Shown here: piece after piece, positions 1 to 64,000 of the stretch
Layout of the letters: each line of letters starts with the position of its first letter
How positions within the stretch are numbered: position 1 is the stretch's first letter
Origin: Candidatus Zhuqueibacterota bacterium
GTDB taxonomy: Bacteria; Zhuqueibacterota; JdFR-76; DREG01
DNA length: 64,000 nt
Reading direction: 5' to 3'
NCBI GenBank assembly: GCA_022566355.1
Contig: JADFJB010000001.1
Coordinates: 234 to 64,233, forward strand
The notes under the pieces: generated by a model
What the model was told of the DNA's origin: nothing
What the model saw: only the letters and a program-made list of their open reading frames with translations
Database searches by the model: none
Position numbers and translations under genes: made by a program

Positions 1-268
1 CACCTTCAGCTATTGTTTTAGGTTTAGTCCATTGGTTTCCCTCCAGGATACTAAATCGTAATGCGTGGCCGTTTTCAATCTTTTCACTCCAACTCATGTA
101 AATTCGGCCATCATTGGCAGTGAACAAATTGGGTGTCTGGCTGCCAGGTAAAGCGGGGGATTCGATTGTTTGAATTTGATCGGCTGAAAAGGTTGCGGAT
201 TTTTCACAACCGAAAAATAATCCGATAATGATTATTAGCAGCCAGTACATCAATTTAGAATTCTTCAT
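1..268 (-). CDS. lipoprotein, N-terminal part (gene runs off window start)
   Basis: ATG at 268-266 (rc) with AGGAGA RBS 7 nt upstream. Translation MKNSKLMYWLLIIIIGLFFGCEKS... has a signal peptide + lipobox (LFFGC) and is open to position 1. Absent from the ORF track because truncated. Confidence 0.6.
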   Translation of the reverse strand, partial: MKNSKLMYWLLIIIIGLFFGCEKSATFSADQIQTIESPALPGSQTPNLFTANDGRIYMSWSEKIENGHALRFSILEGNQWTKPKTIAEG

Positions 269-600
269 TTGGTTCTCCTAAGTTTAATTGAATTTCAAAA
301 ATAGTTTAATGTGGGTTTATAGTCAAGTTTAAAGTGCACTACGACTGGGAAAAATCTCGATGAAACCATTTACATAGACATTAAAAAAATCGAAAAGAAT
401 GTAAGAAAAGACCCTATGATATTAATATTTAATAAGGTTAATATAATATTGAGTTTAAGGTTAAGAAAAAATTGATTGAGGTTGAGATAAAAAAAATGAA
501 AAGGTTGTGATAGTATTCTTACTTGTATCTAAAGAATAAAATTAGTCTAAAAACCTTATGAGCTAAATCTTAATCTTAACCTCAGCCTGAATCTCAATAG

Positions 601-1389
601 TTAAAGCACCCCGCTTCCAACTGGATTATCTATACATAACCGTTCAAGAAACTCTTCGAACCGCAAGCCCCACTTTTGTTGCAGATAAGGGACACGGGCT
701 TTTATTTTTTCAATATCACCATATCGAGGGTGTTCATTAAAAGCAAATACCATAGTGTTTTGACTACCTGGGGCCGTAAGACAAACCGTTCGCTGTTCAA
801 ATACTTGACGGATATTCCATAAACAGTCCATAAACGTGTTTTCATCATAGATTAATAGATTAAACACCACCACCCCTTTAAGGGCCAGATGCCTCTTGAA
901 ATGCATAAGATAAATCCTATTCGATATCCAGGCTGGCGCTCGATTATCCTCAGATATATCAACTAAAATCATTTCATATTCACAGTTTGTAGTCTTTAAA
1001 TAATCTCTGGCATCTGAATTAATGACCTCCCAGCCTTTACCCTCATCAGGGAAATCAAAAAATTTACGTGCAATATCTACAACGGTCGCTGACCATTCGA
1101 TTACGTCTCCTTTAATATTGACATCTCGATTATGAAAATATCGAGCAATAGAACCGCCGCCCATTCCTATTAATAAAACACTCAGTGGTGTCTCAACAAA
1201 CATTAACGAAGCAAGCATTGCCCGGCTAAATGGCGCTGGAAGCTGACCGGGTTCATCTAAGTCAATAATAGACTGCACCTCCTTACCAAAAGTCATCCAG
1301 CGGTGTCTTCCTATTTCCCACACTTCTATATTTTCATTTTTGGAATAGTGCGTATAAATTTTTTTAGCTTTAGTAATCTTAGTAAACAT
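601..1389 (-). CDS. spermidine-synthase-family (aminopropyl/methyltransferase fold) protein
   Basis: 262-aa ORF with LLIGMGGGSIARYF glycine-rich SAM/dcSAM-binding loop and VDISED acidic motif typical of the spermidine synthase fold. Confidence 0.55.
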   Translation of the reverse strand: MFTKITKAKKIYTHYSKNENIEVWEIGRHRWMTFGKEVQSIIDLDEPGQLPAPFSRAMLASLMFVETPLSVLLIGMGGGSIARYFHNRDVNIKGDVIEWSATVVDIARKFFDFPDEGKGWEVINSDARDYLKTTNCEYEMILVDISEDNRAPAWISNRIYLMHFKRHLALKGVVVFNLLIYDENTFMDCLWNIRQVFEQRTVCLTAPGSQNTMVFAFNEHPRYGDIEKIKARVPYLQQKWGLRFEEFLERLCIDNPVGSGVL

Positions 1390-1501
1390 TGAACCTATTT
1401 CTATGCCATTTAATTCTCAACAAAATATTAAAAACTCAATATCAGCTCCACAACCGCCACTTAATATCGTTAGGTAAACCGATAGCCATTTGCGTCTAAG
1501 G

Positions 1502-2158
1502 TTAATCTGCTCGATAATACGAAAGAGTGCCAACAATCGTCGTCATCTGATTTGTAACACGCACGTCTTTAAAAGTTGATGCGCGTAACAGTTCAGGCAA
1601 TAAACCCGCAACGTTATCCGCTGTTGTTTCAAAACCATCCAACATCTGTACCAGGTAGAATGCAGCCCGCATCAGGAAATTCTTAGGTTTGCCCCAATCC
1701 ACCAGATGCAGTTCACCGGTAGGTTTGAGCACTCGCTTGATTTCAGCCATAGTACGGAGTTTGTTCTCTCGCGTCAAGTGATGAAAAAATAGGCTCGAAA
1801 CGACTGTGTCAAATTTATTATCTGTATAAGGTAAGTTGAACGACATACCTTGATTTAACTGAATGGCAATATTTGCTTTCACAGCTTTGGCACTGGCGAT
1901 TTTAAGAACGTTGGGGTCACCATCCAGTCCAAAGACATTAGCTTCAGGACAAGCGTTTTTAATTTTCAGGGTGAGTGTAGCTGTACCACAGCCGAGATCG
2001 AGAACTTTATGGCCGGGTAAAATGTTAGTTTGCTCAAGTAGCTTACGCTTGAATTTCTCCCCCCGGATTGTCCAACGAATGAGCGGATCATATATCGAAG
2101 TGAGCCAATTGAATCTTAAGGCAGAGATATAATTTGAATTTCTGGAGGGGGACTTCAT
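1502..2158 (-). CDS. class I SAM-dependent methyltransferase (UbiE/COQ5-like)
   Basis: 218-aa ORF with VLDLGCGTATLT motif I and downstream motif II/III spacing typical of small-molecule methyltransferases. Confidence 0.7.
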   Translation of the reverse strand: MKSPSRNSNYISALRFNWLTSIYDPLIRWTIRGEKFKRKLLEQTNILPGHKVLDLGCGTATLTLKIKNACPEANVFGLDGDPNVLKIASAKAVKANIAIQLNQGMSFNLPYTDNKFDTVVSSLFFHHLTRENKLRTMAEIKRVLKPTGELHLVDWGKPKNFLMRAAFYLVQMLDGFETTADNVAGLLPELLRASTFKDVRVTNQMTTIVGTLSYYRAD

Positions 2159-2453
2159 AAAAATATAGGATGTTATTATAATTGATTTGAAATTAATTTT
2201 TCTTATCTACCAACAAACTGATCTCGCTTGAAAAGTTATCTGCAAACCGACAACCCTTTGGCCTGCAGTTGATTGTGCGTAATATCTGTGATTATCGTAA
2301 ATGCTGCGAAAAAACATAGAAAGTTTAATAAAATAAATTGTACCATCTTTTTTCGATCAGCGTTCTACCAGTTATCTCGCTTATTTGCTCTTTTTTTGAA
2401 ATTACAAAATCCTTTCTCAGAAATGATTAATGATTAATTATTAACCTGATCAA

Positions 2454-2583
2454 TTCATAAACTATGTCACTGGTTTATAATACTGTCATTCCCGAATGCT
2501 CTTATCGGGAATCTTGTTACACAGGCCTATAGACCCCCGATAAAAGCACTCGGGGATGACAGTTTGGTTGTTCTCGGACACCC
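2454..2583. repeat. structured intergenic repeat, copy A (near-identical to copy D at 48554-48745)
   Basis: ttcataaact(a/t)tgtcactggtttataa.actgtcattccc...gggaatcttgttacacaggcc.atagacccccgataaaagcactcgggg.tgaca...ttctcggacaccc is shared with 48554-48745 (copy D has a 20-bp insertion). Nested inverted repeats ctgtcattccc/ggggatgacag and ttatcggg/cccgataa. Confidence 0.7.
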
Positions 2584-2746
2584 TGCCAATTATACCAGTG
2601 GTCTTCATCGCACAGAAACCAGCCACCGCCGTTTTACCGAAAAAAACTACTATTCATTGAGATTAACTATTATCATCCCAATTGAGTATAGTTCTAAACT
2701 CGTATAGACAAGAAATGGCTTAATTGTTCTCTCTTAAAACGTTTTA

Positions 2747-3391
2747 CTATTTATGCTTATGTTCTTCTTCCTCCTCGAGTTCATGCTCAGCTCTAACGTA
2801 TTTAAACCGTAGGTTATTTCTTTTGTCGCCTATTTTTAGACTCACCACAGCATCAAAAGAGTCTACACCTTTTAAATTCACCTCGGCCTGGAAATAGGAA
2901 ACCTTCTCTTTGTCTCCCTCATGTATTTTTCCTTTTTCATGCTCTCCTTCTCCAGCGTGTTGCTTTCCTTCGCCTTCTTTATGCATCCCTTCCTTTTTAT
3001 GCTCTTCTTCCCCAGCGTGATGTTCTCCCTTGCCTTCTTTATGCATCTCCTCCTCATGCTCGGCTTCCTCGCCATGATGCGACTTCAGTTCCTCAGTGCT
3101 AGCAGCTAGCTTCAAAGTCTGCTTCGACTTATCCGGTAGGGTTAAATAGACCACACCTTCTACCTTATCGACTGATACCGGTTTGAGATTTGCGTCCAGA
3201 AGGTAAACGACGATGTTGCCTTTGTTATTTTCTCCCTCTACGACCAGGAACTCAACATGATGATCTCCCATAGAGCGTACCTGGCCGCCATGAGGAGACT
3301 CATGGGCATGCTGTGCCCAGGCCTTGCCTGAGAACAATGCCAGACTCACAAAAATTAAAGAGCCCACAGCTAAAGTTGTTGTTGTTTTCAT
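2747..3391 (-). CDS. secreted His/Glu-rich putative metal-binding protein downstream of czcA-like pump
   Basis: Signal peptide (MKTTTTLAVGSLIFVSLALFSGKAWA). Repeated HKEG.GEHHAGEEEH blocks and a C-terminal EEEEEHKHK tail. Same strand, 170 bp downstream of the RND gene. Confidence 0.6.
   Translation of the reverse strand: MKTTTTLAVGSLIFVSLALFSGKAWAQHAHESPHGGQVRSMGDHHVEFLVVEGENNKGNIVVYLLDANLKPVSVDKVEGVVYLTLPDKSKQTLKLAASTEELKSHHGEEAEHEEEMHKEGKGEHHAGEEEHKKEGMHKEGEGKQHAGEGEHEKGKIHEGDKEKVSYFQAEVNLKGVDSFDAVVSLKIGDKRNNLRFKYVRAEHELEEEEEHKHK
2930..3085. repeat. ~60-bp tandem repeat (about 2.5 units) inside His-rich gene
   Basis: tcctttttcatgctctccttctccagcgtgttgctttccttcgccttctttatgcatccct is followed by a near copy tcctttttatgctcttcttccccagcgtgatgttctcccttgccttctttatgcatctcc and a partial third. 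It encodes the repeated H/E-rich peptide blocks. Confidence 0.7.
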
Positions 3392-3564
3392 TTTTAATTC
3401 TCCTTCTTTTTAAGGTTACAAATAAACAGTTTCAAAAACCACTTCCATCATGGTGCGTTTGTGAAATGCCGATACTGATGGCATTTCAGTGTGCATCCGT
3501 GGTATCACCTCCTTTCACTACTTTATATAAGGCATGTCGCCCACATTAGATTAGCGCACTAGCG

Positions 3565-6500
3565 CTAAACAACTGCCAACCTTTTTTGTTCACTTTTTCT
3601 TTCCACCAGATAGTAAAAGACCGGCAAGGCCAGTAAGGTCAGGATTGTTGATGTGACCATGCCACCCACGATGACAATGGCAAGCGGTTTTTGCAGCTCA
3701 GCCCCGGAACCAGTGCTCAAAGCCAGTGGTAAGAGTCCCAAACCGGTGGTCAGTGCCGTCATCAAAACCGGGCTGATCCGGTCGCCGGCTCCTTCCAGAA
3801 TGGCCTCCAACAGCCCTTTGCCTTCTTGAAAACGAAGATCGTTAATATGGGTCACCAATATAATTCCGTTTCGGACAGCGATGCCAAGCAGCAAAATAAA
3901 CCCCACCAAAGAGGAAACACTCAAGACGCCGCCGGAAATAAAGATGCTGAAGACGCCGCCCACCAAGGCCAGGGGCAGATTCAACACGACCAGACCGGCC
4001 AATTTCCAGGTGCCTATGCTCATCTGCAGTAAAATGAATATAGCAGCGATTACGAAAACAGTTTCAATAAGCAGGAGTCGGGTCGCGCGCTGTTGACTCT
4101 CAAACTGCCCGCCGTAAGTGATGAAGTAGCCCTCCGGAAAAGATATCTGCTGGGCTACTCGATCTTGAACCTCTTCCACAAAACTACCCAGGTCTCTGTC
4201 CTGCACGTTGCACTGCACCACGATGCGGCGGGAGACGTTTTCCCTGTTGATGGTATTGGGTCCCATGCCGATTGTGATGTCCGCCACCCGCTTCAGGGGA
4301 ACTTTTGGGCCGGTTGGCGTGGAAATCCTCAGGTTCTCAAGCCGATCTATCTTGTTGCGATTCTCATCGTCTATCATCACTACCAAATCATACTGCCTTT
4401 GTCCAAGAACCACCTGGCTCACCACTTCACCATTGAAAGCCGTTTCTATAAAATGGGAAATATCTTGCACCGCCAGCCCGTACCGAGCGGCTTCCTTTCG
4501 GTTTATTTCAATTTTTAATTGGGGAATATCAATAAGTACTTGCGGTTCTACCTGCAGATCGGCCACACCTCGGACTTCTCTGACCACGCTGGCCACCTCC
4601 TGGGCTTTCTGCCGTAGAATGTTCAGGTCAGGGCCAAAGATTTTTATGGCGACCTGTGCCGTGACCCCTGACAGTAGGTGGTCGATGCGGTGCTGGATGG
4701 GCTGCCCGATACTGATTGCCACACCTGGAAACTGCCCCAGTATCTCTCGCATGTCTGCTAGCAGCTCCTCCCGGTTCTTCTCCCGCTCCTCCACCGGCAG
4801 AACGTTTACCAACATTTCGCCGTAGGAAACTCCTTCCGCGTGCTCATCCTGCTCAGCCCGACCTATGCGGTTGCTTGTAGAAGTTACTTCTGGGATCGTA
4901 TGAAGCGCTTCCTCCATTAGATAACCAATCCGCTGAGACTCTTCCAGGGAGGTACCCGGAGGTGATATCGAATTAACGACAAAAGTGCCTTCATCCAAAA
5001 TAGGGAGAAACTCTCTACCCATAAATGGAATCAGAAGAAGTGCAATCATGATTAGGGAAACTGATCCCAGAAGGACAAACTTGTTCCACTTCATCATAAA
5101 ATTCAAAATGGGTCTGTAGGCAGCCTTAACCCAACGGACTACAGGGCTTTCTTTGGTTTTGAGTTGCTTACCCCGGGTTAACATCAGGTCACACAATACC
5201 GGGACTACCGTCAATGCTACCAACAGAGAAGCTGCCATGGCTACCACTACTGCCAGACCCAAGGGGGAAAATAACCGACCTTCTATTCCGGTCAAGGTGA
5301 AAAGAGGAATAAAAACCAGGACAATAATCAAGGTAGCAAAAACAATGGAGGCCCGAATCTCATTGGACGCCCTCAGCACGACTTCGGTAGGGGTTTCCTT
5401 GGTTGGCTTGGCAAAATACTCCCGCAGTCGCCGGAAGATGTTCTCCACATCGATGATGCCGTCGTCCACGACCATGCCGATAGCAATAGCCAGTCCGGCC
5501 AGGGTCATGGTGTTCAATGTAAGTCCTTGCCAGTAAAGTACAATCACCGCTAAAATGAGAGACAGCGGAATGGCGGTTAAGGAAACGATTGAAGTCCGGA
5601 TATTGAATAAGAAGATCACCAAAATTAGAGTAACCAGTACAGCGCCCTCCATGAGGGCATCCTTGACCGTATTCACGGCTCGCTCTATCAAATCTGCTTG
5701 CACATATTCAGATTTTATCTTGACACCCTCGGGAAGCGAGAGCTCCAATTCCTCGAAGACATCTTTTATTTTCTTCGTTAGCTTAAAAGTATTAGTATTC
5801 GGCTGCTTGATCACCTTACCAAGTACCGTCTCAACGCCATTCAAAGATCCTGAACCCCGGCGGGCGATGGGACCGTGAATCCTCACATCAGCTACATCCT
5901 TGATGAGAATGGGAACACCGTTGTCCCGGGTATCGATGACAATATTTTCAATATCGGTCACGGTTCGAACCCGTCCCAGTCCTCGAATTAGAAATTCCTC
6001 CCGACGGTTCAAGAAAAAGCCGCCGGGTGTGTTCAGGTTATCCTTCTCCAGGGCTTCACGCACATCCGACAGACTTAAATCATAGGCCAAGAGGCGTCCC
6101 GGGTGCACCAGCACCTGGTACTGCTTGACGAACCCTCCCTGATTAATTACATTTGCGATGCCACCGGCGGCTTTCAGGCGAAATTGCACGATCCAATCCG
6201 CAATATCTCGCAGCTCCAGGGAGGAGAGTTTGCCGCTTTCATCCACCATGGCATATTCAACTATTTCACCGAGACGGGAGATAATAGGAGCCATAAAGGG
6301 CGCCTCCACTCCGTCGGGCAGTGTAGGAACTACCATCTGCAGTCTCTCGGTAACCATCTGGCGGGCGCGATAGATGTCGGTGCCCCACTCGAATTCCACA
6401 AATATTACAGATATCCCAACACCGGAAGAGGAACGCACCCGATTTACTAAAGGAACACCGTTGAATGCGCTCTCCAGAGGAAAAGTGACCAGAGTCTCTA

Positions 6501-6705
6501 CCTCCTCCGGGGCAAAACCCGGTGCCTCGGTCAGGATGGTCACCCTAGGGTCGTTGATATCCGGGTAGACATCAATGGGCAACTCTTGAAACACCTGGTA
6601 TCCCAGGATCAACACGGTAAATGCACTGGCGAGGATCAGCATTTTGTTTTTTAATGAAAAGGATATGATTTTAGACCACATTTTTATGTGTCTCCTTTCG
6701 TTCAA
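3565..6705 (-). CDS. czcA: HME-RND heavy-metal efflux permease, CzcA-like
   Basis: 1046 aa with 12-TM RND topology. N-terminal region (ELPIDVYPDINDPRVTILTEAPGFAPEEVE...) resembles the CzcA/CusA family. Operon with MFP and TolC-like genes. Confidence 0.8.
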   Translation of the reverse strand: MNERRHIKMWSKIISFSLKNKMLILASAFTVLILGYQVFQELPIDVYPDINDPRVTILTEAPGFAPEEVETLVTFPLESAFNGVPLVNRVRSSSGVGISVIFVEFEWGTDIYRARQMVTERLQMVVPTLPDGVEAPFMAPIISRLGEIVEYAMVDESGKLSSLELRDIADWIVQFRLKAAGGIANVINQGGFVKQYQVLVHPGRLLAYDLSLSDVREALEKDNLNTPGGFFLNRREEFLIRGLGRVRTVTDIENIVIDTRDNGVPILIKDVADVRIHGPIARRGSGSLNGVETVLGKVIKQPNTNTFKLTKKIKDVFEELELSLPEGVKIKSEYVQADLIERAVNTVKDALMEGAVLVTLILVIFLFNIRTSIVSLTAIPLSLILAVIVLYWQGLTLNTMTLAGLAIAIGMVVDDGIIDVENIFRRLREYFAKPTKETPTEVVLRASNEIRASIVFATLIIVLVFIPLFTLTGIEGRLFSPLGLAVVVAMAASLLVALTVVPVLCDLMLTRGKQLKTKESPVVRWVKAAYRPILNFMMKWNKFVLLGSVSLIMIALLLIPFMGREFLPILDEGTFVVNSISPPGTSLEESQRIGYLMEEALHTIPEVTSTSNRIGRAEQDEHAEGVSYGEMLVNVLPVEEREKNREELLADMREILGQFPGVAISIGQPIQHRIDHLLSGVTAQVAIKIFGPDLNILRQKAQEVASVVREVRGVADLQVEPQVLIDIPQLKIEINRKEAARYGLAVQDISHFIETAFNGEVVSQVVLGQRQYDLVVMIDDENRNKIDRLENLRISTPTGPKVPLKRVADITIGMGPNTINRENVSRRIVVQCNVQDRDLGSFVEEVQDRVAQQISFPEGYFITYGGQFESQQRATRLLLIETVFVIAAIFILLQMSIGTWKLAGLVVLNLPLALVGGVFSIFISGGVLSVSSLVGFILLLGIAVRNGIILVTHINDLRFQEGKGLLEAILEGAGDRISPVLMTALTTGLGLLPLALSTGSGAELQKPLAIVIVGGMVTSTILTLLALPVFYYLVERKSEQKRLAVV

Positions 6706-6725
6706 TCGAATTTAACAAACATATC

Positions 6726-7772
6726 TTAGTGGGCGTGGGGCTTACTCTCATCTTGTACCCCGCCCGCTTGAGGCCTTGTAACCACAGCTAAAAGCTGGTG
6801 GTTACCCTGGGTTACGACCGCATCTCCGGGAAACAGTCCATCTATAATCTCCACGTACAAATCATCACGAAATCCAGTCACCACATCCACTTTCTGGTAA
6901 ATTTCACCGTTCTCTACAAAAACAAACTTATCAGGGCCGACCTCAATCACCGCATCCACCGGCACCGCAATAGCTTCGGGATTGGATCCCACCACGATGG
7001 TCACTTCGCCAAACATCTCGGGCTTGAGCTTGCCATGCTTATTGTCCACATGCACCCATATCTGAGCTGCCCGTATATCCGGATCGAGGACTGAACTAAT
7101 AAAAATGATTTTACCTTCAAATATCTCATCCGGATAAGCATTTAGATGGATGCGCACCCGCTGCCCCATATTTAATAAAGGCACATAGTCCTCAAACACC
7201 TCACCTTCCACGATAACCATTGCAAGATCCATGATCTCAAAAAGCGGAGTAGAAGGATCTACGGAAGCTCCCATGGAAACCTTGCGCTGCACGATTGTGC
7301 CGGATATCGGGGCTGAAATGGATACCAGGGGAATGGGATTGCCGTAGCGGCGACTCTGTACTTCGGCTAACACCTGGCCCTTGGTTACTCGATCTCCCAT
7401 ATTGGCCAGTAAGTTTTCGACCCGGCCCTCGATGCGTGTGTTCACAAAGGCCACACGATTGGGATGTGGCCGTACGGTGCCAGGTACGCGAACAACTTGC
7501 TCTATATTTCGCAAATCGGCCACAACAATCTCAAGACCGATATTAATTTTTGCCTGTTCCGTTAAGCTTATGGTACCGGGATCTACTGCGTCATGGGCTT
7601 CCAGATTCGCCGAATTATCCCCGTTACTTTGAGCCGGGTTACTGCCAGCGCCGACTTTCATACCCATATAAAATGCAGCAGCCAGCAAAACAGGCACCAA
7701 AATAAGGGCCCAAACAGGCATACGAGCTTTCTCCGGATTTTCAAAAGTTTCTGTCATCGTATTGACCTCCAT
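6726..7772 (-). CDS. efflux RND periplasmic adaptor subunit (CzcB-like MFP)
   Basis: 348 aa with N-terminal TM anchor and beta-barrel/lipoyl adaptor motifs. Sits immediately upstream of the RND gene with a 21-bp gap. Confidence 0.8.
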   Translation of the reverse strand: MEVNTMTETFENPEKARMPVWALILVPVLLAAAFYMGMKVGAGSNPAQSNGDNSANLEAHDAVDPGTISLTEQAKINIGLEIVVADLRNIEQVVRVPGTVRPHPNRVAFVNTRIEGRVENLLANMGDRVTKGQVLAEVQSRRYGNPIPLVSISAPISGTIVQRKVSMGASVDPSTPLFEIMDLAMVIVEGEVFEDYVPLLNMGQRVRIHLNAYPDEIFEGKIIFISSVLDPDIRAAQIWVHVDNKHGKLKPEMFGEVTIVVGSNPEAIAVPVDAVIEVGPDKFVFVENGEIYQKVDVVTGFRDDLYVEIIDGLFPGDAVVTQGNHQLLAVVTRPQAGGVQDESKPHAH

Positions 7773-7801
7773 TAAAAATTATGCTAAAATGTACTTTCAA
7801 T

Positions 7802-9094
7802 CTATTCTCGAATATCAACCAGATTCCCACCAAGGACTTTATCCAGGTTGACGACCGCCAGGTTGAAACTATACAGGGCTTCCAGATAGGCTGTCTGAAT
7901 ATCAACCAAATTCCTCTGGGCTGTGATGACCTCGATAATTTCCGCCTCTCCCCGCTGGTAGGCTTCTTGAACCAAATCCATATTTTGTTCAGCCGTTTCC
8001 AGCATACCTTCTTCCAGAAGCTGCACCTCTTTAGAGGCCAGGAGCACTTCGGAATAAGCTGAGGCAACCTCCTTTTCAATCAGAAATTTCAGAAAAGAAT
8101 ATCTTGCTTCGGCTGTTCTTTCGCTAGCTAAAGACATTGCAATATCGCCCTGGTTCCTGTTGAATAGCTTGATAGGGAGGGAAATCATCGCGCCAAAATT
8201 GTTTTTGTCAAACTCCTTATTATATAAAACTGAAAATCTCAGGTTGGGAATTTTCAGAGAACGCGCCAAATTGATCTCGCTCTGCGCCGCCTCCTGCTCG
8301 AATTGCAGGGACTTCAGATCACGCCGATTTATTACAGCATAGGCTTTCAATCTTGCTACATCCACCTCAACAGGCTGGTAGGCCAATTCTTCTGAAGACG
8401 TGAACTCAGTCTCCCAGGGGCGCCCCATTAAGTTGTTTAATCTATACTTTGCGATCTTGAGTTGGTTTATCACCCTGGCCTTCTCACGGAGAGTTCTTTG
8501 TAGCTCAAGTTTGGCGAAGTTTACCTCAAATTGCGGAGCGTACCCGGCATTAAATTTGTCACTTGTTCGGTTTACCAGATCTTCGGTAAGTGAAATCACC
8601 CGATGTGCCAGATCCAATTTCTCTTGTTGCAGGAGAACCTGGTAGAAAGTCTCGCGGACATCTCCCACTAACATCCATTGTGCCCGACCTATCTCCGCCT
8701 CGACCTTCTCAATTGTGGATTGTGCTACCTGTTTACGGTGTCCTCGTTGACCACCAATCTCAAATTCTTGCGACACACTCAAGGAATACTCCGAAGTTTT
8801 TCCGACACGTTCCGATGGATTCGCATTAAAATAGGTGATCTCAAGTTCTGGATTGCTAGGAAATATCTTGGCCCCGGTTAACTGTCCTAAAGCAATCCCC
8901 AGACCTTCTCGTAAGGTTTTCAACTCCAGGTTATTTTTAACAGCTAGAGCGATAACCTGCTTAACTGAAAGCTGACTTACATTACCAACTGTACCTAATC
9001 TTTCCTGTGCCTGTGCAGGAATGTAAAGTGGTAACAATAGAGTCAAAAATAATTTCCAAAGGATCGTGCTTTTTATTTTCATTTTCTTCCTCAA
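7802..9094 (-). CDS. TolC-family outer membrane efflux protein (CzcC-like)
   Basis: 430 aa with signal peptide and two TolC-type repeat halves. First large gene of the czc-like operon. Confidence 0.8.
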   Translation of the reverse strand: MRKKMKIKSTILWKLFLTLLLPLYIPAQAQERLGTVGNVSQLSVKQVIALAVKNNLELKTLREGLGIALGQLTGAKIFPSNPELEITYFNANPSERVGKTSEYSLSVSQEFEIGGQRGHRKQVAQSTIEKVEAEIGRAQWMLVGDVRETFYQVLLQQEKLDLAHRVISLTEDLVNRTSDKFNAGYAPQFEVNFAKLELQRTLREKARVINQLKIAKYRLNNLMGRPWETEFTSSEELAYQPVEVDVARLKAYAVINRRDLKSLQFEQEAAQSEINLARSLKIPNLRFSVLYNKEFDKNNFGAMISLPIKLFNRNQGDIAMSLASERTAEARYSFLKFLIEKEVASAYSEVLLASKEVQLLEEGMLETAEQNMDLVQEAYQRGEAEIIEVITAQRNLVDIQTAYLEALYSFNLAVVNLDKVLGGNLVDIRE

Positions 9095-9305
9095 ATTTTT
9101 AATCTCATCTCCTTTTGTTGACGAGTCCGAAATGTTCCGCCCGTAAATTGTTCTTGTAAAAAGTTTTTTTATCGAAAATTTTTATAGATGTAGCATTTAA
9201 CCTTGGTCGCCAGATATAAACTAACTTACAAAATTCTAACAAATACAAAGCATGCACTTGTATAAACTACTGAACCGGCAACAGAAAAATGCGAATGAGA
9301 GATAT

Positions 9306-9728
9306 CTAAACTAGGGGAGGTGCATGTATTAGGTAGGAGAGGGCGTACTTGTCCCTTGTACGTAATCGAATTATTTTAAAAAGACCATTGAAATGGAAAT
9401 TTGGGGTTGATTCTATTGTTTCTAACCCACCTTTCGAAACCACACTTGATGAAAGAAAATGCTCAGTTTGTATGAGAGTGGGCAAATAAGAACTTCTGAC
9501 AAACAAAGTTAAGATCGTATTACAGCAAATATCTGCTTCCTGCCGTTGGTCATCATGATTATGCGGTGGTGTTCCATTTTCATGCTCATTATGTTCAGTG
9601 CTATGATGATCTTGAGGGGTTAACTCCATTGCTAAAGCAATGCCTTGCTCAAGCAGACAAGCTTGGGAACTTAGCAATAATATAAAAACTAAAAAAAAGA
9701 AAATTAATTTTGAGCGGGTTTTTTGCAT
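9306..9728 (-). CDS. small membrane-anchored/secreted His-rich protein with CC motif, hypothetical (CzcI-like position)
   Basis: 140 aa with hydrophobic N-terminus, HHSTEHNEHENGTPPHNHDD His-rich stretch and ICCN motif. 212 bp upstream of the TolC-like gene on the same strand. Confidence 0.45.
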   Translation of the reverse strand: MQKTRSKLIFFFLVFILLLSSQACLLEQGIALAMELTPQDHHSTEHNEHENGTPPHNHDDQRQEADICCNTILTLFVRSSYLPTLIQTEHFLSSSVVSKGGLETIESTPNFHFNGLFKIIRLRTRDKYALSYLIHAPPLV

Positions 9729-10030
9729 AATCTATAGTTATTTGCTAACCACTATTTTGTAGGCTGAAGTTAATCATTCTGTTAGAAAAAATCAAGCTAA
9801 CCTTCACTTCATAAATTCCAAATTTCGAGATATTGTCGTATAGTTTTACTTTTGGCCTGAAAGAATTTCTCTATAATGCCAATACGGACGATAGCCAGTC
9901 TTTTAACCGCAGTGGCAAAGTCACGGCAAACCATAACAGAAACTCAATCGATATCGTTGTTTGAGTAGTTTCGTTTCATGTTACCTTCTATAAGTCGTGT
10001 ATCCAATTTCGCTTTAAAAGAGATCGTGGT

Positions 10031-11125
10031 TCAGAGTAAAGATTGGACACTCATTTTACCCAAGAATAGTGTGCCAATCCCATGCACTCTTATCCCAACA
10101 CGGCCTGGCGGTAGGGCATTTGCATGGCCATGGGTGACCCGTTCTTTATTGTTGATATAGCCGCGAAAATGTCGTCCGTCACCAACTACCCGAAGAGAAA
10201 TCCAGCCATTTGCTTCTGTTTTCCCTTTATCAAAAACCTTAGTCTTTCCAGCACTGACCCTGCCAAGTTGGACAATTCCATTTTGTAAAGAGAAAAAATC
10301 ATAATTAGAGTCGTCCTGAACATGATGCAGCAGCATTATCGATCCGGAAAAATCGTCTACGTTTAACAACATATCCACCTGAACGCTTTCGAGTGAATCT
10401 CCGGCGACAAATAAAAGAGGTTGTCCGGTTGGCCTGAGTGAAAGAAAATCCCCTCGAATTGAATCGGAAATAACTTCTGCACTTAAATTTTCAAAAGCGC
10501 CGGTTAACCAGTGGAATTGCTCTGCAAGAACTTTTTTAGCGCCCGGGCCGGGATGCCAACTCCATGAGCCGTTTTCGGAGAAGTCCAATTTTTGTGCCTC
10601 AACTTCTTCGCTTGCTATTTCATCTTTAGCCGCCTCATTGGATTGCAAGGCTTGCACCCCTACGCCATACTTAAAAACCAATTCCGCGCCATGCTCGCCA
10701 GTTTCAAATAACAAATATAGGCCTGAAGCGCCACTAAGCAATAAAATCCATGAAACTATTTTTTTTGTATGCAATTTCTTAAGGATTAGAAATGTCCTGG
10801 CGATCGCATAAATCCCGAAATACAACATCGTCCACAATGCCAAATCCGAATGTTCATTTAAGGTCGGGTTTGCTAACGCTGGCAGCGTAACGATGTCACT
10901 TGCCTGTTTGCCGCTAAAGTAAGTGAAAACAGCGCTGATCGCGCCAACCACAAATAGAAAATCGGCAATTTCTCTCAGCCGGACTTGCTTTTTAAATAAA
11001 ACGCCAAGCAGATCAAAAAGAACAGCAGTGAACAACAGGGCTAACGGAAAATGAACCAACATGGGATGAATATTTGGCGCCCAATCCGGTAATGTTGGCA
11101 TAAATACTCCAGAGTTAATTGACAA
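10031..11125 (-). CDS. DUF2231-like membrane protein with C-terminal beta-rich (jelly-roll, DUF1080-like) domain
   Basis: N-terminus IHPMLVHFPLALL matches the DUF2231 signature and has 4-5 TM helices. C-terminal GWISLRVVGDG...GRVGIRVHG is beta-rich. Ends in TGA. Confidence 0.5.
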   Translation of the reverse strand: MSINSGVFMPTLPDWAPNIHPMLVHFPLALLFTAVLFDLLGVLFKKQVRLREIADFLFVVGAISAVFTYFSGKQASDIVTLPALANPTLNEHSDLALWTMLYFGIYAIARTFLILKKLHTKKIVSWILLLSGASGLYLLFETGEHGAELVFKYGVGVQALQSNEAAKDEIASEEVEAQKLDFSENGSWSWHPGPGAKKVLAEQFHWLTGAFENLSAEVISDSIRGDFLSLRPTGQPLLFVAGDSLESVQVDMLLNVDDFSGSIMLLHHVQDDSNYDFFSLQNGIVQLGRVSAGKTKVFDKGKTEANGWISLRVVGDGRHFRGYINNKERVTHGHANALPPGRVGIRVHGIGTLFLGKMSVQSLL

Positions 11126-11231
11126 AATTTATGATTTATTTAACAACAGGGTTAACAGAGAATATAGAGTGTTTTGACTTTCTTTAGTTTCCTGGCGACC
11201 TCTGCACTCTCAGCTTTGCAATCAATATTAG

Positions 11232-11750
11232 TCAGGGTTTCTTCTTTGGAATTCTTGATGTGTGCATATGTTGAATTTTCCAATTTTCATTCATTTTAAT
11301 TAATATTGCTGTCGCCAGGTTTTCACCATCGAAATTTCGAGTTTCCATTTTCACCGCAATTGATGTTTCGAAAATAGCATAAGCTGCGTTTCCGTACACT
11401 TTGACTTTAATATCACTGAAACTGTATTTTATTTCCAGAAATTGTTTGAGTTCCGGGCCGATATGATTATCGCGGTAATCTTGCCAACCCCAATTGATAT
11501 GGCTCCCTTCAAATATTGTAAAGGCATCTGTAGTAACTACATATTTCTCTATTTCGCTCATATTCTTACTTTGGACGGCTGCGGCATAATTGACCAGAGT
11601 CTGTTTAACTGCCTCTGCTTCATCGGAGAAAGATTGGTTAGAAATAACCGGAGCCGATGAAAACGCCAAAATGATGAGTACAAATAACCAATTTTTTAGT
11701 CTCATTTTTTTCCTTTCAAATAAAATATGATTTGTTAAATTTGAGCGCAT
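11232..11750 (-). CDS. SnoaL-like/NTF2-fold (DUF4440-like) secreted protein
   Basis: The likelier start is the second Met (MRLKNWLFVLIILAFSSAPV signal peptide, about 11705). KQTLVNYAAAVQSKNMSEIEKYV is typical of NTF2-like domains. Ends in TGA. Confidence 0.5.
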   Translation of the reverse strand: MRSNLTNHILFERKKMRLKNWLFVLIILAFSSAPVISNQSFSDEAEAVKQTLVNYAAAVQSKNMSEIEKYVVTTDAFTIFEGSHINWGWQDYRDNHIGPELKQFLEIKYSFSDIKVKVYGNAAYAIFETSIAVKMETRNFDGENLATAILIKMNENWKIQHMHTSRIPKKKP

Positions 11751-11774
11751 GTATAAAAAAAAATATAAAGAAGT

Positions 11775-12209
11775 TTAAAAAATTTCAAACAGCCCAAGAA
11801 TAAAAACATACCTCATAAAACGTAAAGTAAAACTAACCCCAATAAATAAGCCTAAATTGATTTTTATGACGCCAGCCAAAATTGTAATTGGGTCGCCAAT
11901 CACCGGCAGCCAAGATAATAACAATGCCCATTTTCCCCAGCGTTTGGTAATGGAATAGGCTTTGGCAACGGCCTTTTTTTGTAAGTGACGCTGTAGAAAT
12001 TTCTCTTCGCCTTTGTAACCCAGCCAATAATTAAAAAGAACTGCCGAACAATTGCCGATAGTTGCAAACAGCAACACTGGCACTGGCTGCATATCCAAAG
12101 CAAGTGCGCTTGCAACTGCAGTCTCGGAACTTACGGGAATTATTGTAGCGGCCATAAAGCTGAATAATAATAATCCAATGTAACCAAAGTTGAAGATGTA
12201 TTCGGTCAT
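11775..12209 (-). CDS. YqaA-family (DedA-related) membrane protein
   Basis: MTEYIFNFGYIGLLLFSFMAATIIPVSSE and LPVIGDPITILAG motifs match YqaA/SNARE-associated family proteins. Confidence 0.65.
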   Translation of the reverse strand: MTEYIFNFGYIGLLLFSFMAATIIPVSSETAVASALALDMQPVPVLLFATIGNCSAVLFNYWLGYKGEEKFLQRHLQKKAVAKAYSITKRWGKWALLLSWLPVIGDPITILAGVIKINLGLFIGVSFTLRFMRYVFILGLFEIF

Positions 12210-12655
12210 GGCTGTATGTTAATGCTTTGTTTGAATTAATAAGCGCAGAGACCGCCGAGATCACAGCGCAGCCTTGGGCCGCAACCAAATTATTTAGCCA
12301 CGGATTTACACTGATTGACACGGATAAAATCCGTTTAGAATAAAAAAATAAAAATCATTACATTCAATTTGAAATTGGTGGAAATGTTTTAGGTTCAAAT
12401 AGTGAAATTTAAAGCTCCATTTATTAAATCCGTGTTTTATCCGCGCGAATCCGTGGCTAAATTATTGTTTTTATTTAAAAGCCGTATTTGTTTGTTGATC
12501 TGTGTGTATTATCTTGGCCAACCAAAACTTTGCTAAAAAAACACGATGTTGCCGGCTTAAAGTACAGAGAAAACAAACAAGGTAACGTGTTCTCCTTAGT
12601 TGACTAAATCGAAAATTCCGCGTGCTTTGTGCACTCTGCGTTATGAGCTTTTTAA

Positions 12656-15109
12656 TTATAATACCAATTTTCTAAGTCTCAGTGCATTGACGATTACGGA
12701 AATAGAGCTAAAACTCATGGCTGCTGCAGCAATCATCGGGCTAAGTAATATTCCGAAGAACGGATAGAGAATACCGGCTGCAAGGGGCACACCCAAAGAG
12801 TTATAAATAAATGCCCAAAAGAGATTTTGACGAATGTTGCGCATCGTTCCGCGACTGAGTCGCCGAGCCCTTGCGATTCCTCTCAGATCGCCCTTCACGA
12901 GAGTTAATCCAGCGCTTTCGATAGCTACATCTGTGCCAGACCCCATGGCAATGCCCACATGTGCCTGGGCTAGTGCTGGCGCATCATTAATACCATCACC
13001 AGCCATTGCAACAATTCGTCCTTCGGATTGCAGTTGTTTAACCGTTTCATTTTTCATTTGCGGAAGCACTTCAGCTTCGACTTCATCAATTCCCAGAGTT
13101 TTTGCCACAAATTCTGCAGTCGTACGATTGTCGCCTGTCAACATGACGATTTTAATTCCCTCTTTGCGTAATAACTGAATTGCCTCCGGTGTGGATGGTT
13201 TTATCGGATCCGAAACACCCAACAAGCCGGCCGGTTTGTTATCGATTGCCACGAACATGACGGTTTCACCTTTTCGACGCATTTCCTCAGCCCTGTCGGT
13301 CAAATCGCCAAGTTGGATTTCCATTTCTTCAAAAAGTCTGCGATTACCCACAGCGACACTTCGGCCATCGATAGTACCGATAACGCCTTTGCCGGTGATG
13401 GAATCGAAATTTTCAACCGGTTTCAATTCTTGACCTCGTTTCCGTGCGCCGGTTACAATTGCTTCGGCTAATGGATGTTCGCTCGCTAGTTCCAGGCAAG
13501 CTGCCAATCGTAAGACCTCATCATCTCCATAGTCTTGCAAGCTTTCAATGCTGGTAAGCTTTGGCTTTCCTTCAGTAAGCGTGCCGGTTTTATCCACTAC
13601 CAGAGTGTCCACCTTTTCCATAGTCTCCAAAACTTCCGCATTTTTGATGAGGACGCCTGCCATTGCACCTCGCCCAGTGCCAACCATGATGGACATTGGC
13701 GTTGCCAGGCCCAATGCGCAAGGGCAGGCAATTATTAATACAGCAACTGCGTTTACCAGGGCGTAAGCCATACGCGGTTCCGGGCCCAATAATGACCATA
13801 TAATTGCAGTTAGGACACTAATAATTACTACTGCCGGCACGAAGTATGAAGCAACCTTATCTGCTAAGCCCTGAATGGGGGCGCGGCTTCGTTGCGCTTC
13901 ACTGACCATATGCACGATTTGTGCCAATAGGGTATCATTACCGATTCGTTGTGCTTCCATCACGAAGCTCCCTGTCCCGTTGACCGTCCCACCAATCACA
14001 TTCTGTCCGGATTCCTTTTGCACTGGAATGGATTCACCGGTTACCATGGATTCATCAACGGAACTGGTTCCATCGACTACAATCCCATCAACCGGAATTT
14101 TCTCACCGGGCCGAACGCGCAGTTTGTCGCCGCGTTGAACATGCTCCAGGGGAATGTCCTCTTCAACACCGTTATCCCGAACAATTCTCGCAGTATTGGG
14201 CGCCAGCCCCAGCAAGGCTTTTATTGCACTGTTGGTACGGCTTCTGGCCTTCAATTCCAAAACCTGGCCGAGAAGAACCAGTGTTGTGATTACAGCAGCC
14301 GCTTCAAAATAGACCGCTACTTCCCCTTCAGCGCCGCGGAAAGCGGCAGGGAAGATAGCCGGGAATAGCGTTGCTACCACGCTATAGATGTAGGCTACTC
14401 CAGTACCAATTGCGATTAGGGTAAACATATTAAGACTAAAATTAACAACAGAAGCCCAACCGCGTTGAAAAAAAGGCCAGCCTCCCCAGAGGACCACCGG
14501 CGATGCTAATATGAATTGAATCCAAATTAGAAGGTTTGCAGAGAATGCGTTTTGCACCGGCTTGCCAGGTATCACTTCGGACATAGCCAGAAAAAGCACG
14601 GGGATCGAAAGCCCAAAGCTTGCCCAGAATCGTCGGCTCATATCCTTTAGCTCCGGATTTTCCTCTTCATCCAAAACCACGGTTTTGAGTTCTAAAGCCA
14701 TCCCGCAAATCGGACAGATGCCGGGCTTGGATTGTACCACCTCCGGGTGCATGGGGCACGTATATCCTATTCTAGTTTGCTGTGTTACGGGTATTGCGGG
14801 TTCGAGGGACATGCCACATTTTGGACAAGATCCGGGTTCATTCTGTTCCACCTCAGGATCCATAGGGCAGGTATAAGTGACGCCTTTCATTGCTTTTTGA
14901 GTGTCTTGATGATGTTCATGCTCCACCTGTTCATGTTGCTCAACTTTGGTTGTGGTGAATGCTTCCGGATCCGATTTGAATTTTTCCAGGCAGTTTTGAG
15001 AGCAAAAATAGATGGATTCACCTTGGTAAGGAATGAAACCTGCGGCGGATGCGGGAGAAACTTCCATGCCGCAAACCGGATCTAATGTTTTAACTTTTAA
15101 GAATTGCAT
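12656..15109 (-). CDS. copA: copper-translocating P1B-type ATPase with N-terminal TRASH/YHS-like and two CPxxPEV...CPxCGM metal-binding modules
   Basis: CPC transmembrane motif ([13 protein letters not shown]), DKTGTLT phosphorylation site, GDGINDAP. N-terminal CGMEVSPAS...[23 protein letters not shown] and CPMHPEV..CPICGM modules. Confidence 0.9.
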
Positions 15110-15157
15110 TTGTTAACTTAAAATTATGGCTTTTTGTCCTAATCCTGTGTGATGCTC

Positions 15158-15544
15158 TTATAGATTCGCAATTATAGATTTCAATAAATCTCGAACCTCT
15201 TCTACGATCTCACCTAATTTAGAATTTTCCACCGCCTGCATAGAAGCCATTGGATCGATAGCAGTAACATCGACTTTGCCATCTTCAAACTCCTGTACGA
15301 TTACGTTACAGGGAAGCATGGTGCCGATTTTATTTTCTATCTGAAGCGCTTCGTAGGCAAACTGTGGGTTGCAGGCGCCTAATATGCGGTATTTGTAGAA
15401 GTCCACATCCAGCTTCTTTTTTAAGGTCTCCGTAACGTCAATCTCTGTGAGAATCCCGAAACCCTTTTCTTGTAAGGCAGCTGTAACATTTTCTATTGCT
15501 TCATCGAAGCTCTGATTCACTGTTTTTGAAAAATAGTAACTCAT
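15158..15544 (-). CDS. DUF302 domain protein
   Basis: 128 aa. The FGILTEIDVTETLKKK...YRILGACNP pattern matches DUF302, often linked to metal-resistance loci. Confidence 0.7.
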   Translation of the reverse strand: MSYYFSKTVNQSFDEAIENVTAALQEKGFGILTEIDVTETLKKKLDVDFYKYRILGACNPQFAYEALQIENKIGTMLPCNVIVQEFEDGKVDVTAIDPMASMQAVENSKLGEIVEEVRDLLKSIIANL

Positions 15545-15723
15545 TTTTTGTTCTCCTTATTTTCGTTTTGGCTTAATTTGTATCTTTTGTAAAATATAAC
15601 CAAAGGCAACATTGAATCATCAATGAAACTAAAAAACTTGATACTTATCTGTAGAGGAATGACGGATAACAAACGTGATCAAAAGTATTTTGTATCAAAA
15701 AACAACTCTCTCTATTGTACTCT

Positions 15724-18700
15724 TTAACTTGACTTCAAAACAGCAGAATCTGCCTGATCGATTTGATCTTCAATATTTTTGTTTAATCCGCGACTTCGCC
15801 ACAAAAAATAAATAGTAGGAATTACTAATAAACATAATATTGTCGTAGAAAATAGCCCTCCAACCATAGGGGCGGCGATTCGTTTCATCACCTGGGAACC
15901 GGCGCCATGGCCCCACATGATTGGTAGCAACCCAAGAATGGTTGTTGAAACAGTCATAACAATTGGCCGAATTCGCATAGCAGTTGCCTTCAGTATGACT
16001 TCTTTAAGATCTTGAAGGGAATGCAATTTGCCTTTCCGGTCATTGTAAGCATGATCCAGGTAGGTTAGCATGATAATGCCAATTTCCGCCGAGAGGCCGG
16101 CAAGCGCTATAAATCCAACTCCAACAGCAACGCTCAGGTTATAGTCGAGCAGATATATAAACCAAATACCACCGACGAGAGAAAACGGCAGCGACAACAT
16201 GACAATAAAGCTTTCTTGTATATTTTTAAAGTTGAGATAAAGCAGCAAAAAAATAATCAACAGGGTTACAGGGAGTACGATACGTAAGCGCTGTTGAGCT
16301 CGCACCATGTATTCATATTGTCCGCTCCAAACCAGGCTGTAGCCTTCAGGGAAATCTACCTCTTCTTCCACGACAATTTTAGCATTTTTCACATAAGTTC
16401 CCACATCAATATCGCGAATATCAATATACAGCCAGGCGGTACGTCGGGCGTTCTCACTTTTGATTACCGACGGACCTTTCTTGAATTCAATGTCTGCAAC
16501 GTAATTGATTGGGATCTGGGCGCCTGTGGGTGTGGCAATAAGCACCCGGCGCAGATCATCCAGATTATCTCTCAACTCCCGGCTGTAGCGCACATTTACC
16601 GGGTAACGCTCCAGACCTTCAACCGTCCACGTCACATTCATGCCGCCAATGGCCGACATTATCACATCCTGAATTGCACCTACTGTTAGGCCATATCTTG
16701 CAGCTTCCTCCCGATTAATGGTAAAATCCAGGTAATTTCCGCCCACAGTCTTGTCGGCAAAAACGCTGAGCGTTCCGGGGACATTTTTTACTACGGTAGC
16801 CACCCTTTGCGCCAGATCTGACAATACTTTAAGATCCGAACCCATAAGCTTAATACCCACCGGCGTCTTGATCCCCGTTGCCAGCATATCGATTCGTGTC
16901 TTGATCGGCATGGTCCATGCGTTTGTTAATCCAGGAAACTGGATGGATTGGTCCAGTTCTTCGATCAGTTTTTCAATCGTCATTCCCTCTCGCCACTCAT
17001 TCTCCGGCTTCAGCGTAATAGTTGTTTCGATCATCGAGAGCGGCGCTGGATCTGTGGCGGTCTCGGCGCGTCCGATTTTACCAAAGACATGGTGCACTTC
17101 CGGAAAGCTTTTGATGATTTTATCTGTCTGCTGCAAAAGCTCTTTTGCCTTGGTAATGCTGATACCTGGATCTGTAGTGGGCATGTAGAGCAAGTCTCCT
17201 TCATTTAGCGGCGGCATGAATTCCGATCCGATTCGCTGGAATGGTAAAATCGAAACAACCATGACTACAATTGCGACAATAATCGTCGACCACTTGAAGC
17301 GTAACACGAAATTGATCAAAGGTCGGTAGATTCGTATGAGAAACCGATTGATGGGGTTGACGTCCTCTGGTTTGATCCGGCCTTTGATCCAAAAACCCAT
17401 TAATACCGGTACAACGGTGATAGCTAACAAGGCAGACGCCGCCATAGCGTAGGTTTTTGTGAATGCAAGGGGGCTAAATAACCTTCCCTCCTGGGCCTGT
17501 AAAGTAAAGACTGGCAGAAAGGAAAGTGTTATGATCAACAAAGAATAAAACAGCGCCGGCCCAACTTCCTTAGCGGCATCGATGATAATAAGCCAATGAT
17601 CTTTCTTGCCGCCGTCTCTTTCGATATGTTTATGCGCATTCTCGATCATCACGATTGCCGCATCAACCATAACACCGATGGCTATGGCAATTCCGCCAAG
17701 AGACATGATGTTTGCAGTAATACCCTGGTAGGACATTATAATAAAAGCGATCAAAATTCCCATTGGCAGTGTAAATATGGCTACAAAAGCGCTGCGGAAA
17801 TGTAACAGAAAGATGATACATACCAGGGCGACGATAATAATTTCCTCGATCAGTTTGCGAGTAAGGTTATCGATTGCTTTATTGATCAACACAGATCGAT
17901 CATATGCTGCTTTGATGGTAACTCCGGGCGGCAGACCTTTCTTTAATTCTTCCATTTTTTCTTTTACAAGATCAATGGTTGCCAATGCATTTCCGCCAAA
18001 CCGCATTACGATGATGCCGCCGACAACTTCCCCCTCGCCATTCCAATCTGCTAAGCCGCGCCTTAATTCCGGACCAATGGAAACATTGGCAATGTTTTTG
18101 ATGAGTATCGGGGTGCCATGATTATCCACGCCCAATGGAATATTTTCCAAATCCTGTATAGACTTAATATATCCCAGTCCGCGCACCATAAATTCTGTTT
18201 CCCCGAATTCGACAAGGCGGCCGCCAACATCGTTATTACTGCTCTTGATCGCCATTCGAACTTTGCTGATAGAAATATTATATGCTGCGAGTTTGTTGGG
18301 ATCGACTTCGACCTGGTATTGTTTTACATAGCCGCCGATACTTGCTACTTCAGCAACTCCCGGTACGCTCATCAATTCATAACGCAGATACCAGTCCTGG
18401 ATCGAACGCAGCTGCTGCAGATCATACTGGTTGCCGCCATCCAACACGTATTCATAGATCCAACCTACGCCGGTTGCATCGGGTCCAAGTGTTGGATTTA
18501 CTCCCTGTGGTAGACGGCTGGAAACGAAATTCAAATATTCTAAAACCCGGCTGCGCGCCCAGTATAGATCAGTGCCATCCTCAAATATGATATAGACAAA
18601 TGAAAGGCCAAAGAAAGAATACCCCCGTACAGCCTTGGCAAAAGGCACCGCCAACATAGCGCTGGTAAGTGGATAGGTCACCTGGTCTTCCACCAACTGC

Positions 18701-18873
18701 GGCGCCTGTCCTGGATATTCCGTAAGAATGATTACCTGGACGTCGCTTAAATCCGGTATTGCGTCCACTGGCGTGTTGAGCAATTTATAAATACCGCCGA
18801 GAGCGATCATTATTGTGAAAATAATAACTAAAAAACGATTTTTTACTGAAGCTTCTATGATTCGTTCTATCAT
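15724..18873 (-). CDS. cusA: Cu(I)/Ag(I) HME-RND efflux permease CusA
   Basis: 1049 aa. AIPDLSDVQVIILTEYPGQAPQLVEDQVTYPLTSAMLAVP...FEDGTDLYWARSRVLEYLN...LGPDATGVGWIYEY is near-colinear with E. coli CusA by recall. Confidence 0.9.
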   Translation of the reverse strand: MIERIIEASVKNRFLVIIFTIMIALGGIYKLLNTPVDAIPDLSDVQVIILTEYPGQAPQLVEDQVTYPLTSAMLAVPFAKAVRGYSFFGLSFVYIIFEDGTDLYWARSRVLEYLNFVSSRLPQGVNPTLGPDATGVGWIYEYVLDGGNQYDLQQLRSIQDWYLRYELMSVPGVAEVASIGGYVKQYQVEVDPNKLAAYNISISKVRMAIKSSNNDVGGRLVEFGETEFMVRGLGYIKSIQDLENIPLGVDNHGTPILIKNIANVSIGPELRRGLADWNGEGEVVGGIIVMRFGGNALATIDLVKEKMEELKKGLPPGVTIKAAYDRSVLINKAIDNLTRKLIEEIIIVALVCIIFLLHFRSAFVAIFTLPMGILIAFIIMSYQGITANIMSLGGIAIAIGVMVDAAIVMIENAHKHIERDGGKKDHWLIIIDAAKEVGPALFYSLLIITLSFLPVFTLQAQEGRLFSPLAFTKTYAMAASALLAITVVPVLMGFWIKGRIKPEDVNPINRFLIRIYRPLINFVLRFKWSTIIVAIVVMVVSILPFQRIGSEFMPPLNEGDLLYMPTTDPGISITKAKELLQQTDKIIKSFPEVHHVFGKIGRAETATDPAPLSMIETTITLKPENEWREGMTIEKLIEELDQSIQFPGLTNAWTMPIKTRIDMLATGIKTPVGIKLMGSDLKVLSDLAQRVATVVKNVPGTLSVFADKTVGGNYLDFTINREEAARYGLTVGAIQDVIMSAIGGMNVTWTVEGLERYPVNVRYSRELRDNLDDLRRVLIATPTGAQIPINYVADIEFKKGPSVIKSENARRTAWLYIDIRDIDVGTYVKNAKIVVEEEVDFPEGYSLVWSGQYEYMVRAQQRLRIVLPVTLLIIFLLLYLNFKNIQESFIVMLSLPFSLVGGIWFIYLLDYNLSVAVGVGFIALAGLSAEIGIIMLTYLDHAYNDRKGKLHSLQDLKEVILKATAMRIRPIVMTVSTTILGLLPIMWGHGAGSQVMKRIAAPMVGGLFSTTILCLLVIPTIYFLWRSRGLNKNIEDQIDQADSAVLKSS

Positions 18874-18971
18874 GTTAGATTTCTCCGTGTGTCCATTGTA
18901 CTGAAAGATTCCATTTCTTCGAGAGACTGTGTGAAAATGGGAATAATTTTTATTACGATTCTAAAAGAACG

Positions 18972-19080
18972 CATGTCATTCCATAGGCTGCGTCCTGAGT
19001 GAAGTCGAAGGAAATCTTGTTATGGTTTGTGTAAGGTGTTGTTTTTTAACAAAGATCCAGTCACACGACGGGATGACATG
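18972..19080. repeat. structured intergenic repeat, copy B
   Basis: Terminal inverted repeat catgtcattcc ... cgacgggatgacatg. Shares ggaaatcttgtta with copies A/D, cgacgggatgacat with copy D, and core cctgagtgaagtcgaagg with copy C. Confidence 0.55.
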
Positions 19081-19168
19081 TGTCGGACTTTTTAAATTAT
19101 GTGATGATTCCATTAAACTTCGTGGTTAAAATAGTTTTCACACAGTAATCAGCGATAGAATAGCTGTT

Positions 19169-20716
19169 TCAGTGATTATGTTCTTTCGATTCCATGTTCT
19201 GCATGTTTTCCATCTCTTTCTTTTCTTTTGTTGCGCTATCTTGCGTATCCATTGGCTGTGTTTTTTTCTGTTTCTCAGCTAACAATTTTTGAATAACTTC
19301 TTGTAAGCGGCTTTCACTGTCAAGTAGAAACTGCGCTGAAATAACAACTTCTTCATTTCCAATGAGGCCGGAGATCACGCGGATTTTTCCGTTATCTCCT
19401 TCTTCTCCTAGTTTTACCTGCCGTGGTTCAAATTTTCCTTCACCCCGAACAACAAAAATCACATTTCGAGTGCCAGACCGTATGACCGCTTCGGATGGTA
19501 TGATTACAGCATCTTTTATGGTAGGAGTCTGGATTTCTATATTCGCATACATACCAATCTTTAGCTCCAGAACCGGATTGGAAAAATCAAGGCGGACATG
19601 AGCAGTCCGTGATTTCTCGCGAAGATATGGGTAGATATAAGCGACTCTACCATGGAAAATCTTTCCAGGCAGGTAAGAAAGCTCCATTTTTGCTTCCGCC
19701 CCTTCCCGAATCCATGGCAATTCATAGTCATAAATACTTGCGTGAACCCAGATACTGGACAAATCTGCAATTTCATATAAATTTGTACCCGCCTTAACAT
19801 GAAGGCCTTCAACAGCATTCTTTTGCACCACCATTCCACTTGCCGGCGATTCCAGCCTGATTGTTTTCTTTACTTCGCCGGTCTTTTCTAATCGATCAAT
19901 TTCTGATTTAGGAACATCCCAGTAGAGAAGACGTTGTCGGCTTGATTCAAAAAGTGACTCCGAGTTTCTTGTAATCGAATCAAAAGTGCTCTTGGCTAGT
20001 TTCTTCCGGTTCTCAAGAGCCAACAAGAATTCTTGCTGGGTGATCACTAGCTCCGGTGAATAAATTTCGAGGAGAGGCTCTCCTTTACGAACCATCTCTC
20101 CTACGTAATTCACAAATAGCTTTTCGATCCAACCGGAAATTTTGGTGGTTACAATATATAGTTTTTCTTCATTGTACTGGATCTTTCCCACCGTTCGGAT
20201 GGAACGGGTAAAATCTCCGCGTTCAACCATGGTGGTTCGAACACCCATGTTTTGTACAGTTACCGGGTCAATTTTTATATAACCACCAGCGCCAAGAGTT
20301 GTCTGGTCTTCATAGACTGGGATCAAGTCCATTCCCATCTTCGATTTCCCTGACTCGTCGTATATTTCAGTTGGATCCATGGGAGCTTGCCAATACAATA
20401 CTTTGCGCTCACCTTTCGATTGTGTATCTTGAATTTCAGATTCCCCAGAAGTAATCCTTACCGGAACAAGATCCATCTTGCATATAGGACATTGACCGGG
20501 TTCATGCAACAGAACTTCCGGATGCATTCCGCATGTCCATAACTGGCTCTCTTCCTGATGTTCCATCGCTGCCATTTCTGTGGTTTTTTCCTCTGAACCA
20601 CAACTGGATAAGCTTACAATTAACCCGAAAAGAAGTGGAATGGAAAGAAAGGTTAATGCCCTTACTGATAAGTTTGATTTATTTTTCATTCTGTACTCCA
20701 TTAATTTGATTGTCAT
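19169..20716 (-). CDS. cusB: efflux RND periplasmic adaptor CusB-like with N-terminal CxxPEV...CPxC metal-binding module
   Basis: 515 aa with signal/lipo region, then CGMHPEVLLHEPGQCPICKMDLV, then MFP beta-barrel/lipoyl domains. 4-bp overlap with upstream TolC gene. Ends in TGA. Confidence 0.8.
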   Translation of the reverse strand: MTIKLMEYRMKNKSNLSVRALTFLSIPLLFGLIVSLSSCGSEEKTTEMAAMEHQEESQLWTCGMHPEVLLHEPGQCPICKMDLVPVRITSGESEIQDTQSKGERKVLYWQAPMDPTEIYDESGKSKMGMDLIPVYEDQTTLGAGGYIKIDPVTVQNMGVRTTMVERGDFTRSIRTVGKIQYNEEKLYIVTTKISGWIEKLFVNYVGEMVRKGEPLLEIYSPELVITQQEFLLALENRKKLAKSTFDSITRNSESLFESSRQRLLYWDVPKSEIDRLEKTGEVKKTIRLESPASGMVVQKNAVEGLHVKAGTNLYEIADLSSIWVHASIYDYELPWIREGAEAKMELSYLPGKIFHGRVAYIYPYLREKSRTAHVRLDFSNPVLELKIGMYANIEIQTPTIKDAVIIPSEAVIRSGTRNVIFVVRGEGKFEPRQVKLGEEGDNGKIRVISGLIGNEEVVISAQFLLDSESRLQEVIQKLLAEKQKKTQPMDTQDSATKEKKEMENMQNMESKEHNH

Positions 20717-22011
20717 TTTCCCATTGCAAAATCACCGCCAACCGCACGTTCAAGCGCTGCCACTTGTTTGCAATAGTTGGCTTGTTCATTGGTATATGCC
20801 AATCGAAGTTGTAGAAGCATACGTTCTGCATCCAGTAAATTGAGAAAATCCAGTTTGCCGGTTTGGTACGCAGCAATGGCTGATTGCAAACTGCTCTCCG
20901 CTTGCGTAAGTAAACCCTGTTCGTACAAATCCAAAATTTCTGCCAGTGTTTTTATTTGAAAAATTAGGTCTGCAACCTCAGCTTGAACATGATTCATCAA
21001 GTTCTCATAGCTTAAATTCTGTGCCAGGATATTCTCTTCGGCCTGGTTCACACCAGCTTTTCTACCGCCTAACCATATAGGCAGGTTAATACCAACCAAG
21101 ATACCGAAAGGATCTTTACCTGAATCCGAAAATGAATTGTTTACCTTAGGAATTGTAATGTAAGTGGCTTGAATATTGAAATCCGGGTAGTAATTTTTTT
21201 TCGCCAATCTTTTGGCGAACTCAGCCTTTCGGATCATCGATTGATTGGCAAGCAGTTCTTGGCGCTGTGCAAGAGCCCGCTGCAATAATTGATTTTCATT
21301 GAGTTGAATCCTGCATGAATCGATCACCACAACGAGTCCAATGGGCGCATTCACTGGTTGATCCAACAAGGCATTCATTCTTGTTACCACGCCTGTTCGC
21401 ATTTTATCAAAGTTGAGTTGTTTAACGATGATGTTTGAAATTTCCACATGGGCTTTTAGTACTTGCGCCTGGATGCCTTGTCCGGTACTGTATCTTGTTG
21501 TAGCTACCTGGGCGAAATCACGGAGTAGATCAAGATATTGGTCGAGTATTTGTTTTGAACGGTCAACTTTGTAAAGATTGAAATAAGTAGTCTTTACTTT
21601 GAAAATCACATCACGGCGAACTGCACTCAGGTGATATTGGGCCGCTTCAGCATCCTGGTTGGCAATCTCACCTTTAAGACCAAGTTTGCCTGGAAACGGA
21701 ATGCGCTGTGTCAGCATGAATACATTTTCTTGCGGTCCAACTCGTGTTTCCACATTCTCTATCCACCTGGTATAACTTAACATTGGATCTGGCAGGGTAG
21801 AGACCTGGCTCGGAATATTGAGAAAAGCCAAGTAGCGTTTCTCAGCTGCTTGAATGGCAGGATTGTTCTGTGCAGCCTCTTGAATCAAATAGTTTAAGGA
21901 TACCGGGGCCTTGGTTTTCAAGTCACTTGCACCCGTTTTTCCCTGGGCACTAATTTGCCAGGGAATCCAAATCCCTGAAATCAAAAATAAATAGAAATAA
22001 ACTCGAAGCAT
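20713..22011 (-). CDS. TolC-family outer membrane efflux protein (CusC-like)
   Basis: 432 aa with signal peptide and TolC repeat structure. ATGA overlap with cusB-like gene. Confidence 0.8.
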   Translation of the reverse strand: MLRVYFYLFLISGIWIPWQISAQGKTGASDLKTKAPVSLNYLIQEAAQNNPAIQAAEKRYLAFLNIPSQVSTLPDPMLSYTRWIENVETRVGPQENVFMLTQRIPFPGKLGLKGEIANQDAEAAQYHLSAVRRDVIFKVKTTYFNLYKVDRSKQILDQYLDLLRDFAQVATTRYSTGQGIQAQVLKAHVEISNIIVKQLNFDKMRTGVVTRMNALLDQPVNAPIGLVVVIDSCRIQLNENQLLQRALAQRQELLANQSMIRKAEFAKRLAKKNYYPDFNIQATYITIPKVNNSFSDSGKDPFGILVGINLPIWLGGRKAGVNQAEENILAQNLSYENLMNHVQAEVADLIFQIKTLAEILDLYEQGLLTQAESSLQSAIAAYQTGKLDFLNLLDAERMLLQLRLAYTNEQANYCKQVAALERAVGGDFAMGK

Positions 22012-22149
22012 TTTTTCTCCTTCGATTTAACTTCATTAACTAAAATAATGAGATGAGTAACCACACAAACAATATGTGCATGGTCACGATAAATTTATGT
22101 TTTGAAAAAAATCAGATAAAAAAGGATGTAGTACACCCCGGGGAGAGTT

Positions 22150-22536
22150 TCAATTCAAAAAGGAGCAGAAGTAGAGGAAAAGGTGATCTTCAGTTAAAAA
22201 ATTCAAGAAATGCTGATCATAACGAAAATTGAGAATATTTGGGTTATGAGAAGTTAATTGTGGATCATTGTGAAGACAAATAATTAGCTTTTGATTGAAT
22301 GTCTTAATTACAGCTTTCTGAATAGGAAGTTGTTGATCCTGGGCGCTTTTTGACTCAATATTGCAACATTCTTTATGACATTCAGATTGCTGGGCACAGC
22401 AACTATGACTTTTTGCTGTTTGGAAATTTAAGAAACCTGCAAAGCAATTTAATGGAATAAAGAAGAGTAGATTAGTTGCGATTAAAAAGGCTGCAATTAA
22501 TTTACAATTGAGAGATTTTTGGTTTTGTTTTGGCAT
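22150..22536 (-). CDS. small membrane-anchored Cys-rich protein, hypothetical (possible metal-binding/regulatory)
   Basis: 128 aa with N-terminal TM and SHSCCAQQSECHKECCN cluster. 139 bp upstream of the cusC-like gene, same strand. Architecture parallels 9306-9728. Confidence 0.45.
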   Translation of the reverse strand: MPKQNQKSLNCKLIAAFLIATNLLFFIPLNCFAGFLNFQTAKSHSCCAQQSECHKECCNIESKSAQDQQLPIQKAVIKTFNQKLIICLHNDPQLTSHNPNILNFRYDQHFLNFLTEDHLFLYFCSFLN

Positions 22537-22862
22537 TCTTAATTTAGTTTGAACAGAAAAGTTGTCTTTATTATTTCATTGTTTCAATCTATTGTGTGAA
22601 AAACGGATTTTCAAATGATTTTAAGTTTTTGAATTTACTTTGTGTTTGAAAATAAGAGATTGATGAAAAATAAAGCCCGGGGGTCTTAAAGATATCCAGG
22701 ATATGCCACCAAAATATTTTTGGTTGGATAGCTTTGATGAGAGGGTTATGTTAATAAGACAGCATCAATATTTACTTATTTTGTTTTATAGGGTAGCATT
22801 CAGTATAAATTTGAGACTAACTTGTCCTCAAAATATTTAATTTGTAAACTACTTCAAAGTCC

Positions 22863-22946
22863 CCTGTTGAGAGGCTGTTGTAGAATACACATATCTGGCG
22901 AAATGTCATTTTTGGATACATTTTGCAACAGCCTGTTGAGAGAGGG
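22863..22946. promoter_or_regulatory. paired palindromic/direct motif in cus-operon upstream region (candidate operator)
   Basis: cctgttgagaggctgttg (22863-22880) and caacagcctgttgagagaggg (22926-22946) share direct cctgttgagag and inverted gctgttg/caacagc. ~390 bp upstream of the small Cys-rich gene. Confidence 0.3.
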
Positions 22947-23203
22947 ATTTAGGAGTGTTTCGTGAAAAAATTCATATAAAATTAGGAGTTTCTTAGATCC
23001 TGAGGCTTAAAAGACGGATACCAGATCCAGATGCCGGATAATATCATTTATACTCTACTACTATCGTCCGTTGTCTATCGTCTATCGTTAAAAGTCTATA
23101 TTTTGAATCCGGCATCCGGCATCCGGCATCCGACATCTGGGTGGAGCGGGTGTGAGTTCTGGTATCCGGTACCTGTCATACAGCATCCAGCATCTGATAT
23201 TCC

Positions 23204-25027
23204 TTAACCTGCCCCTCCACCACCCCCACCGGCGCCTCCGCCCCCACCGGCTGATGCACCGCCACCGGTTCCTGTGGCTGAACTAAAGCTGCTGCTTGCC
23301 ACGGTAACCATAGAAGAAACTGCAGTCCCAAATGCTGTTCCAAAGCTGTCACCCGAGTACTCACCATGATAGATGTACCATGGGAAAATGGTGCTGTGCA
23401 TTTTGTCAGGTACCAGGTTAATCAGTTGTTTAATTCGCTTGGACGTTAATCCAAGAATCATGCCGTAAATCAAATAACGATCCATCATCGTGGTTATTTC
23501 GCTTCGATCTGTTTGGGTAAATTTGTACCTGCGCAGGTATCGCCCTAAAGCTTTCCATTGCGCATATTGGTCAATGTATTCCCTTGAAATCCGGTAAGTG
23601 GCTACTGTGATAATAAACAATACCAAGCCTACCACACATGGGATAATTGCGCCGGGACCCGTAATAGGTATGGACACAAACCCTACCAGAATAAGACCTA
23701 GGGATGGGATCAAACCTTTCATCATTTTTCGTCTACTGTCTAAATCGTAAAACCCCTTTTCTTTTGCCAGGTCTGCAATTTCTTTTCTCCATTTGGAAAA
23801 CCATTTTGTCGTCTTACTTCTGGATTTTGCTATTTCTTTCATTGAAATTGAATGGCCATCCTTTGATAACTCCTCAAATAGATAATCGATGAGTTTATTT
23901 TCAAATGGTTGCAGGTCTCCAAATTTCTCTTCCAGATGATCCTTTTCTAATTTTATCGAGAATTCCGTTTTTTCTTTTTTACCAAAGATCGAATTGACGC
24001 TGACCTTCTCTTCCGAAATCTTAAGAAAACCTCTCCTGGCTAAATCAAAAAGAGTGGCAACCATTGCACTGCCTGTAACAGATCGATACTTGACAAAATA
24101 TCCCATAAGTGCAGGAGGCAAGTCATTGGGAATATCGGAATAATATTGGCTGCGAAATTTCGAAGGGTAAGGTCGGCCATGTTGATTGAAGATTGGCAGC
24201 CAAATTAGAAAACCTGCTATTGCTAAAACTGACAATACGATTGCACCTGTTTTCCAGCGCTTATTTCTTTCTGCCAATTCCTGTTGAGCCCTGATCCTTG
24301 CTTCATTGGCTTCCCGGGCCCATCGGGTCTCTTCCGCGATGATATTGTCCAACATACTCGTCGATGCCGATAACGGTAAATTTGAAACTAATCGTGCAGG
24401 GAATAAAATCCTGCCTTCCCAGAATCTATATCTTGGCAGATCCACAATATCCAGGTGGATTGTGGTTTCATCCATTATTGTTACATTTCCCCATAACGGA
24501 CCGTGCGCCCAGGCTCGCACTTCATCCAGTGCAGCGCCATATGGCAATTTTACGATTACATTGACTTCCCTGGTTCCGTGATCCCACTCACCGCCGACAA
24601 ATTGGTAATTGAGTTCAGCGACATCCGGATAAATATTCAGAATGTTTGTAAGCTTGTAGGAAAGGATAAAAGTCTTGCTTTCATTTCTTGCGCTATAAAA
24701 CCACTTCACATAAAATTCATCATTGCTATAACTAACCTGGTAGGTTCCCTTTTCTTTACCTGAACTACTGTGGTAAATAAAGTTTTCATCCCTTAATACA
24801 AAATTCTCAATTGAATCAAAACCTTTGACAGACTTTCGATAATCAGCCCAGCGAAATCTACCTTTGAACTTATAAGTCCTGAATTCCTGAATATCGATGC
24901 TGCCATCCAGGTTTACCGTGGCAATAATTTCAATTTTGATAATTTTGTAAGATTTGGCATATAGGGATAAAACATTCAATAAAGCTAATAGAAAAATGGT
25001 CATGCAAATAATTGAAATTCGTCTCAT
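23204..25027 (-). CDS. DUF2207 domain membrane protein with Gly-rich C-terminal tail
   Basis: 607 aa with signal peptide, extracytoplasmic domain, central TM helices and a terminal GGGASAGGGGGAGGGGGGAG tail. Confidence 0.75.
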   Translation of the reverse strand: MRRISIICMTIFLLALLNVLSLYAKSYKIIKIEIIATVNLDGSIDIQEFRTYKFKGRFRWADYRKSVKGFDSIENFVLRDENFIYHSSSGKEKGTYQVSYSNDEFYVKWFYSARNESKTFILSYKLTNILNIYPDVAELNYQFVGGEWDHGTREVNVIVKLPYGAALDEVRAWAHGPLWGNVTIMDETTIHLDIVDLPRYRFWEGRILFPARLVSNLPLSASTSMLDNIIAEETRWAREANEARIRAQQELAERNKRWKTGAIVLSVLAIAGFLIWLPIFNQHGRPYPSKFRSQYYSDIPNDLPPALMGYFVKYRSVTGSAMVATLFDLARRGFLKISEEKVSVNSIFGKKEKTEFSIKLEKDHLEEKFGDLQPFENKLIDYLFEELSKDGHSISMKEIAKSRSKTTKWFSKWRKEIADLAKEKGFYDLDSRRKMMKGLIPSLGLILVGFVSIPITGPGAIIPCVVGLVLFIITVATYRISREYIDQYAQWKALGRYLRRYKFTQTDRSEITTMMDRYLIYGMILGLTSKRIKQLINLVPDKMHSTIFPWYIYHGEYSGDSFGTAFGTAVSSMVTVASSSFSSATGTGGGASAGGGGGAGGGGGGAG

Positions 25028-25148
25028 TGTTGTAGCTCCTTGCTTTAAATAAAACTTGCGATGTTACCCAAATAAATAGGGTTTATTCAATAGACAAGTT
25101 TTATTGCATCAATATCCCGCAAGAATTATCCTCGTTGATAATTGGTCA

Positions 25149-27392
25149 TTAATCAAGCATCATACTCAAGCTCACCCGCCCCCTTTCCAAATCCACTTTC
25201 AGCACCCGAATTTCTATCACATCTCCCACGGCTACCACATCCAATGGATTGCGTCCTTTTTTACCCATCTCACTGCGGTGAACCAGCCCGTCTTGTTTTA
25301 CGCCGATGTCCACAAAGGCGCCGAAATCCACCACATTTCTTACGGTTCCTTTGAGAATCATGCCTTCACGCAGATCTTCCATTTTTAGTACGTCGCTGCG
25401 AAAAATGGGTTTGGGCATATCAGCGCGAGGATCGCGGCCGGGCTTTTCCAAATTTTCGATGATGTCTTCAAGAGTCGGCTCACCGATTCCAACATCAGCT
25501 GCTAAATCTGCCAAACTTTGTTTATTCTCCTGAATCCGTTCACGCAGAAGCTCGCTTCGCAGTGTAATAGTAGCCAGATCGAGGCCTAGTTTTTTTAATA
25601 ATTTTTCGGTGGCTCCGTAAGATTCCGGGTGAATGGCAGTCCGCTCCAATAAATTTTTGCTTTCGGGAATGCGAAGAAAACCTGCACATTGCTCATATGC
25701 TTTTGGCCCCATTCCACTGACCTTGGTTAGCTGTTCCCGATTTGTAAAACTGCCTTGTTGATCACGATGAGAAAGAATATTCTTGGCCGTGCGGGAATTT
25801 AAACCGGAGACAAATTGCAGGAGGGCTGCGGAAGCCGTGTTTAAATCAACGCCTACATAATTGACCACGGATTCCACAACGATGTCTAATGATTCACTTA
25901 ATTTTTTCTGATTGATATCATGCTGGTATAAACCGACGCCAATTGATTTCGGATCGATCTTAACCAATTCGGATAACGGATCGAGTAAGCGTCTGGCGAT
26001 TGAAATATTGCCCCGCATGCTGGCGTCCAATTTCGGGAATTCTTCCCGGGCGATTTCCGACGCTGAATAAACCGAGGCGCCGGCTTCGTTAACGATTACA
26101 TATACCACGTCATTCAACTGCTCCCGGATAAGATCTGCCACTAACTGCTCGGTTTCCCGCGAGGCTGTACCATTTCCGATAGCGATGACATTTACAAAAT
26201 GTTTATTGGTAAAATCAAATAGAGTGCGTTTTGCTTCGTCATAATTATTTTGCGGAGGATGGGGAAAAATGGTTGTCCCCTCCAAATATTTACCGGTTTC
26301 GTCGATAACGGCAATCTTACAGCCGGAACGAAAACCGGGATCAATGCCCATAATTCGCTTTCCCCTGATCGGGGGTTGCAGCAATAGATTGCGCAGGTTT
26401 TTTGTGAAAATGTTAATCGCATGCAAATCGGCTTTTTCCGTAAGCTGGTTTCGAATTTCCCGTTCGATAGAAGGTTCGATTAAACGTTTGTAAGCATCCA
26501 GAATCGACTCTTCAAAATGACTCGTGAAGATAGACATCGGTTCGGTGATTAACATTTGCTCTGTCAATTTAATGATTTTATCCTGTTCAACTTCGATGTT
26601 TACTTTCAGGATACCTTCTTTTTCACCACGATTCATCGCCAGGATCCGGTGGGGCGGGATTTGCTTTACCGGTTCATTGTAATCGTAGTACATCTCAAAA
26701 TCAGACCGGCTTTCCTTATCCTTAGCTTCACTTTCAACTACTCCATTGCGAGTCGTGTATTCTCGTGTAAACTGGCGAATATCGGCGCGATCCGATACCA
26801 TCTCGGCTACAATATCACAAGCGCCCTGGAGTGCATCTGCCACGGTCGGGATTTCTTTCTCCGCATCGACAAACGGTTGTGCCAACTCTTCCGGTGTTCC
26901 ATCCAGCGTTTCTTGCTGCCAGATCAACATGGCAAGGGGTTCCAATCCCCGCGCCTTCGCCACCGTTCCCCGGGTTTTCCGTTTTGGTTTATATGGTAAA
27001 TAAAGATCTTCAACTTCCTGCAATTTCCTGGTTTGGCAAATCCGGGATCGCAATTCGTCCGTTAGTTTTTCTTGCTCAGCGATGGTTTTAAGGACGGTTT
27101 GCTTTCTTTCTTCCAAATTGCGTAAATACTTGATGTGCGTTTGAACATTGCGAATTTGTTCTTCATCCAGCTTGCCGGTTACTTCTTTTCTGTAGCGAGC
27201 GATAAACGGAATGGTATTGTCCTGGTCCAATAATTCGACTGTACTCTTAACCTGGTTGACTCTCAACTCCAAATCATCGGCAATGATCTCAATCATCCTG
27301 TCTTGTGACATGCAGGTGTACTGATTGGTAGCTTTTTCGCTATTTGCTTGCTCGGGCATGTTTGGTTGAACTCCTTTTGAATATTGGAACAA
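25149..27392 (-). CDS. tex: Tex-family transcription accessory protein (YqgF/HhH/S1 domains)
   Basis: IADDLELRVNQVKSTVELLDQDNTIPFIARYRKEVTG near N-terminus and C-terminal S1 domain (GMILKGTVRNVVDFGAFVDIGVKQDGLVH). True start is probably an internal Met (MPEQ.. or MSQDRM..). Confidence 0.9.
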   Translation of the reverse strand: MFQYSKGVQPNMPEQANSEKATNQYTCMSQDRMIEIIADDLELRVNQVKSTVELLDQDNTIPFIARYRKEVTGKLDEEQIRNVQTHIKYLRNLEERKQTVLKTIAEQEKLTDELRSRICQTRKLQEVEDLYLPYKPKRKTRGTVAKARGLEPLAMLIWQQETLDGTPEELAQPFVDAEKEIPTVADALQGACDIVAEMVSDRADIRQFTREYTTRNGVVESEAKDKESRSDFEMYYDYNEPVKQIPPHRILAMNRGEKEGILKVNIEVEQDKIIKLTEQMLITEPMSIFTSHFEESILDAYKRLIEPSIEREIRNQLTEKADLHAINIFTKNLRNLLLQPPIRGKRIMGIDPGFRSGCKIAVIDETGKYLEGTTIFPHPPQNNYDEAKRTLFDFTNKHFVNVIAIGNGTASRETEQLVADLIREQLNDVVYVIVNEAGASVYSASEIAREEFPKLDASMRGNISIARRLLDPLSELVKIDPKSIGVGLYQHDINQKKLSESLDIVVESVVNYVGVDLNTASAALLQFVSGLNSRTAKNILSHRDQQGSFTNREQLTKVSGMGPKAYEQCAGFLRIPESKNLLERTAIHPESYGATEKLLKKLGLDLATITLRSELLRERIQENKQSLADLAADVGIGEPTLEDIIENLEKPGRDPRADMPKPIFRSDVLKMEDLREGMILKGTVRNVVDFGAFVDIGVKQDGLVHRSEMGKKGRNPLDVVAVGDVIEIRVLKVDLERGRVSLSMMLD

Positions 27393-27614
27393 TTAGAATA
27401 TAGTCTATCTTATATAATAACTATAACCTGTATTTCACAAGAAAAAAAGCTTAAATTTTAAAGCGGAAATTAATGGGAGGTCTTTTTTGTATTTGGATCA
27501 TCTATTTTTTTAAGCTACCCCGTGGTTAGATATAAAATGTAAGTTGCAATTATTACAAAGCCTAGCAGTTCGAATGAAGCAAGCAACATAAGCATTCTTA
27601 GTCTTGATAATATT

Positions 27615-27991
27615 TCAATCCTTTATCATTTTAATTGCATCTTCCATACTTGATGCAATATCGAATCCTTTTAAAGCGGGAAGGCCAATCATTGTCAGGC
27701 TGTCCATATATTCTTCAGGGAAATTGACACAAACTAAATGACCATTATCATTGTTGCTTACTTCTTGCCAAAGATTGAAAAGTGCTCTAACAACATTCTT
27801 GTCAGCAAATTTTTCTTCAATTTTGATAATACAGGAAGTTGTTTTTGAATCCTCTACTTGTTTTTGATACTGGTTAATTATTTTTCATTGATTATTTAAA
27901 GAATTCCCCTTATTAAAAGCAGTTCCTCATCGTATTTTAAAGTTAGAACAGGGATTCCTTCTTTAATCTTTCCATTAACCTTGACTCCCAT
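27615..27991 (-). pseudogene. STAS-domain (anti-sigma-factor-antagonist-like) gene, copy 1, frame-disrupted
   Basis: N-terminal frame encodes MGVKVNGKIKEGIPVLTLKYDEELLLIRGIL*. The C-terminal STAS part (KIINQYQKQVEDSKTTSCIIKIEEKFADKNVVRALFNLWQEVSNNDNGHLVCVNFPEEYMDSLTMIGLPALKGFDIASSMEDAIKMIKD) is in the -1 frame and preceded by an in-frame TGA. ~80% nt identity to copy 2. Confidence 0.55.
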
Positions 27992-28058
27992 TATCTGGCC
28001 CAATAATTAATTATTCTTAATAATGATCTGTATATTTTATATTAGGAATGTTCCTTTA

Positions 28059-28796
28059 CTAAAGTCTAGTAAGACTGGAAGTTAGATATAATTCAAGTTT
28101 CCACATGCGAAATGCCATTTGTCGTAAGCTTAGACTCACCAAAAGGCTAATAATTGTGAAAACAAGAAATTTCAAAAGTTGTGGCGAAAAATAAATCCAG
28201 GATTGGTTGGGAAATTGCTGAAAAACTTCAATATACATCAATATTATGAGTTGAATTGACAAAAGCAGGATAGCACAACTAACCCCCATGCTAAACCGAA
28301 ATCTCCTGTGTACCCTTTGAGCTTGTTTAAGTACAGCCGGACACCTTTCGCCAAATTTATCAGCGATAAATGTACGGTAAATCACCAGTCGATTCCAGGG
28401 GCTTGCAATTTGTAATGTTTCAATTATTCCAGATAACTGTTCCAACTCATTTTCAATATCAGAATTAGCATCAACTGTCAAATGATCGATTGTAGGAGAT
28501 GCAAATTTATAAATAATAATGTTAACTCGATCCAATATTTTTTGTCTAAAGTTTTTGCCTCTTTTTAGTTTTGCATGTGAATACCGGTAAAGTGCAACGT
28601 CGATATAAGAATTAATGATCAGACCAAATGTATAAGTTAAAATGAATCCCAGAAGAATAACAATAACCTTCTGATTCCAAAAACCTGATTTAAAATCAGG
28701 CCAATGCCATAGACCTACAGAAAAGAGTATAACTACTCCAGGACAAACATAGGTGAAAAACTCAAAAAGGTCGATCTTGTCCAGTATATCCTTCAT
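28059..28796 (-). CDS. hypothetical polytopic membrane protein
   Basis: 245 aa with ~5 predicted TM helices and no recognisable motif. Flanked by the two STAS copies as direct repeats. Confidence 0.5.
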   Translation of the reverse strand: MKDILDKIDLFEFFTYVCPGVVILFSVGLWHWPDFKSGFWNQKVIVILLGFILTYTFGLIINSYIDVALYRYSHAKLKRGKNFRQKILDRVNIIIYKFASPTIDHLTVDANSDIENELEQLSGIIETLQIASPWNRLVIYRTFIADKFGERCPAVLKQAQRVHRRFRFSMGVSCAILLLSIQLIILMYIEVFQQFPNQSWIYFSPQLLKFLVFTIISLLVSLSLRQMAFRMWKLELYLTSSLTRL

Positions 28797-28910
28797 AGAA
28801 CTAGATTTTACTTATTTGTTTACAATTTCATCTTAATTTATTTAATCTTATATATGAAAAACTGGGAGCCATATGATGTTTTTCTAATCCTAATTTAACA
28901 AACACTGTAT

Positions 28911-29296
28911 TCAACTTTTTATCTTTTTAATTGCGTCTTCCTCACTTGCAAGATAAAATCCTTTTAATACGGGCAAGCCAATTGATGTCAGGCTGTCCAT
29001 ATAATCTTCAGGATAATTGACGCAGACTAAAATACCATTATTATTGTCGGTTACTTCTTTCCAAAGATCAAAAAGTGCTCTAACAACAGCACTTCCAGCA
29101 AATTTAGCTTCAATTTTGATAATACAGGAAGTGGTTTCTGAGGCATCTTGTAGACTTTGGTACTGGTTAATTATTTCTTTACTAATTATTTTATCAACCC
29201 CCTTTTTAAAAGCAGTTCCTTATCCATATAATTTAAAGTGAGAACTATGATGCCATCTTCCATCTGGCCAGTAACTTTGATATCTTCTTTTTTCAT
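28911..29296 (-). CDS. STAS-domain protein, copy 2; intact only if a -1 frameshift occurs at U_UUA_AAA
   Basis: Frame 0: MKKEDIKVTGQMEDGIIVLTLNYMDKELLLK then RGLIK*. Frame -1 continues KGVDKIISKEIINQYQSLQDASETTSCIIKIEAKFAGSAVVRALFDLWKEVTDNNNGILVCVNYPEDYMDSLTSIGLPVLKGFYLASEEDAIKKIKS*. Junction lies on sense-strand cUUUUAAAAAggggg (forward 29203-29211). Length 386 nt = 129 codons - 1. Confidence 0.55.
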
Positions 29297-29638
29297 TATT
29301 ATACCTTAAAATTATTTTTAGTAATGATTTTTATATTTTAAAGTGCGATTATTATAAGTAGGTACCCACAATACTATTAACATAAATTAAATTTTCAGAT
29401 CTTTATTTTTTTCTTAGCCGGGACAACATCTTTGCTAAATATCATTTTCATGGTTCGCCCTAATTCTGACACTTCAATCTTACTAATTAATTAGGAATAT
29501 CACTTGTCTTTTGAATTTTAGCTGCATCTACATTTTTATTTTGCTACTAATTCTTCCTCTTTACTTGGAATATATTCGTTCATAGTTTTATATTTTGAGT
29601 CTTAGAGGCTTCGAGGCTGAATAGTTACAGATAGTGTA

Positions 29639-30169
29639 ATGAATAAGACAAAAAAAAGTTGTAAAGAAATTCGAGAGCAGGTGGTTCTTTTTCTTTTGTT
29701 CATCACTTCAGAAGATTGTTTGCAGGCATATGAAAACTCAATTTCACAAGAAAAACTTGCTTTTGAGTTGAGCCGGATCTGGTTCGACGAGATTTATATT
29801 CCGGGAATGATTTACCTCGTCGATGGTTTGAAGGGTAACTTTAGTGAAAATAATGCCCGGGAATTTGAGAAATGTTTCACAGAGAAAGAATTCAAATCAT
29901 TAGAACGATTCCATCGATTTTTTGAATTACGAATGGATATGCTTTCTAAAGACATGAAAAAGAAGGGAACCATCCCGCAAAACGACTCATGGCAGCATCT
30001 AAAAAAACATGCGTCCTATCTGGCTGATGAACTGGAACCGAATGCGGATGAAAAAAGAAAACATCTGGAGAGGATGGTTAAAGATGGATTGTTGGATGAT
30101 GGAAAGTTGCTGAAAGGCAGCATCCGGGATAAATGGGTGTTGCCGTTAACAACAACGATGGATAAATAA
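29639..30169 (+). CDS. hypothetical protein
   Basis: 176-aa ORF, the only plus-strand gene in a minus-strand region. Charged, helical, no recognised motif. Confidence 0.45.
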   Translation: MNKTKKSCKEIREQVVLFLLFITSEDCLQAYENSISQEKLAFELSRIWFDEIYIPGMIYLVDGLKGNFSENNAREFEKCFTEKEFKSLERFHRFFELRMDMLSKDMKKKGTIPQNDSWQHLKKHASYLADELEPNADEKRKHLERMVKDGLLDDGKLLKGSIRDKWVLPLTTTMDK

Positions 30170-30279
30170 AAAGGATCATGAATAATCCTCAGAATTAGAT
30201 TTCCAATTTGGAATAATCATTTGTGCCATTCATGGGGCGTTGAACAAATCCAGGGAACCCATTTATGGTTTCCGGAATC

Positions 30280-30783
30280 TCACATATATTTCAATCCCAA
30301 TCCAATGTAAATAACCATAGCTGCGAACCCTATATTTACCATCAAAAGAAAGAAAATTTTTCGGCGAATTTTTTTATAGGATTCCGGAAACGATTCTAAC
30401 TTTTGATCATAGCTTCTAGCCATGGAGATTAACCTTGGACCGTACACCGAATTTTGTATTCCCTGGCTAACAATAATCAGTGTCACTAGAATTAGTTTAA
30501 AAACTAAAAAATTGATGTAATTTGAACTAAAGTTAAAATTACGCATATAGCTGACATTAATTAAATTGAAGATCCCAGTCAAAATAATCACTCCAATTGC
30601 TTCCCATTGAACCGTCTTAAACCGGTTATTTATTTTTATTAAGACTTCAGCAAATTCTCTGGTTGAAGCAAAGTGATTCTTTAAGACCGGACTTATAACC
30701 AACACAAAACAAATAGTGCCACCTACCCAGACGATGACAGCCAGGATGTGCAGCCACAGGATAAAAGTGCCGAATGTAAACAT
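30280..30783 (-). CDS. CopD-family-like 4-TM membrane protein
   Basis: 167 aa. LWLHILAVIVWVGGTI is the H..W.GG signature shared by CopD/DUF2214/HemJ-like small membrane proteins. Confidence 0.45.
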   Translation of the reverse strand: MFTFGTFILWLHILAVIVWVGGTICFVLVISPVLKNHFASTREFAEVLIKINNRFKTVQWEAIGVIILTGIFNLINVSYMRNFNFSSNYINFLVFKLILVTLIIVSQGIQNSVYGPRLISMARSYDQKLESFPESYKKIRRKIFFLLMVNIGFAAMVIYIGLGLKYM

Positions 30784-30792
30784 TATATGATT

Positions 30793-30935
30793 CTAGGGGC
30801 TAGAGGTGAGAGGCTTGAGACTAGGAAACTAGGGGCTAGAGATTGGACGCTAGAAACTAGAACTTTAACCAATTTTTAGTAGAAATAAAAGCATTTCCTA
30901 TCTAGCCTCTAGTCTCTCACCTCTAGCCTCCAATT
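30793..30935. repeat. CTAG-rich inverted/direct repeat structure (terminator-like) between convergent-in-series genes
   Basis: Perfect 14-bp arms gctagaggtgagag (30799-30812) and ctctcacctctagc (30914-30927). ctaggggctagag occurs twice directly. Lies between the stop of 30941-31453 and the start of 30280-30783. Confidence 0.5.
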
Positions 30936-30940
30936 TCATC

Positions 30941-31453
30941 CTACATCCCCATCTGCTCTCTAACTTCTTCCAAGACCGTAGCATTGATTTCCTTAAAACC
31001 ATTCTCCATTGCATGCTGCTCAATTCTTTTTTTAATCATGGAGCGAACAAAAGAAGGGATTCTATCCATTCGTTCTTTGGCTTCATCCGTCCAAATAAGC
31101 TCACTATCGGATTCATATGCTTCTTCAACCATTCCGGTAAATGGACATTTTGAAGTGGGACTTGAATTTTCAGGTGCTTGCTCAACATCTTGGTTTTCGG
31201 TTGATAGCTCAGTATCTTCTTTTTGATAAGTCAATGAGCTTCTAATTTTTTCCATTGGCTCGGCTGGTACAGACCTGCCGCCAATTTTTACATCGAGGGA
31301 TCGTACCATCTGGGTTTCCATCTGGTTTGTTAGCATAGCGATGTCTTTGCCGCATTTCGGGCAATGAAAGATAACCGTCATCGAGCCGTTTTCAGGGCCT
31401 GAGGTCTCTTTCAGCTTCATTGCCTCATCGCATTCAACACATAAAAATTTCAT
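30941..31453 (-). CDS. zinc-ribbon + PCP_red (protochlorophyllide-reductase B C-terminal-like) domain protein
   Basis: N-terminal CVEC...CPKCG zinc ribbon. C-terminal LIWTDEAKERMDRIPSFVRSMIKKRIEQHAMENGFKEINATVLEEV closely matches the ChlB/BchB C-terminal (PF08369-type) domain by recall. Confidence 0.7.
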   Translation of the reverse strand: MKFLCVECDEAMKLKETSGPENGSMTVIFHCPKCGKDIAMLTNQMETQMVRSLDVKIGGRSVPAEPMEKIRSSLTYQKEDTELSTENQDVEQAPENSSPTSKCPFTGMVEEAYESDSELIWTDEAKERMDRIPSFVRSMIKKRIEQHAMENGFKEINATVLEEVREQMGM

Positions 31454-32362
31454 TCAATTCTCCAAGTTTAAAGTTTTTTCATATAAACTAACTTTAATTT
31501 TATCGGCTATTTGACGAATCGATTTTCCTGCCGGTCGGTCTGAATATTTCTGTAGAAAAAAATCTCCCTCATCTGCACAAACTGCGATCCTGGGGTCGAA
31601 CGGGATATTCCCTAAATATGAGATGCCATGTTTTATTGCAAATTCCTCAACATTACCGGCTGGGAATAATTCTTCCTCGTGACCACAGTTGGCACAAACA
31701 TGGTTAGACATATTTTCTATAATTCCAATAACCGGCGTTTTTAATATTTCATTTGCCATTTTTATAGATTTGCCAACCACAAATTGTGAAACCGCCGAGG
31801 GAATTGTGACAATAATAGTTCCTGTTATTTGGGGTAGTACATCAGCCAGGTTGGCTAATTTATCGGTGCCGGGAGGTAAGTCGATAAAAAGAGTATCCAA
31901 TTTACCCCAATTCGTATCAGAGAGAAATTCTCGCAGTGCTGCCGCTTCCATCATTCCGCGCCAGGTATAGGAGTCTTTTTGGGTCGGGGCGTCCCATAGA
32001 ACGGGAGAGCTGTCATCAGGCAAGAATAGATCCATCGACATAATTTTCATATTTAATTGGCTTAATACAGGCAGGGTGCCCGATTTTTCATATTTGAGTT
32101 TTTGGTTTCGAACACCTGTCATTTTAGCGATAGATGGTCCATTGATGTCCGCATCTAAAATCCCCACTTTATTTCCTGCCAGTGCAAAAGTAGATGCCAA
32201 ATTTACCGCAATAGAACTCTTACCAACTCCGCCTTTACCGCTCATCACAGTGATAATATTGTGAATGGAAGCCATTCTGGCTTGCATGCGATCTATTTGT
32301 TCGCCAACCTGAGCCACAATGTTTGAGCCACCGTCGCCTTTTATGTCGTGATACTTTTTCAA
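31454..32362 (-). CDS. mrp: Mrp/NBP35-family P-loop ATPase (ApbC-like)
   Basis: Deviant Walker A MSGKGGVGKSSIAVNLA and C-terminal CANCGHEE Cys motif. Stop/start abut the downstream PCP_red gene. Confidence 0.85.
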   Translation of the reverse strand: MKKYHDIKGDGGSNIVAQVGEQIDRMQARMASIHNIITVMSGKGGVGKSSIAVNLASTFALAGNKVGILDADINGPSIAKMTGVRNQKLKYEKSGTLPVLSQLNMKIMSMDLFLPDDSSPVLWDAPTQKDSYTWRGMMEAAALREFLSDTNWGKLDTLFIDLPPGTDKLANLADVLPQITGTIIVTIPSAVSQFVVGKSIKMANEILKTPVIGIIENMSNHVCANCGHEEELFPAGNVEEFAIKHGISYLGNIPFDPRIAVCADEGDFFLQKYSDRPAGKSIRQIADKIKVSLYEKTLNLEN

Positions 32363-32475
32363 GATTTAATGACTCTTTTTCATAAATGAAACTCAATGAA
32401 TATTGAAAATGAATGGGGGAATGGGTGAAAGGGAGAATGTGTGATTTTCATGTTTTAATTATCCATTTATCAGCT

Positions 32476-32769
32476 TTAATCGATCATGAGTACTATCTGA
32501 GATAATATACGATTATAACCTTCGTCAAATTTTAATGTTGCATCATCATCAATATACTTGCATCGATTAGATAGTTCTATTAGAACTTGTGTTTCACATG
32601 CCTCAGTTTCTGCATCGCTTAATTTTGCGATGAAAGCTGCTCTATATCTTCGTTTTCTCCATGCTTCTGCTAGATTAGTACAAACAGATCTTCATGAACG
32701 TCTTATTTGATCAACTAATGAAAATTTCTCTTCGTTTGGAAAACTTTTAGTAATTTTAAAAATTTTCAT
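32476..32769 (-). pseudogene. four-helix-bundle (23S rRNA IVS-protein family) gene with in-frame TGA
   Basis: MKIFKITKSFPNEEKFSLVDQIRRS-TGA-RSVCTNLAEAWRKRRYRAAFIAKLSDAETEACETQVLIELSNRCKYIDDDATLKF... matches the TIGR02436-type family (consensus ..QIRRAAVSIPSNIAEG..). Stop TGA at 32692-32694. Inserted between operon genes. Confidence 0.6.
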
Positions 32770-32806
32770 CGCTAGCTCAATTTCATTCTGATAAACTCTT
32801 AACTCT

Positions 32807-34894
32807 TTATAACTTTTTATTCTTGGCGCCATTCTCTATATCTCCCCGACTCTTATTAGAATCATTCTCCCCTTCGCCCATTCTCCCGTTCTCCGATTCA
32901 GTTAACTTCTGCCCCTTCTGGTTTTCGTTCCCTGATTCTGTTGAATTATCTTTATCAATATTTTTCATCATCTCCTCCATCATTATCCGCCCTTCAGCGA
33001 TGCCTTCTTCTGCGATTTCGAGTGTGATTAACTCAACTTTTATCTTATTGGCAAAATCCACAATTCTTTCTTTGGTTTTATCACGCATAAAGCCTTCCGG
33101 AACGCGATTAAGGCGTGCAACGGCTGAAGAAGTCCAGGAGAACTCGCCGTCTTTGATGATTTCTGTGGCCGGACCGCTTGCACTGTAAGGTGTCTTCTTA
33201 AGCTTCCCTCGCTCTTCGAGATTTTTCGTTTCCTCGATAACATCTCCGGCAACTTCATAAACCTGAAGTTTGGTTATGATCGGAATTTTCTTTACCCGGG
33301 CGGATTTCTCGATCTGCGCTTTCGTTCGTCGTCTTTGATATCCTGACGGAACCTCATGTAAAGCCTGCTTTGCATCGCTGGTCCATTTCAGTTTAATATT
33401 GTCAAAGGTTAACTCTTCGGAGATAGCACCTTCCAGGGGTGCAAGGTTTTCGATGGCTTGTTTGTCCAGTTTTTGGAATTGATCGGTTTTCGATTTACAT
33501 ATAGGGCAAATGACCGGTTTAATATCTTTAGCCGCATAGCCACATTCTTTACAGATATAAGTTTCGGACTCCAGCAGGTTGCCTTTGTCGATCGCCACCT
33601 CTTCCGCGATAATGCCCATCGCTTGCATGGCCTTTGGCGGCAAAATTGTTGACAGCGATTTTTCGATAATTTTTATATTGATAACCGAATGTCCTCTTTC
33701 CATGGCCCAACGATGTATAGTGGTCCGTGCAATCCCACGTACACCTGCAGGCGCCGTATTTAACAACTTGGTGGCGTCCTCGGTCCAGATCATAGATTCT
33801 TCTGCCCGAATATCGATAGCTGGCACAAACCTTTTACTGGATAACAGGACATTACAGGGCGCCATTCTGAGAAGGTTCTCGGTATTGCTGCCTATATCCA
33901 TTTCTTCATCACTGTGTACACCAATTCGACCCATTACCAGCAGCCAGGGTCTTTCTCGACGAACGTATTGAAGGATCTTTTCAAACGCTTTACCATCGAT
34001 TAAAGTAATTTTTAATTCAATGCCTTGTTCGCTTGCTATCCTGCGGGAGACTTCAAGATGCGATTGATAGATCTTGGCCAGACCAGTATCGATTACATCC
34101 TCATGAAGTTGTTCCTGCTCTTTAAATTTGAAAACCTTGGTCGCTTTTTCGGTTAGAACATGTACAAGACTGTTGAAAAGGGTGTAATGTAAATAAGGAT
34201 CATAAACGGAAATTGCTTCGACTTCTTTATTCAAAGCTTTTCCCAATTCAAGCGCAGTCTTTAAACCTGCAAACGACTCCGGACTGCCGTCAACACAAAC
34301 AACGATATTACCGCCGTTGCCCAGTTCATGCTTAACTTCTCCGTTGCCGCTCCCATCGAGTTGTTCTTCAAGGGGTGACGTGTTCTTGACGATCAAGGTG
34401 TCGGTTTTGATTCTACGAACCACACGATCTGTAACACTACCGATCACGCTATCTCTCACAGCGCCAAGCCCCAAAGCTCCCATAATCACCAGGTCGTAAT
34501 CACTTTCGTTGATATCATCAACGAGGACTTTATAATTCTTGCCATCGATCATTTTAGGTTCGAAAGGGATTTTCGCCGCCTGGCAGTATTTGTTCATCAC
34601 TTCCAGATATGAGTCTGAAATAAGTTCCAGTCCCATGGTGATCAGGGTGTCGTGGATGCTTCGTTGCTTCTCTAATTCTTCCTCAACTTGATACTCTTCC
34701 GGTAGGGTGAATTCCATCTGTTTAAACCGTATGTCATGCATCTTGGCTGCATAGGCATGACAACCAACCAGCTTTGATTCGAACCGTTTTGAAAAGTCAA
34801 CTGCAAACTCGATGCTCGATAAGGAATGATCTGAATTATCCACGGGAACATAAATCTTTTTAAACATAATTCTCCTTTCGAAGGCCTTTAGCAA
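32807..34894 (-). CDS. multidomain protein: 2x universal stress protein domains + zinc ribbon + 3x PCP_red domains
   Basis: USP motifs (KKIYVPVDNSDHS...; NIVVCVDGSPESF...), CKECG...CPICKS ribbon, and three W-T-(E/S)-(D/A)A...(V/I)P.G(F/Y/V).R... modules (MIWTEDATKLLNTAPAGVRGIARTT; LKWTSDAKQALHEVPSGYQRRRTK; FSWTSSAVARLNRVPEGFMRDKTK). Confidence 0.7.
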   Translation of the reverse strand: MLKAFERRIMFKKIYVPVDNSDHSLSSIEFAVDFSKRFESKLVGCHAYAAKMHDIRFKQMEFTLPEEYQVEEELEKQRSIHDTLITMGLELISDSYLEVMNKYCQAAKIPFEPKMIDGKNYKVLVDDINESDYDLVIMGALGLGAVRDSVIGSVTDRVVRRIKTDTLIVKNTSPLEEQLDGSGNGEVKHELGNGGNIVVCVDGSPESFAGLKTALELGKALNKEVEAISVYDPYLHYTLFNSLVHVLTEKATKVFKFKEQEQLHEDVIDTGLAKIYQSHLEVSRRIASEQGIELKITLIDGKAFEKILQYVRRERPWLLVMGRIGVHSDEEMDIGSNTENLLRMAPCNVLLSSKRFVPAIDIRAEESMIWTEDATKLLNTAPAGVRGIARTTIHRWAMERGHSVINIKIIEKSLSTILPPKAMQAMGIIAEEVAIDKGNLLESETYICKECGYAAKDIKPVICPICKSKTDQFQKLDKQAIENLAPLEGAISEELTFDNIKLKWTSDAKQALHEVPSGYQRRRTKAQIEKSARVKKIPIITKLQVYEVAGDVIEETKNLEERGKLKKTPYSASGPATEIIKDGEFSWTSSAVARLNRVPEGFMRDKTKERIVDFANKIKVELITLEIAEEGIAEGRIMMEEMMKNIDKDNSTESGNENQKGQKLTESENGRMGEGENDSNKSRGDIENGAKNKKL

Positions 34895-35238
34895 GGATTG
34901 TAATTTGTTGGAAGGTCATTTCTTCAATAGTTACATTTATTTTGAATCGCTAATATATGACTTTTCAATTTTAAAGTCAACATGTTTCAGGTTTTCTTAT
35001 ATATGTTATAATATCCACTTTTTTCAAAAAAGCCTTGTTTTATTTCGTTCCGCTGATCTTATTAATAATAGCTCAACAAATAATAATGAGTCAGTGTTTT
35101 TTTCAACAATTGATCAATTTAGAACCGGAAAGCAAACAAATAAAAATATTTAGTGTCTGTGAAATTATCTGTCCTGATGCCGGTGTATTTTGAAAAAGCT
35201 TAATAAGGGTTTGTGGTTTTGTCTGTGTAAGTCAGTGG

Positions 35239-35607
35239 CTAATAAACAAACCCGATTCGATTATACACATAATTTAACCTGGTGAGAATGTAATTCAAGG
35301 TTTGATTTGCTTTCTGATCCTGGTTTGACTCCCCTAAAGAAATAGACATAATCGCGTTGCGTAAGTGATCCGTACTGGAATCCGGAAGTGGTCCATGTTT
35401 TGTTTCTTTAACACAATTAACAAAGTTTTTAAGCTCAAACCTGGCTTTAACAAGGGAATTATAAAAATCCGTTTCTGGTGTGAATTGGTTTGTGAGTTTA
35501 CTGATCCTGCTAATCTCAAGTTGAATGATTGCAGGCCCCATCTGTTGGAATTCCTTCCAACTGAGGAATTCGAGTTCATTCCAATCTTTTTTTTTAAGGG
35601 TAGACAT
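35239..35607 (-). CDS. hypothetical protein
   Basis: 122-aa ORF with no recognisable motif, downstream of the 199-aa hypothetical. Confidence 0.4.
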   Translation of the reverse strand: MSTLKKKDWNELEFLSWKEFQQMGPAIIQLEISRISKLTNQFTPETDFYNSLVKARFELKNFVNCVKETKHGPLPDSSTDHLRNAIMSISLGESNQDQKANQTLNYILTRLNYVYNRIGFVY

Positions 35608-35728
35608 TTTTAGTTTATGGTGAATGGTTAATTTATCTTCCGCGTGATCACTTCATGATTTGATTCGCTTAAATTTAGTTATTCAAAAATTTGTTCCAAA
35701 AAAGTCAACTCTCTCGCGCAGTAAAATG

Positions 35729-36328
35729 CTAGGGGGGCTGATGTTTTGCTCCGGTATTAACAGCCCGCCACATTTGCAGCAGTCCTTTGAATTTTCTGCG
35801 AAATTCTGCAGAATCCTGTTGGATGGTCTCCCGTGTAAATTGAGGCAATAGATTTACCAGAAGCGATTCCATTTTTTCGATGGAAATCCAACCATGTTGC
35901 AGATAAGCCAGGGTAAGATGATAGTCCGGTTCATCTCCACGAGCGATGAAACGAAAGGCGACACTATAAGGATCGAAGTGCAAGAGTTTTAATTTATCCT
36001 GTTTAAAATTGCCATTATTGGAATAGATAGTATTTTCTGCTCGAATAGCTCGCTCTCGATATCCATCCGGTAATGGGATGTAATCACCTGGAGATTCATC
36101 GATCACCTCCACTATGAATTGATCCTGCGTTCGTTTTAACGCTTCTGAAAAAGCTGGTTTATGTTCGGGATTAATTTCAGATGCAATCTCAATTCGTTCA
36201 ATCCAATTGCGCCAGCCTTCGAATAAAAGACTGGTCTCGCCAACAAGATAGAGGTTACCGGCCTTGTTGTAATTAACACTTAGTTTTGATAGAAACTCCA
36301 ATAGGGTTTGGCCTTGAATTAGGTTCAT
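35729..36328 (-). CDS. hypothetical protein, possible degenerate nucleotidyltransferase fold (AbiEii-like?)
   Basis: LYLVGETSLLFEGWRNWIERIEIA resembles the G[ST]x9-13[DE]h[DE]h minimal NTase pattern with Glu replacing Asp. This is a weak call. Confidence 0.3.
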   Translation of the reverse strand: MNLIQGQTLLEFLSKLSVNYNKAGNLYLVGETSLLFEGWRNWIERIEIASEINPEHKPAFSEALKRTQDQFIVEVIDESPGDYIPLPDGYRERAIRAENTIYSNNGNFKQDKLKLLHFDPYSVAFRFIARGDEPDYHLTLAYLQHGWISIEKMESLLVNLLPQFTRETIQQDSAEFRRKFKGLLQMWRAVNTGAKHQPP

Positions 36329-36366
36329 AATAGATTACTATTGGTTAAATTTTGAATGATTATTTT

Positions 36367-36696
36367 TTAGTCTCTTATTTCAAGAGCTATTTTTAAAGTT
36401 TGATTTAATTCATTTAGTTTTAATGGGGATAACCTGCAAATGAAGTTTTTCAATATAATTTTAGAAAGGCTTACAAGCTCATCACAATGAATACTACTGT
36501 CATGTTTAAGTCCTTCAGCAATTCCAACTAATACCTGAGTGGATAAACCATCATGACTCGAATAAAGTGGTGCACAAATGACTGTAGAAAATTGTGAATC
36601 TATTAATAGTTGCCGACTAACTACTACAAATATTCTCGACTTTTTTGGATCCTTAGAGGAGGGCTTTTTAACTTTATATAAATCGCCACGTCTCAC
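36367..36696 (-). CDS. type II toxin, MazF/PemK (Kid) family endoribonuclease
   Basis: MRRGDLYKV...[30 protein letters not shown] matches the PemK/MazF N-terminal beta-barrel signature. 4-bp overlap with the upstream small gene. Confidence 0.75.
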
Positions 36697-36923
36697 ACGG
36701 GAACCTGGTAATCTAATACATCACTAGCTTCGTTATTGAGACGATCAGAATTGTTATTTATGATTTCAAGATCACAGCGATCCTGTACCTCTTTCAAATA
36801 TATCTCTATATAAATCCACAAAGCTTTTTCAATAAAATCTGATCGACTTTTATTTTGCCCTGATTTTTCATCAATAGCATTCAATAATTCTTCAGACAAT
36901 GTAACTGATGTTTTGATTTTCAT
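36693..36923 (-). CDS. RHH/CopG-type antitoxin for MazF-like toxin
   Basis: 76 aa. [30 protein letters not shown] is a ribbon-helix-helix N-terminal signature. Translationally coupled to the toxin. Confidence 0.6.
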
Positions 36924-37053
36924 ACTACCAATATACCACCTATGTTTTTTTAATGCAATAAATTTTGTTTATTTTTTTGGAAAACTGCTAAGTTGACAAA
37001 ATTAATCATTAAACCGAATGTTTTAAAATCACCTCTTTTCTTGGCTAACAAGA

Positions 37054-37698
37054 TTAGTTCAACACAACATACCTTTCCAACCTGGAAACCTCCTTTTCGT
37101 CCACGTACTTACCAATTTCACGACGAAATTGCTTTAGGTTTCTATATGGGCGGTACTCTTTAAATTCATGAAGCATCCGTTTACCAACTCCGGGAATACT
37201 CAGGATGTCTTCGTCACTTGCCGTATTCAGATTGATTGGGACAAAAACATACTGTTCCAGGCGCGCCAATTCCTTATCGTTCACATATTTTCCGATCTCT
37301 CTTCGGAATTGCGCCAGGGCCTTATAGGGACGATACTCCTCGAACTCATGGGCCATACGTTTACCTACACCGGGAACCAGCCAAACTTCTTTTCGGGAAG
37401 CTGTGTTGAGGTTAATTGGGATAAATAATGTAACATACAATTTGGACAATGAGTCTTTGTGTACTGACTGACTGAGTAATGTGTCCAATTCGGTCATTCT
37501 CAAAAAAGGCCGGTTTTCCAAAATATCCTTTACAAGCTTTTTATTGAGTTGAGGAAGTGAAAGCAGCTCCTTTTCCCCTGCCCGATTCGGATTTAGAACA
37601 TTTTTGTTGTTGCCAACCTGACTAAATGCGGCACATACAGTAATAATTACAAAAATGAAAACCATCATTATTGTAAATAAAGATTTATTTGAAGTCAT
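37054..37698 (-). CDS. helix-hairpin-helix repeat protein (ComEA-like), internally duplicated
   Basis: Signal peptide. Repeated INLNTAS..E.L..PGVGKRM.HEF motifs (HhH). A ~180-bp DNA duplication (about 37075-37255 and 37255-37435) yields two near-identical protein modules. Confidence 0.65.
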   Translation of the reverse strand: MTSNKSLFTIMMVFIFVIITVCAAFSQVGNNKNVLNPNRAGEKELLSLPQLNKKLVKDILENRPFLRMTELDTLLSQSVHKDSLSKLYVTLFIPINLNTASRKEVWLVPGVGKRMAHEFEEYRPYKALAQFRREIGKYVNDKELARLEQYVFVPINLNTASDEDILSIPGVGKRMLHEFKEYRPYRNLKQFRREIGKYVDEKEVSRLERYVVLN

Positions 37699-38215
37699 CT
37701 AAATTCTCCCGTTTTAATTTGGATTCTTTTTGGTTTATTCGAAAAACCGGATGTCTAAAAGTGTAAACCGATCCCAGCAGACCAAGCTGGATCATTATGC
37801 CTGGAGCCAAAAAAGGTGTTGCACCTTTGATCGATTTCCAGAAAAGTTCTAATCCGGATAAAGAAGGATACATCTCTAACTCGAATTCTACATTAACTCG
37901 ATAATGTAAGATAACGCCAACACAGCCACTAATCATAAATAATATCATCACTATCTGAAGCACTCGCAAAACCATAGAAACACGTTTGAAAGCAAACCAG
38001 CCTAGAACTACCAGACTACCGCAAATAAGAATAAGAGGCACAAATTGCCAGTAGACTTCAAAATGTTCTAGTAGCAGAAGTTCCACACCAGCGCCCAGTA
38101 AACCGGCAACAAATATGAGTAAAAGAAGATTTCGAATAATCTTACCAGTTGTGAAATTGCTGTGTTTGTCAGATGAGGTATTGTTCATTAGATAATGTAC
38201 ATAATACATTTTCAA
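37685..38215 (-). CDS. hypothetical 4-TM membrane protein
   Basis: 176 aa, hydrophobic. Divergent from the TetR gene. Confidence 0.45.
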   Translation of the reverse strand: MKMYYVHYLMNNTSSDKHSNFTTGKIIRNLLLLIFVAGLLGAGVELLLLEHFEVYWQFVPLILICGSLVVLGWFAFKRVSMVLRVLQIVMILFMISGCVGVILHYRVNVEFELEMYPSLSGLELFWKSIKGATPFLAPGIMIQLGLLGSVYTFRHPVFRINQKESKLKRENLDDFK

Positions 38216-38283
38216 TAAGCATCACAATTTTTTTATTTTGTTTTTCTAAGATAAAAAGCTGGAACTCATGACAATTTCCATCG

Positions 38284-38351
38284 TAGATTCATTCATTCGT
38301 TTGATTAAAGCATTCGTTTGATTAAAGCATTCGTTTGATTAAAGCATACGT
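38284..38351. repeat. 17-bp tandem repeat x4 (cattcgtttgattaaag) in divergent promoter region
   Basis: Three perfect units plus a fourth with 1-2 mismatches, 67 bp upstream of the TetR start. Confidence 0.8.
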
Positions 38352-38417
38352 TTGATTAAATTTTGGTAATGAGTATGAAATCACAAATTTTTTTTCTACT
38401 TTTATTGCAGGAATATC

Positions 38418-39065
38418 ATGGAGCAACTTGACACGAGAACGAGACTGTTAGATGTGGCCGAAGAATTATTTGCAGAGAAGGGAATCGGATCAACTTCCCT
38501 GCGAAAAATTATTGCTGAAGCAGGCGTCAACCTCGCATCTATTCATTACCATTTTGGCTCCAAGGAAGCCCTTGCCTGGGAGGTTTTTGCCCGGCGTATT
38601 AAACCCGTTAATGCGGAACGGCTACAGCGACTCGACAGAATTGAGGAAAGATCCGGTGAGACACCTCCAAACCTTGAAGAATTGATCAGGGCATTCATCG
38701 AACCGGCAATCCGGATTAAGTTTGATGAACCTGAACGCACCAAACTTATTCTTAGGCTGGTTGCTCAATTACAATCGGATTCCGGGAATTTAGGTGACCA
38801 TTTTGTTGATCTATTTGAAGAAGTAGCAACGCGATTCATAGCTGCATTTCAAGCCGCTCTTTCCCAGCATTCCCATGCAGAACTTTATTGGCGTTTTAAA
38901 TTTATGCTCGGCGTCATGCATATGATCATGGCACAGCCTCCGGTGCAGGAAAGTAAAATATTTTCACCCCCGGAATTGGATCTGGAGAGTATTTTAGCCC
39001 ACGTAATTCCGTTCCTGGTAGCAGGTTTTAAAACACCTACTTTAAATGTCTTAAAACAGGAATAA
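38418..39065 (+). CDS. TetR/AcrR-family transcriptional regulator
   Basis: N-terminal HTH RTRLLDVAEELFAEKGIGSTSLRKIIAEAGVNLASIHYHFGSKEAL. Confidence 0.85.
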   Translation: MEQLDTRTRLLDVAEELFAEKGIGSTSLRKIIAEAGVNLASIHYHFGSKEALAWEVFARRIKPVNAERLQRLDRIEERSGETPPNLEELIRAFIEPAIRIKFDEPERTKLILRLVAQLQSDSGNLGDHFVDLFEEVATRFIAAFQAALSQHSHAELYWRFKFMLGVMHMIMAQPPVQESKIFSPPELDLESILAHVIPFLVAGFKTPTLNVLKQE

Positions 39066-39069
39066 AACT

Positions 39070-40509
39070 ATGGTAAGAAAATTATTTGTTTTACTGCTGA
39101 CACTTTTATTCATCTCATGCGCTTCGGCGCCGTCAAAACAAGATATAGAAACTGGGGTAACTGCTCCGACTAGCTGGCAATATTCTTCAACCATTGCTGC
39201 TGAAATCGATTCTGCATGGTGGACTGAATTTAACGATCCTCAACTGAACCAGGTTTTGGATGAAGCCTTCAATAAAAATTACGATCTAACCATTGCTGCT
39301 GCTAATTTTCATTCTGCAGCTGCCCAGGCAAGGATCGCCGGCGCTCCACTTTACCCACAAGCGAATCTTTCCTTTAACGGCGCCAGAAACAAACAAAATT
39401 TTATTGGATTTCCTATCCCTGGCGCCGGAGGCAACGTCTTAAGCAGCACAACGACTTCATTCGGTGTCTCGATGAATGTAAGCTGGGAGCTCGATTTATG
39501 GGGACGATTGCGATCGGATAAGGCAGCGGCTGTAGCTCAACTTCAAGCAACTCACGCTGATTTTATTGGCGCGAGGCTTTCTTTAGCTGCCCAGGCCAGC
39601 AAAAGCTGGTTTGCTGCCATTGAAGCAAAACGACAGATGGAATTATCGCAGGCTACGGCTGATAGCTGGCTCACATCTTATGAACGAGTTCAAAGACGCT
39701 ACGAAAATGGCTTGACCAGTTCCCTGGATCTTCGTTTGTCTCGAGCCAATCTGTCTATTGCAGAAGCCAACCTCAGCGCCAGAAAATCCCAGTATGAAAA
39801 TGTGTTACGGCAACTTGAAATACTCTTGCGACGATATCCTTCGGCAAGTATGGAAATAAACCGTGAACTTCCGGAAACATCAAGAGAAGTTCCAACTGGA
39901 TTGCCAGCCGACCTGGTTTCACGCCGACCTGACCTGGCGGCTGCGGAACGACGTTTAGCTGCATCTTATGCCGGCGTTTCAGGCGCTAAAGCTGCACTGC
40001 TGCCGCAAATCAGTCTTACAAGCTCCGGAGGAACTTCCAGCAATCAGCTTAACGATTTATTAAATGGAAATTTTAGTGTTTGGAGTATTGCCGGTAGTTT
40101 GTTGCAACCTATCTTTCAAGGCGGGAGATTGCGTGCGAATGTCGATCTCGCTAAAACCAAAACTGAGATTGCCCTGGCACAATACCAACGTGCCCTTCTG
40201 AATGCCTTTGCTGAGGTTGAGAATGCCCTGGCTAACGAGAAGTACTTAAATGAACGGCAGGTTGCTTTAAAAGAAGCAACGCGACAATCTACAGCGGCCC
40301 AGGCTCTGGCAGAGTCACAGTACAATCGGGGCTTAATCAATTTCGTAACCATGCTGGAAACCCAGCGAGCAGCCTATGACAATGAACGGCAATTGCTTAC
40401 CGTCCGCCGGCAGCGCCTTGATGCAAGAATCGATCTGTACCTGGCGCTGGGTGGTGGTTTTACAGTCAACAAAGACAAACAGATTCAAGATCAGGAGAAT
40501 CCGTTATGA
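39070..40509 (+). CDS. RND efflux outer-membrane lipoprotein, NodT family
   Basis: Lipobox LLFISCASAP, two TolC-like repeats, NodT-type length of 479 aa. Confidence 0.85.
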   Translation: MVRKLFVLLLTLLFISCASAPSKQDIETGVTAPTSWQYSSTIAAEIDSAWWTEFNDPQLNQVLDEAFNKNYDLTIAAANFHSAAAQARIAGAPLYPQANLSFNGARNKQNFIGFPIPGAGGNVLSSTTTSFGVSMNVSWELDLWGRLRSDKAAAVAQLQATHADFIGARLSLAAQASKSWFAAIEAKRQMELSQATADSWLTSYERVQRRYENGLTSSLDLRLSRANLSIAEANLSARKSQYENVLRQLEILLRRYPSASMEINRELPETSREVPTGLPADLVSRRPDLAAAERRLAASYAGVSGAKAALLPQISLTSSGGTSSNQLNDLLNGNFSVWSIAGSLLQPIFQGGRLRANVDLAKTKTEIALAQYQRALLNAFAEVENALANEKYLNERQVALKEATRQSTAAQALAESQYNRGLINFVTMLETQRAAYDNERQLLTVRRQRLDARIDLYLALGGGFTVNKDKQIQDQENPL

Positions 40510-41711
40510 AGGAAAAGAAGAAATTTGTTCTACCTATATTGGTGATTTTTGTTAGCATCCTGGGTGCAATCGTGATTGTTGCATCCAGACCTGAAGTTAA
40601 GCCCTTACCTCCTGAGGTCTCAAGAAAAATAATTCGAGCGCAGAAAGTGTACAAACAAAGCGTTCAAATGGTAGTCAAATCGCAAGGAACTGTAGTACCT
40701 CGAACAGAAAGTGTACTGGTTTCCCAGGCGGCAGGGCTTATCATTGCCGTCTCGCCATCATTCGTTGTAGGTGGATTCTTTGAGAAAGGAGATGTTCTGG
40801 TTTCTCTCGATCCACGCGATTATGAATTTGCCCTGACACAGGTAAAACATCAAGTTGCCCAAACCGAGTTATCTTTGGAAATTGAAGGACAGGAAGCCAA
40901 GATTGCAAAAGAAGAATGGCATCGTTTAAATGATGGCCAAGCGCCTCCGTTGGTTGCCAGGGAGCCGCAGGTGAACCAGGCTCGCGCAGCGTTGGAAGCT
41001 GCTAAGGCAGGTATGTTGCAGGCCCAGCTCAATCTTGAACGAACCCAAATTCGAGCGCCGTTTTCAGGGCGGGTACGCAATAAGCATGTAGACGTTGGCC
41101 AGTACGTTACTCCCGGTTTGGCGGTAGCTAAGATTTATGCTGTTGATTATGTAGAAGTTCGTCTCCCCATACCCGATGAAGAACTTGCTTATGTTGACAT
41201 TCCTTTGGATTTTCGTGGTGCAAAAACGAACCACAAAGGGCCAATAGTAATTCTGAAGACGCGCTTCGCAGGTGAAGAACATGAATGGCAGGGCTATATC
41301 ACCCGGATTGAAGGAGAGATCGATGCACGCAGCAGAATGATTCATGCGGTCGTCCGGGTTGAAAATCCCTATAGCAAAAAACCCAACTCAATTAGGCCTC
41401 CATTAACAGTCGGGATGTTTGTGTATGCGGAAATCGAAGGGAAATATGTAGATGATTTGTATGCGATCCCGCGTGCTGCTCTTCGAGATAATGGCCAGGT
41501 CCTGATTGTGGATGCTGATGAGCGCTTACGATTTCGCAACGTTGAGCCATTTCGTTTCGATTCTGAAATTGTATATATTCGTTCAGGGCTGGAAGACGGA
41601 GAGCAAATTTGCATTTCGACACTTCAGGCAGTCGTCGATGGTATGCCGGTTAGTGTACTAGAAGAAAAAGTTTATGTAGGTAAAGAAACAAAATTAGAGG
41701 AGACCAAATGA
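40506..41711 (+). CDS. efflux RND periplasmic adaptor subunit (AcrA/HlyD-like)
   Basis: N-terminal TM, coiled-coil hairpin and beta-barrel domains. 4-bp overlaps on both sides. Confidence 0.85.
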   Translation: MKEKKKFVLPILVIFVSILGAIVIVASRPEVKPLPPEVSRKIIRAQKVYKQSVQMVVKSQGTVVPRTESVLVSQAAGLIIAVSPSFVVGGFFEKGDVLVSLDPRDYEFALTQVKHQVAQTELSLEIEGQEAKIAKEEWHRLNDGQAPPLVAREPQVNQARAALEAAKAGMLQAQLNLERTQIRAPFSGRVRNKHVDVGQYVTPGLAVAKIYAVDYVEVRLPIPDEELAYVDIPLDFRGAKTNHKGPIVILKTRFAGEEHEWQGYITRIEGEIDARSRMIHAVVRVENPYSKKPNSIRPPLTVGMFVYAEIEGKYVDDLYAIPRAALRDNGQVLIVDADERLRFRNVEPFRFDSEIVYIRSGLEDGEQICISTLQAVVDGMPVSVLEEKVYVGKETKLEETK

Positions 41712-44700
41712 ATCGTGCCATAGAGTGGTTTGCTCATAACCGGGTAACGGCAAATCTTCTAATGATTGCCATTATTGTGGCTGGTGTTATATCTCTGTCA
41801 CAAATAAAATTGGAAGTTTTCCCGGAGTTTTCTGCAGATTTGATTAGGGTCTCGGTAGCCTACTTAGGCGCTGCTCCGGAGGAAGTGGAGGAAGGTGTCT
41901 GCGTCCGAGTGGAAGAAGCGATTCAAGACCTTGAAGGAATTAAGAAAATCACTGCAACAGCATCGGAGAATATAGGTACTGTTGTGATAGAAGTTGAAAC
42001 CGGTTATGATATTAGGAAATTGTTGGATGACATCAAATCCCGTGTAGATGCCATTACTACTTTCCCAAGGGAAACCGAAAAACCAGTGGTCCAGGAAATA
42101 CTGAACCGCCGACAGGTTATCAACGTAGCCATTTCGGGCCAGGCGGATGAGAAAAGCCTTAAATTTCTCGGGGAGCGAATCAGGGATGAAATTAGCGACT
42201 TGCCGGAGATTAGTCAAGTGGAATTAACCGCTGCCCGGCCTTATGAAATTGCCATCGAAGTATCTGAAGAAGCATTGCGCCGCTATGGACTCACTTTCGA
42301 TGAAGTGGCCCAGGCAGTTCGATTGTCTTCTTTGGATCTACCTGGTGGTTCGATTAAAACCAGTAGCGGTGAAATATCATTACGGACTAAAGGGCAGGCT
42401 TATCGCGGTCAAGAATTCGAAAATTTGATCTTGCGTACTTCAGCGGATGGAACGCGACTGAAACTGGGAGATGTTGCAACTATTGTCGATGGTTTTGCAG
42501 AAAGCGATCAATTTTCCAGGTTTAATAACGAACCTACGGTTCTGGTTCAAATTTTCAGAGTAGGAGAAGAAAATGCCCTAACAGTAGCCAATGCTGTAAA
42601 AGAGTATATCGCAGAAGCGCAATTGCGAATGCCGGAAGGAATCCACCTCACCACCTGGCAAGACGACTCGCTGCTGCTAAAAGATCGACTCAATTTACTT
42701 CTGCGTAACGGGCGCAACGGTTTTATATTGGTCTTTCTGGCTCTTGCATTATTTTTAAGATTAAGGCTGGCATGGTGGGTGACGGTAGGGATGATCATCT
42801 CGTTTTTTGGCGCATTTTGGGTGATGCCCAATTTTGATGTCTCCATCAATATGATCTCATTGTTTGCCTTCATACTGGTACTCGGTATCATCGTTGATGA
42901 CGCAATTATAGTGGGAGAAAATGTTTATACACACCTGGAACAAGGTAAAAGTAGTTTAAGAGCGGCCATTGAAGGAGCACAAGGGGTCGCAGTTCCTGTG
43001 ACCTTTGCCGTATTGACTACAGTAGCTGCATTTTCGCCTTTGCTTTCCGTTGCTGGTTTCATGGGAAAAATTATGAGAGTTATTCCCATTATTGTTATTG
43101 CTACACTGTTATTTTCCCTGGTTGAATCGTTGCTAATTTTGCCGGCCCACTTGTCTCATCTTCATCTCAAGAATAAAAAAAAACCAAGCTGGGGTTTAGC
43201 AAAATGGTGGGATAAATTTCAGGAGGGATTTGCCGTAAAATTACGCTACTTCATTAATGTACATTACCGCAATATTCTGGACCTGGCTTTGCGCTGGCGC
43301 TATCTTTCCATTTCCCTGGGTGTCGGGATGCTCATTCTTACCATTGGCCTGGTTGCCGGAGGCAGGATAAAATTTACTTTCATGCCCCAGGTTGAGGCTG
43401 ACAATGTCGTAGCCCTCTTAACCATGCCCCAGGGAACATCCGCTGATGTTACCGCCCAGGCGGTTAAGGTCCTGGAAGAAAACGCCCTAAAACTGAAAAA
43501 CGAATTTAAAGATGGAGACAGCACGCCAATTCAGCACATTCTGGCTTCGGTTGGCTCCCAACCGTTTCTTACTCGACAAATGAATCCTGGCGGTCCCAGC
43601 ACAAGTACATTTAGTGGTTCCCATCTTGGTGAAGTAAACCTCCAGTTGTTTTCCTCTGAAATCCGTGATGTAACCAGCCCGGAATTAGCGCAACGATGGC
43701 GTGAGTTAGTCGGTACTGTGCCGGATGCTGAAAAATTGATTTTCTCCTCGTCATTGTTCTCTGTGGGTGAAGCGATCAATTTTCAATTAGCGGGTGCAAA
43801 CTACGAAGAGCTCCAGCTAGCCGCGAATGAACTCAAAGCCCGGATTGGTGAATACCCCGGAGTTTTTGATATTTCAGACTCGTTTCGGGGTGGGAAAAAA
43901 GAGATCAAACTCAAAATAAAACCCGAAGCTGAAGCACTCGGACTTTCTCTTTCCGATCTGGCGCGGCAAGTGCGCCAGGCATTTTACGGTGAGGAAGTAC
44001 AGAGAATTCAACGCGGTCGTGACGATATTCGTGTCATGGTTAGATACCCGGAGAACCAGCGAAAATCTTTGGGTGATCTTGAGAATATGCGTATTCATAT
44101 ACCTGGCGGGGGAGAAGTTCCGTTCCATATCGCGGCAGAAGTCCAACAAGGCATCGGCTTTGCTTCCATCAACCGCACTGACCGCAAAAGGACCATCAAC
44201 ATCACGGCAGATGTTGACTTAAGCAAAGCAAATGCCAACGAGATTGTCGCCGACATCAGCGCAAATGTGATGCCTTATCTGCTGGAAAAATACCCGGGCT
44301 TAAGTTATTCCCTTGAGGGTGAACAATCCGAACAGCAGAAGACCCTTGCCGGCTTGGGACGAGGATTTTTGTTTGCCTTGCTGATCATATATATTTTGCT
44401 TGCCATTCCTTTTCGCTCATATTCCCAACCTTTCATCGTGATGAGCGCTATTCCGTTTGGATTGATTGGTGCAATATGGGGTCATGTGTTTATGGGATTG
44501 AATTTAACCATCCTTTCCGGATTTGGCGTGGTTGCATTAACCGGTGTAGTGGTTAATGATAGCTTGTTGATGGTTGATTTCGTCAACCGGGCAAGGGCAT
44601 CAGGACTGCCTCTTCATGAGGCCATCCGGGAGGCTGGGGGTTCTCGTTTTCGGCCGATCATGCTAACCTCATTGACCACTTTCGCCGGACTTACACCACT

Positions 44701-44893
44701 GCTCCTGGAAAGAAGCCTGCAGGCACAATTCCTGATTCCAATGGCCATTTCGCTTGCTTTTGGTGTCATGTTTGCGACTTTGATTACGCTGATATTAGTG
44801 CCTTGTATTTACCACATTCTGGAGGATGTGAAAGTAGGGTTGGCTAAGGGTTGGAGAAGAGTTCGAACTGAACCGGAATTGGTTGAGGTATGA
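41708..44893 (+). CDS. multidrug RND permease (HAE1, AcrB/AcrD/AcrF family)
   Basis: 1061 aa. MNRAIEWFAHNRVTANLLMIAIIVAGV N-terminus and 12-TM two-porter-domain organisation. Confidence 0.9.
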   Translation: MNRAIEWFAHNRVTANLLMIAIIVAGVISLSQIKLEVFPEFSADLIRVSVAYLGAAPEEVEEGVCVRVEEAIQDLEGIKKITATASENIGTVVIEVETGYDIRKLLDDIKSRVDAITTFPRETEKPVVQEILNRRQVINVAISGQADEKSLKFLGERIRDEISDLPEISQVELTAARPYEIAIEVSEEALRRYGLTFDEVAQAVRLSSLDLPGGSIKTSSGEISLRTKGQAYRGQEFENLILRTSADGTRLKLGDVATIVDGFAESDQFSRFNNEPTVLVQIFRVGEENALTVANAVKEYIAEAQLRMPEGIHLTTWQDDSLLLKDRLNLLLRNGRNGFILVFLALALFLRLRLAWWVTVGMIISFFGAFWVMPNFDVSINMISLFAFILVLGIIVDDAIIVGENVYTHLEQGKSSLRAAIEGAQGVAVPVTFAVLTTVAAFSPLLSVAGFMGKIMRVIPIIVIATLLFSLVESLLILPAHLSHLHLKNKKKPSWGLAKWWDKFQEGFAVKLRYFINVHYRNILDLALRWRYLSISLGVGMLILTIGLVAGGRIKFTFMPQVEADNVVALLTMPQGTSADVTAQAVKVLEENALKLKNEFKDGDSTPIQHILASVGSQPFLTRQMNPGGPSTSTFSGSHLGEVNLQLFSSEIRDVTSPELAQRWRELVGTVPDAEKLIFSSSLFSVGEAINFQLAGANYEELQLAANELKARIGEYPGVFDISDSFRGGKKEIKLKIKPEAEALGLSLSDLARQVRQAFYGEEVQRIQRGRDDIRVMVRYPENQRKSLGDLENMRIHIPGGGEVPFHIAAEVQQGIGFASINRTDRKRTINITADVDLSKANANEIVADISANVMPYLLEKYPGLSYSLEGEQSEQQKTLAGLGRGFLFALLIIYILLAIPFRSYSQPFIVMSAIPFGLIGAIWGHVFMGLNLTILSGFGVVALTGVVVNDSLLMVDFVNRARASGLPLHEAIREAGGSRFRPIMLTSLTTFAGLTPLLLERSLQAQFLIPMAISLAFGVMFATLITLILVPCIYHILEDVKVGLAKGWRRVRTEPELVEV

Positions 44894-44963
44894 GGTTGAT
44901 TGTTACAATAATTCTTTAGCAAGATTTCTTAGAATTACAACATCACTATTTTTCAGGCATTCC

Positions 44964-45369
44964 TTAGGTTATTATAGCAATCTGAATCAAAATTCCCAGG
45001 TAACTTGAAGCTTTTACCTGGTGTTCAGTCTCTTCAGGACCTTCCAAATTGTTATGTATTTCATGAGTGCTTTTTCCGATAAGGAATAGACCCCCAAAGA
45101 TCAGAATTAAGTCCGTCCTGAGATGTCATTTGCAAAAATAGTAAAAAAAGGTTTGGTTAAGCCCATCACCCAGGTCAATGAGAGGAGTAATAAAATTCGC
45201 GTAATCATCGCCAGGCTAAGTCCAATTATTCTGGCTTGATTTCTTTGGCTGGAGGGTAAACGTCCAACTAGGATTGATATAAAAATGATATTATCGATGC
45301 CGAGGACAATCTCCAAAGCTGTAAGTGTTGTAAGGGCAATCCATGTTTGGGGTCAATTAACCAATCCAT
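44964..45369 (-). pseudogene. terC: terC-family membrane protein remnant (two frameshifts, 3' truncated)
   Basis: MDWLIDPK.. then a frameshift into ..TWIALTTLTALEIVLGIDNIIFISILVGRLPSSQRNQARIIGLSLAMITRILLLLSLTWVMGLTKPFFTIFANDISGR. A second frameshift leads into DLILIFGGLFLIGKSTHEIHNNLEGPEETEHQ... Ends after ~135 aa, whereas full TerC is >220 aa. Confidence 0.65.
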
Positions 45370-45470
45370 GTTTTACGCTCCTATTCTCAATTCTTTCTAC
45401 AATCTGATTATTTCCTACCCCTAATCTTTGAAAAGAGTAACTTAGCGATTCCGTAATAGGGAAGAATAAA

Positions 45471-45671
45471 TCATAATATTTGTCTCTTTTCAAAATTTAA
45501 TTTGGAGATTATTCCGTCACAATGGTTACAAAAAAATGCGGTCCATGTATTTTCCTGAATACGCCCATCAGTAATTGCCGGTTGCTGCCAGATTTCGATC
45601 AAATGTGGGTTAACTACATGACAATGGGGACAGGTACTCGAACGAGATGAAACAATTAATTTCATAGTCAT
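45471..45671 (-). CDS. small zinc-ribbon protein (CPHC...CNHC), hypothetical
   Basis: 66 aa with two CxxC pairs. 20 bp downstream of the 184-aa hypothetical on the same strand. Confidence 0.4.
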   Translation of the reverse strand: MTMKLIVSSRSSTCPHCHVVNPHLIEIWQQPAITDGRIQENTWTAFFCNHCDGIISKLNFEKRQIL

Positions 45672-45690
45672 TTCTAAAGAACCTTGTCAT

Positions 45691-46245
45691 TTATTTTTTT
45701 GAAGTAATATCTAATATTGAATCCGTAGATCGTTTTGCAATATGTTCAATCTCTATATAATGCTGACAGGAACCCAGTAAATTGATATATTTCAAATCCA
45801 GTTCCTCCACCATCGTCTTTAATTCCTTTGAATCGGGAAACACGTAATCACAATCTGGTTTAATGGATCGAGCTTGCTCGATTGTTAAATGAATGAGATT
45901 CAACACGGCGTTTAAATTCTCAAGCACTTCATCCTGTTGCAGCACATTCGCCCGACCTCTTTTTGTTTGCAATCCCGTAAAAAGACTTTTGATATCATCC
46001 CAATATTTTGCATAAGCTGAATCGACTACTTTCTCATCCAAAGCACGGGTATAAACCACATTCATGGCGATCTGGTTTAGCAATAATCGAATAACATTAA
46101 TACCTATTAATAATTCGATTGTGATCGCGGTTATCTCCGCATGAAGAGGGGATTTTTTATGTAAGTTACTTATTTTATGGATACAATAAAATAGTACTAT
46201 TGACAGTGCAATTAAGTCAACAATCAATTCCGTAGTAGAAATCAA
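45691..46245 (-). CDS. hypothetical membrane-anchored protein
   Basis: 184 aa with one N-terminal TM and a helical remainder. Confidence 0.45.
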   Translation of the reverse strand: MISTTELIVDLIALSIVLFYCIHKISNLHKKSPLHAEITAITIELLIGINVIRLLLNQIAMNVVYTRALDEKVVDSAYAKYWDDIKSLFTGLQTKRGRANVLQQDEVLENLNAVLNLIHLTIEQARSIKPDCDYVFPDSKELKTMVEELDLKYINLLGSCQHYIEIEHIAKRSTDSILDITSKK

Positions 46246-46603
46246 TTTATTCAGCTTTCATTATAAATGTTTTCTTACAAAAAATCTATACCTAATAGTA
46301 CCAAATAATGATCAAAAAAAAACCTAACCCAAGCAACGCATCCTTGCTTAGATCAGGCTTCCATGTAAACAACCTTTTTTGCTTCACTGCAAATGAATAA
46401 AAGAACAATTTGAGACACTAATTATAATGATCAGAATTAACAAAGTCAAGGGGAAAATGAATTTGATAGGATTGGACTTTGTCAGTACCTTTCTTAATAT
46501 GCTCAAATTTTATAGTTATCTCTCTATGATCTAGTGGAATGATTCCAAAAATAACGTGTGTTTCAGAATAAACATAAATGAATTGTTAAATTCTGATTAT
46601 AAA

Positions 46604-46730
46604 GTGTCATCAGCCACCCTGAGCGCAGTCGAAGGGTGACGAGTTTTTGTTGTCATTGAACTTAATGGCTATTAATGACAAAGTGTCTTAGACAGCAGCT
46701 TTAAGCATAATGGTTGTCATTGAATATTGC
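46604..46730. repeat. structured intergenic repeat, divergent copy C
   Basis: tgtcatcagccaccctgagcgcagtcgaagggtgacga shares the cctgag.g.agtcgaagg core with copy B. Followed by gtcattgaa direct repeats. Confidence 0.35.
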
Positions 46731-46775
46731 GATGATAATTAGGAATCGTTTAACTAGTATTGCCGTGGCAAAAAT

Positions 46776-47237
46776 TCAGGTTAGTTGATATTCAGTAGTG
46801 ATTTCAATCGCTTTATGCAAAGATTTATAAACCGGACAGTAATCTGCGTGCATACTATGAACGCGTTCGATCGTTTCTTTAGCCTCTTTTGTTGCAGATA
46901 TCCTATAGAGTACATGAATACGCCGAATAACAAGGACATTGTCTTCTAATTCAACTTCTCCCCTGACTTCCGCAGTAAGCTTCTTATTGCTAGCATCAAC
47001 TTGACGCGCTTCCAGCGCGCTTCCAAAAGTTCCGGTGAGTCAGCCGCCGGTTGCTGCGATCACATAATCTATGGTTGTTGCTTGTGGTTCGGAGATATCC
47101 GGACTGATCCCGTAATGCTTGGCGATATCACCGTGCACACCAAACTTAACCGTTTGGTTTACTGGCAGATAGGCTGTACGTAATGGCCCGTGATGGCGTT
47201 CGATTTGTATTTTTGAGACATAGACAACATCTGGCAT
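46776..47237 (-). CDS. osmC: OsmC-family peroxiredoxin-like protein with in-frame TGA at the conserved peroxidatic Cys (candidate selenoprotein, or point-mutated pseudogene)
   Basis: Track ORF 47040-47237 ends IDYVIAATGG-TGA. The same frame continues LTGTFGSALEARQV...HSMHADYCPVYKSLHKAIEITTEYQLT* to 46776. The C-terminal ...CPV..L...EIT..YQL is colinear with E. coli OsmC (..AGCPVSQVLKAEITLDYQLKS), and the TGA aligns with ..AAAHAG-C-FSMAL. Confidence 0.7.
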
Positions 47238-47410
47238 TTTGACCTCCGATTCATATTCGTGTTTATAAAATTTACTTTTTTGATAAAAACATCCTGAACT
47301 TTTTTATGGCGAAGTAAGCTAGCTAAAACCATCTAAACTGTCAAGTAATAAGTTAACAATTTAGAAGCCTCTTCGGTTAAGGCTTGATTATTGGTTCTTT
47401 GAATTTGTAA

Positions 47411-47450
47411 TTTATTTGGTATTTGGTATTTGGTATTTGGTATTTGGTAT
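47411..47450. repeat. heptanucleotide tandem repeat (ggtattt)x5 in OsmC-like upstream region
   Basis: tttggtatttggtatttggtatttggtatttggtatttggtttttgtcttttgtg. Confidence 0.8.
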
Positions 47451-47471
47451 TTGGTTTTTGTCTTTTGTGAT

Positions 47472-48524
47472 TTAATAGAAATTATCCACATCAAACACAT
47501 TCTTCATGGGTTTATTAGAAAGGAATCGGTTTAGATTATCGCAGAACAGATCGGTCAATCGGCGGTTCTCGCGATCACTGGTACTGGCGGAGTGGGGACT
47601 GATCAACACATTTGGCATTTCCCATAAGGGGCTATTTTCCGGTAGCGGTTCGTTCGCAAAAACATCGAGACAAGCACCACCCAACTGACCGGACCGTAAT
47701 GCTTCAATTAAATCGGGTTCATCCACCAACGCACCCCGTCCGATATTAATAAAAATAGCGCCTCGGGGCATTAACGAAAATTCTTCCGCCCCCAGCATGG
47801 CATCGGTTTTATCCGTATGTGGTGCGCATAAAACCAGGTAGTCGGCCGATCTTAAAGCGGAGTGAAGTTCGTTGGGAGCATAAAGACGATCCATGTTGAG
47901 GGCAGAAGGATCGATGCCGGAAATTCTCCGCTTTACGCCAATCACATACATGCCTAGCGTTTTGGCACAACGTGCGACTTCTGAACCAATTGCACCTGCG
48001 CCGATAATAAGCAGGGTTCTCTCAACCAGGTCGGTTCCGGCAAAGCGCTGCCAGTGTTTGCGCTTCTGGCCGTGAGCCATGGTAAAAAATCCCCGGCTGA
48101 ATAGCGTCATAGCCATTACACAAAATTCGGTGAGTGGCTGTGCATGAATTCCAGTTGCCGTTGTTATTACAGTGTGGGGCAAACGAATATGGTATTGCCA
48201 GCGTTTTACGAGCTGTCCGATTCCGGCACTAGTGGCTTGTATCCAGAGAACATGAGGGGCCAATTCAGGTAAGTCTTCAAGATGGGTGCGGTCAAAATCA
48301 AATAATATATCCGCTCTTTGTAAAAGTTTTTGCCAACGGTTTTCCTGGTCAGGTGTCCTTGTAAATGGATTGCCAATATGGTCAGCAGCATAACGAGGAG
48401 TGGGAAGCAACTCCGGTTCATATAGTACATTCAACCGTTTGCTGACAGATCGAATTCGATCCACATGCTCTTCTTCCAAGTAGCTGGCAATGACTAGATT
48501 CAATATGGATTTGTCTGAAAGCAT
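47472..48524 (-). CDS. D-isomer-specific 2-hydroxyacid dehydrogenase family protein
   Basis: Rossmann GAGAIGSEVARCAKTLGMYV. Catalytic R/E/H context (NIGRGALVDE...SPHSA). Confidence 0.85.
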   Translation of the reverse strand: MLSDKSILNLVIASYLEEEHVDRIRSVSKRLNVLYEPELLPTPRYAADHIGNPFTRTPDQENRWQKLLQRADILFDFDRTHLEDLPELAPHVLWIQATSAGIGQLVKRWQYHIRLPHTVITTATGIHAQPLTEFCVMAMTLFSRGFFTMAHGQKRKHWQRFAGTDLVERTLLIIGAGAIGSEVARCAKTLGMYVIGVKRRISGIDPSALNMDRLYAPNELHSALRSADYLVLCAPHTDKTDAMLGAEEFSLMPRGAIFINIGRGALVDEPDLIEALRSGQLGGACLDVFANEPLPENSPLWEMPNVLISPHSASTSDRENRRLTDLFCDNLNRFLSNKPMKNVFDVDNFY

Positions 48525-48553
48525 TCGTTTATGGGGTTAATTAACTCGATCTA

Positions 48554-48745
48554 TTCATAAACTTTGTCACTGGTTTATAAAACTGTCATTCCCGTCCCGC
48601 CTGGGCGGGATTATCGGGAATCTTGTTACACAGGCCCATAGACCCCCGATAAAAGCACTCGGGGGTGACAATTTTGGGGTTCTCGGACACCCCGAAAGTA
48701 TTCGGGAACTACACTCTGTAGCATCCTGCGCGACGGGATGACATT
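48554..48745. repeat. structured intergenic repeat, copy D (long form)
   Basis: ~85-90% identical to copy A over ~130 bp with a 20-bp GC-rich insertion (gtcccgcctgggcgggatta). Outer inverted repeat tgtcattcccgtc ... gacgggatgacat. Confidence 0.7.
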
Positions 48746-48786
48746 GGATGTTTTAAGCTTAAACAGATCGCAGTTTAAAATCAAAT

Positions 48787-51375
48787 CTACCTACTCTTTT
48801 TCTTTCCACTCATTTTCTTTTCACGGTTCATTTCAATGATGTCCACTGTGTAAGCATAATTTCCAATCAAATGTTTGCAAAAATAATCCGATCTTAACCA
48901 GAAAAAATATTCGTTCATATCGCCATAACCATGTCTCTGTCCCGGAAATACAAAGAAATCAAAGCGTTTGTTTGCTTTGATTAAAGCATTCGCCAACCGA
49001 ATTGTGCCGGCAGGATGAACGTTGTTATCGATATCGCCAGTGGTTATTAACAAACGTCCTTTTAAATTTTTAGCAATTTCCGAATTCTTCTCGATATCGT
49101 ATTCAAATTTGATGTTGCCGTCTTTGTCCGTAACCTCTTTGACGCCATGGTGTTTTTCACTCCACCAGCGATTATAGACATTATTTTCATGATTTCCTGA
49201 TGAAGAAACGGCCACTTTAAAGAAATCCGGGTAAACAAGCATTGCGGCTGTTGACATAAAACCACCGCCCGAATGACCAAAGATCCCCACTTTGTCGATG
49301 TCGATAAATGGATACCGATCCGCTAGTTGTTCGATGGCTGCTTTTTTGTCTGCCAATCCATAATCACGGAGATTGCCATATCCATAGTTGTGGTACCATT
49401 TTGAGCGGCTTGGATGACCGCCGCGGTTGCCCACAGTAATGACTATAAATCCAAACTGGGCCAGCCGATCGGTTCTGTCCATCCGGGTAGAAAAAGATTT
49501 GCTGACCGACTCAGTTTGGGGACCGGGATATACATAGGCAATGATCGGGTATTTCCTGGTGGAATCGAAATCGAAAGGTTTATATATGACGCCGTACAAA
49601 TCCGTAATACCATCATCTGCTTTCACTCGGTAGGGTTTCGGAAATTTGTAGCCGGCCTGCATCAATAATGACAGATCTGCAGTCTCCAGGTCCACAATTT
49701 TGTTGCCGCGATTATCCCGCACTTCTGATTTTGGCGTTGTATCCACACTGGAATACGTATTGACAAAAAAGCGATTGGAGTCGCTGGGGCGAGCCGTGTG
49801 GTTATAGTTGCCAGGATTCAACAGCGTAAGTCCCGTACCGTTAAAATTTACTTTATATAAATGCCTGTAGTAAGGGTCTTCATTGGATTCGTGGGCATTC
49901 GCTGTAAAATAGAGAACCCGGTTTTCAGCATCGATCCCGGAGATGTTTTCACTGTGAAAAGGACCTGAAGTAATTTGATTCTTTAGATTACCGTTTCCAT
50001 CATAAAGATAAAAATGAGCCCAACCATCCCGTTCAGACCAGTGGATCAATTCTTGGCCGTTGTTGACAAGTCCAAGTCGGCGAGTTTCCACATAAGTGTT
50101 GAGCCTTTCCTCAATCAAAACTTTGACTTCGCCAGTGGCTGCATCCGCAACACAAATATCGATCCGGTGCAGGTCGCGACTGGTTCTGGTGAAGTAAACT
50201 TTATCCGGAGTTTCTGCTAACCAAAGACTGGGTCTATTGTCATCATCACGATTCTTCGCTAATCGCGCTGCGGTAATGATGGAAACCTGCTGATCTTTAA
50301 ATTCATCTTCCTGGACAACTATCTTTTCTTCCGAGGATAAATCAAAAACCAGGAGCTCAACCTGGGAAGCTTCCGATTCACCTGGCATGTTATATTTATA
50401 GGTTTCCAATGTGGGCCTGGGATTTGCTACAGAATTGATAACCCATAAATCCTTAACCTCACGACTGTCGGAACGAGTCATTGCAAACTTTTTTGAATTG
50501 CGGGACCAGACGATCCGAACTGATTTTCGTTTATCTTTGTTCTTTACCTTGTCAACATTAGTCTCACCTCGGCTCCGGCCCTGGTAGCTATAATACTCTT
50601 CACCATCAGTCGTCAAAGGGTGCTCCACTATTGTAGAATCCTCTTTTGTAGAATCCTCTTCGCTCTCGACGGCTTTCAGGTAATTCTCCATGTCCATCCA
50701 GAACAGGTTGTAGTTTTTGGAAAAGATAACAACTGAACTATCCGGAGCTATAGATGCCCAATCCGGTCTTTTCTTCGGTTTTTTATAATCTTCTACGATG
50801 GTTAGTTTTCCTGTGGAAAGCCTGTATTCAAAAAAGAAGATCTTTTTCTTGGGTTTTTTATTTTTTACTTTTTTCTTGTCATCCTTTTTTTCTTCCTTTT
50901 TTTGATCTTCTTTTTTCTCTTCCTTTTCCTCTTTTTCTTCTTTCTTCTCATCTTGCGAACTTTCTACTTCAAAGAAGATTGCCGTTTCATTCTTTATGAA
51001 TTTGATTTTATCAATTGGAAGGTGTTTGGCATCATAAGGGTCTTTGGTTATCCGAGTCAGCATGGCAGCTATTTTAACATTATCGAAAATTGGGCGCTTC
51101 GTTCGTTTAACCGGATCAACTATGTAAAATGTCTTGCCTTCGCTAGTTTCGAAGGAGTACCAAAATCGGTTACTTAGCTTAAGCCAATGTGGATCCACGG
51201 ATGTACTAAAAACCATTTTTTTCATCTTGTTTGGCGAAAACTTAGAAGCCAGCAGGTAGTTGGCTTTATCGATGGGTTTATTTTGGCCTGATAAACTTGC
51301 AGATTGAAATACAAGGGCTGTCAACGCGATTACAATAATAATACTTCTTTTCATAGCATGTTCCTTCCTAATCAA
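48787..51375 (-). CDS. S9-family serine peptidase (DPP-IV/prolyl-oligopeptidase type) with Lys/Glu-rich low-complexity insert
   Basis: Signal peptide. N-terminal beta-propeller region. GHSGGGFMS nucleophile elbow with downstream Asp/His. Insert DEKKEEKEEKEEKKEDQKKEEKKDDKKKVKNKKPKKK encoded by a ttcttcc/ttttt simple repeat (about 50860-50960). Confidence 0.85.
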   Translation of the reverse strand: MIRKEHAMKRSIIIVIALTALVFQSASLSGQNKPIDKANYLLASKFSPNKMKKMVFSTSVDPHWLKLSNRFWYSFETSEGKTFYIVDPVKRTKRPIFDNVKIAAMLTRITKDPYDAKHLPIDKIKFIKNETAIFFEVESSQDEKKEEKEEKEEKKEDQKKEEKKDDKKKVKNKKPKKKIFFFEYRLSTGKLTIVEDYKKPKKRPDWASIAPDSSVVIFSKNYNLFWMDMENYLKAVESEEDSTKEDSTIVEHPLTTDGEEYYSYQGRSRGETNVDKVKNKDKRKSVRIVWSRNSKKFAMTRSDSREVKDLWVINSVANPRPTLETYKYNMPGESEASQVELLVFDLSSEEKIVVQEDEFKDQQVSIITAARLAKNRDDDNRPSLWLAETPDKVYFTRTSRDLHRIDICVADAATGEVKVLIEERLNTYVETRRLGLVNNGQELIHWSERDGWAHFYLYDGNGNLKNQITSGPFHSENISGIDAENRVLYFTANAHESNEDPYYRHLYKVNFNGTGLTLLNPGNYNHTARPSDSNRFFVNTYSSVDTTPKSEVRDNRGNKIVDLETADLSLLMQAGYKFPKPYRVKADDGITDLYGVIYKPFDFDSTRKYPIIAYVYPGPQTESVSKSFSTRMDRTDRLAQFGFIVITVGNRGGHPSRSKWYHNYGYGNLRDYGLADKKAAIEQLADRYPFIDIDKVGIFGHSGGGFMSTAAMLVYPDFFKVAVSSSGNHENNVYNRWWSEKHHGVKEVTDKDGNIKFEYDIEKNSEIAKNLKGRLLITTGDIDNNVHPAGTIRLANALIKANKRFDFFVFPGQRHGYGDMNEYFFWLRSDYFCKHLIGNYAYTVDIIEMNREKKMSGKKKSR

Positions 51376-52053
51376 TTAATTAATTGTTCAGAATTCAGTA
51401 AGTAAGGGTGAATAATAGAGTGAGATTCTCATTCTCATTCGAAATTCAGATTACTTCTTAATAAGAAAAAATATCTACTAAAAAGTCAATGAATTAATAT
51501 CAATAAATATGAATTCACCAAAAACTTGTGGGATTTGTTCATAAAAATAATTCAGAAAAGACTAGCTTTTAAAATTCGAAGAAATTTTGTTTTTGGGTTA
51601 TGAACCACAAGGCTATTTTTGGAATTTAGTAACATAATTGTAACTGTTGAAAATTGGCGGATATTTAATATACTGAAATCCTTTAAAAAACACCGGTAAA
51701 AATGAAACCTATTTTTCTGTAAAAGATGTTTCAAATTGAACCAATTATAATAAATCGTGCAATATTTCTTGGATATTGATTTAATTTGAAACAAATTATT
51801 TATCCTATCGCTTCAATTTAAAAAACAATCGAATCAACAATTTCATGCCTTTCTAACCTGCTGTGTGCACAAATATCGACCAACCCACAAATAGTTGCCG
51901 GATATTTCCCTATAAAAATAGAGAATTTGACCGGATTAGTCAGGTTCAAAGTAAAAAAACCCTTTATTAGAATATTTATAAGATATTAAATAATAATAAG
52001 TTAAATCAACATTTATTTAACAAAAAATGTATGATTTTTACAATTTATCAATA

Positions 52054-52069
52054 TGGCATAATCCTTGCT
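52054..52069 (+). promoter_or_regulatory. sigma54 (-24/-12) type promoter upstream of REC-DUF4388 gene
   Basis: TGGCAT-aatcc-TTGCT matches TGGCAC-N5-TTGCW with correct GG-to-GC spacing. ~38 bp upstream of ATG 52107. A sigma54-dependent activator is encoded in the same cluster. Confidence 0.5.
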
Positions 52070-52106
52070 GAGCATCTCGTAAAAGATGTTTTAGATTTAG
52101 TTAATA

Positions 52107-52736
52107 GTGGATAAAAGAACAATGAATATGCCTGAACACAGAGTTCTGATTGTAGATGATGAAGAAGATTTAACCTGGAGCATCACCAAGAGCTTAAAAA
52201 GGGAAAATCGAATTTCAGAGGTAAATTCTTTCAACTCAGGTAGCGAAGCGTTAGAAATTCTACAAAATGAAAGAGTAGATCTATTGGTCACTGATCTGCG
52301 CATGCCGGGAATTAATGGTTTTGCACTTATTAAGTATATTCAAGAAAAGAAATTAAATACAAAAATCATCATTATGACAGCCTATAGATCCGAAGAAATT
52401 CTAAATAAAGTTTTAATGGATGATAAGTGTAGTTTCATAGAAAAACCATTTGAGATGAGTAGTTTGAAGCAAAAGATCTATAAAATTCTTGAGCCTGTGC
52501 CATTAAAAGTTAAGAACGATGCAAGCAGGAAAATTCTTCATCTTTTAGATACAACAACGACCATCGATGATCTTCGGGTTACTTTGGTCAGTGGGAGTAA
52601 GAAGGGTCGTTTATACATTTCCAAAGGGCAGATCTATCAGGCAGAATTAGGATATATGAATGGAAAAAATGCACTCGATGAAATGCTAAATTGGGATCAT
52701 TGTAGATTAGAAGTTGAATCTCCTCAAAACCCATAA
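52107..52736 (+). CDS. response-regulator receiver fused to DUF4388 (PATAN-like) domain
   Basis: REC motifs (VLIVDDEEDL..., DLLVTDLRMPGINGF, KIIIMTAY). C-terminal RLYISKGQIYQAELGYMNGKNALDEMLNWDHCRLEVE matches the DUF4388 pattern (G.iyhA..g...GeeA...l.W..G.F). Confidence 0.7.
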   Translation: MDKRTMNMPEHRVLIVDDEEDLTWSITKSLKRENRISEVNSFNSGSEALEILQNERVDLLVTDLRMPGINGFALIKYIQEKKLNTKIIIMTAYRSEEILNKVLMDDKCSFIEKPFEMSSLKQKIYKILEPVPLKVKNDASRKILHLLDTTTTIDDLRVTLVSGSKKGRLYISKGQIYQAELGYMNGKNALDEMLNWDHCRLEVESPQNP

Positions 52737-52840
52737 TTTTGTTGAAGAGTAGTTTGAAAACCCGATGAAAAATAATTTTAGATTTAAGGAAATCACTAAT
52801 TGTTTCCGATAAATAGAATTAATAAACTAAAAATGTTTTA

Positions 52841-53650
52841 TTGAATTCCAGGAGTAGTTGCATGGGCGAAGTTGTTTCAATTGCAAGTCAAAAAGGTGGT
52901 GTTGGTAAAACCACAACAGCGGTAAATTTGGGTGCTGCATTTGCTCATCTTAATTATAGAACATTAATAATAGATTTGGATCCGCAGGGAGGTATAGCCT
53001 CTAGTTTCGGGATGAGTCGCTATGATATAAAGGGTGGAATTCTACAACTATTCACAGAAAATATGCCTATTGAACAAACAATCCATTCTACCGAACTGAG
53101 TAATTTAGACTTAATTCCATGCAATGTTTGGTCCGATGACGATGAAAAAAGGAAACTAATCGGATCATCCGCAGAATCAAAACTGAAAGCTTGCTTACGT
53201 TCCATTAAAGAGGATTATGATTATTTTCTTATCGACTGTCCCCCAGCTTTGGGGAATCTAACTTATAATGGTTTGATTGCATCGGATTCGATAATTGTTC
53301 CAATTCAATGTGAATATTATGCTTTAAAGGCTTTAGGGCGTTTTTTAAAATTAACACGGACAATCAAAGAAGAATATAATCCATCATTGAAGTACCGTGG
53401 ATTCTTACTAACCATGTATGATTCGAGGAATAATTTAACCAAACGGGTTGTCGAAAAAGTAAAATATACCCTAAAGGGGATGGTGTTTGAAACGGTTATT
53501 CCACGAAATGTCAGGCTGGCAGAAGTGCCTTATTATGGCCGGCCCGTTATGCTTTTTGATCAAAAGTGTAAAGGTAGTCAAAGTTATATGCAGTTGGCGG
53601 AGGAGATGGTTGCTTCAAATCAAATTCAAATCAAGAAAGAAGTTGCCTAA
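52841..53650 (+). CDS. ParA/Soj/MinD-family P-loop ATPase (orphan; no parB adjacent)
   Basis: Deviant Walker A IASQKGGVGKTTTAVNLGAAFA (likely start at Met 52862). IIDLDPQG, and DYFLIDCPPALG Walker B region. Confidence 0.85.
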   Translation: MNSRSSCMGEVVSIASQKGGVGKTTTAVNLGAAFAHLNYRTLIIDLDPQGGIASSFGMSRYDIKGGILQLFTENMPIEQTIHSTELSNLDLIPCNVWSDDDEKRKLIGSSAESKLKACLRSIKEDYDYFLIDCPPALGNLTYNGLIASDSIIVPIQCEYYALKALGRFLKLTRTIKEEYNPSLKYRGFLLTMYDSRNNLTKRVVEKVKYTLKGMVFETVIPRNVRLAEVPYYGRPVMLFDQKCKGSQSYMQLAEEMVASNQIQIKKEVA

Positions 53651-53653
53651 AAA

Positions 53654-54355
53654 TTGAAAGGTAAGCGAATGGTCATACGATTTCTTAGACGTCTCACGGT
53701 TTTGGTCGTGGTGGCGGTAGCGGTGGCGTTGGGAATCAGTGCAATTGGGTTCACTTTACACCGAATTGAAACATTTCATTTTTTTACGTTTAACAACAGA
53801 ATGGAGGGTTCAATAAAAGAAATTGAAGGCTCTATAAAAGTAGATCAACAACGACAAAATGTAACAATTAGAATTATTAGTATCATTGATAAATATAATC
53901 CTACTATGTCAACTGAGTTAAAGCAAGTAATAGCAGATTTGATTTATAAAATGGAAGTTAAATATGATAATCTGAACGTAGATCTAATCTGTGCAACAAT
54001 TACGCATGAAAGTGCCCGGACATGGGATCCAAAAGTTATTTCACCGGTAGGTGCGATGGGTTTAATGCAAATAATGCCTAAGACCGGCCAATTTCTAGTT
54101 GAATATGAAAATTTAAAATGGACTTCAGCAGAAGAGATTCTCAATAATCCAATTTATAATGTTCGTATGGGATGTCGATATCTTTCGATGTTAATTGATT
54201 TTTATGGCATCGAAGGAGCTCTAGCTGCTTATAATGGTGGAGAAAAACGAGCTGCAATGTGGCTTGCTAACAATAAAGCTGATGGGATTTTATGGGAAGA
54301 AACTCAGAATTATGTACCTGCTGTAATGAAATTATACCGTAAATTTCAGAATTAG
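53654..54355 (+). CDS. lytic transglycosylase (SLT domain) with N-terminal membrane anchor
   Basis: N-terminal TM. SLT catalytic region ITHESARTWDPKVISPVGAMGLMQIMPKTG ... AYNGGEKRA. Confidence 0.8.
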   Translation: MKGKRMVIRFLRRLTVLVVVAVAVALGISAIGFTLHRIETFHFFTFNNRMEGSIKEIEGSIKVDQQRQNVTIRIISIIDKYNPTMSTELKQVIADLIYKMEVKYDNLNVDLICATITHESARTWDPKVISPVGAMGLMQIMPKTGQFLVEYENLKWTSAEEILNNPIYNVRMGCRYLSMLIDFYGIEGALAAYNGGEKRAAMWLANNKADGILWEETQNYVPAVMKLYRKFQN

Positions 54356-54366
54356 GAGATACGTAT

Positions 54367-57267
54367 ATGTCGACAATTCAGACTTCTCCTGAACAAACTA
54401 ATGAAGCAGGTTTCAACGAAACTTTATTGGAGCGCTTTTTCAACCCAAAAAGCTATTTCCTCCAAAAATTTATGACTTCTCTTAATAAGAGTGATTCTTC
54501 TGTTCCTGAGACAGCGCATGCCGTTACTGTTGGTTTAATTATGGATGAAATCATCAATTCGGAAAATAAACTAAGATTATTTAAACAGCTAGATCAGTTT
54601 GATGAATTTCGCAGGTATCATGAACAATTAGATTACGGTATCGATTGCTTAAAGAATTCCAGGTTAACTACCCAGCAGATGATGGACATCGTAGGAGCCC
54701 TTGGGCAATCTCTTTCATCCACACTTCTGGATCTCTTATCTAAAGAGTCTACCAAATCCATGCTACTTGATATATTCGGATTAGAATCAACTAGTAATGG
54801 CAATGGTAATGATCATTCTTCAATGTCTAAAGATTCATTAAATGATGAGATAAAGAAAATCGACGATGTCCTCTCTCTTGAATCATTGTCTTTTAATGAT
54901 GAAGATGAAATTCCTCAACAAAGTGAATTAAGCTCGGAAACTGAAATTGTATTTTCTTCTAAACCAAAACCTGAATTTCCTGTTCTAAAAGTAGACGAGA
55001 AAGAAACAGGAGAATTAGGTGATGAAACAGAGAATTCACTTTTCCAAGATTCACAACCAGAAACACCCGTAACTAAAATTGAGGAACAAGGACCAGAGGA
55101 ATTAAGCTCGGAAACTGAAATTGTATTTTCTTCTAAACCAAAACCTGAATTTCCTGTTCTAAAGGGAGACGAGAAAGAAACAGGAGAATTAGGTGATGAA
55201 ACAGAGAATTCACTGTTCCAAGATTCACAACCAGAAACACCCGTAACTAAAATTGATGAGAAAGATTCGGTGAAATTAATCGATGAAATTGAAAAATCGA
55301 TTTTTCATGAGTTAAAATCCGAACCGCTGGTTGATAAAGCAGAAGAATCAAAGTCGGAAAAATTAACAATTGAATCTGATAATCTGTCATTCACCGAATC
55401 AAAGATTGAGCCACACGAACCTCATGTGGAACTGAAAACTGAGAATTTAAAACCGGTAAATGAACTATTTAATCCTCAAGAATCTGACGGATTCCCTTTA
55501 CATTCCGATCTTAACGAACCAACTGGATTTAAAGAAAAGCCAAAAGATCTAAATGGTAACGAGATTGTTCAACAATTTGCCAAGTTGGATGAGATTGAAA
55601 GTATCGAACCCAATCCAACCGATTTACAACCTTGGTCCTATTTCCAGGATGATGTAAGTAATAAATTAAGAAGCATACGGAAAAATATTGATAATTTCTG
55701 CCTGAATGCAAACGATTGGAAATCATTTAAAAAAATCAAAAATGATTTTAAAGATTTGCGCGATGGGGCGATGATCCAAGGTGATGAAGGAATTGAAGCG
55801 CTCTCATTCAAGGTATTGCTGTTATTTGAAACTGCATACATGAAAGGAATAGAAAAACGATCAATTCTTAAGAACATTCTCAACGACGCCTGGGAAGCCG
55901 TTGCTGTTGTCAACAGCTCCGGAAAAGGCAGCGAGAGATTGGATATCGTTAGATTGGTAGCACATCAAATTGATAAACAAAGAGAAGTTTACCCGGAAGA
56001 ATTGTTCGTCCAAAATGGCAAAACAGAAAAAGCTGCTCCAATAATCGAGAAAGTTGATGTCAAAGAAAATTCAAATAATTTCTCCAAAAAGACAAACGAA
56101 GAACCAATTGTTATCCTGAATAAGCCTGAACTTGAAGAAATCTACGAGTTCAATGAACCCGAGCCTTCCATAAATGAAACAGAAATACACGATGAACATG
56201 TCGACACGGTAGAATTTAAATCAATTCGTGAATCCGAGCTTCTTACCGAACTTATGGAGGAACAACTAGAGGCTGAAGAAGATTCTGTAAATCGATCCCA
56301 ATTATCTGAAAATCTAAGTCTTAAAGAACATCCGGATTCGAACTTAGATAGACAGATTGATTCTTTAAGCGATGTATCTAAAACAACAGGGGAATCAGAT
56401 TTAATGGAATCAAGCGATTTACCATTGACAGAGCCAGAACCTTCTTCTTCTAAACAGCCACAACCTGTTGCAATAAATTTGCCAGGAGAAGCTGATGAAG
56501 ATTTGCTCGAAATATTGGAAGATATTAAAAATGAAGAATCGCAGCTAAACTTAGTTGAACCGGCGAATAGTGAATCTCAAAGTGAGCAAGTAGAAGATCA
56601 AAATGAATCCAACTTTGATTTTTACATAGAAAAGTTGCAGAAGGATTATGAAGCCAATCAAACTAAACATCCGGAAAATAGCAAAAATGATCATAATGGC
56701 TCTTCACAACCTGACCCAGGAAACGGTGGGATTAAAGGGAACATAAAGTCGGGTGACACAGGGGATGGCTACGATTTTGTTTCGGAATCTGATATGTATT
56801 TTTCTTTTGCCCGAAAGTCTCTTCAAAACTTGATGAGAAATCCTTCTGATTCACAATCACTGGAAGACATTGAGCTGGCATTTTACTCATTAAAAACTTT
56901 AGCCAAAAAACTTGGTTATAAAACCATTTATCAGTTGATGGCTTATGCGGAAAATTTGATAAGTAACAAAAAGGAAAATGAATCTTCCATGACCGTAACC
57001 CAGGTTAATGGTCTATACACGGCAGTTTCCGAAATTGAACATGCTTGCAGAGAGAAAAGATTAAACGAGCCGGAAAGGCAATCCTGGATTAATCAGCAAA
57101 TAAAAATCATTCAAGGATGGAGTGAAATTCCAGCCTCTTTAGAGAAAGAGGAAATCGATGTTTCACCTGTTCAACTTGAGAAGAAAGAAAATCCATCAGA
57201 TGATCCGTTAGATTTTTTATTATTTGATGACACTTCAAAATTTTTTAAGCAGTTGTTAAGAGAGTAA
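54367..57267 (+). CDS. 966-aa highly acidic, low-complexity repeat protein, hypothetical
   Basis: Glu/Asp/Ser-rich, with a perfect-ish 52-aa internal repeat. Two helical segments (LRDGAMIQGDEGIEALSFKVLLLFE; LEDIELAFYSLKTLAKKLGYKTIYQLMAYAENLI) resemble an Hpt-like four-helix module lacking the His. Confidence 0.6.
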   Translation: MSTIQTSPEQTNEAGFNETLLERFFNPKSYFLQKFMTSLNKSDSSVPETAHAVTVGLIMDEIINSENKLRLFKQLDQFDEFRRYHEQLDYGIDCLKNSRLTTQQMMDIVGALGQSLSSTLLDLLSKESTKSMLLDIFGLESTSNGNGNDHSSMSKDSLNDEIKKIDDVLSLESLSFNDEDEIPQQSELSSETEIVFSSKPKPEFPVLKVDEKETGELGDETENSLFQDSQPETPVTKIEEQGPEELSSETEIVFSSKPKPEFPVLKGDEKETGELGDETENSLFQDSQPETPVTKIDEKDSVKLIDEIEKSIFHELKSEPLVDKAEESKSEKLTIESDNLSFTESKIEPHEPHVELKTENLKPVNELFNPQESDGFPLHSDLNEPTGFKEKPKDLNGNEIVQQFAKLDEIESIEPNPTDLQPWSYFQDDVSNKLRSIRKNIDNFCLNANDWKSFKKIKNDFKDLRDGAMIQGDEGIEALSFKVLLLFETAYMKGIEKRSILKNILNDAWEAVAVVNSSGKGSERLDIVRLVAHQIDKQREVYPEELFVQNGKTEKAAPIIEKVDVKENSNNFSKKTNEEPIVILNKPELEEIYEFNEPEPSINETEIHDEHVDTVEFKSIRESELLTELMEEQLEAEEDSVNRSQLSENLSLKEHPDSNLDRQIDSLSDVSKTTGESDLMESSDLPLTEPEPSSSKQPQPVAINLPGEADEDLLEILEDIKNEESQLNLVEPANSESQSEQVEDQNESNFDFYIEKLQKDYEANQTKHPENSKNDHNGSSQPDPGNGGIKGNIKSGDTGDGYDFVSESDMYFSFARKSLQNLMRNPSDSQSLEDIELAFYSLKTLAKKLGYKTIYQLMAYAENLISNKKENESSMTVTQVNGLYTAVSEIEHACREKRLNEPERQSWINQQIKIIQGWSEIPASLEKEEIDVSPVQLEKKENPSDDPLDFLLFDDTSKFFKQLLRE
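54925..55253. repeat. ~156-bp tandem-like duplication (2 copies, 18-bp spacer, ~98% identical) inside acidic protein gene
   Basis: gaattaagctcggaaactgaaattgtattttcttctaaaccaaaacctgaatttcctgttctaaa...ccagaaacacccgtaactaaaatt occurs at 54925-55080 and 55099-55253. Confidence 0.85.
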
Positions 57268-57328
57268 ACATTTTTAATAATAAATCACTTTCAAGGATCT
57301 ATGAAATCAAATATCCAATAGGAATAAT

Positions 57329-59092
57329 ATGAAAGAGGACAAGAAAATTACATTTCAAAGTGATACTGACAAAGAGTTAGAAGCCCTGCTTAAATCGCAT
57401 AAAACGGTGATCAAGGTCATTGGGACGGGGGGCGCTGGGAATAATACCATTTCCAGGCTATTAGAAGCAGGTATTGATGATGTTCAAACCTATGCCATTA
57501 ATACCGATGCCCAGGATCTCCTTTTTACAAATGCTGATCATAAAATCCTGATTGGTAGAGAAATTACTAGTGGCCTGGGTGCAGGGAGTGATCCTAAAGT
57601 GGGTGAAGATTCGGCGGTTGAAAATGAGAATGAAATAAAAGCAATTGTAAGTGATGCGGATTTAGTTTTTGTCACGTGTGGACTGGGTGGCGGTACTGGA
57701 ACCGGTTCTGCACCGATTATAGCCGAATTGGCAAAAGAAGCAGGTGCATTAACCATATCTATAACAACATTGCCATTTTCAGAAGAAGGGGTAATGAGAA
57801 GAAATAATGCTGAGTATGGGCTGGAGCGGTTAAAAAAGAATTCCGATACCCTTATTGTAATTGAAAATGACAAATTGTTGGAGATTGATCCTGATGTGTC
57901 TTTGGATGAGGCGTTTCGTGTAGCTGACGATGTTTTAGTAAACGCTGTCAAAGGGATAACTGAATTGGTTACGCAAAAGGGCTTGGTTAATTTGGATTTT
58001 GCAGATATTCGAACAATAATGAAAGACGGTGGAACTGCATTAATCGGGATGGCTGAAAGTGAGTCACCTGATAGGGCCATAGATGCTGTTGAAAAAGCAG
58101 TAGCAAATCCCTTGATTGATCTAAAAATTGACGGTGCAAAAAGTGCATTGCTCAATATAACCGGCGGCAGGGATATGACAATCAGAGATGCAAAAACAGC
58201 CATGCATACTTTGGCGCGAAAATTAGATAAATCTGCAAAGATCATCTGGGGGGCTCGTATAAGTCCGGACCTTGATAAAAAAGTTTACGTGATGGTTTTA
58301 GCCACAGGGTTGAGTAATGATATGATTCCTTCTAATGTAGAATTGGTTTCCTATGAGAGTAACTCTAAAAAATTGGTCAAAAAAACATCTTACGGAACAA
58401 AAACCTCTTCCCAGCTCCTTGATGAAGAAAACGATAATGAAAGTTCATCTACGAAGACCGAAGCGCAATCTGTTGATGAAGAAAAACTAAACAGCTCTAA
58501 AAAGATTTTTTCTGAAATTATGGAAGAGGAGTCTGATGCAGATTTAAAGATTCTTTCTGATGTTATAATGGAACTTCAAGAAAACATCACTGACAGTGAT
58601 CAATGGGAAGAACTAAGGAAAGCAAGTTCTTCACTAGCTGGAACAGCACAAATGTTTGATTTCGATGATATTTCCAAGACGATGAACTTGGCCGAAGATT
58701 TCTTGGCCAGTATTATTTATAAAGATTTATTCTTTGAACAAGTTCTCGAATTGTTTACGGATATCCCAAACCATCTGCAATTGATGATCCGGAATGAGGC
58801 GGATTCCATGAAATGGGCACAAGAATTTAAAGTTAAAGCTGATTTATTAGCGAAATCAATTCGCAGCAATGATATTTCTACAAAAGAAGATTTCGTAAAA
58901 GAGTTAGAGAAGATTAACAAAGATATGGATAAGCATTTGGTTGAATCCGGTTATGATACAGAATCGGGTCCAGCTTCAACAGGGGACTCAAAAATGGATA
59001 GTGAAAAAACCTCGAAAGATGTTTCGAATGTAAATGATGCAATGCAATATGTGAAAAGCTTATTGCGCAAAGACGAAAATCCGTCAAAATAA
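57329..59092 (+). CDS. ftsZ: FtsZ-family tubulin-like GTPase with ~250-aa acidic C-terminal extension (FtsZ paralog or non-dcw FtsZ)
   Basis: Canonical FtsZ core: IKVIGTGGAGNNTISRL, AINTDAQDL, LGAGSDPKVG, DLVFVTCGLGGGTGTGSAPIIA, LIVIENDKLL, NLDFADIRTIMKDGGTALIGMAES, ALLNITGG. C-terminus lacks the usual conserved FtsA/ZipA-binding peptide and carries ELRKASSSLAGTAQMFDFDDISKTMNLAEDFL. No ftsA/ftsQ/mur genes nearby. Confidence 0.85.
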   Translation: MKEDKKITFQSDTDKELEALLKSHKTVIKVIGTGGAGNNTISRLLEAGIDDVQTYAINTDAQDLLFTNADHKILIGREITSGLGAGSDPKVGEDSAVENENEIKAIVSDADLVFVTCGLGGGTGTGSAPIIAELAKEAGALTISITTLPFSEEGVMRRNNAEYGLERLKKNSDTLIVIENDKLLEIDPDVSLDEAFRVADDVLVNAVKGITELVTQKGLVNLDFADIRTIMKDGGTALIGMAESESPDRAIDAVEKAVANPLIDLKIDGAKSALLNITGGRDMTIRDAKTAMHTLARKLDKSAKIIWGARISPDLDKKVYVMVLATGLSNDMIPSNVELVSYESNSKKLVKKTSYGTKTSSQLLDEENDNESSSTKTEAQSVDEEKLNSSKKIFSEIMEEESDADLKILSDVIMELQENITDSDQWEELRKASSSLAGTAQMFDFDDISKTMNLAEDFLASIIYKDLFFEQVLELFTDIPNHLQLMIRNEADSMKWAQEFKVKADLLAKSIRSNDISTKEDFVKELEKINKDMDKHLVESGYDTESGPASTGDSKMDSEKTSKDVSNVNDAMQYVKSLLRKDENPSK

Positions 59093-59094
59093 TA

Positions 59095-59859
59095 TTGAGT
59101 TTTATCATGTCTGAGAAAAAAGAAACCGTAATTTCGGAACCAGCTTTGGAATTTGTTTCCTACTATCAAAAAGAAATGCGTCGAAACATAGCAGATATCC
59201 GTAAGTTGATTTCTGATGTTGAGAACCAGGAGGATACCGAAAATTTACTTCAAGAAATAAAAAAAAGTGGACTGGCCATGAGTGATCTGGCAATGGTCTA
59301 CGGTTTTGAGAGTGAAGAAGTAATTGGACGAACGATCGTAATGATGGTGGATACGCACGATAAAGAAAATGATTCGGAAAAACTAATCTCAAATTTAATA
59401 GATTCTGTAAAAGCTGCGGAAGCCGTATTACTGGTCAGCGAGAAAGAAAAGGAAAAAGATGGGAATAAAATAATCAAATACAATGCCGAAGAAGATTCTG
59501 TAACGATTAGCAGCGAAGAAGTTGACGAAGGGGATGAGAATGGGCTTATATTTGATATTAAAGAAGATGAGGGATTGATCTCTCTCATAAAAGGAGAATA
59601 CTCGATAACAACGTCGACAATCAAATCTACAAATTTTGAAGATGGAGTTGCTGAGAATTCATTTTTGCCGAAAGATCAAAATCGATCTTTGAAATTTGAT
59701 ATTCCTGAAGAAGATGATTCCAGCTCTGAAATTCAGAGTTCTTTTACTGAGCTGGACGATGTTTTGGAGATTAATTTTGTCGAAAAGCCGGTAGTTACCC
59801 AAAAAGAACAAAAGAGTATTTTTAAGAAAATTACCGACTTATTTAGTTCAAAAAATTAA
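59095..59859 (+). CDS. acidic hypothetical protein
   Basis: 254 aa, starts 3 bp after the ftsZ-like stop. Contains LLQEIKKSGLAMSDLAMVYGFESEEVIGRTIVMMVD, similar to the motif in the FtsZ C-terminal extension and the 966-aa protein. Confidence 0.5.
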   Translation: MSFIMSEKKETVISEPALEFVSYYQKEMRRNIADIRKLISDVENQEDTENLLQEIKKSGLAMSDLAMVYGFESEEVIGRTIVMMVDTHDKENDSEKLISNLIDSVKAAEAVLLVSEKEKEKDGNKIIKYNAEEDSVTISSEEVDEGDENGLIFDIKEDEGLISLIKGEYSITTSTIKSTNFEDGVAENSFLPKDQNRSLKFDIPEEDDSSSEIQSSFTELDDVLEINFVEKPVVTQKEQKSIFKKITDLFSSKN

Positions 59860-60004
59860 GAAGCCAGTAATTTATATCCTGCTTATTTGCCAACCTTATC
59901 CTTTCTTTTTGTCTCTTATTTCAAATTTATTCAAAACTTGCCGAATAATAAACTAAGGCTTCCGTTGGTTGCCATAAAACTAGTTCTGTACTGGAAAGAG
60001 GAAA

Positions 60005-60769
60005 GTGAAATCTAATTTAGAAAAACAGGATCTGGTTGTTGAAGATGAAATTCCGGGTCAAATAAAGAATAACCAAAAGCATTTTTTGCTGTTCAAAGAA
60101 AAAATGGCCAGTCTGGAACAACTTGCCGCAGGGATTGCTCACGAATTACGAAATCCTCTAAGCATCATCGGGACTTCCGTTTATTATCTCAACAAAGTTC
60201 TGGAGAATCATCCGGAAGTGCGTGTCCACGAACATTTAACTATCATGCAGGTCGAAATCATACGATCACAACGAATCATTAACAATTTGCTGGATTTTTC
60301 CCAGAGGACAAGTACGGAACGTGAAAGTGCCGACGTTAACAAAATTATTCGGCAAACCCTCTCATTGATAGAGAAAAATCTATTGTACCAGGAAATAGAA
60401 TTAGAATCAAATTTGGAGCATGGTCCTCTCTGTTTTATCAATGTTAGTGAGATAAAACAAGTTCTACTCAATATATTTATGAATGCTATGGAGGCTATGC
60501 CAAGCGGTGGATGTTTGACAATCCACACTTATGTCAAAGAAAAAAATTACTTAGCTGTTGATATCACCGACACAGGGATTGGCATCGAACAGGAAGATTT
60601 GAAAAAAATTTTTGAACCGTTTTTTTCATCAAAATTAGATCAAAATGGAATTGGTCTGGGGTTATCACTGGTAGACGCAAGCATTTCCAGGAATCACGGC
60701 GAAATACATATTACATCAGAAATAGGAAAAGGTACAAAGGTATCCATAGTGTTACCTATTTCATCTTAA
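60005..60769 (+). CDS. cytoplasmic sensor histidine kinase (HisKA + HATPase_c, no sensor/TM domain)
   Basis: H-box LAAGIAHELRNPLSII. N box NIFMNAMEA. G1/G2 DTGIGIE...GIGLGLSLV. Confidence 0.85.
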   Translation: MKSNLEKQDLVVEDEIPGQIKNNQKHFLLFKEKMASLEQLAAGIAHELRNPLSIIGTSVYYLNKVLENHPEVRVHEHLTIMQVEIIRSQRIINNLLDFSQRTSTERESADVNKIIRQTLSLIEKNLLYQEIELESNLEHGPLCFINVSEIKQVLLNIFMNAMEAMPSGGCLTIHTYVKEKNYLAVDITDTGIGIEQEDLKKIFEPFFSSKLDQNGIGLGLSLVDASISRNHGEIHITSEIGKGTKVSIVLPISS

Positions 60770-60776
60770 ATTAAAT

Positions 60777-62123
60777 ATGAAATATCAAAAAGAAAAAATA
60801 TTAATCGTTGATGATGAACCGAATTTTTTGCGGGCATTACGCGATACCCTTGAGTTGGAATCATTTGAGATTTTCACAAGCCTTTCTGCCCTGGAAGCTC
60901 TACCGATTTTACATGAAAATAGAATTGATGCTGTTATTACTGATTTACGTATGCCCAAAATGAGCGGAATTGAACTGCTGCGTGAAATAAAACAAAAATG
61001 GCCTGGCGTAATCGTATTCATATTAACCGGTTACGGTTCTATTCAACATGCTGTCGACTGCATGAAGCTTGGTGCGGAAAATTATATTTTGAAGCCGATC
61101 AACATCATGGATCTAATAAGCAATTTAAAAACAGCGCTGATGAAATCTTCTGAGACAGAGAAGAAAAACGCAGGCAACACTGCTGATATGGACTTTCCAT
61201 TCATTGGCCAGTCAAGTGCCACTATAGAGACAAGAGAATTGGTAAAGAAAATTGCGCATTCCGAACTTTCAGTAGTAATCAAAGGCGAAAGCGGAACAGG
61301 TAAAGAGCTGATCGCAAATGCTATTTATCAGTACAGTAATCGTAAGAATAAGCCATTTCTTAAAATTAATTGTGCCGCCCTGCCACTTCATTTATTAGAA
61401 AGTGAATTATTTGGCTATGAGCCAGGTGCTTTTACGGATGCAAAAAAACTAAAGCGTGGAAAGCTGGAAATCGCTCATCAAGGCACTTTGTTTTTAGATG
61501 AGATTGGCGATATGCCAATCGAAATGCAGGCAAAATTACTTCGTGTTTTGGAAGAGCACGTTGTGGAAAGGCTTGGTGGTAATCAATTGATTCAAACGGA
61601 CTTTCGTCTGATTTCAGCGACCAATCAAAACCTGGAATTGTGTATCAAAAATGGTGAATTTCGCAATGACCTTTATTTCCGATTAAATACAATGCAAATC
61701 AATTTAAAGCCTTTACGTGAGATTAGAGAAGATATTCAATTGATCAGTAATTATTTTGTCCAACGATATTCAATTGAGCAGAAAATTAATCAGCCATCAA
61801 TACATTCAAAAACGATGGAAATTTTTTTATCTTACCATTGGCCTGGAAATGTGCGTGAGCTGAGGAATGTGATCCAAAGATCGGTGGTACTATGCGATGG
61901 TAAAGATATTCTTCCGGAACACCTTCCTGATCACATGCATTGGCATGAGTATAATGACGTTGAAATTGACTCGACATCCCTTTTGTCTCTTGAAGATATG
62001 GAAAGGGAGCATATTCAAAAAGTTATGCAAATCGCTTCCGGTAACAAAAATCGAACCGCGGCCCTCTTAAAAATCCATCGTGATACACTTTATAGAAAAT
62101 TGCGGAAATACGAATTGGATTAA
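60777..62123 (+). CDS. sigma54-dependent response regulator (NtrC family: REC + AAA+ + Fis HTH)
   Basis: REC (ILIVDDEPNFL..DAVITDLRMPKMSG). AAA+ GESGTGKE and GAFTDA (GAFTGA variant). HWPGNVREL. C-terminal HTH TAALLKIHRDTLYRKLRKY. Confidence 0.9.
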   Translation: MKYQKEKILIVDDEPNFLRALRDTLELESFEIFTSLSALEALPILHENRIDAVITDLRMPKMSGIELLREIKQKWPGVIVFILTGYGSIQHAVDCMKLGAENYILKPINIMDLISNLKTALMKSSETEKKNAGNTADMDFPFIGQSSATIETRELVKKIAHSELSVVIKGESGTGKELIANAIYQYSNRKNKPFLKINCAALPLHLLESELFGYEPGAFTDAKKLKRGKLEIAHQGTLFLDEIGDMPIEMQAKLLRVLEEHVVERLGGNQLIQTDFRLISATNQNLELCIKNGEFRNDLYFRLNTMQINLKPLREIREDIQLISNYFVQRYSIEQKINQPSIHSKTMEIFLSYHWPGNVRELRNVIQRSVVLCDGKDILPEHLPDHMHWHEYNDVEIDSTSLLSLEDMEREHIQKVMQIASGNKNRTAALLKIHRDTLYRKLRKYELD

Positions 62124-62404
62124 AACGCTAACCAAACACACCTCCATGAAATAAAATTCCATTCTAGACTTTCATTATGTCGTGTTTTACATAATTTGAA
62201 GACGATATGTAGAAATAGTCTAAATCTAATAAAGTCAAAATGTTATCTTCTTTATAACATGTCTATTGTCGTAATTTACGACTTCATACCGAATTCCTTT
62301 TTTTGTCATTTTCATTAAAACGCTACATCAATAAATCCCTATAAACTATTAAATAACAAGTGGTTATTGCTATATTTATTCCGGTTCGATAAGCGATTAG
62401 TTTG

Positions 62405-62421
62405 TTTGGAACAAGACTTGC
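62405..62421 (+). promoter_or_regulatory. sigma54-type promoter upstream of wza-like gene
   Basis: tTGGAAC-aagac-TTGCT has GG/GC spacing identical to the consensus. ~68 bp upstream of ATG 62489. Confidence 0.45.
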
Positions 62422-62488
62422 TAAAATAGTTTCGAAACGAATTACGGTAAATCTTCAACTAGAACTTTAATAGGGAAGATAGAAAATT

Positions 62489-63229
62489 TTGGCAAAGAAA
62501 TATACGGTAAAAATTTTATTAATTTTCTGCTTAATATCAAGTCTCCTGTTTGGATGTTCTAACAGAGTTGGAATTAAACAGCCGCAACAAAGTTATGGAA
62601 ATGGATCTAGCAGTCAATCTGTTGAAAATCAACCAGTTGTTCCTGCGGAATATCTATTAGGTTTTGGTGATGAAATAGAAGTCAGATTTTTCAACAATGC
62701 ACGATTCAATGAAACTATTACAGTACGGCCTGATGGTCGAATTACATTGGAAAAAGTTGGCGACATTTATGTATCTGGAATGACCCCTAGTGGCTTGGAC
62801 AGTATAATTACAAAATCCTATTCAGATTTGTTAATCAACCCGGAAGTAACGATATTCGTTCGACAGTTCGGGGGGTATAATGTTTATCTACTAGGAGAAG
62901 TGAACGAACCAGGGGGTTATCCAATAACGCGCAATATGACAATTTTACAGGCAATTGCGCAAGCCGGTGGAGCCAAGGATAGCGCCAAGCTAAAGAGTGT
63001 AATGATATTGCGATTAGGTCAGGATGAGCAAATCGAAGCCATTAAAGTCAACTTAAAAGAACTATTAAAAGGTGCAAACATTCCAAACCAGTATTACTTG
63101 CGCCCACAAGATATTGTTTATGTTCCAAAAACATTTATTGCGGGAATTAGCTCATTTCTTAAACAAGTCTATGATGGAGCGTTTCCGCCTGTTGATATTT
63201 ATTTGAGAGTATTATTCTGGACCAAATGA
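62489..63229 (+). CDS. wza: polysaccharide export outer-membrane protein (Wza-like, SLBB domain)
   Basis: Lipoprotein-like N-terminus (LISSLLFGCS). Poly_export motif GDEIEVRFFNN...ITVRPDGRITLEKVGDIYVSGMTPSGL and SLBB YNVYLLGEVNEPGGYPI...TILQAIAQAGG. Confidence 0.8.
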   Translation: MAKKYTVKILLIFCLISSLLFGCSNRVGIKQPQQSYGNGSSSQSVENQPVVPAEYLLGFGDEIEVRFFNNARFNETITVRPDGRITLEKVGDIYVSGMTPSGLDSIITKSYSDLLINPEVTIFVRQFGGYNVYLLGEVNEPGGYPITRNMTILQAIAQAGGAKDSAKLKSVMILRLGQDEQIEAIKVNLKELLKGANIPNQYYLRPQDIVYVPKTFIAGISSFLKQVYDGAFPPVDIYLRVLFWTK

Positions 63230-63375
63230 AGCTTGTTTTACAAGATTCTTAAAGTCTGAACAAAACATAATTCACAACGCCAAGGAATCTCATTTTATAA
63301 TTTGGGACTGACTTGGCGGAGCTGTATTTAAATAAATTAAAACTAAATCAATAATTCCCGGAGTAAAAAAACTAA

Positions 63376-64000
63376 ATGTTTAGTGAATCAAAATACGAAA
63401 ACTCATTTTCCTTAAGAAATTTATTCATGGTCATATTTAAACGAAAATTGACATTACTGGTCGTTTTTCTGTCTGTCGTTGCAATTGGATCTATTGTCAG
63501 TTATTTATTGCCAAGAATATACCAGGCAAAAGCAACAATTTTAATTAAAGATGATACCGAAGACGAAAAGGCCATTTTATTCAAAAATAGTGCTTATAGA
63601 GGAATCGGGCAATTTGATTGGGTAAATTCTGAGGTGGAAATTCTTAGAAGTTACCCAGTTGCAGAACGTGTGGTTCAAGAACTGCAATTATCTCAGGTTT
63701 ATTTTAAAAATCATTCAAATAAACCTAACATTGATAAAATTATTTTTGCTAAAACGGTAATAAGAGTGAGGGAAAAATTTAGAGTTGATGTCCCTCGTAA
63801 TAGTAATGTTTTGGAAATTAGCTATAAAACGAAAGATCCACTGCTTGCTGCCGAAGTTGTTAAATCGTTTATAAATACCTACAAAACTTATCGTTCTGAA
63901 ATATCAGAACAGTCTGAAACTCACCAATTTTTTGAGGAACAACTAAAGATTGAAAACGACAAACTCCAGAAATTGGAAAGGCAGCAATCTGCATATAAAA
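63376..64000 (+). CDS. polysaccharide chain-length determinant (Wzz/GumC-like), N-terminal part (runs off window end)
   Basis: ATG 63376. TM near N-terminus (LTLLVVFLSVVAIGSIVSYLLP). YQAKATILIK... Wzz-type periplasmic coiled region. Open to 64000. Confidence 0.7.
   Translation, partial: MFSESKYENSFSLRNLFMVIFKRKLTLLVVFLSVVAIGSIVSYLLPRIYQAKATILIKDDTEDEKAILFKNSAYRGIGQFDWVNSEVEILRSYPVAERVVQELQLSQVYFKNHSNKPNIDKIIFAKTVIRVREKFRVDVPRNSNVLEISYKTKDPLLAAEVVKSFINTYKTYRSEISEQSETHQFFEEQLKIENDKLQKLERQQSAYK

Follow-up and report, generated by a model that had tools for sequence, protein, structure and literature searches.

What brings an Mrp/NBP35-type ATPase gene together with genes for PCP_red proteins, and what might such a gene set do? 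The question was raised by a 64,000-nucleotide stretch of a Candidatus Zhuqueibacterota genome (contig JADFJB010000001.1; hereafter the window), in which the initial annotation had described an operon of this kind. The core ORFs were confirmed on the minus strand with their coordinates as annotated (Table 1), and a Pfam search confirmed the annotated domains, with cutoffs reached except for a rubredoxin-like knuckle. The operon was real as far as its core genes are concerned, but hyp199, hyp125, hyp173 and a CopD/HemJ-like gene had been overlooked as members of a larger set. The core arrangement goes far beyond what chance would give, and the same gene order was seen again in several phyla. 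Taken together, the Mrp/NBP35 and PCP_red gene set is genuine, very widely conserved and uncharacterised.

Table 1. Genes and protein modules of the PCP_red locus in the window.
Feature	Position	Strand	Description
hyp199	35729..36328	(-)	199 aa, unknown, conserved ORF cluster
hyp125	35239..35607	(-)	122 aa, conserved, four-helix bundle; directly upstream of USP-PCP_red gene
USP-USP-PCP_red(M1)-Cys4-PCP_red(M2)-PCP_red(M3) protein	32807..34867	(-)	686 aa; Pfam
PCP_red M1 of large protein	about 33632-33805	(-)	
Cys4 of large protein	33497-33553	(-)	C439, C442, C454, C457
PCP_red M2 of large protein	about 33227-33400	(-)	
PCP_red M3 of large protein	about 32978-33151	(-)	
Low-complexity tail of large protein	about 32810-32944	(-)	lineage-specific
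23S-rRNA-IVP pseudogene	32476..32832	(-)	between USP-PCP_red and Mrp genes; PF05635
Mrp/NBP35-type P-loop ATPase	31454..32362	(-)	302 aa, TTG start; PF10609
Zn-PCP_red	30941..31453	(-)	170 aa; Cys4 knuckle pair and C-terminal PCP_red; PF08369
CopD/DUF4149/HemJ-like membrane protein	30280..30783	(-)	167 aa, four TM; end of same-strand array
hyp173	29639..30169	(+)	176 aa, unknown, conserved; convergent with minus-strand array

The large protein had been called as 695 aa from a TTG at 34894 on the minus strand; the ATG at 34867 is almost certainly the true start, since it is shared by every orthologue, and gives 686 aa beginning MFKKIYVPVD. Pfam detected two USP stretches (138 bits) and three PCP_red stretches (78.4 bits). 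The annotated USP-USP beginning stood, and the domains actually run USP-USP-PCP_red-Cys4-PCP_red-PCP_red, with a low-complexity tail at the end. The Cys4 site is a rubrerythrin-type rubredoxin-like knuckle with a sub-threshold match to PF21349 (21.8 bits, cutoff 26.5), and matches in relatives reached E 4e-12. The ‘zinc ribbons’ annotated in the PCP_red proteins are present as Cys4 sites, but zinc is a prediction and iron binding is possible. Across 16 aligned sequences, the mean column identity was 72%, and the G-x2-G-x9-G-S ATP motifs were invariant in both USP domains. By Foldseek, the USP part resembled the ATP-bound tandem USP TTHA0350 (3ab8, TMt 0.80) and also Rv2623. The family had at least 594 confirmed matches in species genomes of FCB-group phyla and Poribacteria, and we propose that the 686-aa protein is a scaffold.

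The 302-aa ATPase matched the Mrp/NUBPL model PF10609 (255 bits, E 8e-76) and had no DUF59 domain; its best NCBIfam models were MrpORP (257 bits, cutoff 450) and ApbC (195 bits, cutoff 348). Of 67 Mrp orthologues, at least 95% kept the GKGGVGKS Walker A motif and C223-x2-C226, so that the Fe-S or redox-related complex envisaged by the initial annotation is still plausible on sequence grounds. In addition, the subfamily carries its own 41-residue N-terminal extension, MK.Y.D[IL]..D[GA]GS.[IV]..Q[VI]..., whose length is constant across phyla. The start of the Zn-PCP_red gene abuts the Mrp stop with a 0-nt gap. Its PF08369 module (residues 121-165, 58.4 bits vs cutoff 32.5) also matched the C-terminal ends of ChlB/BchB and two NMR structures, 2kru and 2l09, and it is preceded by a CxxC...CxxC knuckle pair (C5xxC8, C31xxC34). 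The protein has a conserved C102-P-F motif; five cysteines were conserved in 58 orthologues, and 427 homologues had an identical architecture. Mrp and Zn-PCP_red form a strict pair that is probably coupled in translation. Furthermore, the 444-nt gap between the USP-PCP_red and Mrp genes contained a 23S_rRNA_IVP four-helix-bundle gene, unrelated to hyp125 when the two were compared, whose start (ATG at 32832) lies within the last part of the upstream gene. It has a single in-frame TGA (32692-32694), and with this stop masked it matched PF05635 over 104/106 profile positions (E 5e-29); the near-identical contig L004 gave the same truncated 46-aa ORF call. Together with its absence from the 95%-identical relative L005, these features bear out the annotated insertion of a pseudogene into the operon. 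Most other loci likewise had no IVP gene, and where it was missing the gap was usually < 100 nt.

The initial annotation had staked its proposal in advance on the co-occurrence of PCP_red and Mrp, and this was conserved: Mrp lay downstream of the USP-PCP_red gene in 59 of 64 informative loci, with Zn-PCP_red directly after it in 58 of these 59. Both genes were present in 58 of 60 loci and neither in one, and their presence was concordant in 59/60. In FCB-group phyla and Poribacteria, 5-7 genes travel together: hyp199, hyp125, the USP-3xPCP_red gene, Mrp, Zn-PCP_red and the CopD/HemJ-like gene, with hyp173 convergent. Haem-copper oxidase (COX) or cytochrome-bd-like CydA-like genes were found within 10 kb of the module in 52 of 54 long loci, and an AhbD/NirJ2-like radical-SAM (rSAM) gene stood beside it in 48 of the 54. 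Unbiased ORF clustering of 80 loci recovered rSAM (58), COX3 (43), cyt c-EB_dh (39), COX4 (38), CydA-like (36), COX1 (36), COX2 (35), CopD-like (31), SCO1 (27), CtaB (26) and CtaA (22). The module lies between or beside haem-copper oxidase genes, accompanied by CtaA, CtaB, SCO1 and DUF420, and cytochrome-bd-like oxidase genes of the OR-C/OR-N type in nearly all other lineages. The neighbouring radical-SAM/SPASM enzyme ends in a PCP_red module of its own; its best NCBIfam models were haem b synthase AhbD and NirJ2, which it matched at 316-340 bits, below the equivalog cutoffs of 500. Neither rSAM nor oxidase genes were found near the module in the window or in L005, its closest relative, and a toxin-antitoxin pair in the window occupies the position that the rSAM gene has elsewhere. 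The module can thus persist without a linked client, which in this lineage would be encoded elsewhere or lost. Judged by these gene neighbourhoods, what the window contains is the core of an accessory module conserved in respiratory-oxidase islands. This context suggests a role in cofactor supply or maturation for respiration and not a general stress role; the annotated ‘stress-regulated’ character had been taken from the USP name alone.

No functional clue emerged for hyp125, hyp173 or hyp199. The hyp199 ORF cluster, present in 14 loci, had many invariant columns (e.g. HFDP...RG.E.DY...TIQQD.AEFR) and no match in Pfam, NCBIfam or PDB sequences; elsewhere its gene is flanked by the AhbD-like rSAM gene on one side and hyp125 on the other. 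The hyp173 cluster adjoined the module in 28 loci and contained an invariant ERFHRFFELR-type motif; it had no match in Pfam or NCBIfam and no significant one in the PDB. The CopD/HemJ-like protein, with conserved His12 and Trp19 in TM1, matched the Pfam models CopD (27.3 bits, cutoff 32.1), DUF4149 (25.2 bits, cutoff 24.6) and, weakly, UPF0093, and the NCBIfam CopD model in its C-terminal half; a CopD-like gene directly followed Zn-PCP_red in about 31-37 loci.

The function of the Mrp-PCP_red module appears undescribed in the literature searched. The model that we favour, tentatively, is that PCP_red domains are interaction tags by which an Fe-S carrier, Cys4 adaptors and a haem radical-SAM enzyme may be assembled on a nucleotide-sensing scaffold. 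PCP_red would be a small three-helix tag for protein-protein interaction; the 686-aa protein, which has an Fe/Zn(Cys)4 knuckle besides its three non-equivalent modules, would be the scaffold, and Zn-PCP_red, as adaptor, would link the Mrp dimer to the assembly. Mrp would insert or repair [4Fe-4S] clusters in the oxygen-labile PCP_red-tagged rSAM enzyme, and possibly also in Cys-knuckle proteins. The rSAM enzyme would in turn make or modify a haem cofactor for the neighbouring oxidases, and the CopD/HemJ-like protein would act as anchor or hand-over point at the membrane. The model draws on the synteny with rSAM and oxidase genes, on the conserved motifs, on the kinship among the PCP_red tails and on the repeated fusion of PCP_red to USP, knuckle and rSAM/SPASM proteins. 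To our knowledge, haem-copper and bd-type oxidases have no Fe-S clusters, which we count against this model, as we do the sub-cutoff scores of the rSAM enzyme, the missing rSAM and oxidase neighbours in the window and L005, and the distant USP/multi-PCP_red proteins that occur without Mrp or Zn-PCP_red.

Taken literally, the initial annotation would have all four PCP_red modules dock onto the Mrp dimer as the C-terminal domain of BchB is supposed to do on BchL, forming a stand-alone, stress-gated complex for Fe-S delivery or a redox function. This is unlikely, although Mrp and Zn-PCP_red are tightly paired (0-30 nt gaps), the CxxC of Mrp is conserved, and DPOR and the gene cluster each have a PCP_red-tagged enzyme of tetrapyrrole type alongside a SIMIBI ATPase. 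A side-on state of DPOR seen by cryo-EM has BchL touching BchB alone, with the N-terminal peptide of BchL at the interface (the text names no contact residues), and the conserved N-terminal peptide of the Mrp subfamily faintly resembles this BchL cap (DG.GS..QV). However, no text in the DPOR literature searched has the terminal PCP_red module of BchB contacting or docking onto BchL; the role given to the BchB C-terminal helix is to cover or sense Pchlide in trans (PMC4071322, PMC12022308). In cyanobacteria, ChlB retains PCP_red although ChlL has no N-terminal cap. The PCP_red tails of rSAM, Zn-PCP_red and ChlB/BchB are mutual nearest relatives (35-45% identity), and scaffold modules M1-M3 are distinct and each highly conserved; the four module classes are only 25-35% identical to one another, which speaks against a single partner surface. 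Among 81 large PCP_red proteins, fusions to USP (42), rubredoxin-like knuckles (25) and rSAM/SPASM (4-5) were found, and none to Mrp. Distant USP/multi-PCP_red proteins adjoin bd-like oxidases, Rieske/cyt b and ABC-2 transporters without Mrp or Zn-PCP_red, so what stays constant beside PCP_red arrays is the oxidase context and not Mrp. PCP_red as a simple Mrp-docking domain is not upheld.

Alternatively, PCP_red may handle tetrapyrrole or haem: the multi-PCP_red proteins, as cytoplasmic chaperones or buffers of haem or a haem precursor, would receive the cofactor from the AhbD-like enzyme, CtaB and CtaA and deliver it to the oxidases, and Mrp would service the rSAM enzyme only. Known PCP_red enzymes all act on tetrapyrroles or are nearest to such enzymes (BchB/ChlB, the AhbD/NirJ2-like rSAM, one haem-oxygenase-like fusion), haem-protein complexes are the constant genomic partner, and the neighbouring membrane protein is a member of the CopD/HemJ clan. 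The whole of this reading is nevertheless quite improbable, as the module classes share no conserved His, Cys, Met or Tyr as a candidate axial ligand (their invariant positions hold W, A, P and I) and the Pchlide contact in DPOR is made by the helix that precedes the PCP_red module. Similarly improbable is a regulatory module in which the tandem-USP protein would sense ATP or other nucleotides, bind respiratory complexes via PCP_red and tune their activity, assembly or hibernation during energy or oxygen stress. The invariant ATP-binding signatures, the fold shared with ATP-binding tandem USPs such as Rv2623, the rank of USP as the commonest PCP_red fusion partner and the oxidase-operon association in lineages without Mrp or rSAM all fit; the strict pairing of Mrp with Zn-PCP_red, the Cys4 metal sites and the PCP_red-tagged rSAM enzyme are left unexplained. 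Copper delivery for CuA/CuB assembly, by a CopD-like importer, the Cys-rich Zn-PCP_red and hyp125 as a Csp-like four-helix bundle, is very improbable.

Several known systems resemble parts of the module that we tentatively interpret as a tagged assembly. The CydA-like genes with cytochrome c or Rieske/cyt b that flank PCP_red/USP genes in most lineages fit the OR-C/OR-N oxygen reductases, which lack a quinol site and have haem c or other electron donors (Murali et al., 2021, bioRxiv 10.1101/2021.01.16.426971); that paper mentions no radical-SAM, USP, Mrp or PCP_red partners, and the window, unlike OR-C/OR-N operons, has no such oxidase genes. The N-terminal 345 residues of the large protein, with both ATP-binding motifs, resemble tandem USPs (Rv2623, TTHA0350, UspE), but the protein adds three PCP_red modules and a rubredoxin-like knuckle and is far more conserved than typical USPs (55-77% identity across phyla). 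The usual rSAM neighbour aligns end to end with AhbD and NirJ2 and has CxxxCxxC and SPASM; it differs in its scores, in its extra C-terminal PCP_red and in its place in the oxidase islands of aerobes (though not in the window) instead of an anaerobic siroheme-dependent pathway. With the Mrp/NBP35/ApbC/NUBPL(Ind1) carriers and Desulfovibrio MrpORP, the window's Mrp shares the deviant Walker A, the bridging-cluster CxxC and a full-length PF10609 match, and like Ind1/NUBPL and MrpORP it appears dedicated to one client system and not to housekeeping. In contrast to ApbC and MrpORP, it falls below the equivalog cutoffs and lacks the N-terminal DUF59 of the former and the C-terminal NifB/X-like domain of the latter; its conserved N-terminal extension is unique, and its Cys4-PCP_red partner gene is obligate. 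DPOR (BchL/ChlL with BchN-BchB) is the sole characterised PCP_red system, the domain being the C-terminus of BchB/ChlB. Unlike DPOR, the gene set has no Oxidored_nitro (BchN/BchB) catalytic domains and no BchL/NifH, its ATPase being of the Mrp/NBP35 type; matches to the NCBIfam BchB models score 45-58 bits against cutoffs of 490-912, and PCP_red is carried by USP, Cys4 and radical-SAM proteins of non-phototrophic aerobes. In DPOR, PCP_red goes together with a SIMIBI ATPase whose dimer is bridged by a [4Fe-4S] cluster and with a tetrapyrrole-converting Fe-S enzyme, a combination that the gene set would share.

All domains named in the initial annotation of this gene array were confirmed by Pfam and NCBIfam HMM searches, the Cys4 knuckle alone scoring just under its cutoff. 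The operon described there, in which an Mrp/NBP35 ATPase gene lies among genes for proteins with PCP_red modules, also stood, and only the start codon of the large ORF (ATG at 34867, not TTG) and the domain order of its product needed small corrections; the ATG is preferred because it is used by all orthologues. Transcription of the minus-strand array runs in the order hyp199, hyp125, large ORF, gap, Mrp, Zn-PCP_red and CopD-like, where hyp199 and hyp125, like hyp173, stand for families without annotation. Promoter and terminator scans remained at background level, and an Rfam search of the window gave no match. Chance adjacency and spurious PCP_red matches were both considered and rejected. 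Elsewhere in the window, a copper/silver-type resistance block (12656-22011, minus strand) lies 9-18 kb from the CopD-like gene, and just upstream of ftsZ, near a MinD/ParA-like ORF, is a 966-aa ORF that matched nothing in Pfam at E ≤ 1e-5.

Features of the PCP_red gene array and of other loci in the window
Feature	Position	Strand	Remark
P-type ATPase with YHS and HMBD domains	12656-15109	minus	copper/silver-type block
RND pump-sized ORF, unannotated	15724-18873	minus	copper/silver-type block
CusB-like adaptor with HMBD	19169-20716	minus	copper/silver-type block
Outer-membrane factor	20713-22011	minus	copper/silver-type block
hyp173, 176 aa	29639-30169	plus	convergent with minus-strand array
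CopD/DUF4149/HemJ-like, 167 aa	30280-30783	minus	ORF
Zn-PCP_red, 170 aa	30941-31453	minus	start abuts Mrp stop
Mrp, 302 aa	31454-32362	minus	TTG start; PF10609
444-nt gap between large ORF and Mrp gene		minus	encodes probable 23S-rRNA-IVP-type pseudogene
USP-3xPCP_red large ORF	32807-34894 from first TTG; 32807-34867 from ATG (686 aa)	minus	
hyp125, 122 aa	35239-35607	minus	ORF
hyp199, 199 aa	35729-36328	minus	ORF
PemK-type toxin (109 aa) and small antitoxin-like ORF (76 aa)	36367-36923	minus	immediately upstream of hyp199
MinD/ParA-like ORF	52841-53650		
966-aa ORF	54367-57267	plus	
ftsZ	57329-59092		

The 686-aa protein combines two USP domains (PF00582, 138 bits in two stretches) with three PCP_red modules, M1 to M3 (PF08369, 78.4 bits in three stretches; gathering score 32.5 bits). 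Both USP domains have the fold and the G-x2-G-x9-G-[ST] motif of ATP-binding USPs; the motif residues (G130/G133/G143-S144 and G313/G316/G326-S327) are either invariant or conserved to 90% or more, and both motifs, as G-x2-G-x9-G-S, were invariant among 16 aligned members from several phyla, whose mean column identity was 72%. The AF2 model was of moderate quality (pLDDT 68), and Foldseek found structural relatives only for the tandem-USP half, namely Rv2623 and TTHA0350 (ATP-bound structure 3ab8, TMt 0.80). Between M1 and M2 lies a rubrerythrin-type Cys4 knuckle, a putative rubredoxin-like metal site, which scored 21.8 bits against PF21349 (RUBY_RBDX; cutoff 26.5). Its four cysteines (C439, C442, C454 and C457) do not vary among family members; PF21349 also matched 25 of 81 related PCP_red proteins (best E 4e-12). 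Identity within the 686-aa family is 55-77% across phyla, implying strong selection. A scan of one genome per species gave at least 594 confirmed matches to the architecture, the best 80 of which came from Latescibacterota, Calditrichia, Rhodothermales, Krumholzibacteriia, Bacteroidota, Poribacteria and 'Deferribacteres'/Marinimicrobia-type MAGs; the last group (95% identity) represents the window's own lineage, which is 95% identical to a MAG labelled Deferribacteres. L005 is a 95%-identical relative. No cultured carrier was found among the named matches. At the C-terminus, residues ~642-686 (32810-32944, minus strand) form a low-complexity tail rich in E, K, N and G, which is confined to the window's lineage, with a partial version in an 85% relative (P0002) and none in all other family members; AF2 confidence there was below 30.

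The 302-aa protein belongs to the Mrp/NBP35 (SIMIBI) family, with a full-length match to PF10609 (Mrp/NUBPL; 255 bits, model positions 2-245 of 246), a deviant Walker A motif and a CxxC pair. The GKGGVGKS motif and the CxxC pair, the latter a ligand motif for a bridging Fe-S cluster, are each kept in at least 95% of 67 orthologues; the protein is a putative Fe-S carrier. It scored below the NCBIfam equivalog cutoffs for ApbC (195 bits against 348) and MrpORP (257 bits against 450, aligned over positions 1-250 of 365); unlike these proteins, it has a unique 41-residue N-terminal extension and neither the DUF59 domain of ApbC nor the C-terminal NifB-X-like domain of MrpORP. The extension (32240-32362, minus strand), which replaces DUF59, is fixed in length and conserved across phyla, with the consensus MK.Y.D[IL]..D[GA]GS.[IV]..Q[VI]..Q..R. 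It faintly recalls DGEGSVQVH of the BchL cap, in a gapped alignment too short to count as evidence. The BchL N-terminal cap is specific to DPOR and autoinhibitory, and masks the [4Fe-4S] cluster.

Zn-PCP_red, a 170-aa Cys4 protein with a single PCP_red module (PF08369, 58.4 bits in one stretch; gathering score 32.5), keeps five cysteines in the orthologue alignment (C5xxC8, C31xxC34 and a C-P-F motif); the PCP_red module matches in sequence the ChlB/BchB C-termini and the structures 2kru and 2l09. Pairing was counted in loci from the best 80 of at least 594 matches, 64 of which extend at least 2.5 kb downstream and 60 at least 4 kb. Mrp lay downstream on the same strand in 59 of 64 loci, and Zn-PCP_red followed it directly in 58, typically 10-70 nt away. 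In the 60 longer loci both genes were present in 58, both were absent in one and one had them split. The co-occurrence of PCP_red with Mrp, which had been put forward as a test of the operon, is thus conserved. These counts and the conserved motifs together demonstrate that the Mrp/Zn-PCP_red pairing is real and under selection; the pair is strict, and the ATPase, Fe-S-ligand, USP-ATP and Cys4 motifs are intact. Among the surveyed loci, L036 of Rhodothermales (8121-10854) is the sole case in which Mrp is missing and Zn-PCP_red directly follows, or overlaps, the USP-PCP_red gene.

All ORFs of the 80 loci were clustered without preconceptions, and the clusters were annotated by Pfam and NCBIfam. 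The usual neighbour was a radical-SAM/SPASM enzyme with a C-terminal PCP_red module (rSAM), present near the module in 58 of the 80 loci by ORF clustering and in 72 by tblastn. It scored 316-321 bits against AhbD (TIGR04545) and 309-340 against NirJ2, below the cutoff of 500 that applies to both models. The neighbourhood also holds haem-copper oxidase genes (COX1-4), CtaA, CtaB, SCO1, DUF420, a CydA-like protein, several c-type cytochromes including a cyt c-EB_dh fusion, a CopD/DUF4149/HemJ-like membrane protein, and hyp125, hyp173 and hyp199. In the 54 loci of at least 19 kb, COX or CydA-like genes lay within 10 kb in 52, rSAM in 48 and Mrp in 53. On a typical chromosome of Rhodothermales the gene order is CydA-like, cyt c, cyt c, cyt c-EB_dh, rSAM-PCP_red, hyp125, USP-3xPCP_red, Mrp, Zn-PCP_red, (hyp173), ..., COX1, COX3, COX2. 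What these counts show is a conserved multi-gene module that is linked to islands of terminal-oxidase genes and to an AhbD-like rSAM bearing a PCP_red tag. The window retains hyp199, hyp125, the USP-PCP_red/Mrp/Zn-PCP_red trio, the CopD-like gene and hyp173; no rSAM, COX or CydA-like gene occurs anywhere in its 64 kb, and the context in L005 is likewise stripped. The PemK-type toxin-antitoxin pair occupies the place that rSAM has in other genomes, so the break in synteny coincides with this pair. In Poribacteria (L055-L084), a 137-aa single-PCP_red protein and a 126-aa unannotated protein follow the rSAM gene (e.g. L072, 19366-20275), an ABC-2 transporter is added, and the USP-PCP_red gene is separated from Mrp by an insertion of up to 9 kb, with genes for USP, a BamB/PQQ-like protein, SDH flavoprotein and Fe-S subunits, and fumarase. 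The Myxococcus 'oxygen utilization regulon' was rejected as a lead, since 'Mrp' there is the response regulator MrpB.

The initial annotation had also proposed that a four-helix-bundle pseudogene invaded the operon, and this was borne out. The 444-nt gap encodes a 23S-rRNA-IVP four-helix-bundle gene that has an ATG of its own (32832) and one TGA in frame (32692-32694); the match to PF05635 is full-length (E 5e-29) only with the TGA masked, so this is either a pseudogene or a gene that is recoded or was misread. It is absent from L005 and most other genomes, in which USP and Mrp lie less than 100 nt apart. The hyp125 protein, identical to MCH8124368.1 (labelled candidate division KSB1), has a generic four-helix-bundle fold; a relationship to the inserted IVP pseudogene was rejected on comparison. 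Neither hyp125, hyp173 nor hyp199 has relatives in Pfam, NCBIfam or PDB sequences, and no relatives of hyp173 and hyp199 were detectable.

An exhaustive PCP_red profile search yielded 1,944 representatives of clusters at 50% identity, the best 150 of which have between two and six copies of the module. In the 81 proteins of at least 280 aa among these 150, the fusion partners were USP (42), the rubredoxin-like knuckle (25), SPASM/radical SAM (5/4) and, more rarely, DUF7130 (4), HypA-like (2) and a haem-oxygenase-like domain (1). Distant USP/PCP_red variants adjoin respiratory genes without Mrp or Zn-PCP_red: L086 (8001-11444) has a CydA-like/cyt c block, rSAM-PCP_red and a 1,147-aa six-module USP protein, and L087 (8001-10700) and L089 (6743-9346) have USP/PCP_red, ABC-2 transporter, CydA-like and Rieske/cyt b genes. 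Respiratory haem complexes are thus the constant theme, to which the FCB/Poribacteria version typically adds the Mrp/Zn-PCP_red pair. Distant relatives either have five or six PCP_red modules in one protein (up to 1,147 aa, with DUF7130) or have the USP and six-module array as two genes; an ABC-2 transporter, CydA-like genes and Rieske/cyt b come next. This suggests that PCP_red arrays and bd-like oxidases of the OR-C/OR-N type are linked more broadly, in a way so far undescribed. The CydA-like genes near the distant variants fit the uncharacterised OR-C/OR-N families (Murali et al., 2021, bioRxiv 10.1101/2021.01.16.426971), a paper that does not mention radical-SAM, USP, Mrp or PCP_red partners. 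Conservation is high within each of the four module classes, M1, M2, M3 and that of Zn-PCP_red (Z), but identity between classes is only 25-35%. Closest to one another are Z, the rSAM tail and the module of ChlB/BchB (35-45% identity), which have in common the motif R-[IV]-P-x-F-[VA]-R. This pattern would fit a division into 'client-type' tags (Z, rSAM tail, ChlB/BchB) and 'scaffold-type' receptors (M1-M3).

Although every domain is known, the system is uncharacterised, and the literature that could be searched gave neither a description of it nor a function of the PCP_red module set. We read it as a putative dedicated Fe-S-carrier/adaptor set for a cofactor enzyme. Tentatively, PCP_red modules may act as interaction tags, the USP protein as a nucleotide-sensing scaffold, and Zn-PCP_red as the link between the Mrp Fe-S carrier and the assembly; the client would be the oxygen-labile rSAM, which would make or modify haem for the oxidases. 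That all PCP_red modules literally dock Mrp, as the initial annotation envisaged, appears unlikely; the strict pairing of Mrp and Zn-PCP_red speaks for it, and against it that no PCP_red fusion to a ParA/Mrp ATPase occurs among the 81 proteins. We hold it quite improbable that PCP_red is a tetrapyrrole or haem chaperone, although the presence of the module in ChlB/BchB and as a tail of an AhbD-like enzyme speaks for this. That the USP module is purely regulatory and acts on respiratory complexes, a reading favoured by the USP fusions and the oxidase context but one that leaves the strict Mrp/Zn-PCP_red pair unexplained, is likewise quite doubtful. Copper handling is highly improbable. The CopD-like protein scored 27.3 bits against CopD (below 32.1), 25.2 against DUF4149 (above 24.6) and E 0.039 against UPF0093/HemJ; conservation is at least 80% at His12 in TM1 and at least 95% at Trp19.

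To our knowledge, no function has been assigned to PCP_red outside DPOR, and hardly any inside it, and yet it defines about 1,900 clusters at 50% identity. In abundant lineages that are marine or associated with sponges (the window's own, Marinimicrobia, Rhodothermales, Calditrichia, Latescibacterota and Poribacteria), the module consistently lies within terminal-oxidase islands, where it adjoins an oxygen-sensitive AhbD-like radical-SAM enzyme in aerobes, with a dedicated Mrp Fe-S carrier. It bears on the synthesis, modification and delivery of haem cofactors for haem-copper and bd-like oxidases, on how radical-SAM enzymes stay active in oxic cells, and on what the BchB tail and the BchL cap, both add-ons peculiar to DPOR, actually do.

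Compared with DPOR (BchL/ChlL with BchN-BchB), the PCP_red proteins of the window are not B subunits: only the last ~50-90 positions of the BchB/ChlB models align (29-58 bits against 490-912), and no Oxidored_nitro domain was matched in them by Pfam. In BchB, the C-terminal helix (residues 398-420) credited with covering or sensing substrate in trans (PMC4071322, PMC12022308) lies upstream of the PCP_red module, and binding of BchL by the terminal module is stated nowhere in the text of the DPOR papers and reviews examined. A 2025 cryo-EM study of DPOR described a side-on state in which BchL touches BchB only and the BchL N-terminal peptide (residues 7-30) is ordered at the interface, the residues of contact not being named in the text. 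It is very unlikely, on present evidence, that PCP_red is a general docking tag coupling tetrapyrrole Fe-S enzymes to [4Fe-4S]-bridged SIMIBI ATPases, with Mrp not a passive cluster carrier but an ATP-gated, BchL/NifH-like electron donor (or cluster insertase) for an AhbD-like radical-SAM haem enzyme, whereby the conserved N-terminal peptide of Mrp would cap the cluster as in BchL. If true, a second system of the type 'Fe-protein + catalytic component', not related to nitrogenase, would operate in aerobic bacteria, where it would make or modify haem for terminal oxidases.

Follow-up and report, generated by a model that had tools for sequence, protein, structure and literature searches.

A putative selenocysteine-containing OsmC-family protein of candidate division KSB1 encoded across an in-frame UGA

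On the minus strand of the window, which is the whole 64,000-nucleotide stretch of DNA that was analyzed, a reading frame was found that very probably constitutes one functional gene for a selenocysteine (Sec)-containing peroxidase of the OsmC/Ohr superfamily. The source organism is named candidate division KSB1 in the records. As judged from the alignments, the catalytic Cys of the protein has almost certainly been replaced by Sec through an in-frame UGA. The evidence consists of the conservation of this UGA, the existence of homologs with Cys at the same position, purifying selection on the codons past the UGA, a downstream hairpin, the OsmC fold and the register of the active site.

The reading frame and its internal UGA codon

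The gene encodes 65 residues, followed by TGA as codon 66, 87 sense codons and a TGA stop (Table 1). Around the internal codon the translation reads ...DYVIAATGG-U-LTGTFGSALEAR. The original prediction had counted 88 codons after the TGA; translation gives 87, and these contain neither frameshifts nor extra stops. GenBank has two separate entries for the gene, a hypothetical protein of 65 aa (MCH8124380.1) and an "OsmC family protein" of 79 aa (MCH8124379.1). The same mRNA carries UGA twice, once with the hairpin and putatively read as Sec, once without a hairpin and serving as the termination codon.

Table 1. Positions of the OsmC-family gene and its elements within the window
Feature	Position	Strand	Remarks
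Putative selenoprotein gene, OsmC-fold product	46776..47237	(-)	153 codons including Sec66, plus terminal TGA
Shine-Dalgarno sequence GGAGG	47243..47247	(-)	5-nt spacer to ATG; found by sequence inspection
ATG start	47237..47235	(-)	
In-frame UGA, putative Sec codon	47040..47042	(-)	codon 66; peroxidatic position
bSECIS-like hairpin GCGCGC-UGGAA-GCGCGU	47004..47020	(-)	codons 73-78 (S-A-L-E-A-R)
Cys134 codon (TGT)	46836..46838	(-)	invariant Cys in "CP" motif; putative resolving Cys
Terminal TGA	46778..46776	(-)	codon 154

Related loci were gathered by one scan of a genome collection and one of a metagenome collection. The 84 that were examined encode proteins 51-93% identical to the window protein and belong mostly to Acidobacteriota, and the metagenome collection contains at least 482 confirmed stretches of this OsmC clade, mostly named Acidobacteriota or Terriglobia. 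In all 84 loci the codon homologous to codon 66 is TGA; TGC, TGT, TAA or TAG occurred in none of them. When only unique genes are counted, the internal codon is TGA in 82 out of 82 while their own terminal stops are distributed over TGA (31), TAG (30) and TAA (21). The naive probability of such an exclusive use of TGA at the internal site, uncorrected for phylogeny, is about 2e-35. Cys codons were found in more distant homologs, TGT in P0003 and P0004 and TGC in P0015 and P0018. The question raised beforehand, whether the closest relatives carry Cys or Sec at this position, is answered by TGA throughout. Pairs of Cys and Sec homologs are the classic signature by which selenoproteins have been defined.

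Selection on the two parts of the gene was compared with the closest relative, L001, whose protein is 93% identical, which shares synteny on the downstream side and which also has TGA at codon 66. The dN/dS values are nearly equal, 0.077 for the part preceding the UGA (18 synonymous and 6 nonsynonymous changes) and 0.079 for the part following it (13 synonymous and 4 nonsynonymous), indicating that both parts have been under the same purifying selection in the KSB1 lineage. The family alignment is likewise conserved along its full length on both sides of the UGA. These data bear on the possibility that the gene is a pseudogene, in which a TGC or TGT codon of a Cys-containing OsmC gene suffered a nonsense mutation to TGA and the downstream frame is decaying. 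The original prediction had left the choice between such a lesion and Sec recoding undecided. A pseudogene would agree with the way in which gene callers and GenBank end the reading frame at the TGA, leaving a hypothetical 65-aa protein and a 79-aa OsmC fragment, and with the absence of Sec machinery from the window. It is, however, extremely improbable, since the same TGA is present in every related locus down to 51% identity, the hairpin is conserved, and the 87 intact codons past the TGA evolve under the same constraint as those before it. Recoding is thus supported and a lesion contradicted.

An artifact of sequencing or assembly may be considered at codon 66 as in any metagenome-assembled sequence, and had been raised as a concern in this case, but beyond this prior possibility nothing speaks for it. 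Three independent assemblies from different samples (L092, L093 and L094) are 99.5-99.98% identical to the window and all have TGA at codon 66; in the OsmC gene, L092 and L093 differ from the window by no substitution and L094 by one. Records of the 65-aa stub exist for 18 contigs, and the neighboring dehydrogenase has an identical product on 23 contigs. As the TGA is in addition common to all 84 related loci, the probability of an error at this codon is close to nil. One of these loci carries a TAG 12 codons past the UGA (L064:523, ALEAR*), the sole case among the 84, which is either a true pseudogene or a sequencing error.

The way in which the gene has been split in GenBank recurs in its relatives. 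A protein database search yielded about 100 matches that are C-terminal fragments of approximately 90 aa, as they result from gene callers stopping at a Sec codon. A dozen "full-length" database proteins carry W at the Sec position; their DNA has TGA that was read under another genetic code.

The downstream hairpin and the decoding of the UGA

The GC-rich hairpin foreseen 19 nt 3' of the UGA was recovered at exactly this distance (47020..47004). With the U of the UGA taken as nt 1, nt 23-28 pair with nt 34-39. For its assessment, the consensus criteria of the published bSECISearch model were used, and the hairpin agrees with four out of four. The apical loop comprises 5 nt (UGGAA; 3-9 nt allowed) and the upper stem 6 bp in the window and 6-7 bp in the family (4-16 bp allowed). 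The loop U-G-G-A-A (UGGAN in the family) also fits the pattern N1-G-[G/U]-N-N2, which calls for a G at loop position 1 or 2 and for N1 and N2 able to pair; here the G is at position 2 and another G follows. The distance between UGA and loop is 25 nt (16-37 nt allowed), and the minimum free energy (MFE) amounts to -10.5 kcal/mol (limit -7.5 kcal/mol), compared to a family mean of -13.6 kcal/mol. Like the archetype of E. coli fdhF, the window hairpin fits the bSECIS consensus, from which it nevertheless departs in having a very short, all-G/C and nearly invariant stem that lies inside the conserved peptide A-L-E-A-R.

All six stem pairs are formed in each of 75 unique homolog sequences. The outer pairs alternate between G-C and G-U and between C-G and U-G, and the inner four are invariant. 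In one locus (L052) both bases of a C/U-G pair have changed to give A-U, which entails an Arg-to-Leu substitution. The codons that form the stem are fixed: GCG for Ala (81/81), CTG for Leu (81/81), again GCG for Ala (81/81) and CGY for Arg (80/80). By contrast, other Ala codons of the same gene make use of all four synonyms, and Gly, Thr, Phe and Leu codons vary as well. The stem codons are frozen even in the KSB1 genome with its GC content of 40.6%. The case for an RNA structure, which is made from sequence comparison, draws mainly on these frozen synonymous sites, while covariation is thin (two one-sided pairs and one double change). The original description of the hairpin as weak holds for the single sequence, since the 71 nt after the UGA fold no better than shuffled ones (z = +0.84), but it does not hold in view of the agreement with all four bSECIS criteria and the fixation of synonymous sites in the homologs.

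Among four homologs in their Cys form, the hairpin is lost in two, kept in one and weakened in one. Its absence from two of them is the pattern expected once Sec has been replaced by Cys. Its retention in the other two fits a recent conversion of Sec to Cys, but is evidence, too, that coding for the peptide A-L-E-A-R favors the hairpin sequence. The only substitution in the OsmC gene of L094 (A217G, Ser73Gly; L094:3190-3651 compared to window position 47021) turns a basal A-C mismatch into a G-C pair, giving a stem of 7 bp as in most homologs.

An arrangement that would do without recoding is a split gene, in which translation really ends at the TGA and a separate C-terminal chain is made by restart or coupling at the adjacent codon, yielding a two-chain OsmC. 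It may be suggested by the TGA-ATG junction present in 63 of the 82 unique homologs, where gene callers let the fragment of about 90 aa begin. In the window and in 18 other genes, however, the next codon is CTN and neither a start codon nor a Shine-Dalgarno sequence is available. Moreover, if the codon were a plain stop, TAA and TAG should occur beside TGA, as they do at the ends of these genes; the residue deleted would be exactly the catalytic one; homologs of the Cys form run through without interruption and have Cys at the same position; and the frozen hairpin at SECIS distance would be left unexplained. Taken together, a split gene is highly improbable, and reading through the UGA is the preferred interpretation.

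It is also conceivable that recoding of the UGA inserts a residue other than Sec. Recoding systems that insert Cys by means of a SelB-like factor and tRNA(UCA) exist, and a code with UGA for Trp or Gly would have the same effect on the reading frame. Sequence data cannot distinguish which amino acid is inserted, and some gene callers give homologs a W at this position. On the other hand, TGA was said to be a normal stop elsewhere in this genome, and in the window it indeed ends 12 of the 47 long ORFs, the OsmC gene included; the normal protein lengths obtained in this way point to the standard code. The W calls also run past the true terminal TGA into junk ("FINWCC"). In addition, the gene displays the features by which selenoproteins are recognized (conserved UGA, Cys homologs, purifying selection and bSECIS), and selA, selB and selD are common in KSB1 according to published surveys. 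Insertion of a residue other than Sec is for these reasons quite improbable.

As to the decoding capacity, selA, selB, selD and tRNA-Sec were not detected in the 64-kb window by ARAGORN, by Rfam at gathering thresholds or by Pfam analysis of 30 window ORFs. Sec machinery was also absent from the approximately 9 kb past the right end of the window, which hold only polysaccharide-synthesis genes, and from the surroundings of the OsmC gene in 91 related loci, where ARAGORN found no tRNA-Sec either. A phylogenomic study of KSB1 reported selA, selB and selD in three of four clades, with counts per genome in its supplements, which do not list the assembly of the window. Sec-containing group 4 hydrogenases were described for KSB1 and Acidobacteriota in a 2026 study. 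From these surveys at the level of the phylum, the organism of the window presumably possesses the Sec trait. A six-frame scan of the window that included N- and C-terminal extensions revealed no other TGA joining two long frames into one protein. The sole further intergenic TGA of this kind, at 31456, was considered as a second Sec site and rejected, as it separates the unrelated genes of an Mrp/NUBPL-type ATPase and a PCP_red-domain protein. ARAGORN further called a "tRNA-Thr(ggt)" of 93 nt on the minus strand (37724-37816) inside the ORF 37685-38215, where Rfam showed no tRNA at its gathering score; this call is probably a false positive.

Fold, proposed mechanism and known relatives

With Cys at codon 66, the 153-residue protein, close in length to the OsmC/Ohr-fold product that had been anticipated, matches the Pfam family OsmC (PF02566) with 56 bits (gathering score 27.5; E 5.9e-15, residues 56-149). 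The first 55 or so residues lie beyond this match and contain an invariant VHGxIAxHY motif. As predicted from its surroundings, the UGA falls on the peroxidatic Cys: in the alignments U66 takes the place of the conserved Cys in T. thermophilus OsmC (1ukk, "AHAGCFS"), E. coli YhfA (1ml8, "AAGGCSA") and 2opl ("ALSGCLT"). The second, resolving CP motif that had been proposed could be placed as well, Cys134 of "YCPVY" corresponding to the second conserved Cys in both 1ukk and 1ml8; it is invariant in the alignments A1-A3. The fold was approached by proxy, through an AF2 model of P0003, a Cys homolog 64% identical to the window protein (pLDDT 85.3, pTM 0.80). When this model was compared to the PDB by Foldseek, nearly all of the 50 listed matches were OsmC, Ohr or OsmC-like proteins (probability 1.00, TM-scores 0.4-0.55). 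According to the model, residue 66 would open a long helix (H57-78 in P0003) and Cys134 would lie in the C-terminal helix pair, as in OsmC and Ohr.

From this register and from the properties of related systems, we infer Sec as the inserted residue, its dependence on SelB, the peroxidase chemistry, the substrates and the reductant. The hairpin 19 nt past codon 66 would recruit SelB-GTP-Sec-tRNA(Sec), and Sec would be inserted at this UGA in place of termination, while the UGA at codon 154, lacking a hairpin, would terminate translation. The product of 153 residues would adopt an OsmC-type fold with Sec66 at the N-terminus of the long helix, in the peroxidatic site. By analogy with OsmC and Ohr, Sec66 may attack the hydroperoxide and become a selenenic acid, with which Cys134 would condense to a selenenylsulfide, and a thiol reductant would regenerate the Sec66/Cys134 enzyme. 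The protein can thus be pictured as a putative two-residue hydroperoxide reductase with Sec66 as the peroxidatic and Cys134 as the resolving residue.

This kind of protein has been known since 2005 and its mechanism is conventional, with nothing new in it. The first OsmC-like selenoproteins came from the Sargasso Sea in 2005 (three sequences, COG1765, motif UxxT) and further ones from the GOS data in 2008 (five sequences), in agreement with the statement in the original prediction that they occur in marine metagenomes and are rare; a 2026 review lists them under PF02566 with the motif UxxT. The window protein shares with this marine family and with the curated NCBIfam model NF041052 ("OsmC-related (seleno)protein") the Pfam domain, a UGA in place of the redox Cys, the existence of Cys homologs and a bSECIS with a G in the apical loop; the equivalence of its Sec position to that of the marine proteins is indirect, via 2opl. 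It is set apart by the published motif, as the clade of the window has U-[LM]-x-G-T instead of UxxT. The Gly at +3 is present in 20 of 20 sequences of alignment A1 and in 84 of 84 loci, the search pattern for the loci having required a G there. Against the NF041052 cut-off of 95 bits the window protein scores 22.1 and P0003 18, none of the relatives scored exceeds about 22 bits, and the best E-value among 20 members of the OsmC clade is 1.2e-4. Unlike the curated OsmC-like selenoproteins, the clade also carries the N-terminal VHGxIAxHY region outside the Pfam match, and whereas the marine family is rare (three and five sequences), it is abundant in metagenome contigs and MAGs (the stretches counted above). 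Going by its sequence, the window protein would be an OsmC-superfamily selenoprotein like the known OsmC-like ones, but outside the curated NF041052 family.

With Cys-containing OsmC (1ukk; E. coli 1nye/1qwi) and YhfA-type proteins (1ml8, 2opl), it has in common the modeled fold (Foldseek probability 1.00) and the register of the two redox sites, the peroxidatic one and the resolving Cys of the C-terminal "CP" motif. What separates it from them is the low identity of only 10-19% and the replacement of Cys by Sec. For the OsmC subfamily peroxiredoxin TIGR03562, its score of 19.9 bits lies far below the cut-off of 85.8. Ohr proteins (1n2f, 1zb9, 6ebg) appear to have the same fold, as far as the model allows this comparison, and the same two-residue redox logic, though no match of the window protein to an Ohr-specific HMM was found. 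Ohr is reduced by lipoyl proteins, a property that need not extend to the window protein.

Genomic context and significance

In 22 related acidobacterial loci, the OsmC gene adjoins a gene for a fusion of an AhpC/TSA redoxin with DsbD_N, a second candidate selenoprotein, located approximately 1.1 kb 5' to the OsmC UGA and on the same strand in most loci (opposite in 3 of 22). This gene has a TGA of its own in all 22 cases, within the UxxC motif ADW-U-P-[FYW]-C (L030:1614, L002:2127, the latter a genome MAG, and 20 more loci), and 17 nt past it a conserved hairpin, GCAGCU-NGUN-AGCUGC. Like the OsmC gene, it is split by gene finders. Its TGA is, on sequence grounds, an independent sign that the carriers read UGA as Sec at redox sites. 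The fusion resembles the Prx-like or redoxin UxxC selenoproteins, which differ from OsmC in their thioredoxin-like fold and here in being fused to DsbD_N, and its position suggests a shared role in peroxide or thiol-redox metabolism. In approximately 10-14 loci (e.g., L036:2268-4103), the downstream neighbor encodes a fusion of CMD (AhpD-like) and an ECF sigma-70 factor, which may be a redox-sensing regulator tied to the OsmC gene. Both acidobacterial neighbors, the Sec-redoxin-DsbD_N gene upstream and the CMD-ECF sigma gene downstream, are compatible with a function in peroxide or thiol-redox metabolism.

In the KSB1 window, the OsmC gene stands alone between the gene for a D-2-hydroxyacid dehydrogenase and a hypothetical gene, with a TetR-regulated RND efflux operon just downstream; the redoxin-DsbD_N gene is not adjacent to it there. 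The spacer of 235 nt between the OsmC gene and the dehydrogenase gene upstream contains a perfect-looking tandem repeat of the heptamer TATTTGG (6.9 copies, 47413-47460), and synteny with L001 stops near this repeat, at about 47353. Many genes for metal handling and efflux are located in the regions 6726-22011 and 38418-44893. They include three HlyD/OEP sets, at least one of them with an AcrB-type RND pump, and a P-type ATPase in which HMBD and YHS domains are present; a CopD-like match is weak and sub-threshold. Two intergenic stretches of about 150 bp, at 2440-2583 and 48540-48692, are 84% identical to each other. They may represent a small dispersed repeat, whose copies in other strains share 92% identity with 2440-2583.

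As regards annotation, the two GenBank pieces of 65 and 79 aa are to be corrected into one gene, and about 100 public homologs are truncated in the same manner. A well-supported selenoprotein is gained for the little-studied phylum KSB1. Somewhat better than even is the standing of a broader reading, in which the window gene belongs to a distinct, almost all-Sec OsmC subfamily and about a quarter of the loci contain a two-selenoprotein module. Such a subfamily would be abundant in soil Acidobacteriota and present in KSB1, would have been missed by the curated models, and its members would systematically be held in the public databases as two fragments. If this is true, OsmC and the Sec-redoxin-DsbD_N protein encoded upstream would form a dedicated two-selenoprotein module for the reduction of peroxides. 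The large, mostly acidobacterial clade, whose members as a rule have Sec and only exceptionally Cys, is useful for comparing the peroxidatic chemistry of Sec and Cys within the OsmC/Ohr fold, and also for gauging the selenium dependence of soil bacteria.

Follow-up and report, generated by a model that had tools for sequence, protein, structure and literature searches.

Archaeal FtsZ1 makes no use of SepF and is able to attach to the membrane by itself (PMC12583498), and the published FtsZ phylogenies that we consulted (PMC9871819 and PMC8178401) do not report an archaeal-type FtsZ acting as a bacterial division gene. Bacterial FtsZ paralogs have been proposed to tune division (bioRxiv 10.1101/2025.09.29.679267), and PatA, a PATAN-REC protein of Anabaena, has division proteins as binding partners and makes the divisome less stable (PMC7380572). 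We analysed a 64000 nt stretch of DNA (the window) from an uncultured KSB1 bacterium, in which positions 52054–62123 hold an ftsZ gene outside a dcw cluster. Our preferred reading, to which we give a probability of roughly 0.55, is that this array encodes an inducible, self-contained second FtsZ machine, and that its operon, conserved in KSB1, Calditrichota and related FCB bacteria, is switched by sigma54. A published description of such a module was not found in the literature searched.

The order of the genes, with domains called using Pfam and NCBIfam, is REC-DUF4388, ParA, SLT, a 966-aa protein, a 587-aa FtsZ, a 254-aa protein, a histidine kinase and an NtrC-type activator. A previous reading of the DNA letters without database searches (the sequence-only reading) had described a tightly packed, same-strand array; all of its genes were recovered at their coordinates, every one on the + strand, with successive gaps of 104, 3, 11, 61, 2, 145 and 7 nt. 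It had also reported that ftsZ was not flanked by ftsA, ftsQ or mur genes, and none of these was found in the window or adjoining any homologous locus.

The FtsZ gene (57329–59092, +) encodes a GTPase core, a linker, a helical domain named pseudo-P1, a second linker and a C-terminal helix (TIGR00065, 411 bits against a cutoff of 295; Tubulin and FtsZ_C domains), and the AF2 model had a mean pLDDT of 83.9. At least 120 homologs, nearly all of 509–677 aa, share this architecture (the FtsZ-P1 family). The core (residues 14–343; 57368–58357, +) has an intact GGGTGTG signature and T7 loop (NLDFAD), and its nucleotide and T7 residues were invariant in 118 sequences. As all of the GTP-binding and T7 residues are kept, the core should still polymerise. 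The core had been called canonical, which is correct for the signature and the T7 loop but not for its type, which by sequence is archaeal FtsZ1-like. Against the PDB it scored 366 bits with Methanocaldococcus jannaschii FtsZ1 (MjFtsZ1) versus 286 bits with the best bacterial entry; the Foldseek identity was 54% to Methanocaldococcus and Odinarchaeota FtsZ1 compared with 42–46% to bacterial FtsZ, the sequence identity was 56% (archaeal) compared with 43% (bacterial), and an N-terminal DKEL helix is common to the window FtsZ and MjFtsZ1. In a neighbour-joining tree with only two bacterial outgroups and no FtsZ2 reference, the FtsZ-P1 family was monophyletic in 100 of 100 replicates and nested among archaeal sequences, and the archaea without this family were monophyletic in only four of 100. 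We take the core to descend from archaeal FtsZ1, and lateral transfer is its most likely route into bacteria.

The FtsZ tail (pI 4.54) contains a CheA-P1-like pseudo-Hpt helical bundle (residues 387–540; 58487–58948, +) with a serine at the position of the phospho-histidine. In a PDB search, the FtsZ-tail profile matched CheA P1 with E-values of 4.5e-9 to 2e-7; 21 of 24 family members matched Pfam Hpt, and all 118 tails have S, T, N or A in place of the phospho-His. The bundle was predicted with pLDDT values >90, and the HHpred- and Foldseek-type comparison that had been proposed for the tail returned CheA P1 as its best structural match: the best PDB matches were all CheA P1 (1i5n, TM 0.76; 1tqg, TM 0.78), with the P1–CheY complexes 2lp4 and 3kyi among them. 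An HMM of the domain matched only three gene families in the loci, namely FtsZ (one copy), the large acidic protein (two) and the small acidic protein (one or two). Thus the His-less Hpt-like motif that the sequence-only reading had noticed in three acidic proteins was confirmed by PDB profile, hhalign and HMM matches, and these profile comparisons show that the domain is shared by homology. A compositional or low-complexity coincidence was ruled out by profile E-values of 1e-8 to 1e-11. The tail ends in an amphipathic helix, NVNDAMQYVKSLLRK (59024–59068, +; family consensus S.V.DAVKYV..LL), identified from alignments and predicted by AF2 at residues 566–580, with a hydrophobic moment of 0.7–0.87 that lies at or above the 95th percentile of controls. 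It matches neither the bacterial DIPxFLR nor the archaeal GID/ELGIEF peptide; the usual C-terminal peptide is thus missing, as had been claimed, but a conserved helix of the family's own is present.

The acidic nature ascribed to the three proteins was borne out by pI values of 4.43 (966 aa), 4.61 (FtsZ) and 4.37 (254 aa). The scaffold-like 966-aa protein (54367–57267, +) consists of a conserved N-terminal helical domain, acidic repeats, two pseudo-P1 domains and an LPGE.DEEL motif. It has positional orthologs in all module loci and only seven homologs among 5.8e9 proteins; it matched no Pfam or NCBIfam family, and its N-terminal domain matched nothing in the PDB and does not resemble P1. Tandem Repeats Finder detected a 174 bp repeat in the gene (1.9 copies, 98% identical; 54925–55256, +), and other assemblies have 100-N scaffold gaps at this spot. 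When the FtsZ-tail profile was compared with the family alignment using hhalign, pseudo-P1 domain 1 (residues 424–534; 55636–55968, +) gave 95.9% (E 6.3e-9) and domain 2 (residues 804–919; 56776–57123, +) gave 95.7–97.2% (E 9e-9 to 4e-11). Domain 2 was also found by hmmsearch (E 9.5e-6) and has a conserved tyrosine at the phospho-His position, within a YSLK motif in the alignment.

The 254-aa protein (59095–59859, +; 250 aa from the gene-caller start at 59107) has an N-terminal pseudo-P1 domain, an acidic linker and a basic-hydrophobic C-terminus. It matched no Pfam family and is fast-evolving, with only 12 matches among 5.8e9 proteins, and in every module locus the gene after ftsZ is its positional ortholog. 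Its pseudo-P1 domain (residues 21–121; 59155–59457, +) matched the FtsZ-tail profile at 95.5% (hhalign, E 1.4e-8), and hmmsearch with the pseudo-P1 HMM found the orthologs at E-values down to 3.7e-9, the longer ones having two copies. The C-terminal peptide KSIFKKITDLFSSKN (59812–59856, +) is a candidate membrane-targeting helix, and approximately eight of 12 orthologs have basic-hydrophobic C-termini, such as GLFHKIGRLFGGK, LLRRITGFFGFKGKK and KVRRLLGI. The hydrophobic moment of the peptide was not above that of internal controls, and we offer membrane targeting as a hypothesis only.

The ParA gene (52841–53650, +) encodes a Soj/ParA-type deviant Walker-A ATPase (KGGVGKT; Pfam AAA_31, E 4e-51; also CbiA) and occurs in all but one of the 11 module loci. 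Its top PDB match was 8ray ('ParA family protein', 240 bits), followed by Soj of Helicobacter pylori and Thermus thermophilus, with MinD and McdA far below. No ParB was found in the locus. The description of a ParA-like ATPase without ParB was therefore upheld, and the PDB matches make it of the Soj-like chromosomal type; with so Soj-like a sequence, it may conceivably also have a chromosome-handling role. The lytic transglycosylase (53654–54355, +; Pfam SLT, E 2.3e-20) has an N-terminal hydrophobic anchor, which reads LTVLVVVAVAVALGISAIGF in the translation, and weakly matched flagellar and T3SS transglycosylases in NCBIfam. It too occurs at 10 of 11 module loci; in locus L007 an extra REC takes its place.

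A sigma54-type promoter, TGGCATAATCCTTGCT (GG-N10-GC; TGGCAT-N5-TTGCT), was read directly from the sequence at 52054–52069 (+), 37 nt upstream of the first gene. At least eight of 11 module loci, among them L007, L009, L011, L012, L013, L017 and L018, have such an element 37–57 nt before the REC-DUF4388 gene, compared with a background of 0.065 hits per kb per strand, so the promoter first proposed for the window is conserved with the module. A sigma54-like site also precedes the Poly_export gene. The response regulator (52107–52736, +; Pfam REC, E 8.7e-27) is 209 aa in the longest ORF or 202 aa from the gene-caller start at 52128, and it retains the acid pocket (DD) as well as the phospho-Asp, Thr and Lys. 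Its identification as REC-DUF4388 was obtained indirectly: DUF4388 was below detection in a Pfam search of the window protein, but PF14332 was significant in six of nine orthologs, and hhalign aligned the window protein's C-terminus, a short DUF4388/PATAN, with theirs at 98% (E 3e-13). At the other end of the array are a soluble histidine kinase with no sensor domain (60005–60769, +; Pfam HisKA and HATPase_c) and the NtrC-type activator (60777–62123, +; REC, AAA+ and Fis-type HTH/HTH_8; Pfam Sigma54_activat, E 2.6e-68). In L007, L009, L011, L017, L018, L021 and L022 a comparable activator immediately precedes the module, in L013 one lies downstream of it, and in L012 none was found within 10 kb; elsewhere, PAS/HAMP kinases adjoin the activator in place of the soluble kinase.

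Among the 13 related loci of the FtsZ-P1 family with enough flank, the six-gene core recurred in 11 with its order kept, in KSB1 (Zhuqueibacterota), Calditrichota and related FCB bacteria. The exceptions are SLT (missing in L007), REC-DUF4388 (L020) and the nearby activator (L012), and some module loci have an extra single REC. The FtsZ-P1 genes of L024 and L027 lie in unrelated contexts, that of L024 inside a glycosyltransferase cluster. Conservation of the FtsZ, ParA and REC-DUF4388 neighbourhood, suggested earlier as a check, was thus found, and recurrence of the REC-DUF4388 gene, promoter and nearby activator agrees with a module that has its own regulators. Wza/Wzc-type export genes adjoin the module in the window and in L013; this exopolysaccharide (EPS) neighbourhood is absent from L007, L009, L011 and L012, and in L007, L009 and L011 the module adjoins the housekeeping genes guaB, rpsT and fusA. 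Several members of the family carry labels such as Cytophagia or Deferribacteres, and the genome scan contained mislabelled bins, such as an 'Acidobacteriota' contig with a DPANN-like ftsZ (L063).

Such labels would fit an archaeal-looking gene brought in by a chimeric assembly or mis-binning. This explanation, and with it a low-complexity coincidence of the shared motif, was refuted by the identical protein on at least 22 independent contigs, the in-frame fusion of an archaeal-type core to a P1 domain, bacterial genes on both flanks (sigma54 activator, SLT, RND/OEP pumps and EF-G) in contigs as long as 1 Mb, the monophyly and diversity of the family and the profile E-values given above; we regard its probability as negligible. 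We then considered whether this is an ordinary division gene out of place, the sole ftsZ having departed from a fragmented dcw cluster to lie among housekeeping regulators. The score clearly above the TIGR00065 cutoff, the vertical conservation of the module and the guaB, rpsT and fusA neighbours fit this view. According to a published KO table, whose counts are blind to the type of each copy and which excludes the window's assembly, one ftsZ (K03531) is present in 10 of 12 KSB1 clade III MAGs, which also fits, and two in 27 of 44 KSB1 MAGs, together with ftsA, ftsQ and ftsW (PMC9012183, supplement 7). The latter count backs the paralog status proposed earlier, and the module FtsZ is apparently a second copy beside normal division genes. 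A core of archaeal type, unreported for bacterial division in the phylogenies cited above and without an FtsA-binding peptide in a group whose MAGs encode ftsA, ftsQ and mostly two ftsZ genes, together with the conditional expression that a sigma54 promoter implies, makes a displaced division gene improbable.

A cytoskeleton that does not divide cells is a more serious competitor, although we consider it doubtful. Filaments, scaffold and ParA would organise or position an envelope machine, for instance an exopolysaccharide exporter, or else a structure that is polar or sets cell shape, with SLT opening the wall for the machine rather than for a septum. CetZ and similar FtsZ relatives control shape, not division. 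The export genes, the site before Poly_export, the glycosyltransferase cluster of L024 and the weak flagellar/T3SS matches of SLT, a type of enzyme that trans-envelope machines often use, all point this way, but the EPS neighbourhood is not kept and the core is still that of a typical FtsZ, not a divergent FtsZ-like protein. It is less probable again, and in our view unlikely, that the induced module forms no ring of its own and tunes or disturbs the canonical Z-ring in the manner of truncated FtsZ paralogs or PatA. The effect of PatA on the divisome, the tuning role proposed for paralogs and the conditional promoter are in its favour; however, the GTPase and polymerisation residues are fully kept, and a scaffold, a candidate tether, ParA and a hydrolase exceed the needs of an inhibitor.

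Returning to the second FtsZ machine, we infer every step of its mechanism beyond polymerisation of FtsZ. A signal would act through the neighbouring kinase and NtrC-type activator to fire the sigma54 promoter, and the module would therefore be made conditionally. The large scaffold and the small protein would both connect to FtsZ filaments, and the basic-hydrophobic C-terminus of the small protein may hold the filaments at the membrane. The pseudo-P1 domains would be docking surfaces and, since receiver domains are the usual partners of P1, REC-DUF4388 and the extra single REC would bind them depending on phosphorylation state, gating assembly without phosphotransfer. The Soj-like ParA would position the assembly relative to the nucleoid, and the membrane-anchored SLT would make local openings in the peptidoglycan. 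The outcome is likely to be a septation or envelope constriction of a specialised kind, under spatial control and apart from housekeeping FtsA/FtsZ division.

Taken together, the earlier interpretation stands as to a conserved non-dcw module with its own regulators and a shared His-less domain, but it missed the archaeal core, the C-terminal helix and the C-terminal stretch of the small protein. Where archaeal FtsZ1 has a 15-aa tail, the module FtsZ has a linker, pseudo-P1, a second linker and the amphipathic helix. The pseudo-P1 domain has the four-helix fold of CheA P1 without its phospho-acceptor histidine, and the C-terminal stretch of the 254-aa protein, often basic-hydrophobic, resembles those of MinD and FtsA. 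For REC-DUF4388, PatA is a PATAN-REC precedent for acting on division proteins (PMC7380572). The likeness to PomXYZ of Myxococcus is one of analogy only; the ParA of the module is of the Soj-like chromosomal type.

The eight genes of the module lie on the + strand at window 52054-62123, separated by gaps of 2-145 nt, and were assigned using Pfam and NCBIfam. In order, they encode a protein with a receiver domain, a ParA-type ATPase (AAA_31, E 4e-51), an SLT lytic transglycosylase carrying a hydrophobic anchor at its N-terminus, a 966-aa protein without a Pfam or NCBIfam family (the large protein or scaffold), a 587-aa FtsZ (TIGR00065), a 254-aa protein likewise without a family (the small protein or putative tether), a histidine kinase without a sensor and an NtrC-type sigma54 activator. 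The large protein, FtsZ and the small protein are acidic, with pI values of 4.4-4.6. A sigma54-type element, TGGCATAATCCTTGCT, is located 37 nt upstream of the first gene, and the pattern TGGCAT-N5-TTGC[AT] is kept 37-57 nt 5' of the first gene in at least eight loci against a background of 0.065 per kb per strand. With its -24 GG / -12 GC promoter and a bacterial enhancer-binding protein, the array is predicted to be a sigma54-dependent operon. No dcw genes were found in the 64-kb window, and 13 related loci likewise showed none within 10 kb; ftsA, ftsQ and mur were absent near the family FtsZ in every locus examined, so that this FtsZ does not occupy the place of a bacterial division-type gene at the end of the dcw cluster beside ftsQ/ftsA. 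The sequence-only reading had described the array in these terms (gene content, domains, acidity, promoter and absence of dcw genes), and the gene calls, Pfam/NCBIfam assignments, pI values, promoter and dcw-free window showed that its description was accurate.

The other genes of the window encode RND efflux pumps, a copper ATPase, Tex and the like. Three operons for RND efflux (OEP, HlyD and AcrB types), of which one includes a TetR regulator, are found at 3565-22011 and 38418-44893 together with a copper P-type ATPase and HMBD-containing adaptor proteins, and the left two-thirds of the window looks like a metal and drug efflux island. Between them, at 30941-34894, two PCP_red (protochlorophyllide-reductase 57-kD C-terminal) proteins, one fused to tandem Usp domains, adjoin a Mrp/NUBPL-type P-loop ATPase, an unusual combination. 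On the other side of the module, a second sigma54-like element, TGGAACAAGACTTGCT, was detected at 62407-62422, 67 nt 5' of a Poly_export (Wza-like) gene at 62489, and the module's activator best resembles AtoC, NtrC and PEP-CTERM-box regulators, suggesting that this activator may control the exopolysaccharide cluster downstream as well as the FtsZ module.

We then compared 13 divergent loci having sufficient flank. The order REC-DUF4388, ParA, (extra REC), SLT, large protein, FtsZ and small protein was kept in 11 of them, including a 1-Mb Calditrichaeota contig and contigs of 339 kb and 666 kb; conservation of FtsZ, ParA and REC-DUF4388 as neighbours, which the sequence-only reading had named as a point to check, was thus borne out. 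In seven loci the module is immediately preceded by an NtrC-type activator gene with one or two kinase genes; the activator lies downstream in the window and in one related locus (L013), with none within 10 kb of the module in another (L012). An identical FtsZ is present on at least 22 contigs, including GCA_022571655.1 (candidate division KSB1 bacterium, KSB1 being now Ca. Zhuqueibacterota), and the best 120 homologs, which came from KSB1, Calditrichota and loosely labelled MAGs, are 509-677 aa long save one of 410 aa (P0030). No relative was found on viral contigs.

Several variations among the loci were recorded. Extra sigma54-type elements just 5' of the SLT gene (L009, 7235-7250; L013, 6861-6876) suggest a putative internal second promoter in these two modules. 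The histidine kinase is 254 aa in the window (60005-60769) and other assemblies and 210 aa in two assemblies (L005/L006, 10686-11318), which may be due to a frameshift or start-site difference at the 3' end. A 174-bp tandem repeat lies within the large-protein gene (window 54925-55256), where other assemblies (L001 and L002) carry 100-N scaffold gaps; length polymorphism of this gene between assemblies was rejected in favour of these gaps, and the truncated 665-aa call in L001/L002 is an assembly artefact. Two members of the FtsZ-P1 family were found outside the module (L024, 9035-11368, 777 aa; L027, 9947-12082, 711 aa), one gene in a glycosyltransferase/heparinase cluster and the other beside a cohesin-dockerin protein in Ca. 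Coneutiohabitans thermophilus (Zhuqueibacterota).

The module FtsZ scored 411.2 bits with TIGR00065 against a cutoff of 295.2 and matched Pfam Tubulin (E 5e-46) and FtsZ_C (E 2e-28). Both the GTP-binding signature GGGTG(T/S)G (G118-G126) and the T7 loop N.DFAD (N221-D226) are invariant in 118 family members, and the core is shown to be intact and predicted to be polymerisation-competent. A scan of genome contigs for conserved peptides of the family (NTDAQDLL and F[VI]TCGLGGG), which is blind to canonical FtsZ, returned about a dozen bacterial family members and then archaeal FtsZs only, from DPANN, Methanosarcinales and Thermococci, with 52-61% core identity. Among PDB sequences, Methanocaldococcus jannaschii FtsZ1 gave 366 bits compared with 286 for the best bacterial entry and 239-276 for other bacterial species. 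Foldseek analysis of the AlphaFold model gave 54% identity to M. jannaschii FtsZ1 (MJ0370, PDB 1FSZ/1W5A) and Odinarchaeota FtsZ1 (PDB 9V7V), the best sequence and structure matches in the PDB; bacterial FtsZs, covering five or more phyla, reached 42-46%. In a 337-column alignment, mean core identity was 65% within the family, 56% between the family and archaea, 43% between the family and bacteria and 45% between archaea and bacteria. An NJ tree calculated without FtsZ2, and rooted on E. coli and B. subtilis as sole bacterial outgroups with sequences entered by hand, recovered the family as monophyletic in 100/100 bootstraps and the archaea as monophyletic to its exclusion in just 4/100, indicating that the family nests among the archaeal sequences. 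The DKEL N-terminal helix and the motifs GGAGNN, NTDAQDL and FVTCGLGGGTGTG are common to the module FtsZ and archaeal FtsZ1, and both are devoid of a SepF-type tail interaction motif. Thus, with FtsZ2 left out of the direct comparison, the module protein is nearer in both sequence and structure to archaeal FtsZ1 than to bacterial FtsZs; it belongs to the FtsZ family and, judged by its best matches, to the archaeal FtsZ1 lineage.

Several family members carry amphipathic-looking, Lys/Arg-rich N-terminal extensions (MQSIIKSAM..., MKSIVDRGV... and MEKIIKESL...) preceding the DKEL helix, reminiscent of the N-terminal helix through which Odinarchaeota FtsZ1 binds membrane, or perhaps of a ParA-stimulating peptide. 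A 380-aa FtsZ on a contig labelled Acidobacteriota (L063, DATGWN010000088.1) clustered inside the DPANN archaeal clade, and this probably reflects mis-binning of an archaeal contig, not a further transfer.

The tails of the archaeal relatives are 15 aa after the core and end in ELGIEFVD, and neither a P1-like protein nor a close ParA was found beside their ftsZ genes. The family tail, in contrast, is approximately 250 aa without the short GID-type C-terminal motif described for archaeal FtsZ1 (PMC8178401). Within it, a 120-residue block was present in all 118 tails examined. Its profile matched CheA P1 of E. coli, Salmonella and Thermotoga over the full length (E 4.5e-9 to 2e-7), and Pfam Hpt (PF01627) was matched by 21 of 24 members (best E 2e-7), the window copy scoring 19-23 bits against a cutoff of 24.6. 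AlphaFold gave a confident helical bundle at FtsZ residues 387-540 (pLDDT > 90) with disordered linkers on either side. Since Foldseek with the full-length model retrieved FtsZ cores only, the tail was modelled separately, and its best PDB matches were then all CheA P1 (TM 0.68-0.78), P1-CheY complexes among them. This HHpred/Foldseek-type comparison of the tail, proposed in the sequence-only reading, therefore identified the four-helix-bundle fold of Hpt/CheA P1 by both structure and sequence. A single-sequence search of the tail against 1.84e9 representatives gave 26 weak or fragmentary matches. In the representative library, the P1-like segment was matched by 23 separate stretches of a 4157-aa protein (P0141), which is therefore a giant repeat protein built from the P1-like helix pair.

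The phosphorylatable His on the second helix of Hpt/P1 is missing from the tail: the position of CheA His48 is occupied by Ser, Thr, Asn or Ala in all 118 tails, and never by His. The partner proteins share this domain. The tail profile matched the N-terminus of the small protein (95.5%, E 1.4e-8) and two domains of the large protein (97.2% and 95.9%, E 4e-11 and 6e-9), with Gln, Thr or Leu at the His48-equivalent position in the former and Tyr or variable residues in the latter (Tyr in the second copy of the scaffold). Longer small proteins contain two copies, so that the three proteins encoded together carry four or five dead P1 domains in all. A His-less, Hpt-like motif common to the three acidic proteins, as read from the sequence beforehand, is therefore real; compositional coincidence was rejected as its source on the profile E-values and on a plain HMM of the block, whose matches among the loci were confined to the FtsZ, large and small protein families. 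The CheA P1/Hpt phosphotransfer domains also include the Ser/Thr-substituted 'Spt/Tpt' domains of Pseudomonas ChpA.

The module FtsZ ends in ...NVNDAMQYVKSLLRKDENPSK, with a family consensus of S.V.DAVKYV..LL that forms a conserved amphipathic helix and is distinct from the C-terminal peptides of both bacterial and archaeal FtsZ. The earlier statement that the usual C-terminal peptide is lacking thus holds for the bacterial D-I/L-P-x-F-L-R/K peptide, which binds FtsA, ZipA or SepF, but the protein does have a conserved C-terminal helix of its own. In tail and in context, the module FtsZ differs from the division types of bacteria and archaea alike.

The receiver protein retains all phospho-acceptor residues, and its C-terminal segment is a short DUF4388/PATAN domain (98% by hhalign for the window copy; PF14332 significant in six of nine orthologs, E 3e-8 to 6e-15), so that DUF4388 is joined to a receiver as in PatA. 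In three loci an extra single-domain receiver gene follows parA (L007, 7053-7469; L011, 6659-7063; L018, 6690-7085), lying before SLT or, in L007, replacing it, and this receiver is a further candidate partner of the pseudo-P1 domains. The ParA protein has a deviant Walker A motif (SQKGGVGKTT, conforming to KGGxGK[ST]) and is nearest to chromosomal ParA/Soj (PDB 8ray, 240 bits; Soj, 160-185 bits), MinD and McdA being distant. Neither parB nor a centromere-binding partner is adjacent at the locus, and no ParB-like domain was detected in any module protein using Pfam and NCBIfam. Approximately eight of 12 small-protein orthologs end in basic-hydrophobic peptides resembling the membrane-targeting sequences of MinD/FtsA; their hydrophobic moments (0.35-0.72) were not above those of internal controls (mean 0.53, 95th percentile 0.80). 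The N-terminal domain of the large protein is conserved; it is unrelated to P1 and matched no sequence in the PDB.

Taken together, we class the module with FtsZ-based cytoskeletal systems in which a ParA-type ATPase provides positioning, and favour a specialised system for septation or constriction, to which we give a probability of roughly 0.55. Expression of the module would be conditional. The pseudo-P1 domains would serve as docking sites for the receiver domain, in the manner of P1 with CheY, and perhaps for one another or for the FtsZ C-terminal helix; phosphorylation of REC-DUF4388 would gate the assembly of filaments, scaffold and tether, ParA would set the position of assembly on the nucleoid and SLT would open the wall locally. 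A regulator of this kind has a precedent in the PATAN-REC protein PatA, which binds the divisome of Anabaena and destabilises it (PMC7380572). Archaeal FtsZ1 works without SepF and binds the membrane unaided (PMC12583498), behaviour that would fit an FtsA-independent machine. More tentatively, an archaeal FtsZ1 may have been captured once by an ancestor of KSB1/Calditrichota type and turned into an autonomous, signal-gated second cytokinetic ring, in which the response regulator would control assembly of the tubulin homolog directly, by docking on dead CheA-P1 domains of filament, scaffold and membrane tether; we hold this fuller scenario to be possible, at odds clearly below even. If true, it would represent a phosphorelay-derived protein-recognition code for a cytoskeleton, operating alongside the normal bacterial divisome.

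Other readings of the same genes have to be weighed against a septation system. The module could be a cytoskeleton that organises the envelope or EPS and takes no part in division, which we consider rather unlikely. The module might instead modulate the main divisome, which we regard as unlikely. That it is the sole housekeeping FtsZ is more doubtful again. In a KO table for 44 KSB1 MAGs, other than the assembly of the window, 27 carry K03531 (ftsZ) twice and 16 carry it once, with one lacking it, and K03590 (ftsA), K03589 (ftsQ) and K03588 (ftsW) are mostly single-copy (PMC9012183, supplement 7); the two ftsZ copies pass without comment by the authors, and the supplements of the Caldithrix and Zhuqueibacterota papers hold no fts entries. 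Together, this table, the missing FtsA-binding peptide and the sigma54 promoter make it very probable that the module FtsZ is an additional copy alongside a canonical divisome. An artefact can be practically dismissed: an assembly chimera would account for an archaeal-type core in a bacterial contig, but was rejected because the flanking genes are plainly bacterial (sigma54 activator, SLT, outer-membrane efflux proteins, EF-G and rpsT) and the core continues in frame into the tail on numerous independent contigs.

Two recent FtsZ phylogenies reported no notable archaeal-bacterial transfer (PMC9871819) and clearly separated archaeal and bacterial domains (PMC8178401). A monophyletic archaeal-type FtsZ clade in at least two bacterial phyla would be a clear exception to this split, and the module FtsZ contradicts the reported absence of inter-domain ftsZ transfer. 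No description of the module as a system, of such a clade in bacteria, of an FtsZ-Hpt fusion or of P1/Hpt fused to any tubulin homolog was found in the searchable literature. The module would show how a foreign tubulin homolog was domesticated, its archaeal tail replaced by a signalling-derived docking domain, matching domains placed on new partners and a bacterial ParA, receiver, wall hydrolase and sigma54 switch recruited. It also suggests that two-component signalling is linked directly to a tubulin homolog, and a receiver acting directly on FtsZ via a pseudo-Hpt would be a new two-component-to-cytoskeleton route. Furthermore, the module offers a testable handle on division or differentiation in poorly known, mostly uncultured sediment and hot-spring bacteria.

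Compared with archaeal FtsZ1, the module FtsZ has a bacterial host, a pseudo-P1 domain and new C-terminal helix in a tail of ~250 aa where the archaeal protein has a 15-aa ELGI(E/D)F tail, and a sigma54/ParA/REC/SLT operon in place of the translation genes around the archaeal gene. With CheA P1/Hpt, which docks onto receiver domains (PDB 2lp4 and 3kyi were among the top matches), the tail shares the fold, and sequence homology is recognisable across some 100 residues, whereas the phospho-acceptor His has been lost, no P4 kinase domain is present in cis and the domain is fused to a tubulin homolog. PomXYZ is the division-site positioning system of Myxococcus xanthus, and likewise has an orphan ParA-like ATPase encoded with large scaffold proteins and functionally tied to FtsZ. 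However, the module ParA is much nearer to chromosomal Soj, its FtsZ is inside the operon, archaeal-type and shares a domain with the scaffolds, and a response regulator, sigma54 circuit and SLT are added; the resemblance is taken as a functional analogy only. PatA of Anabaena also combines PATAN/DUF4388 and a receiver in one protein, and experiments have shown its contacts with division proteins and its destabilising action on the divisome (PMC7380572). In the module regulator the domain order is reversed (REC then DUF4388), the gene is in an operon with FtsZ while patA is located elsewhere, and the partners differ, ZipN and SepF not being seen here. Finally, FtsZm of magnetotactic bacteria and the truncated FtsZ of Hyphomicrobiales are, similarly, second FtsZs that are encoded away from the dcw cluster and have a specialised role (bioRxiv 10.1101/2025.09.29.679267). 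These bacterial paralogs stem from duplication of the bacterial gene and are truncated in most cases, whereas the module FtsZ appears to be an archaeal xenolog and is extended.
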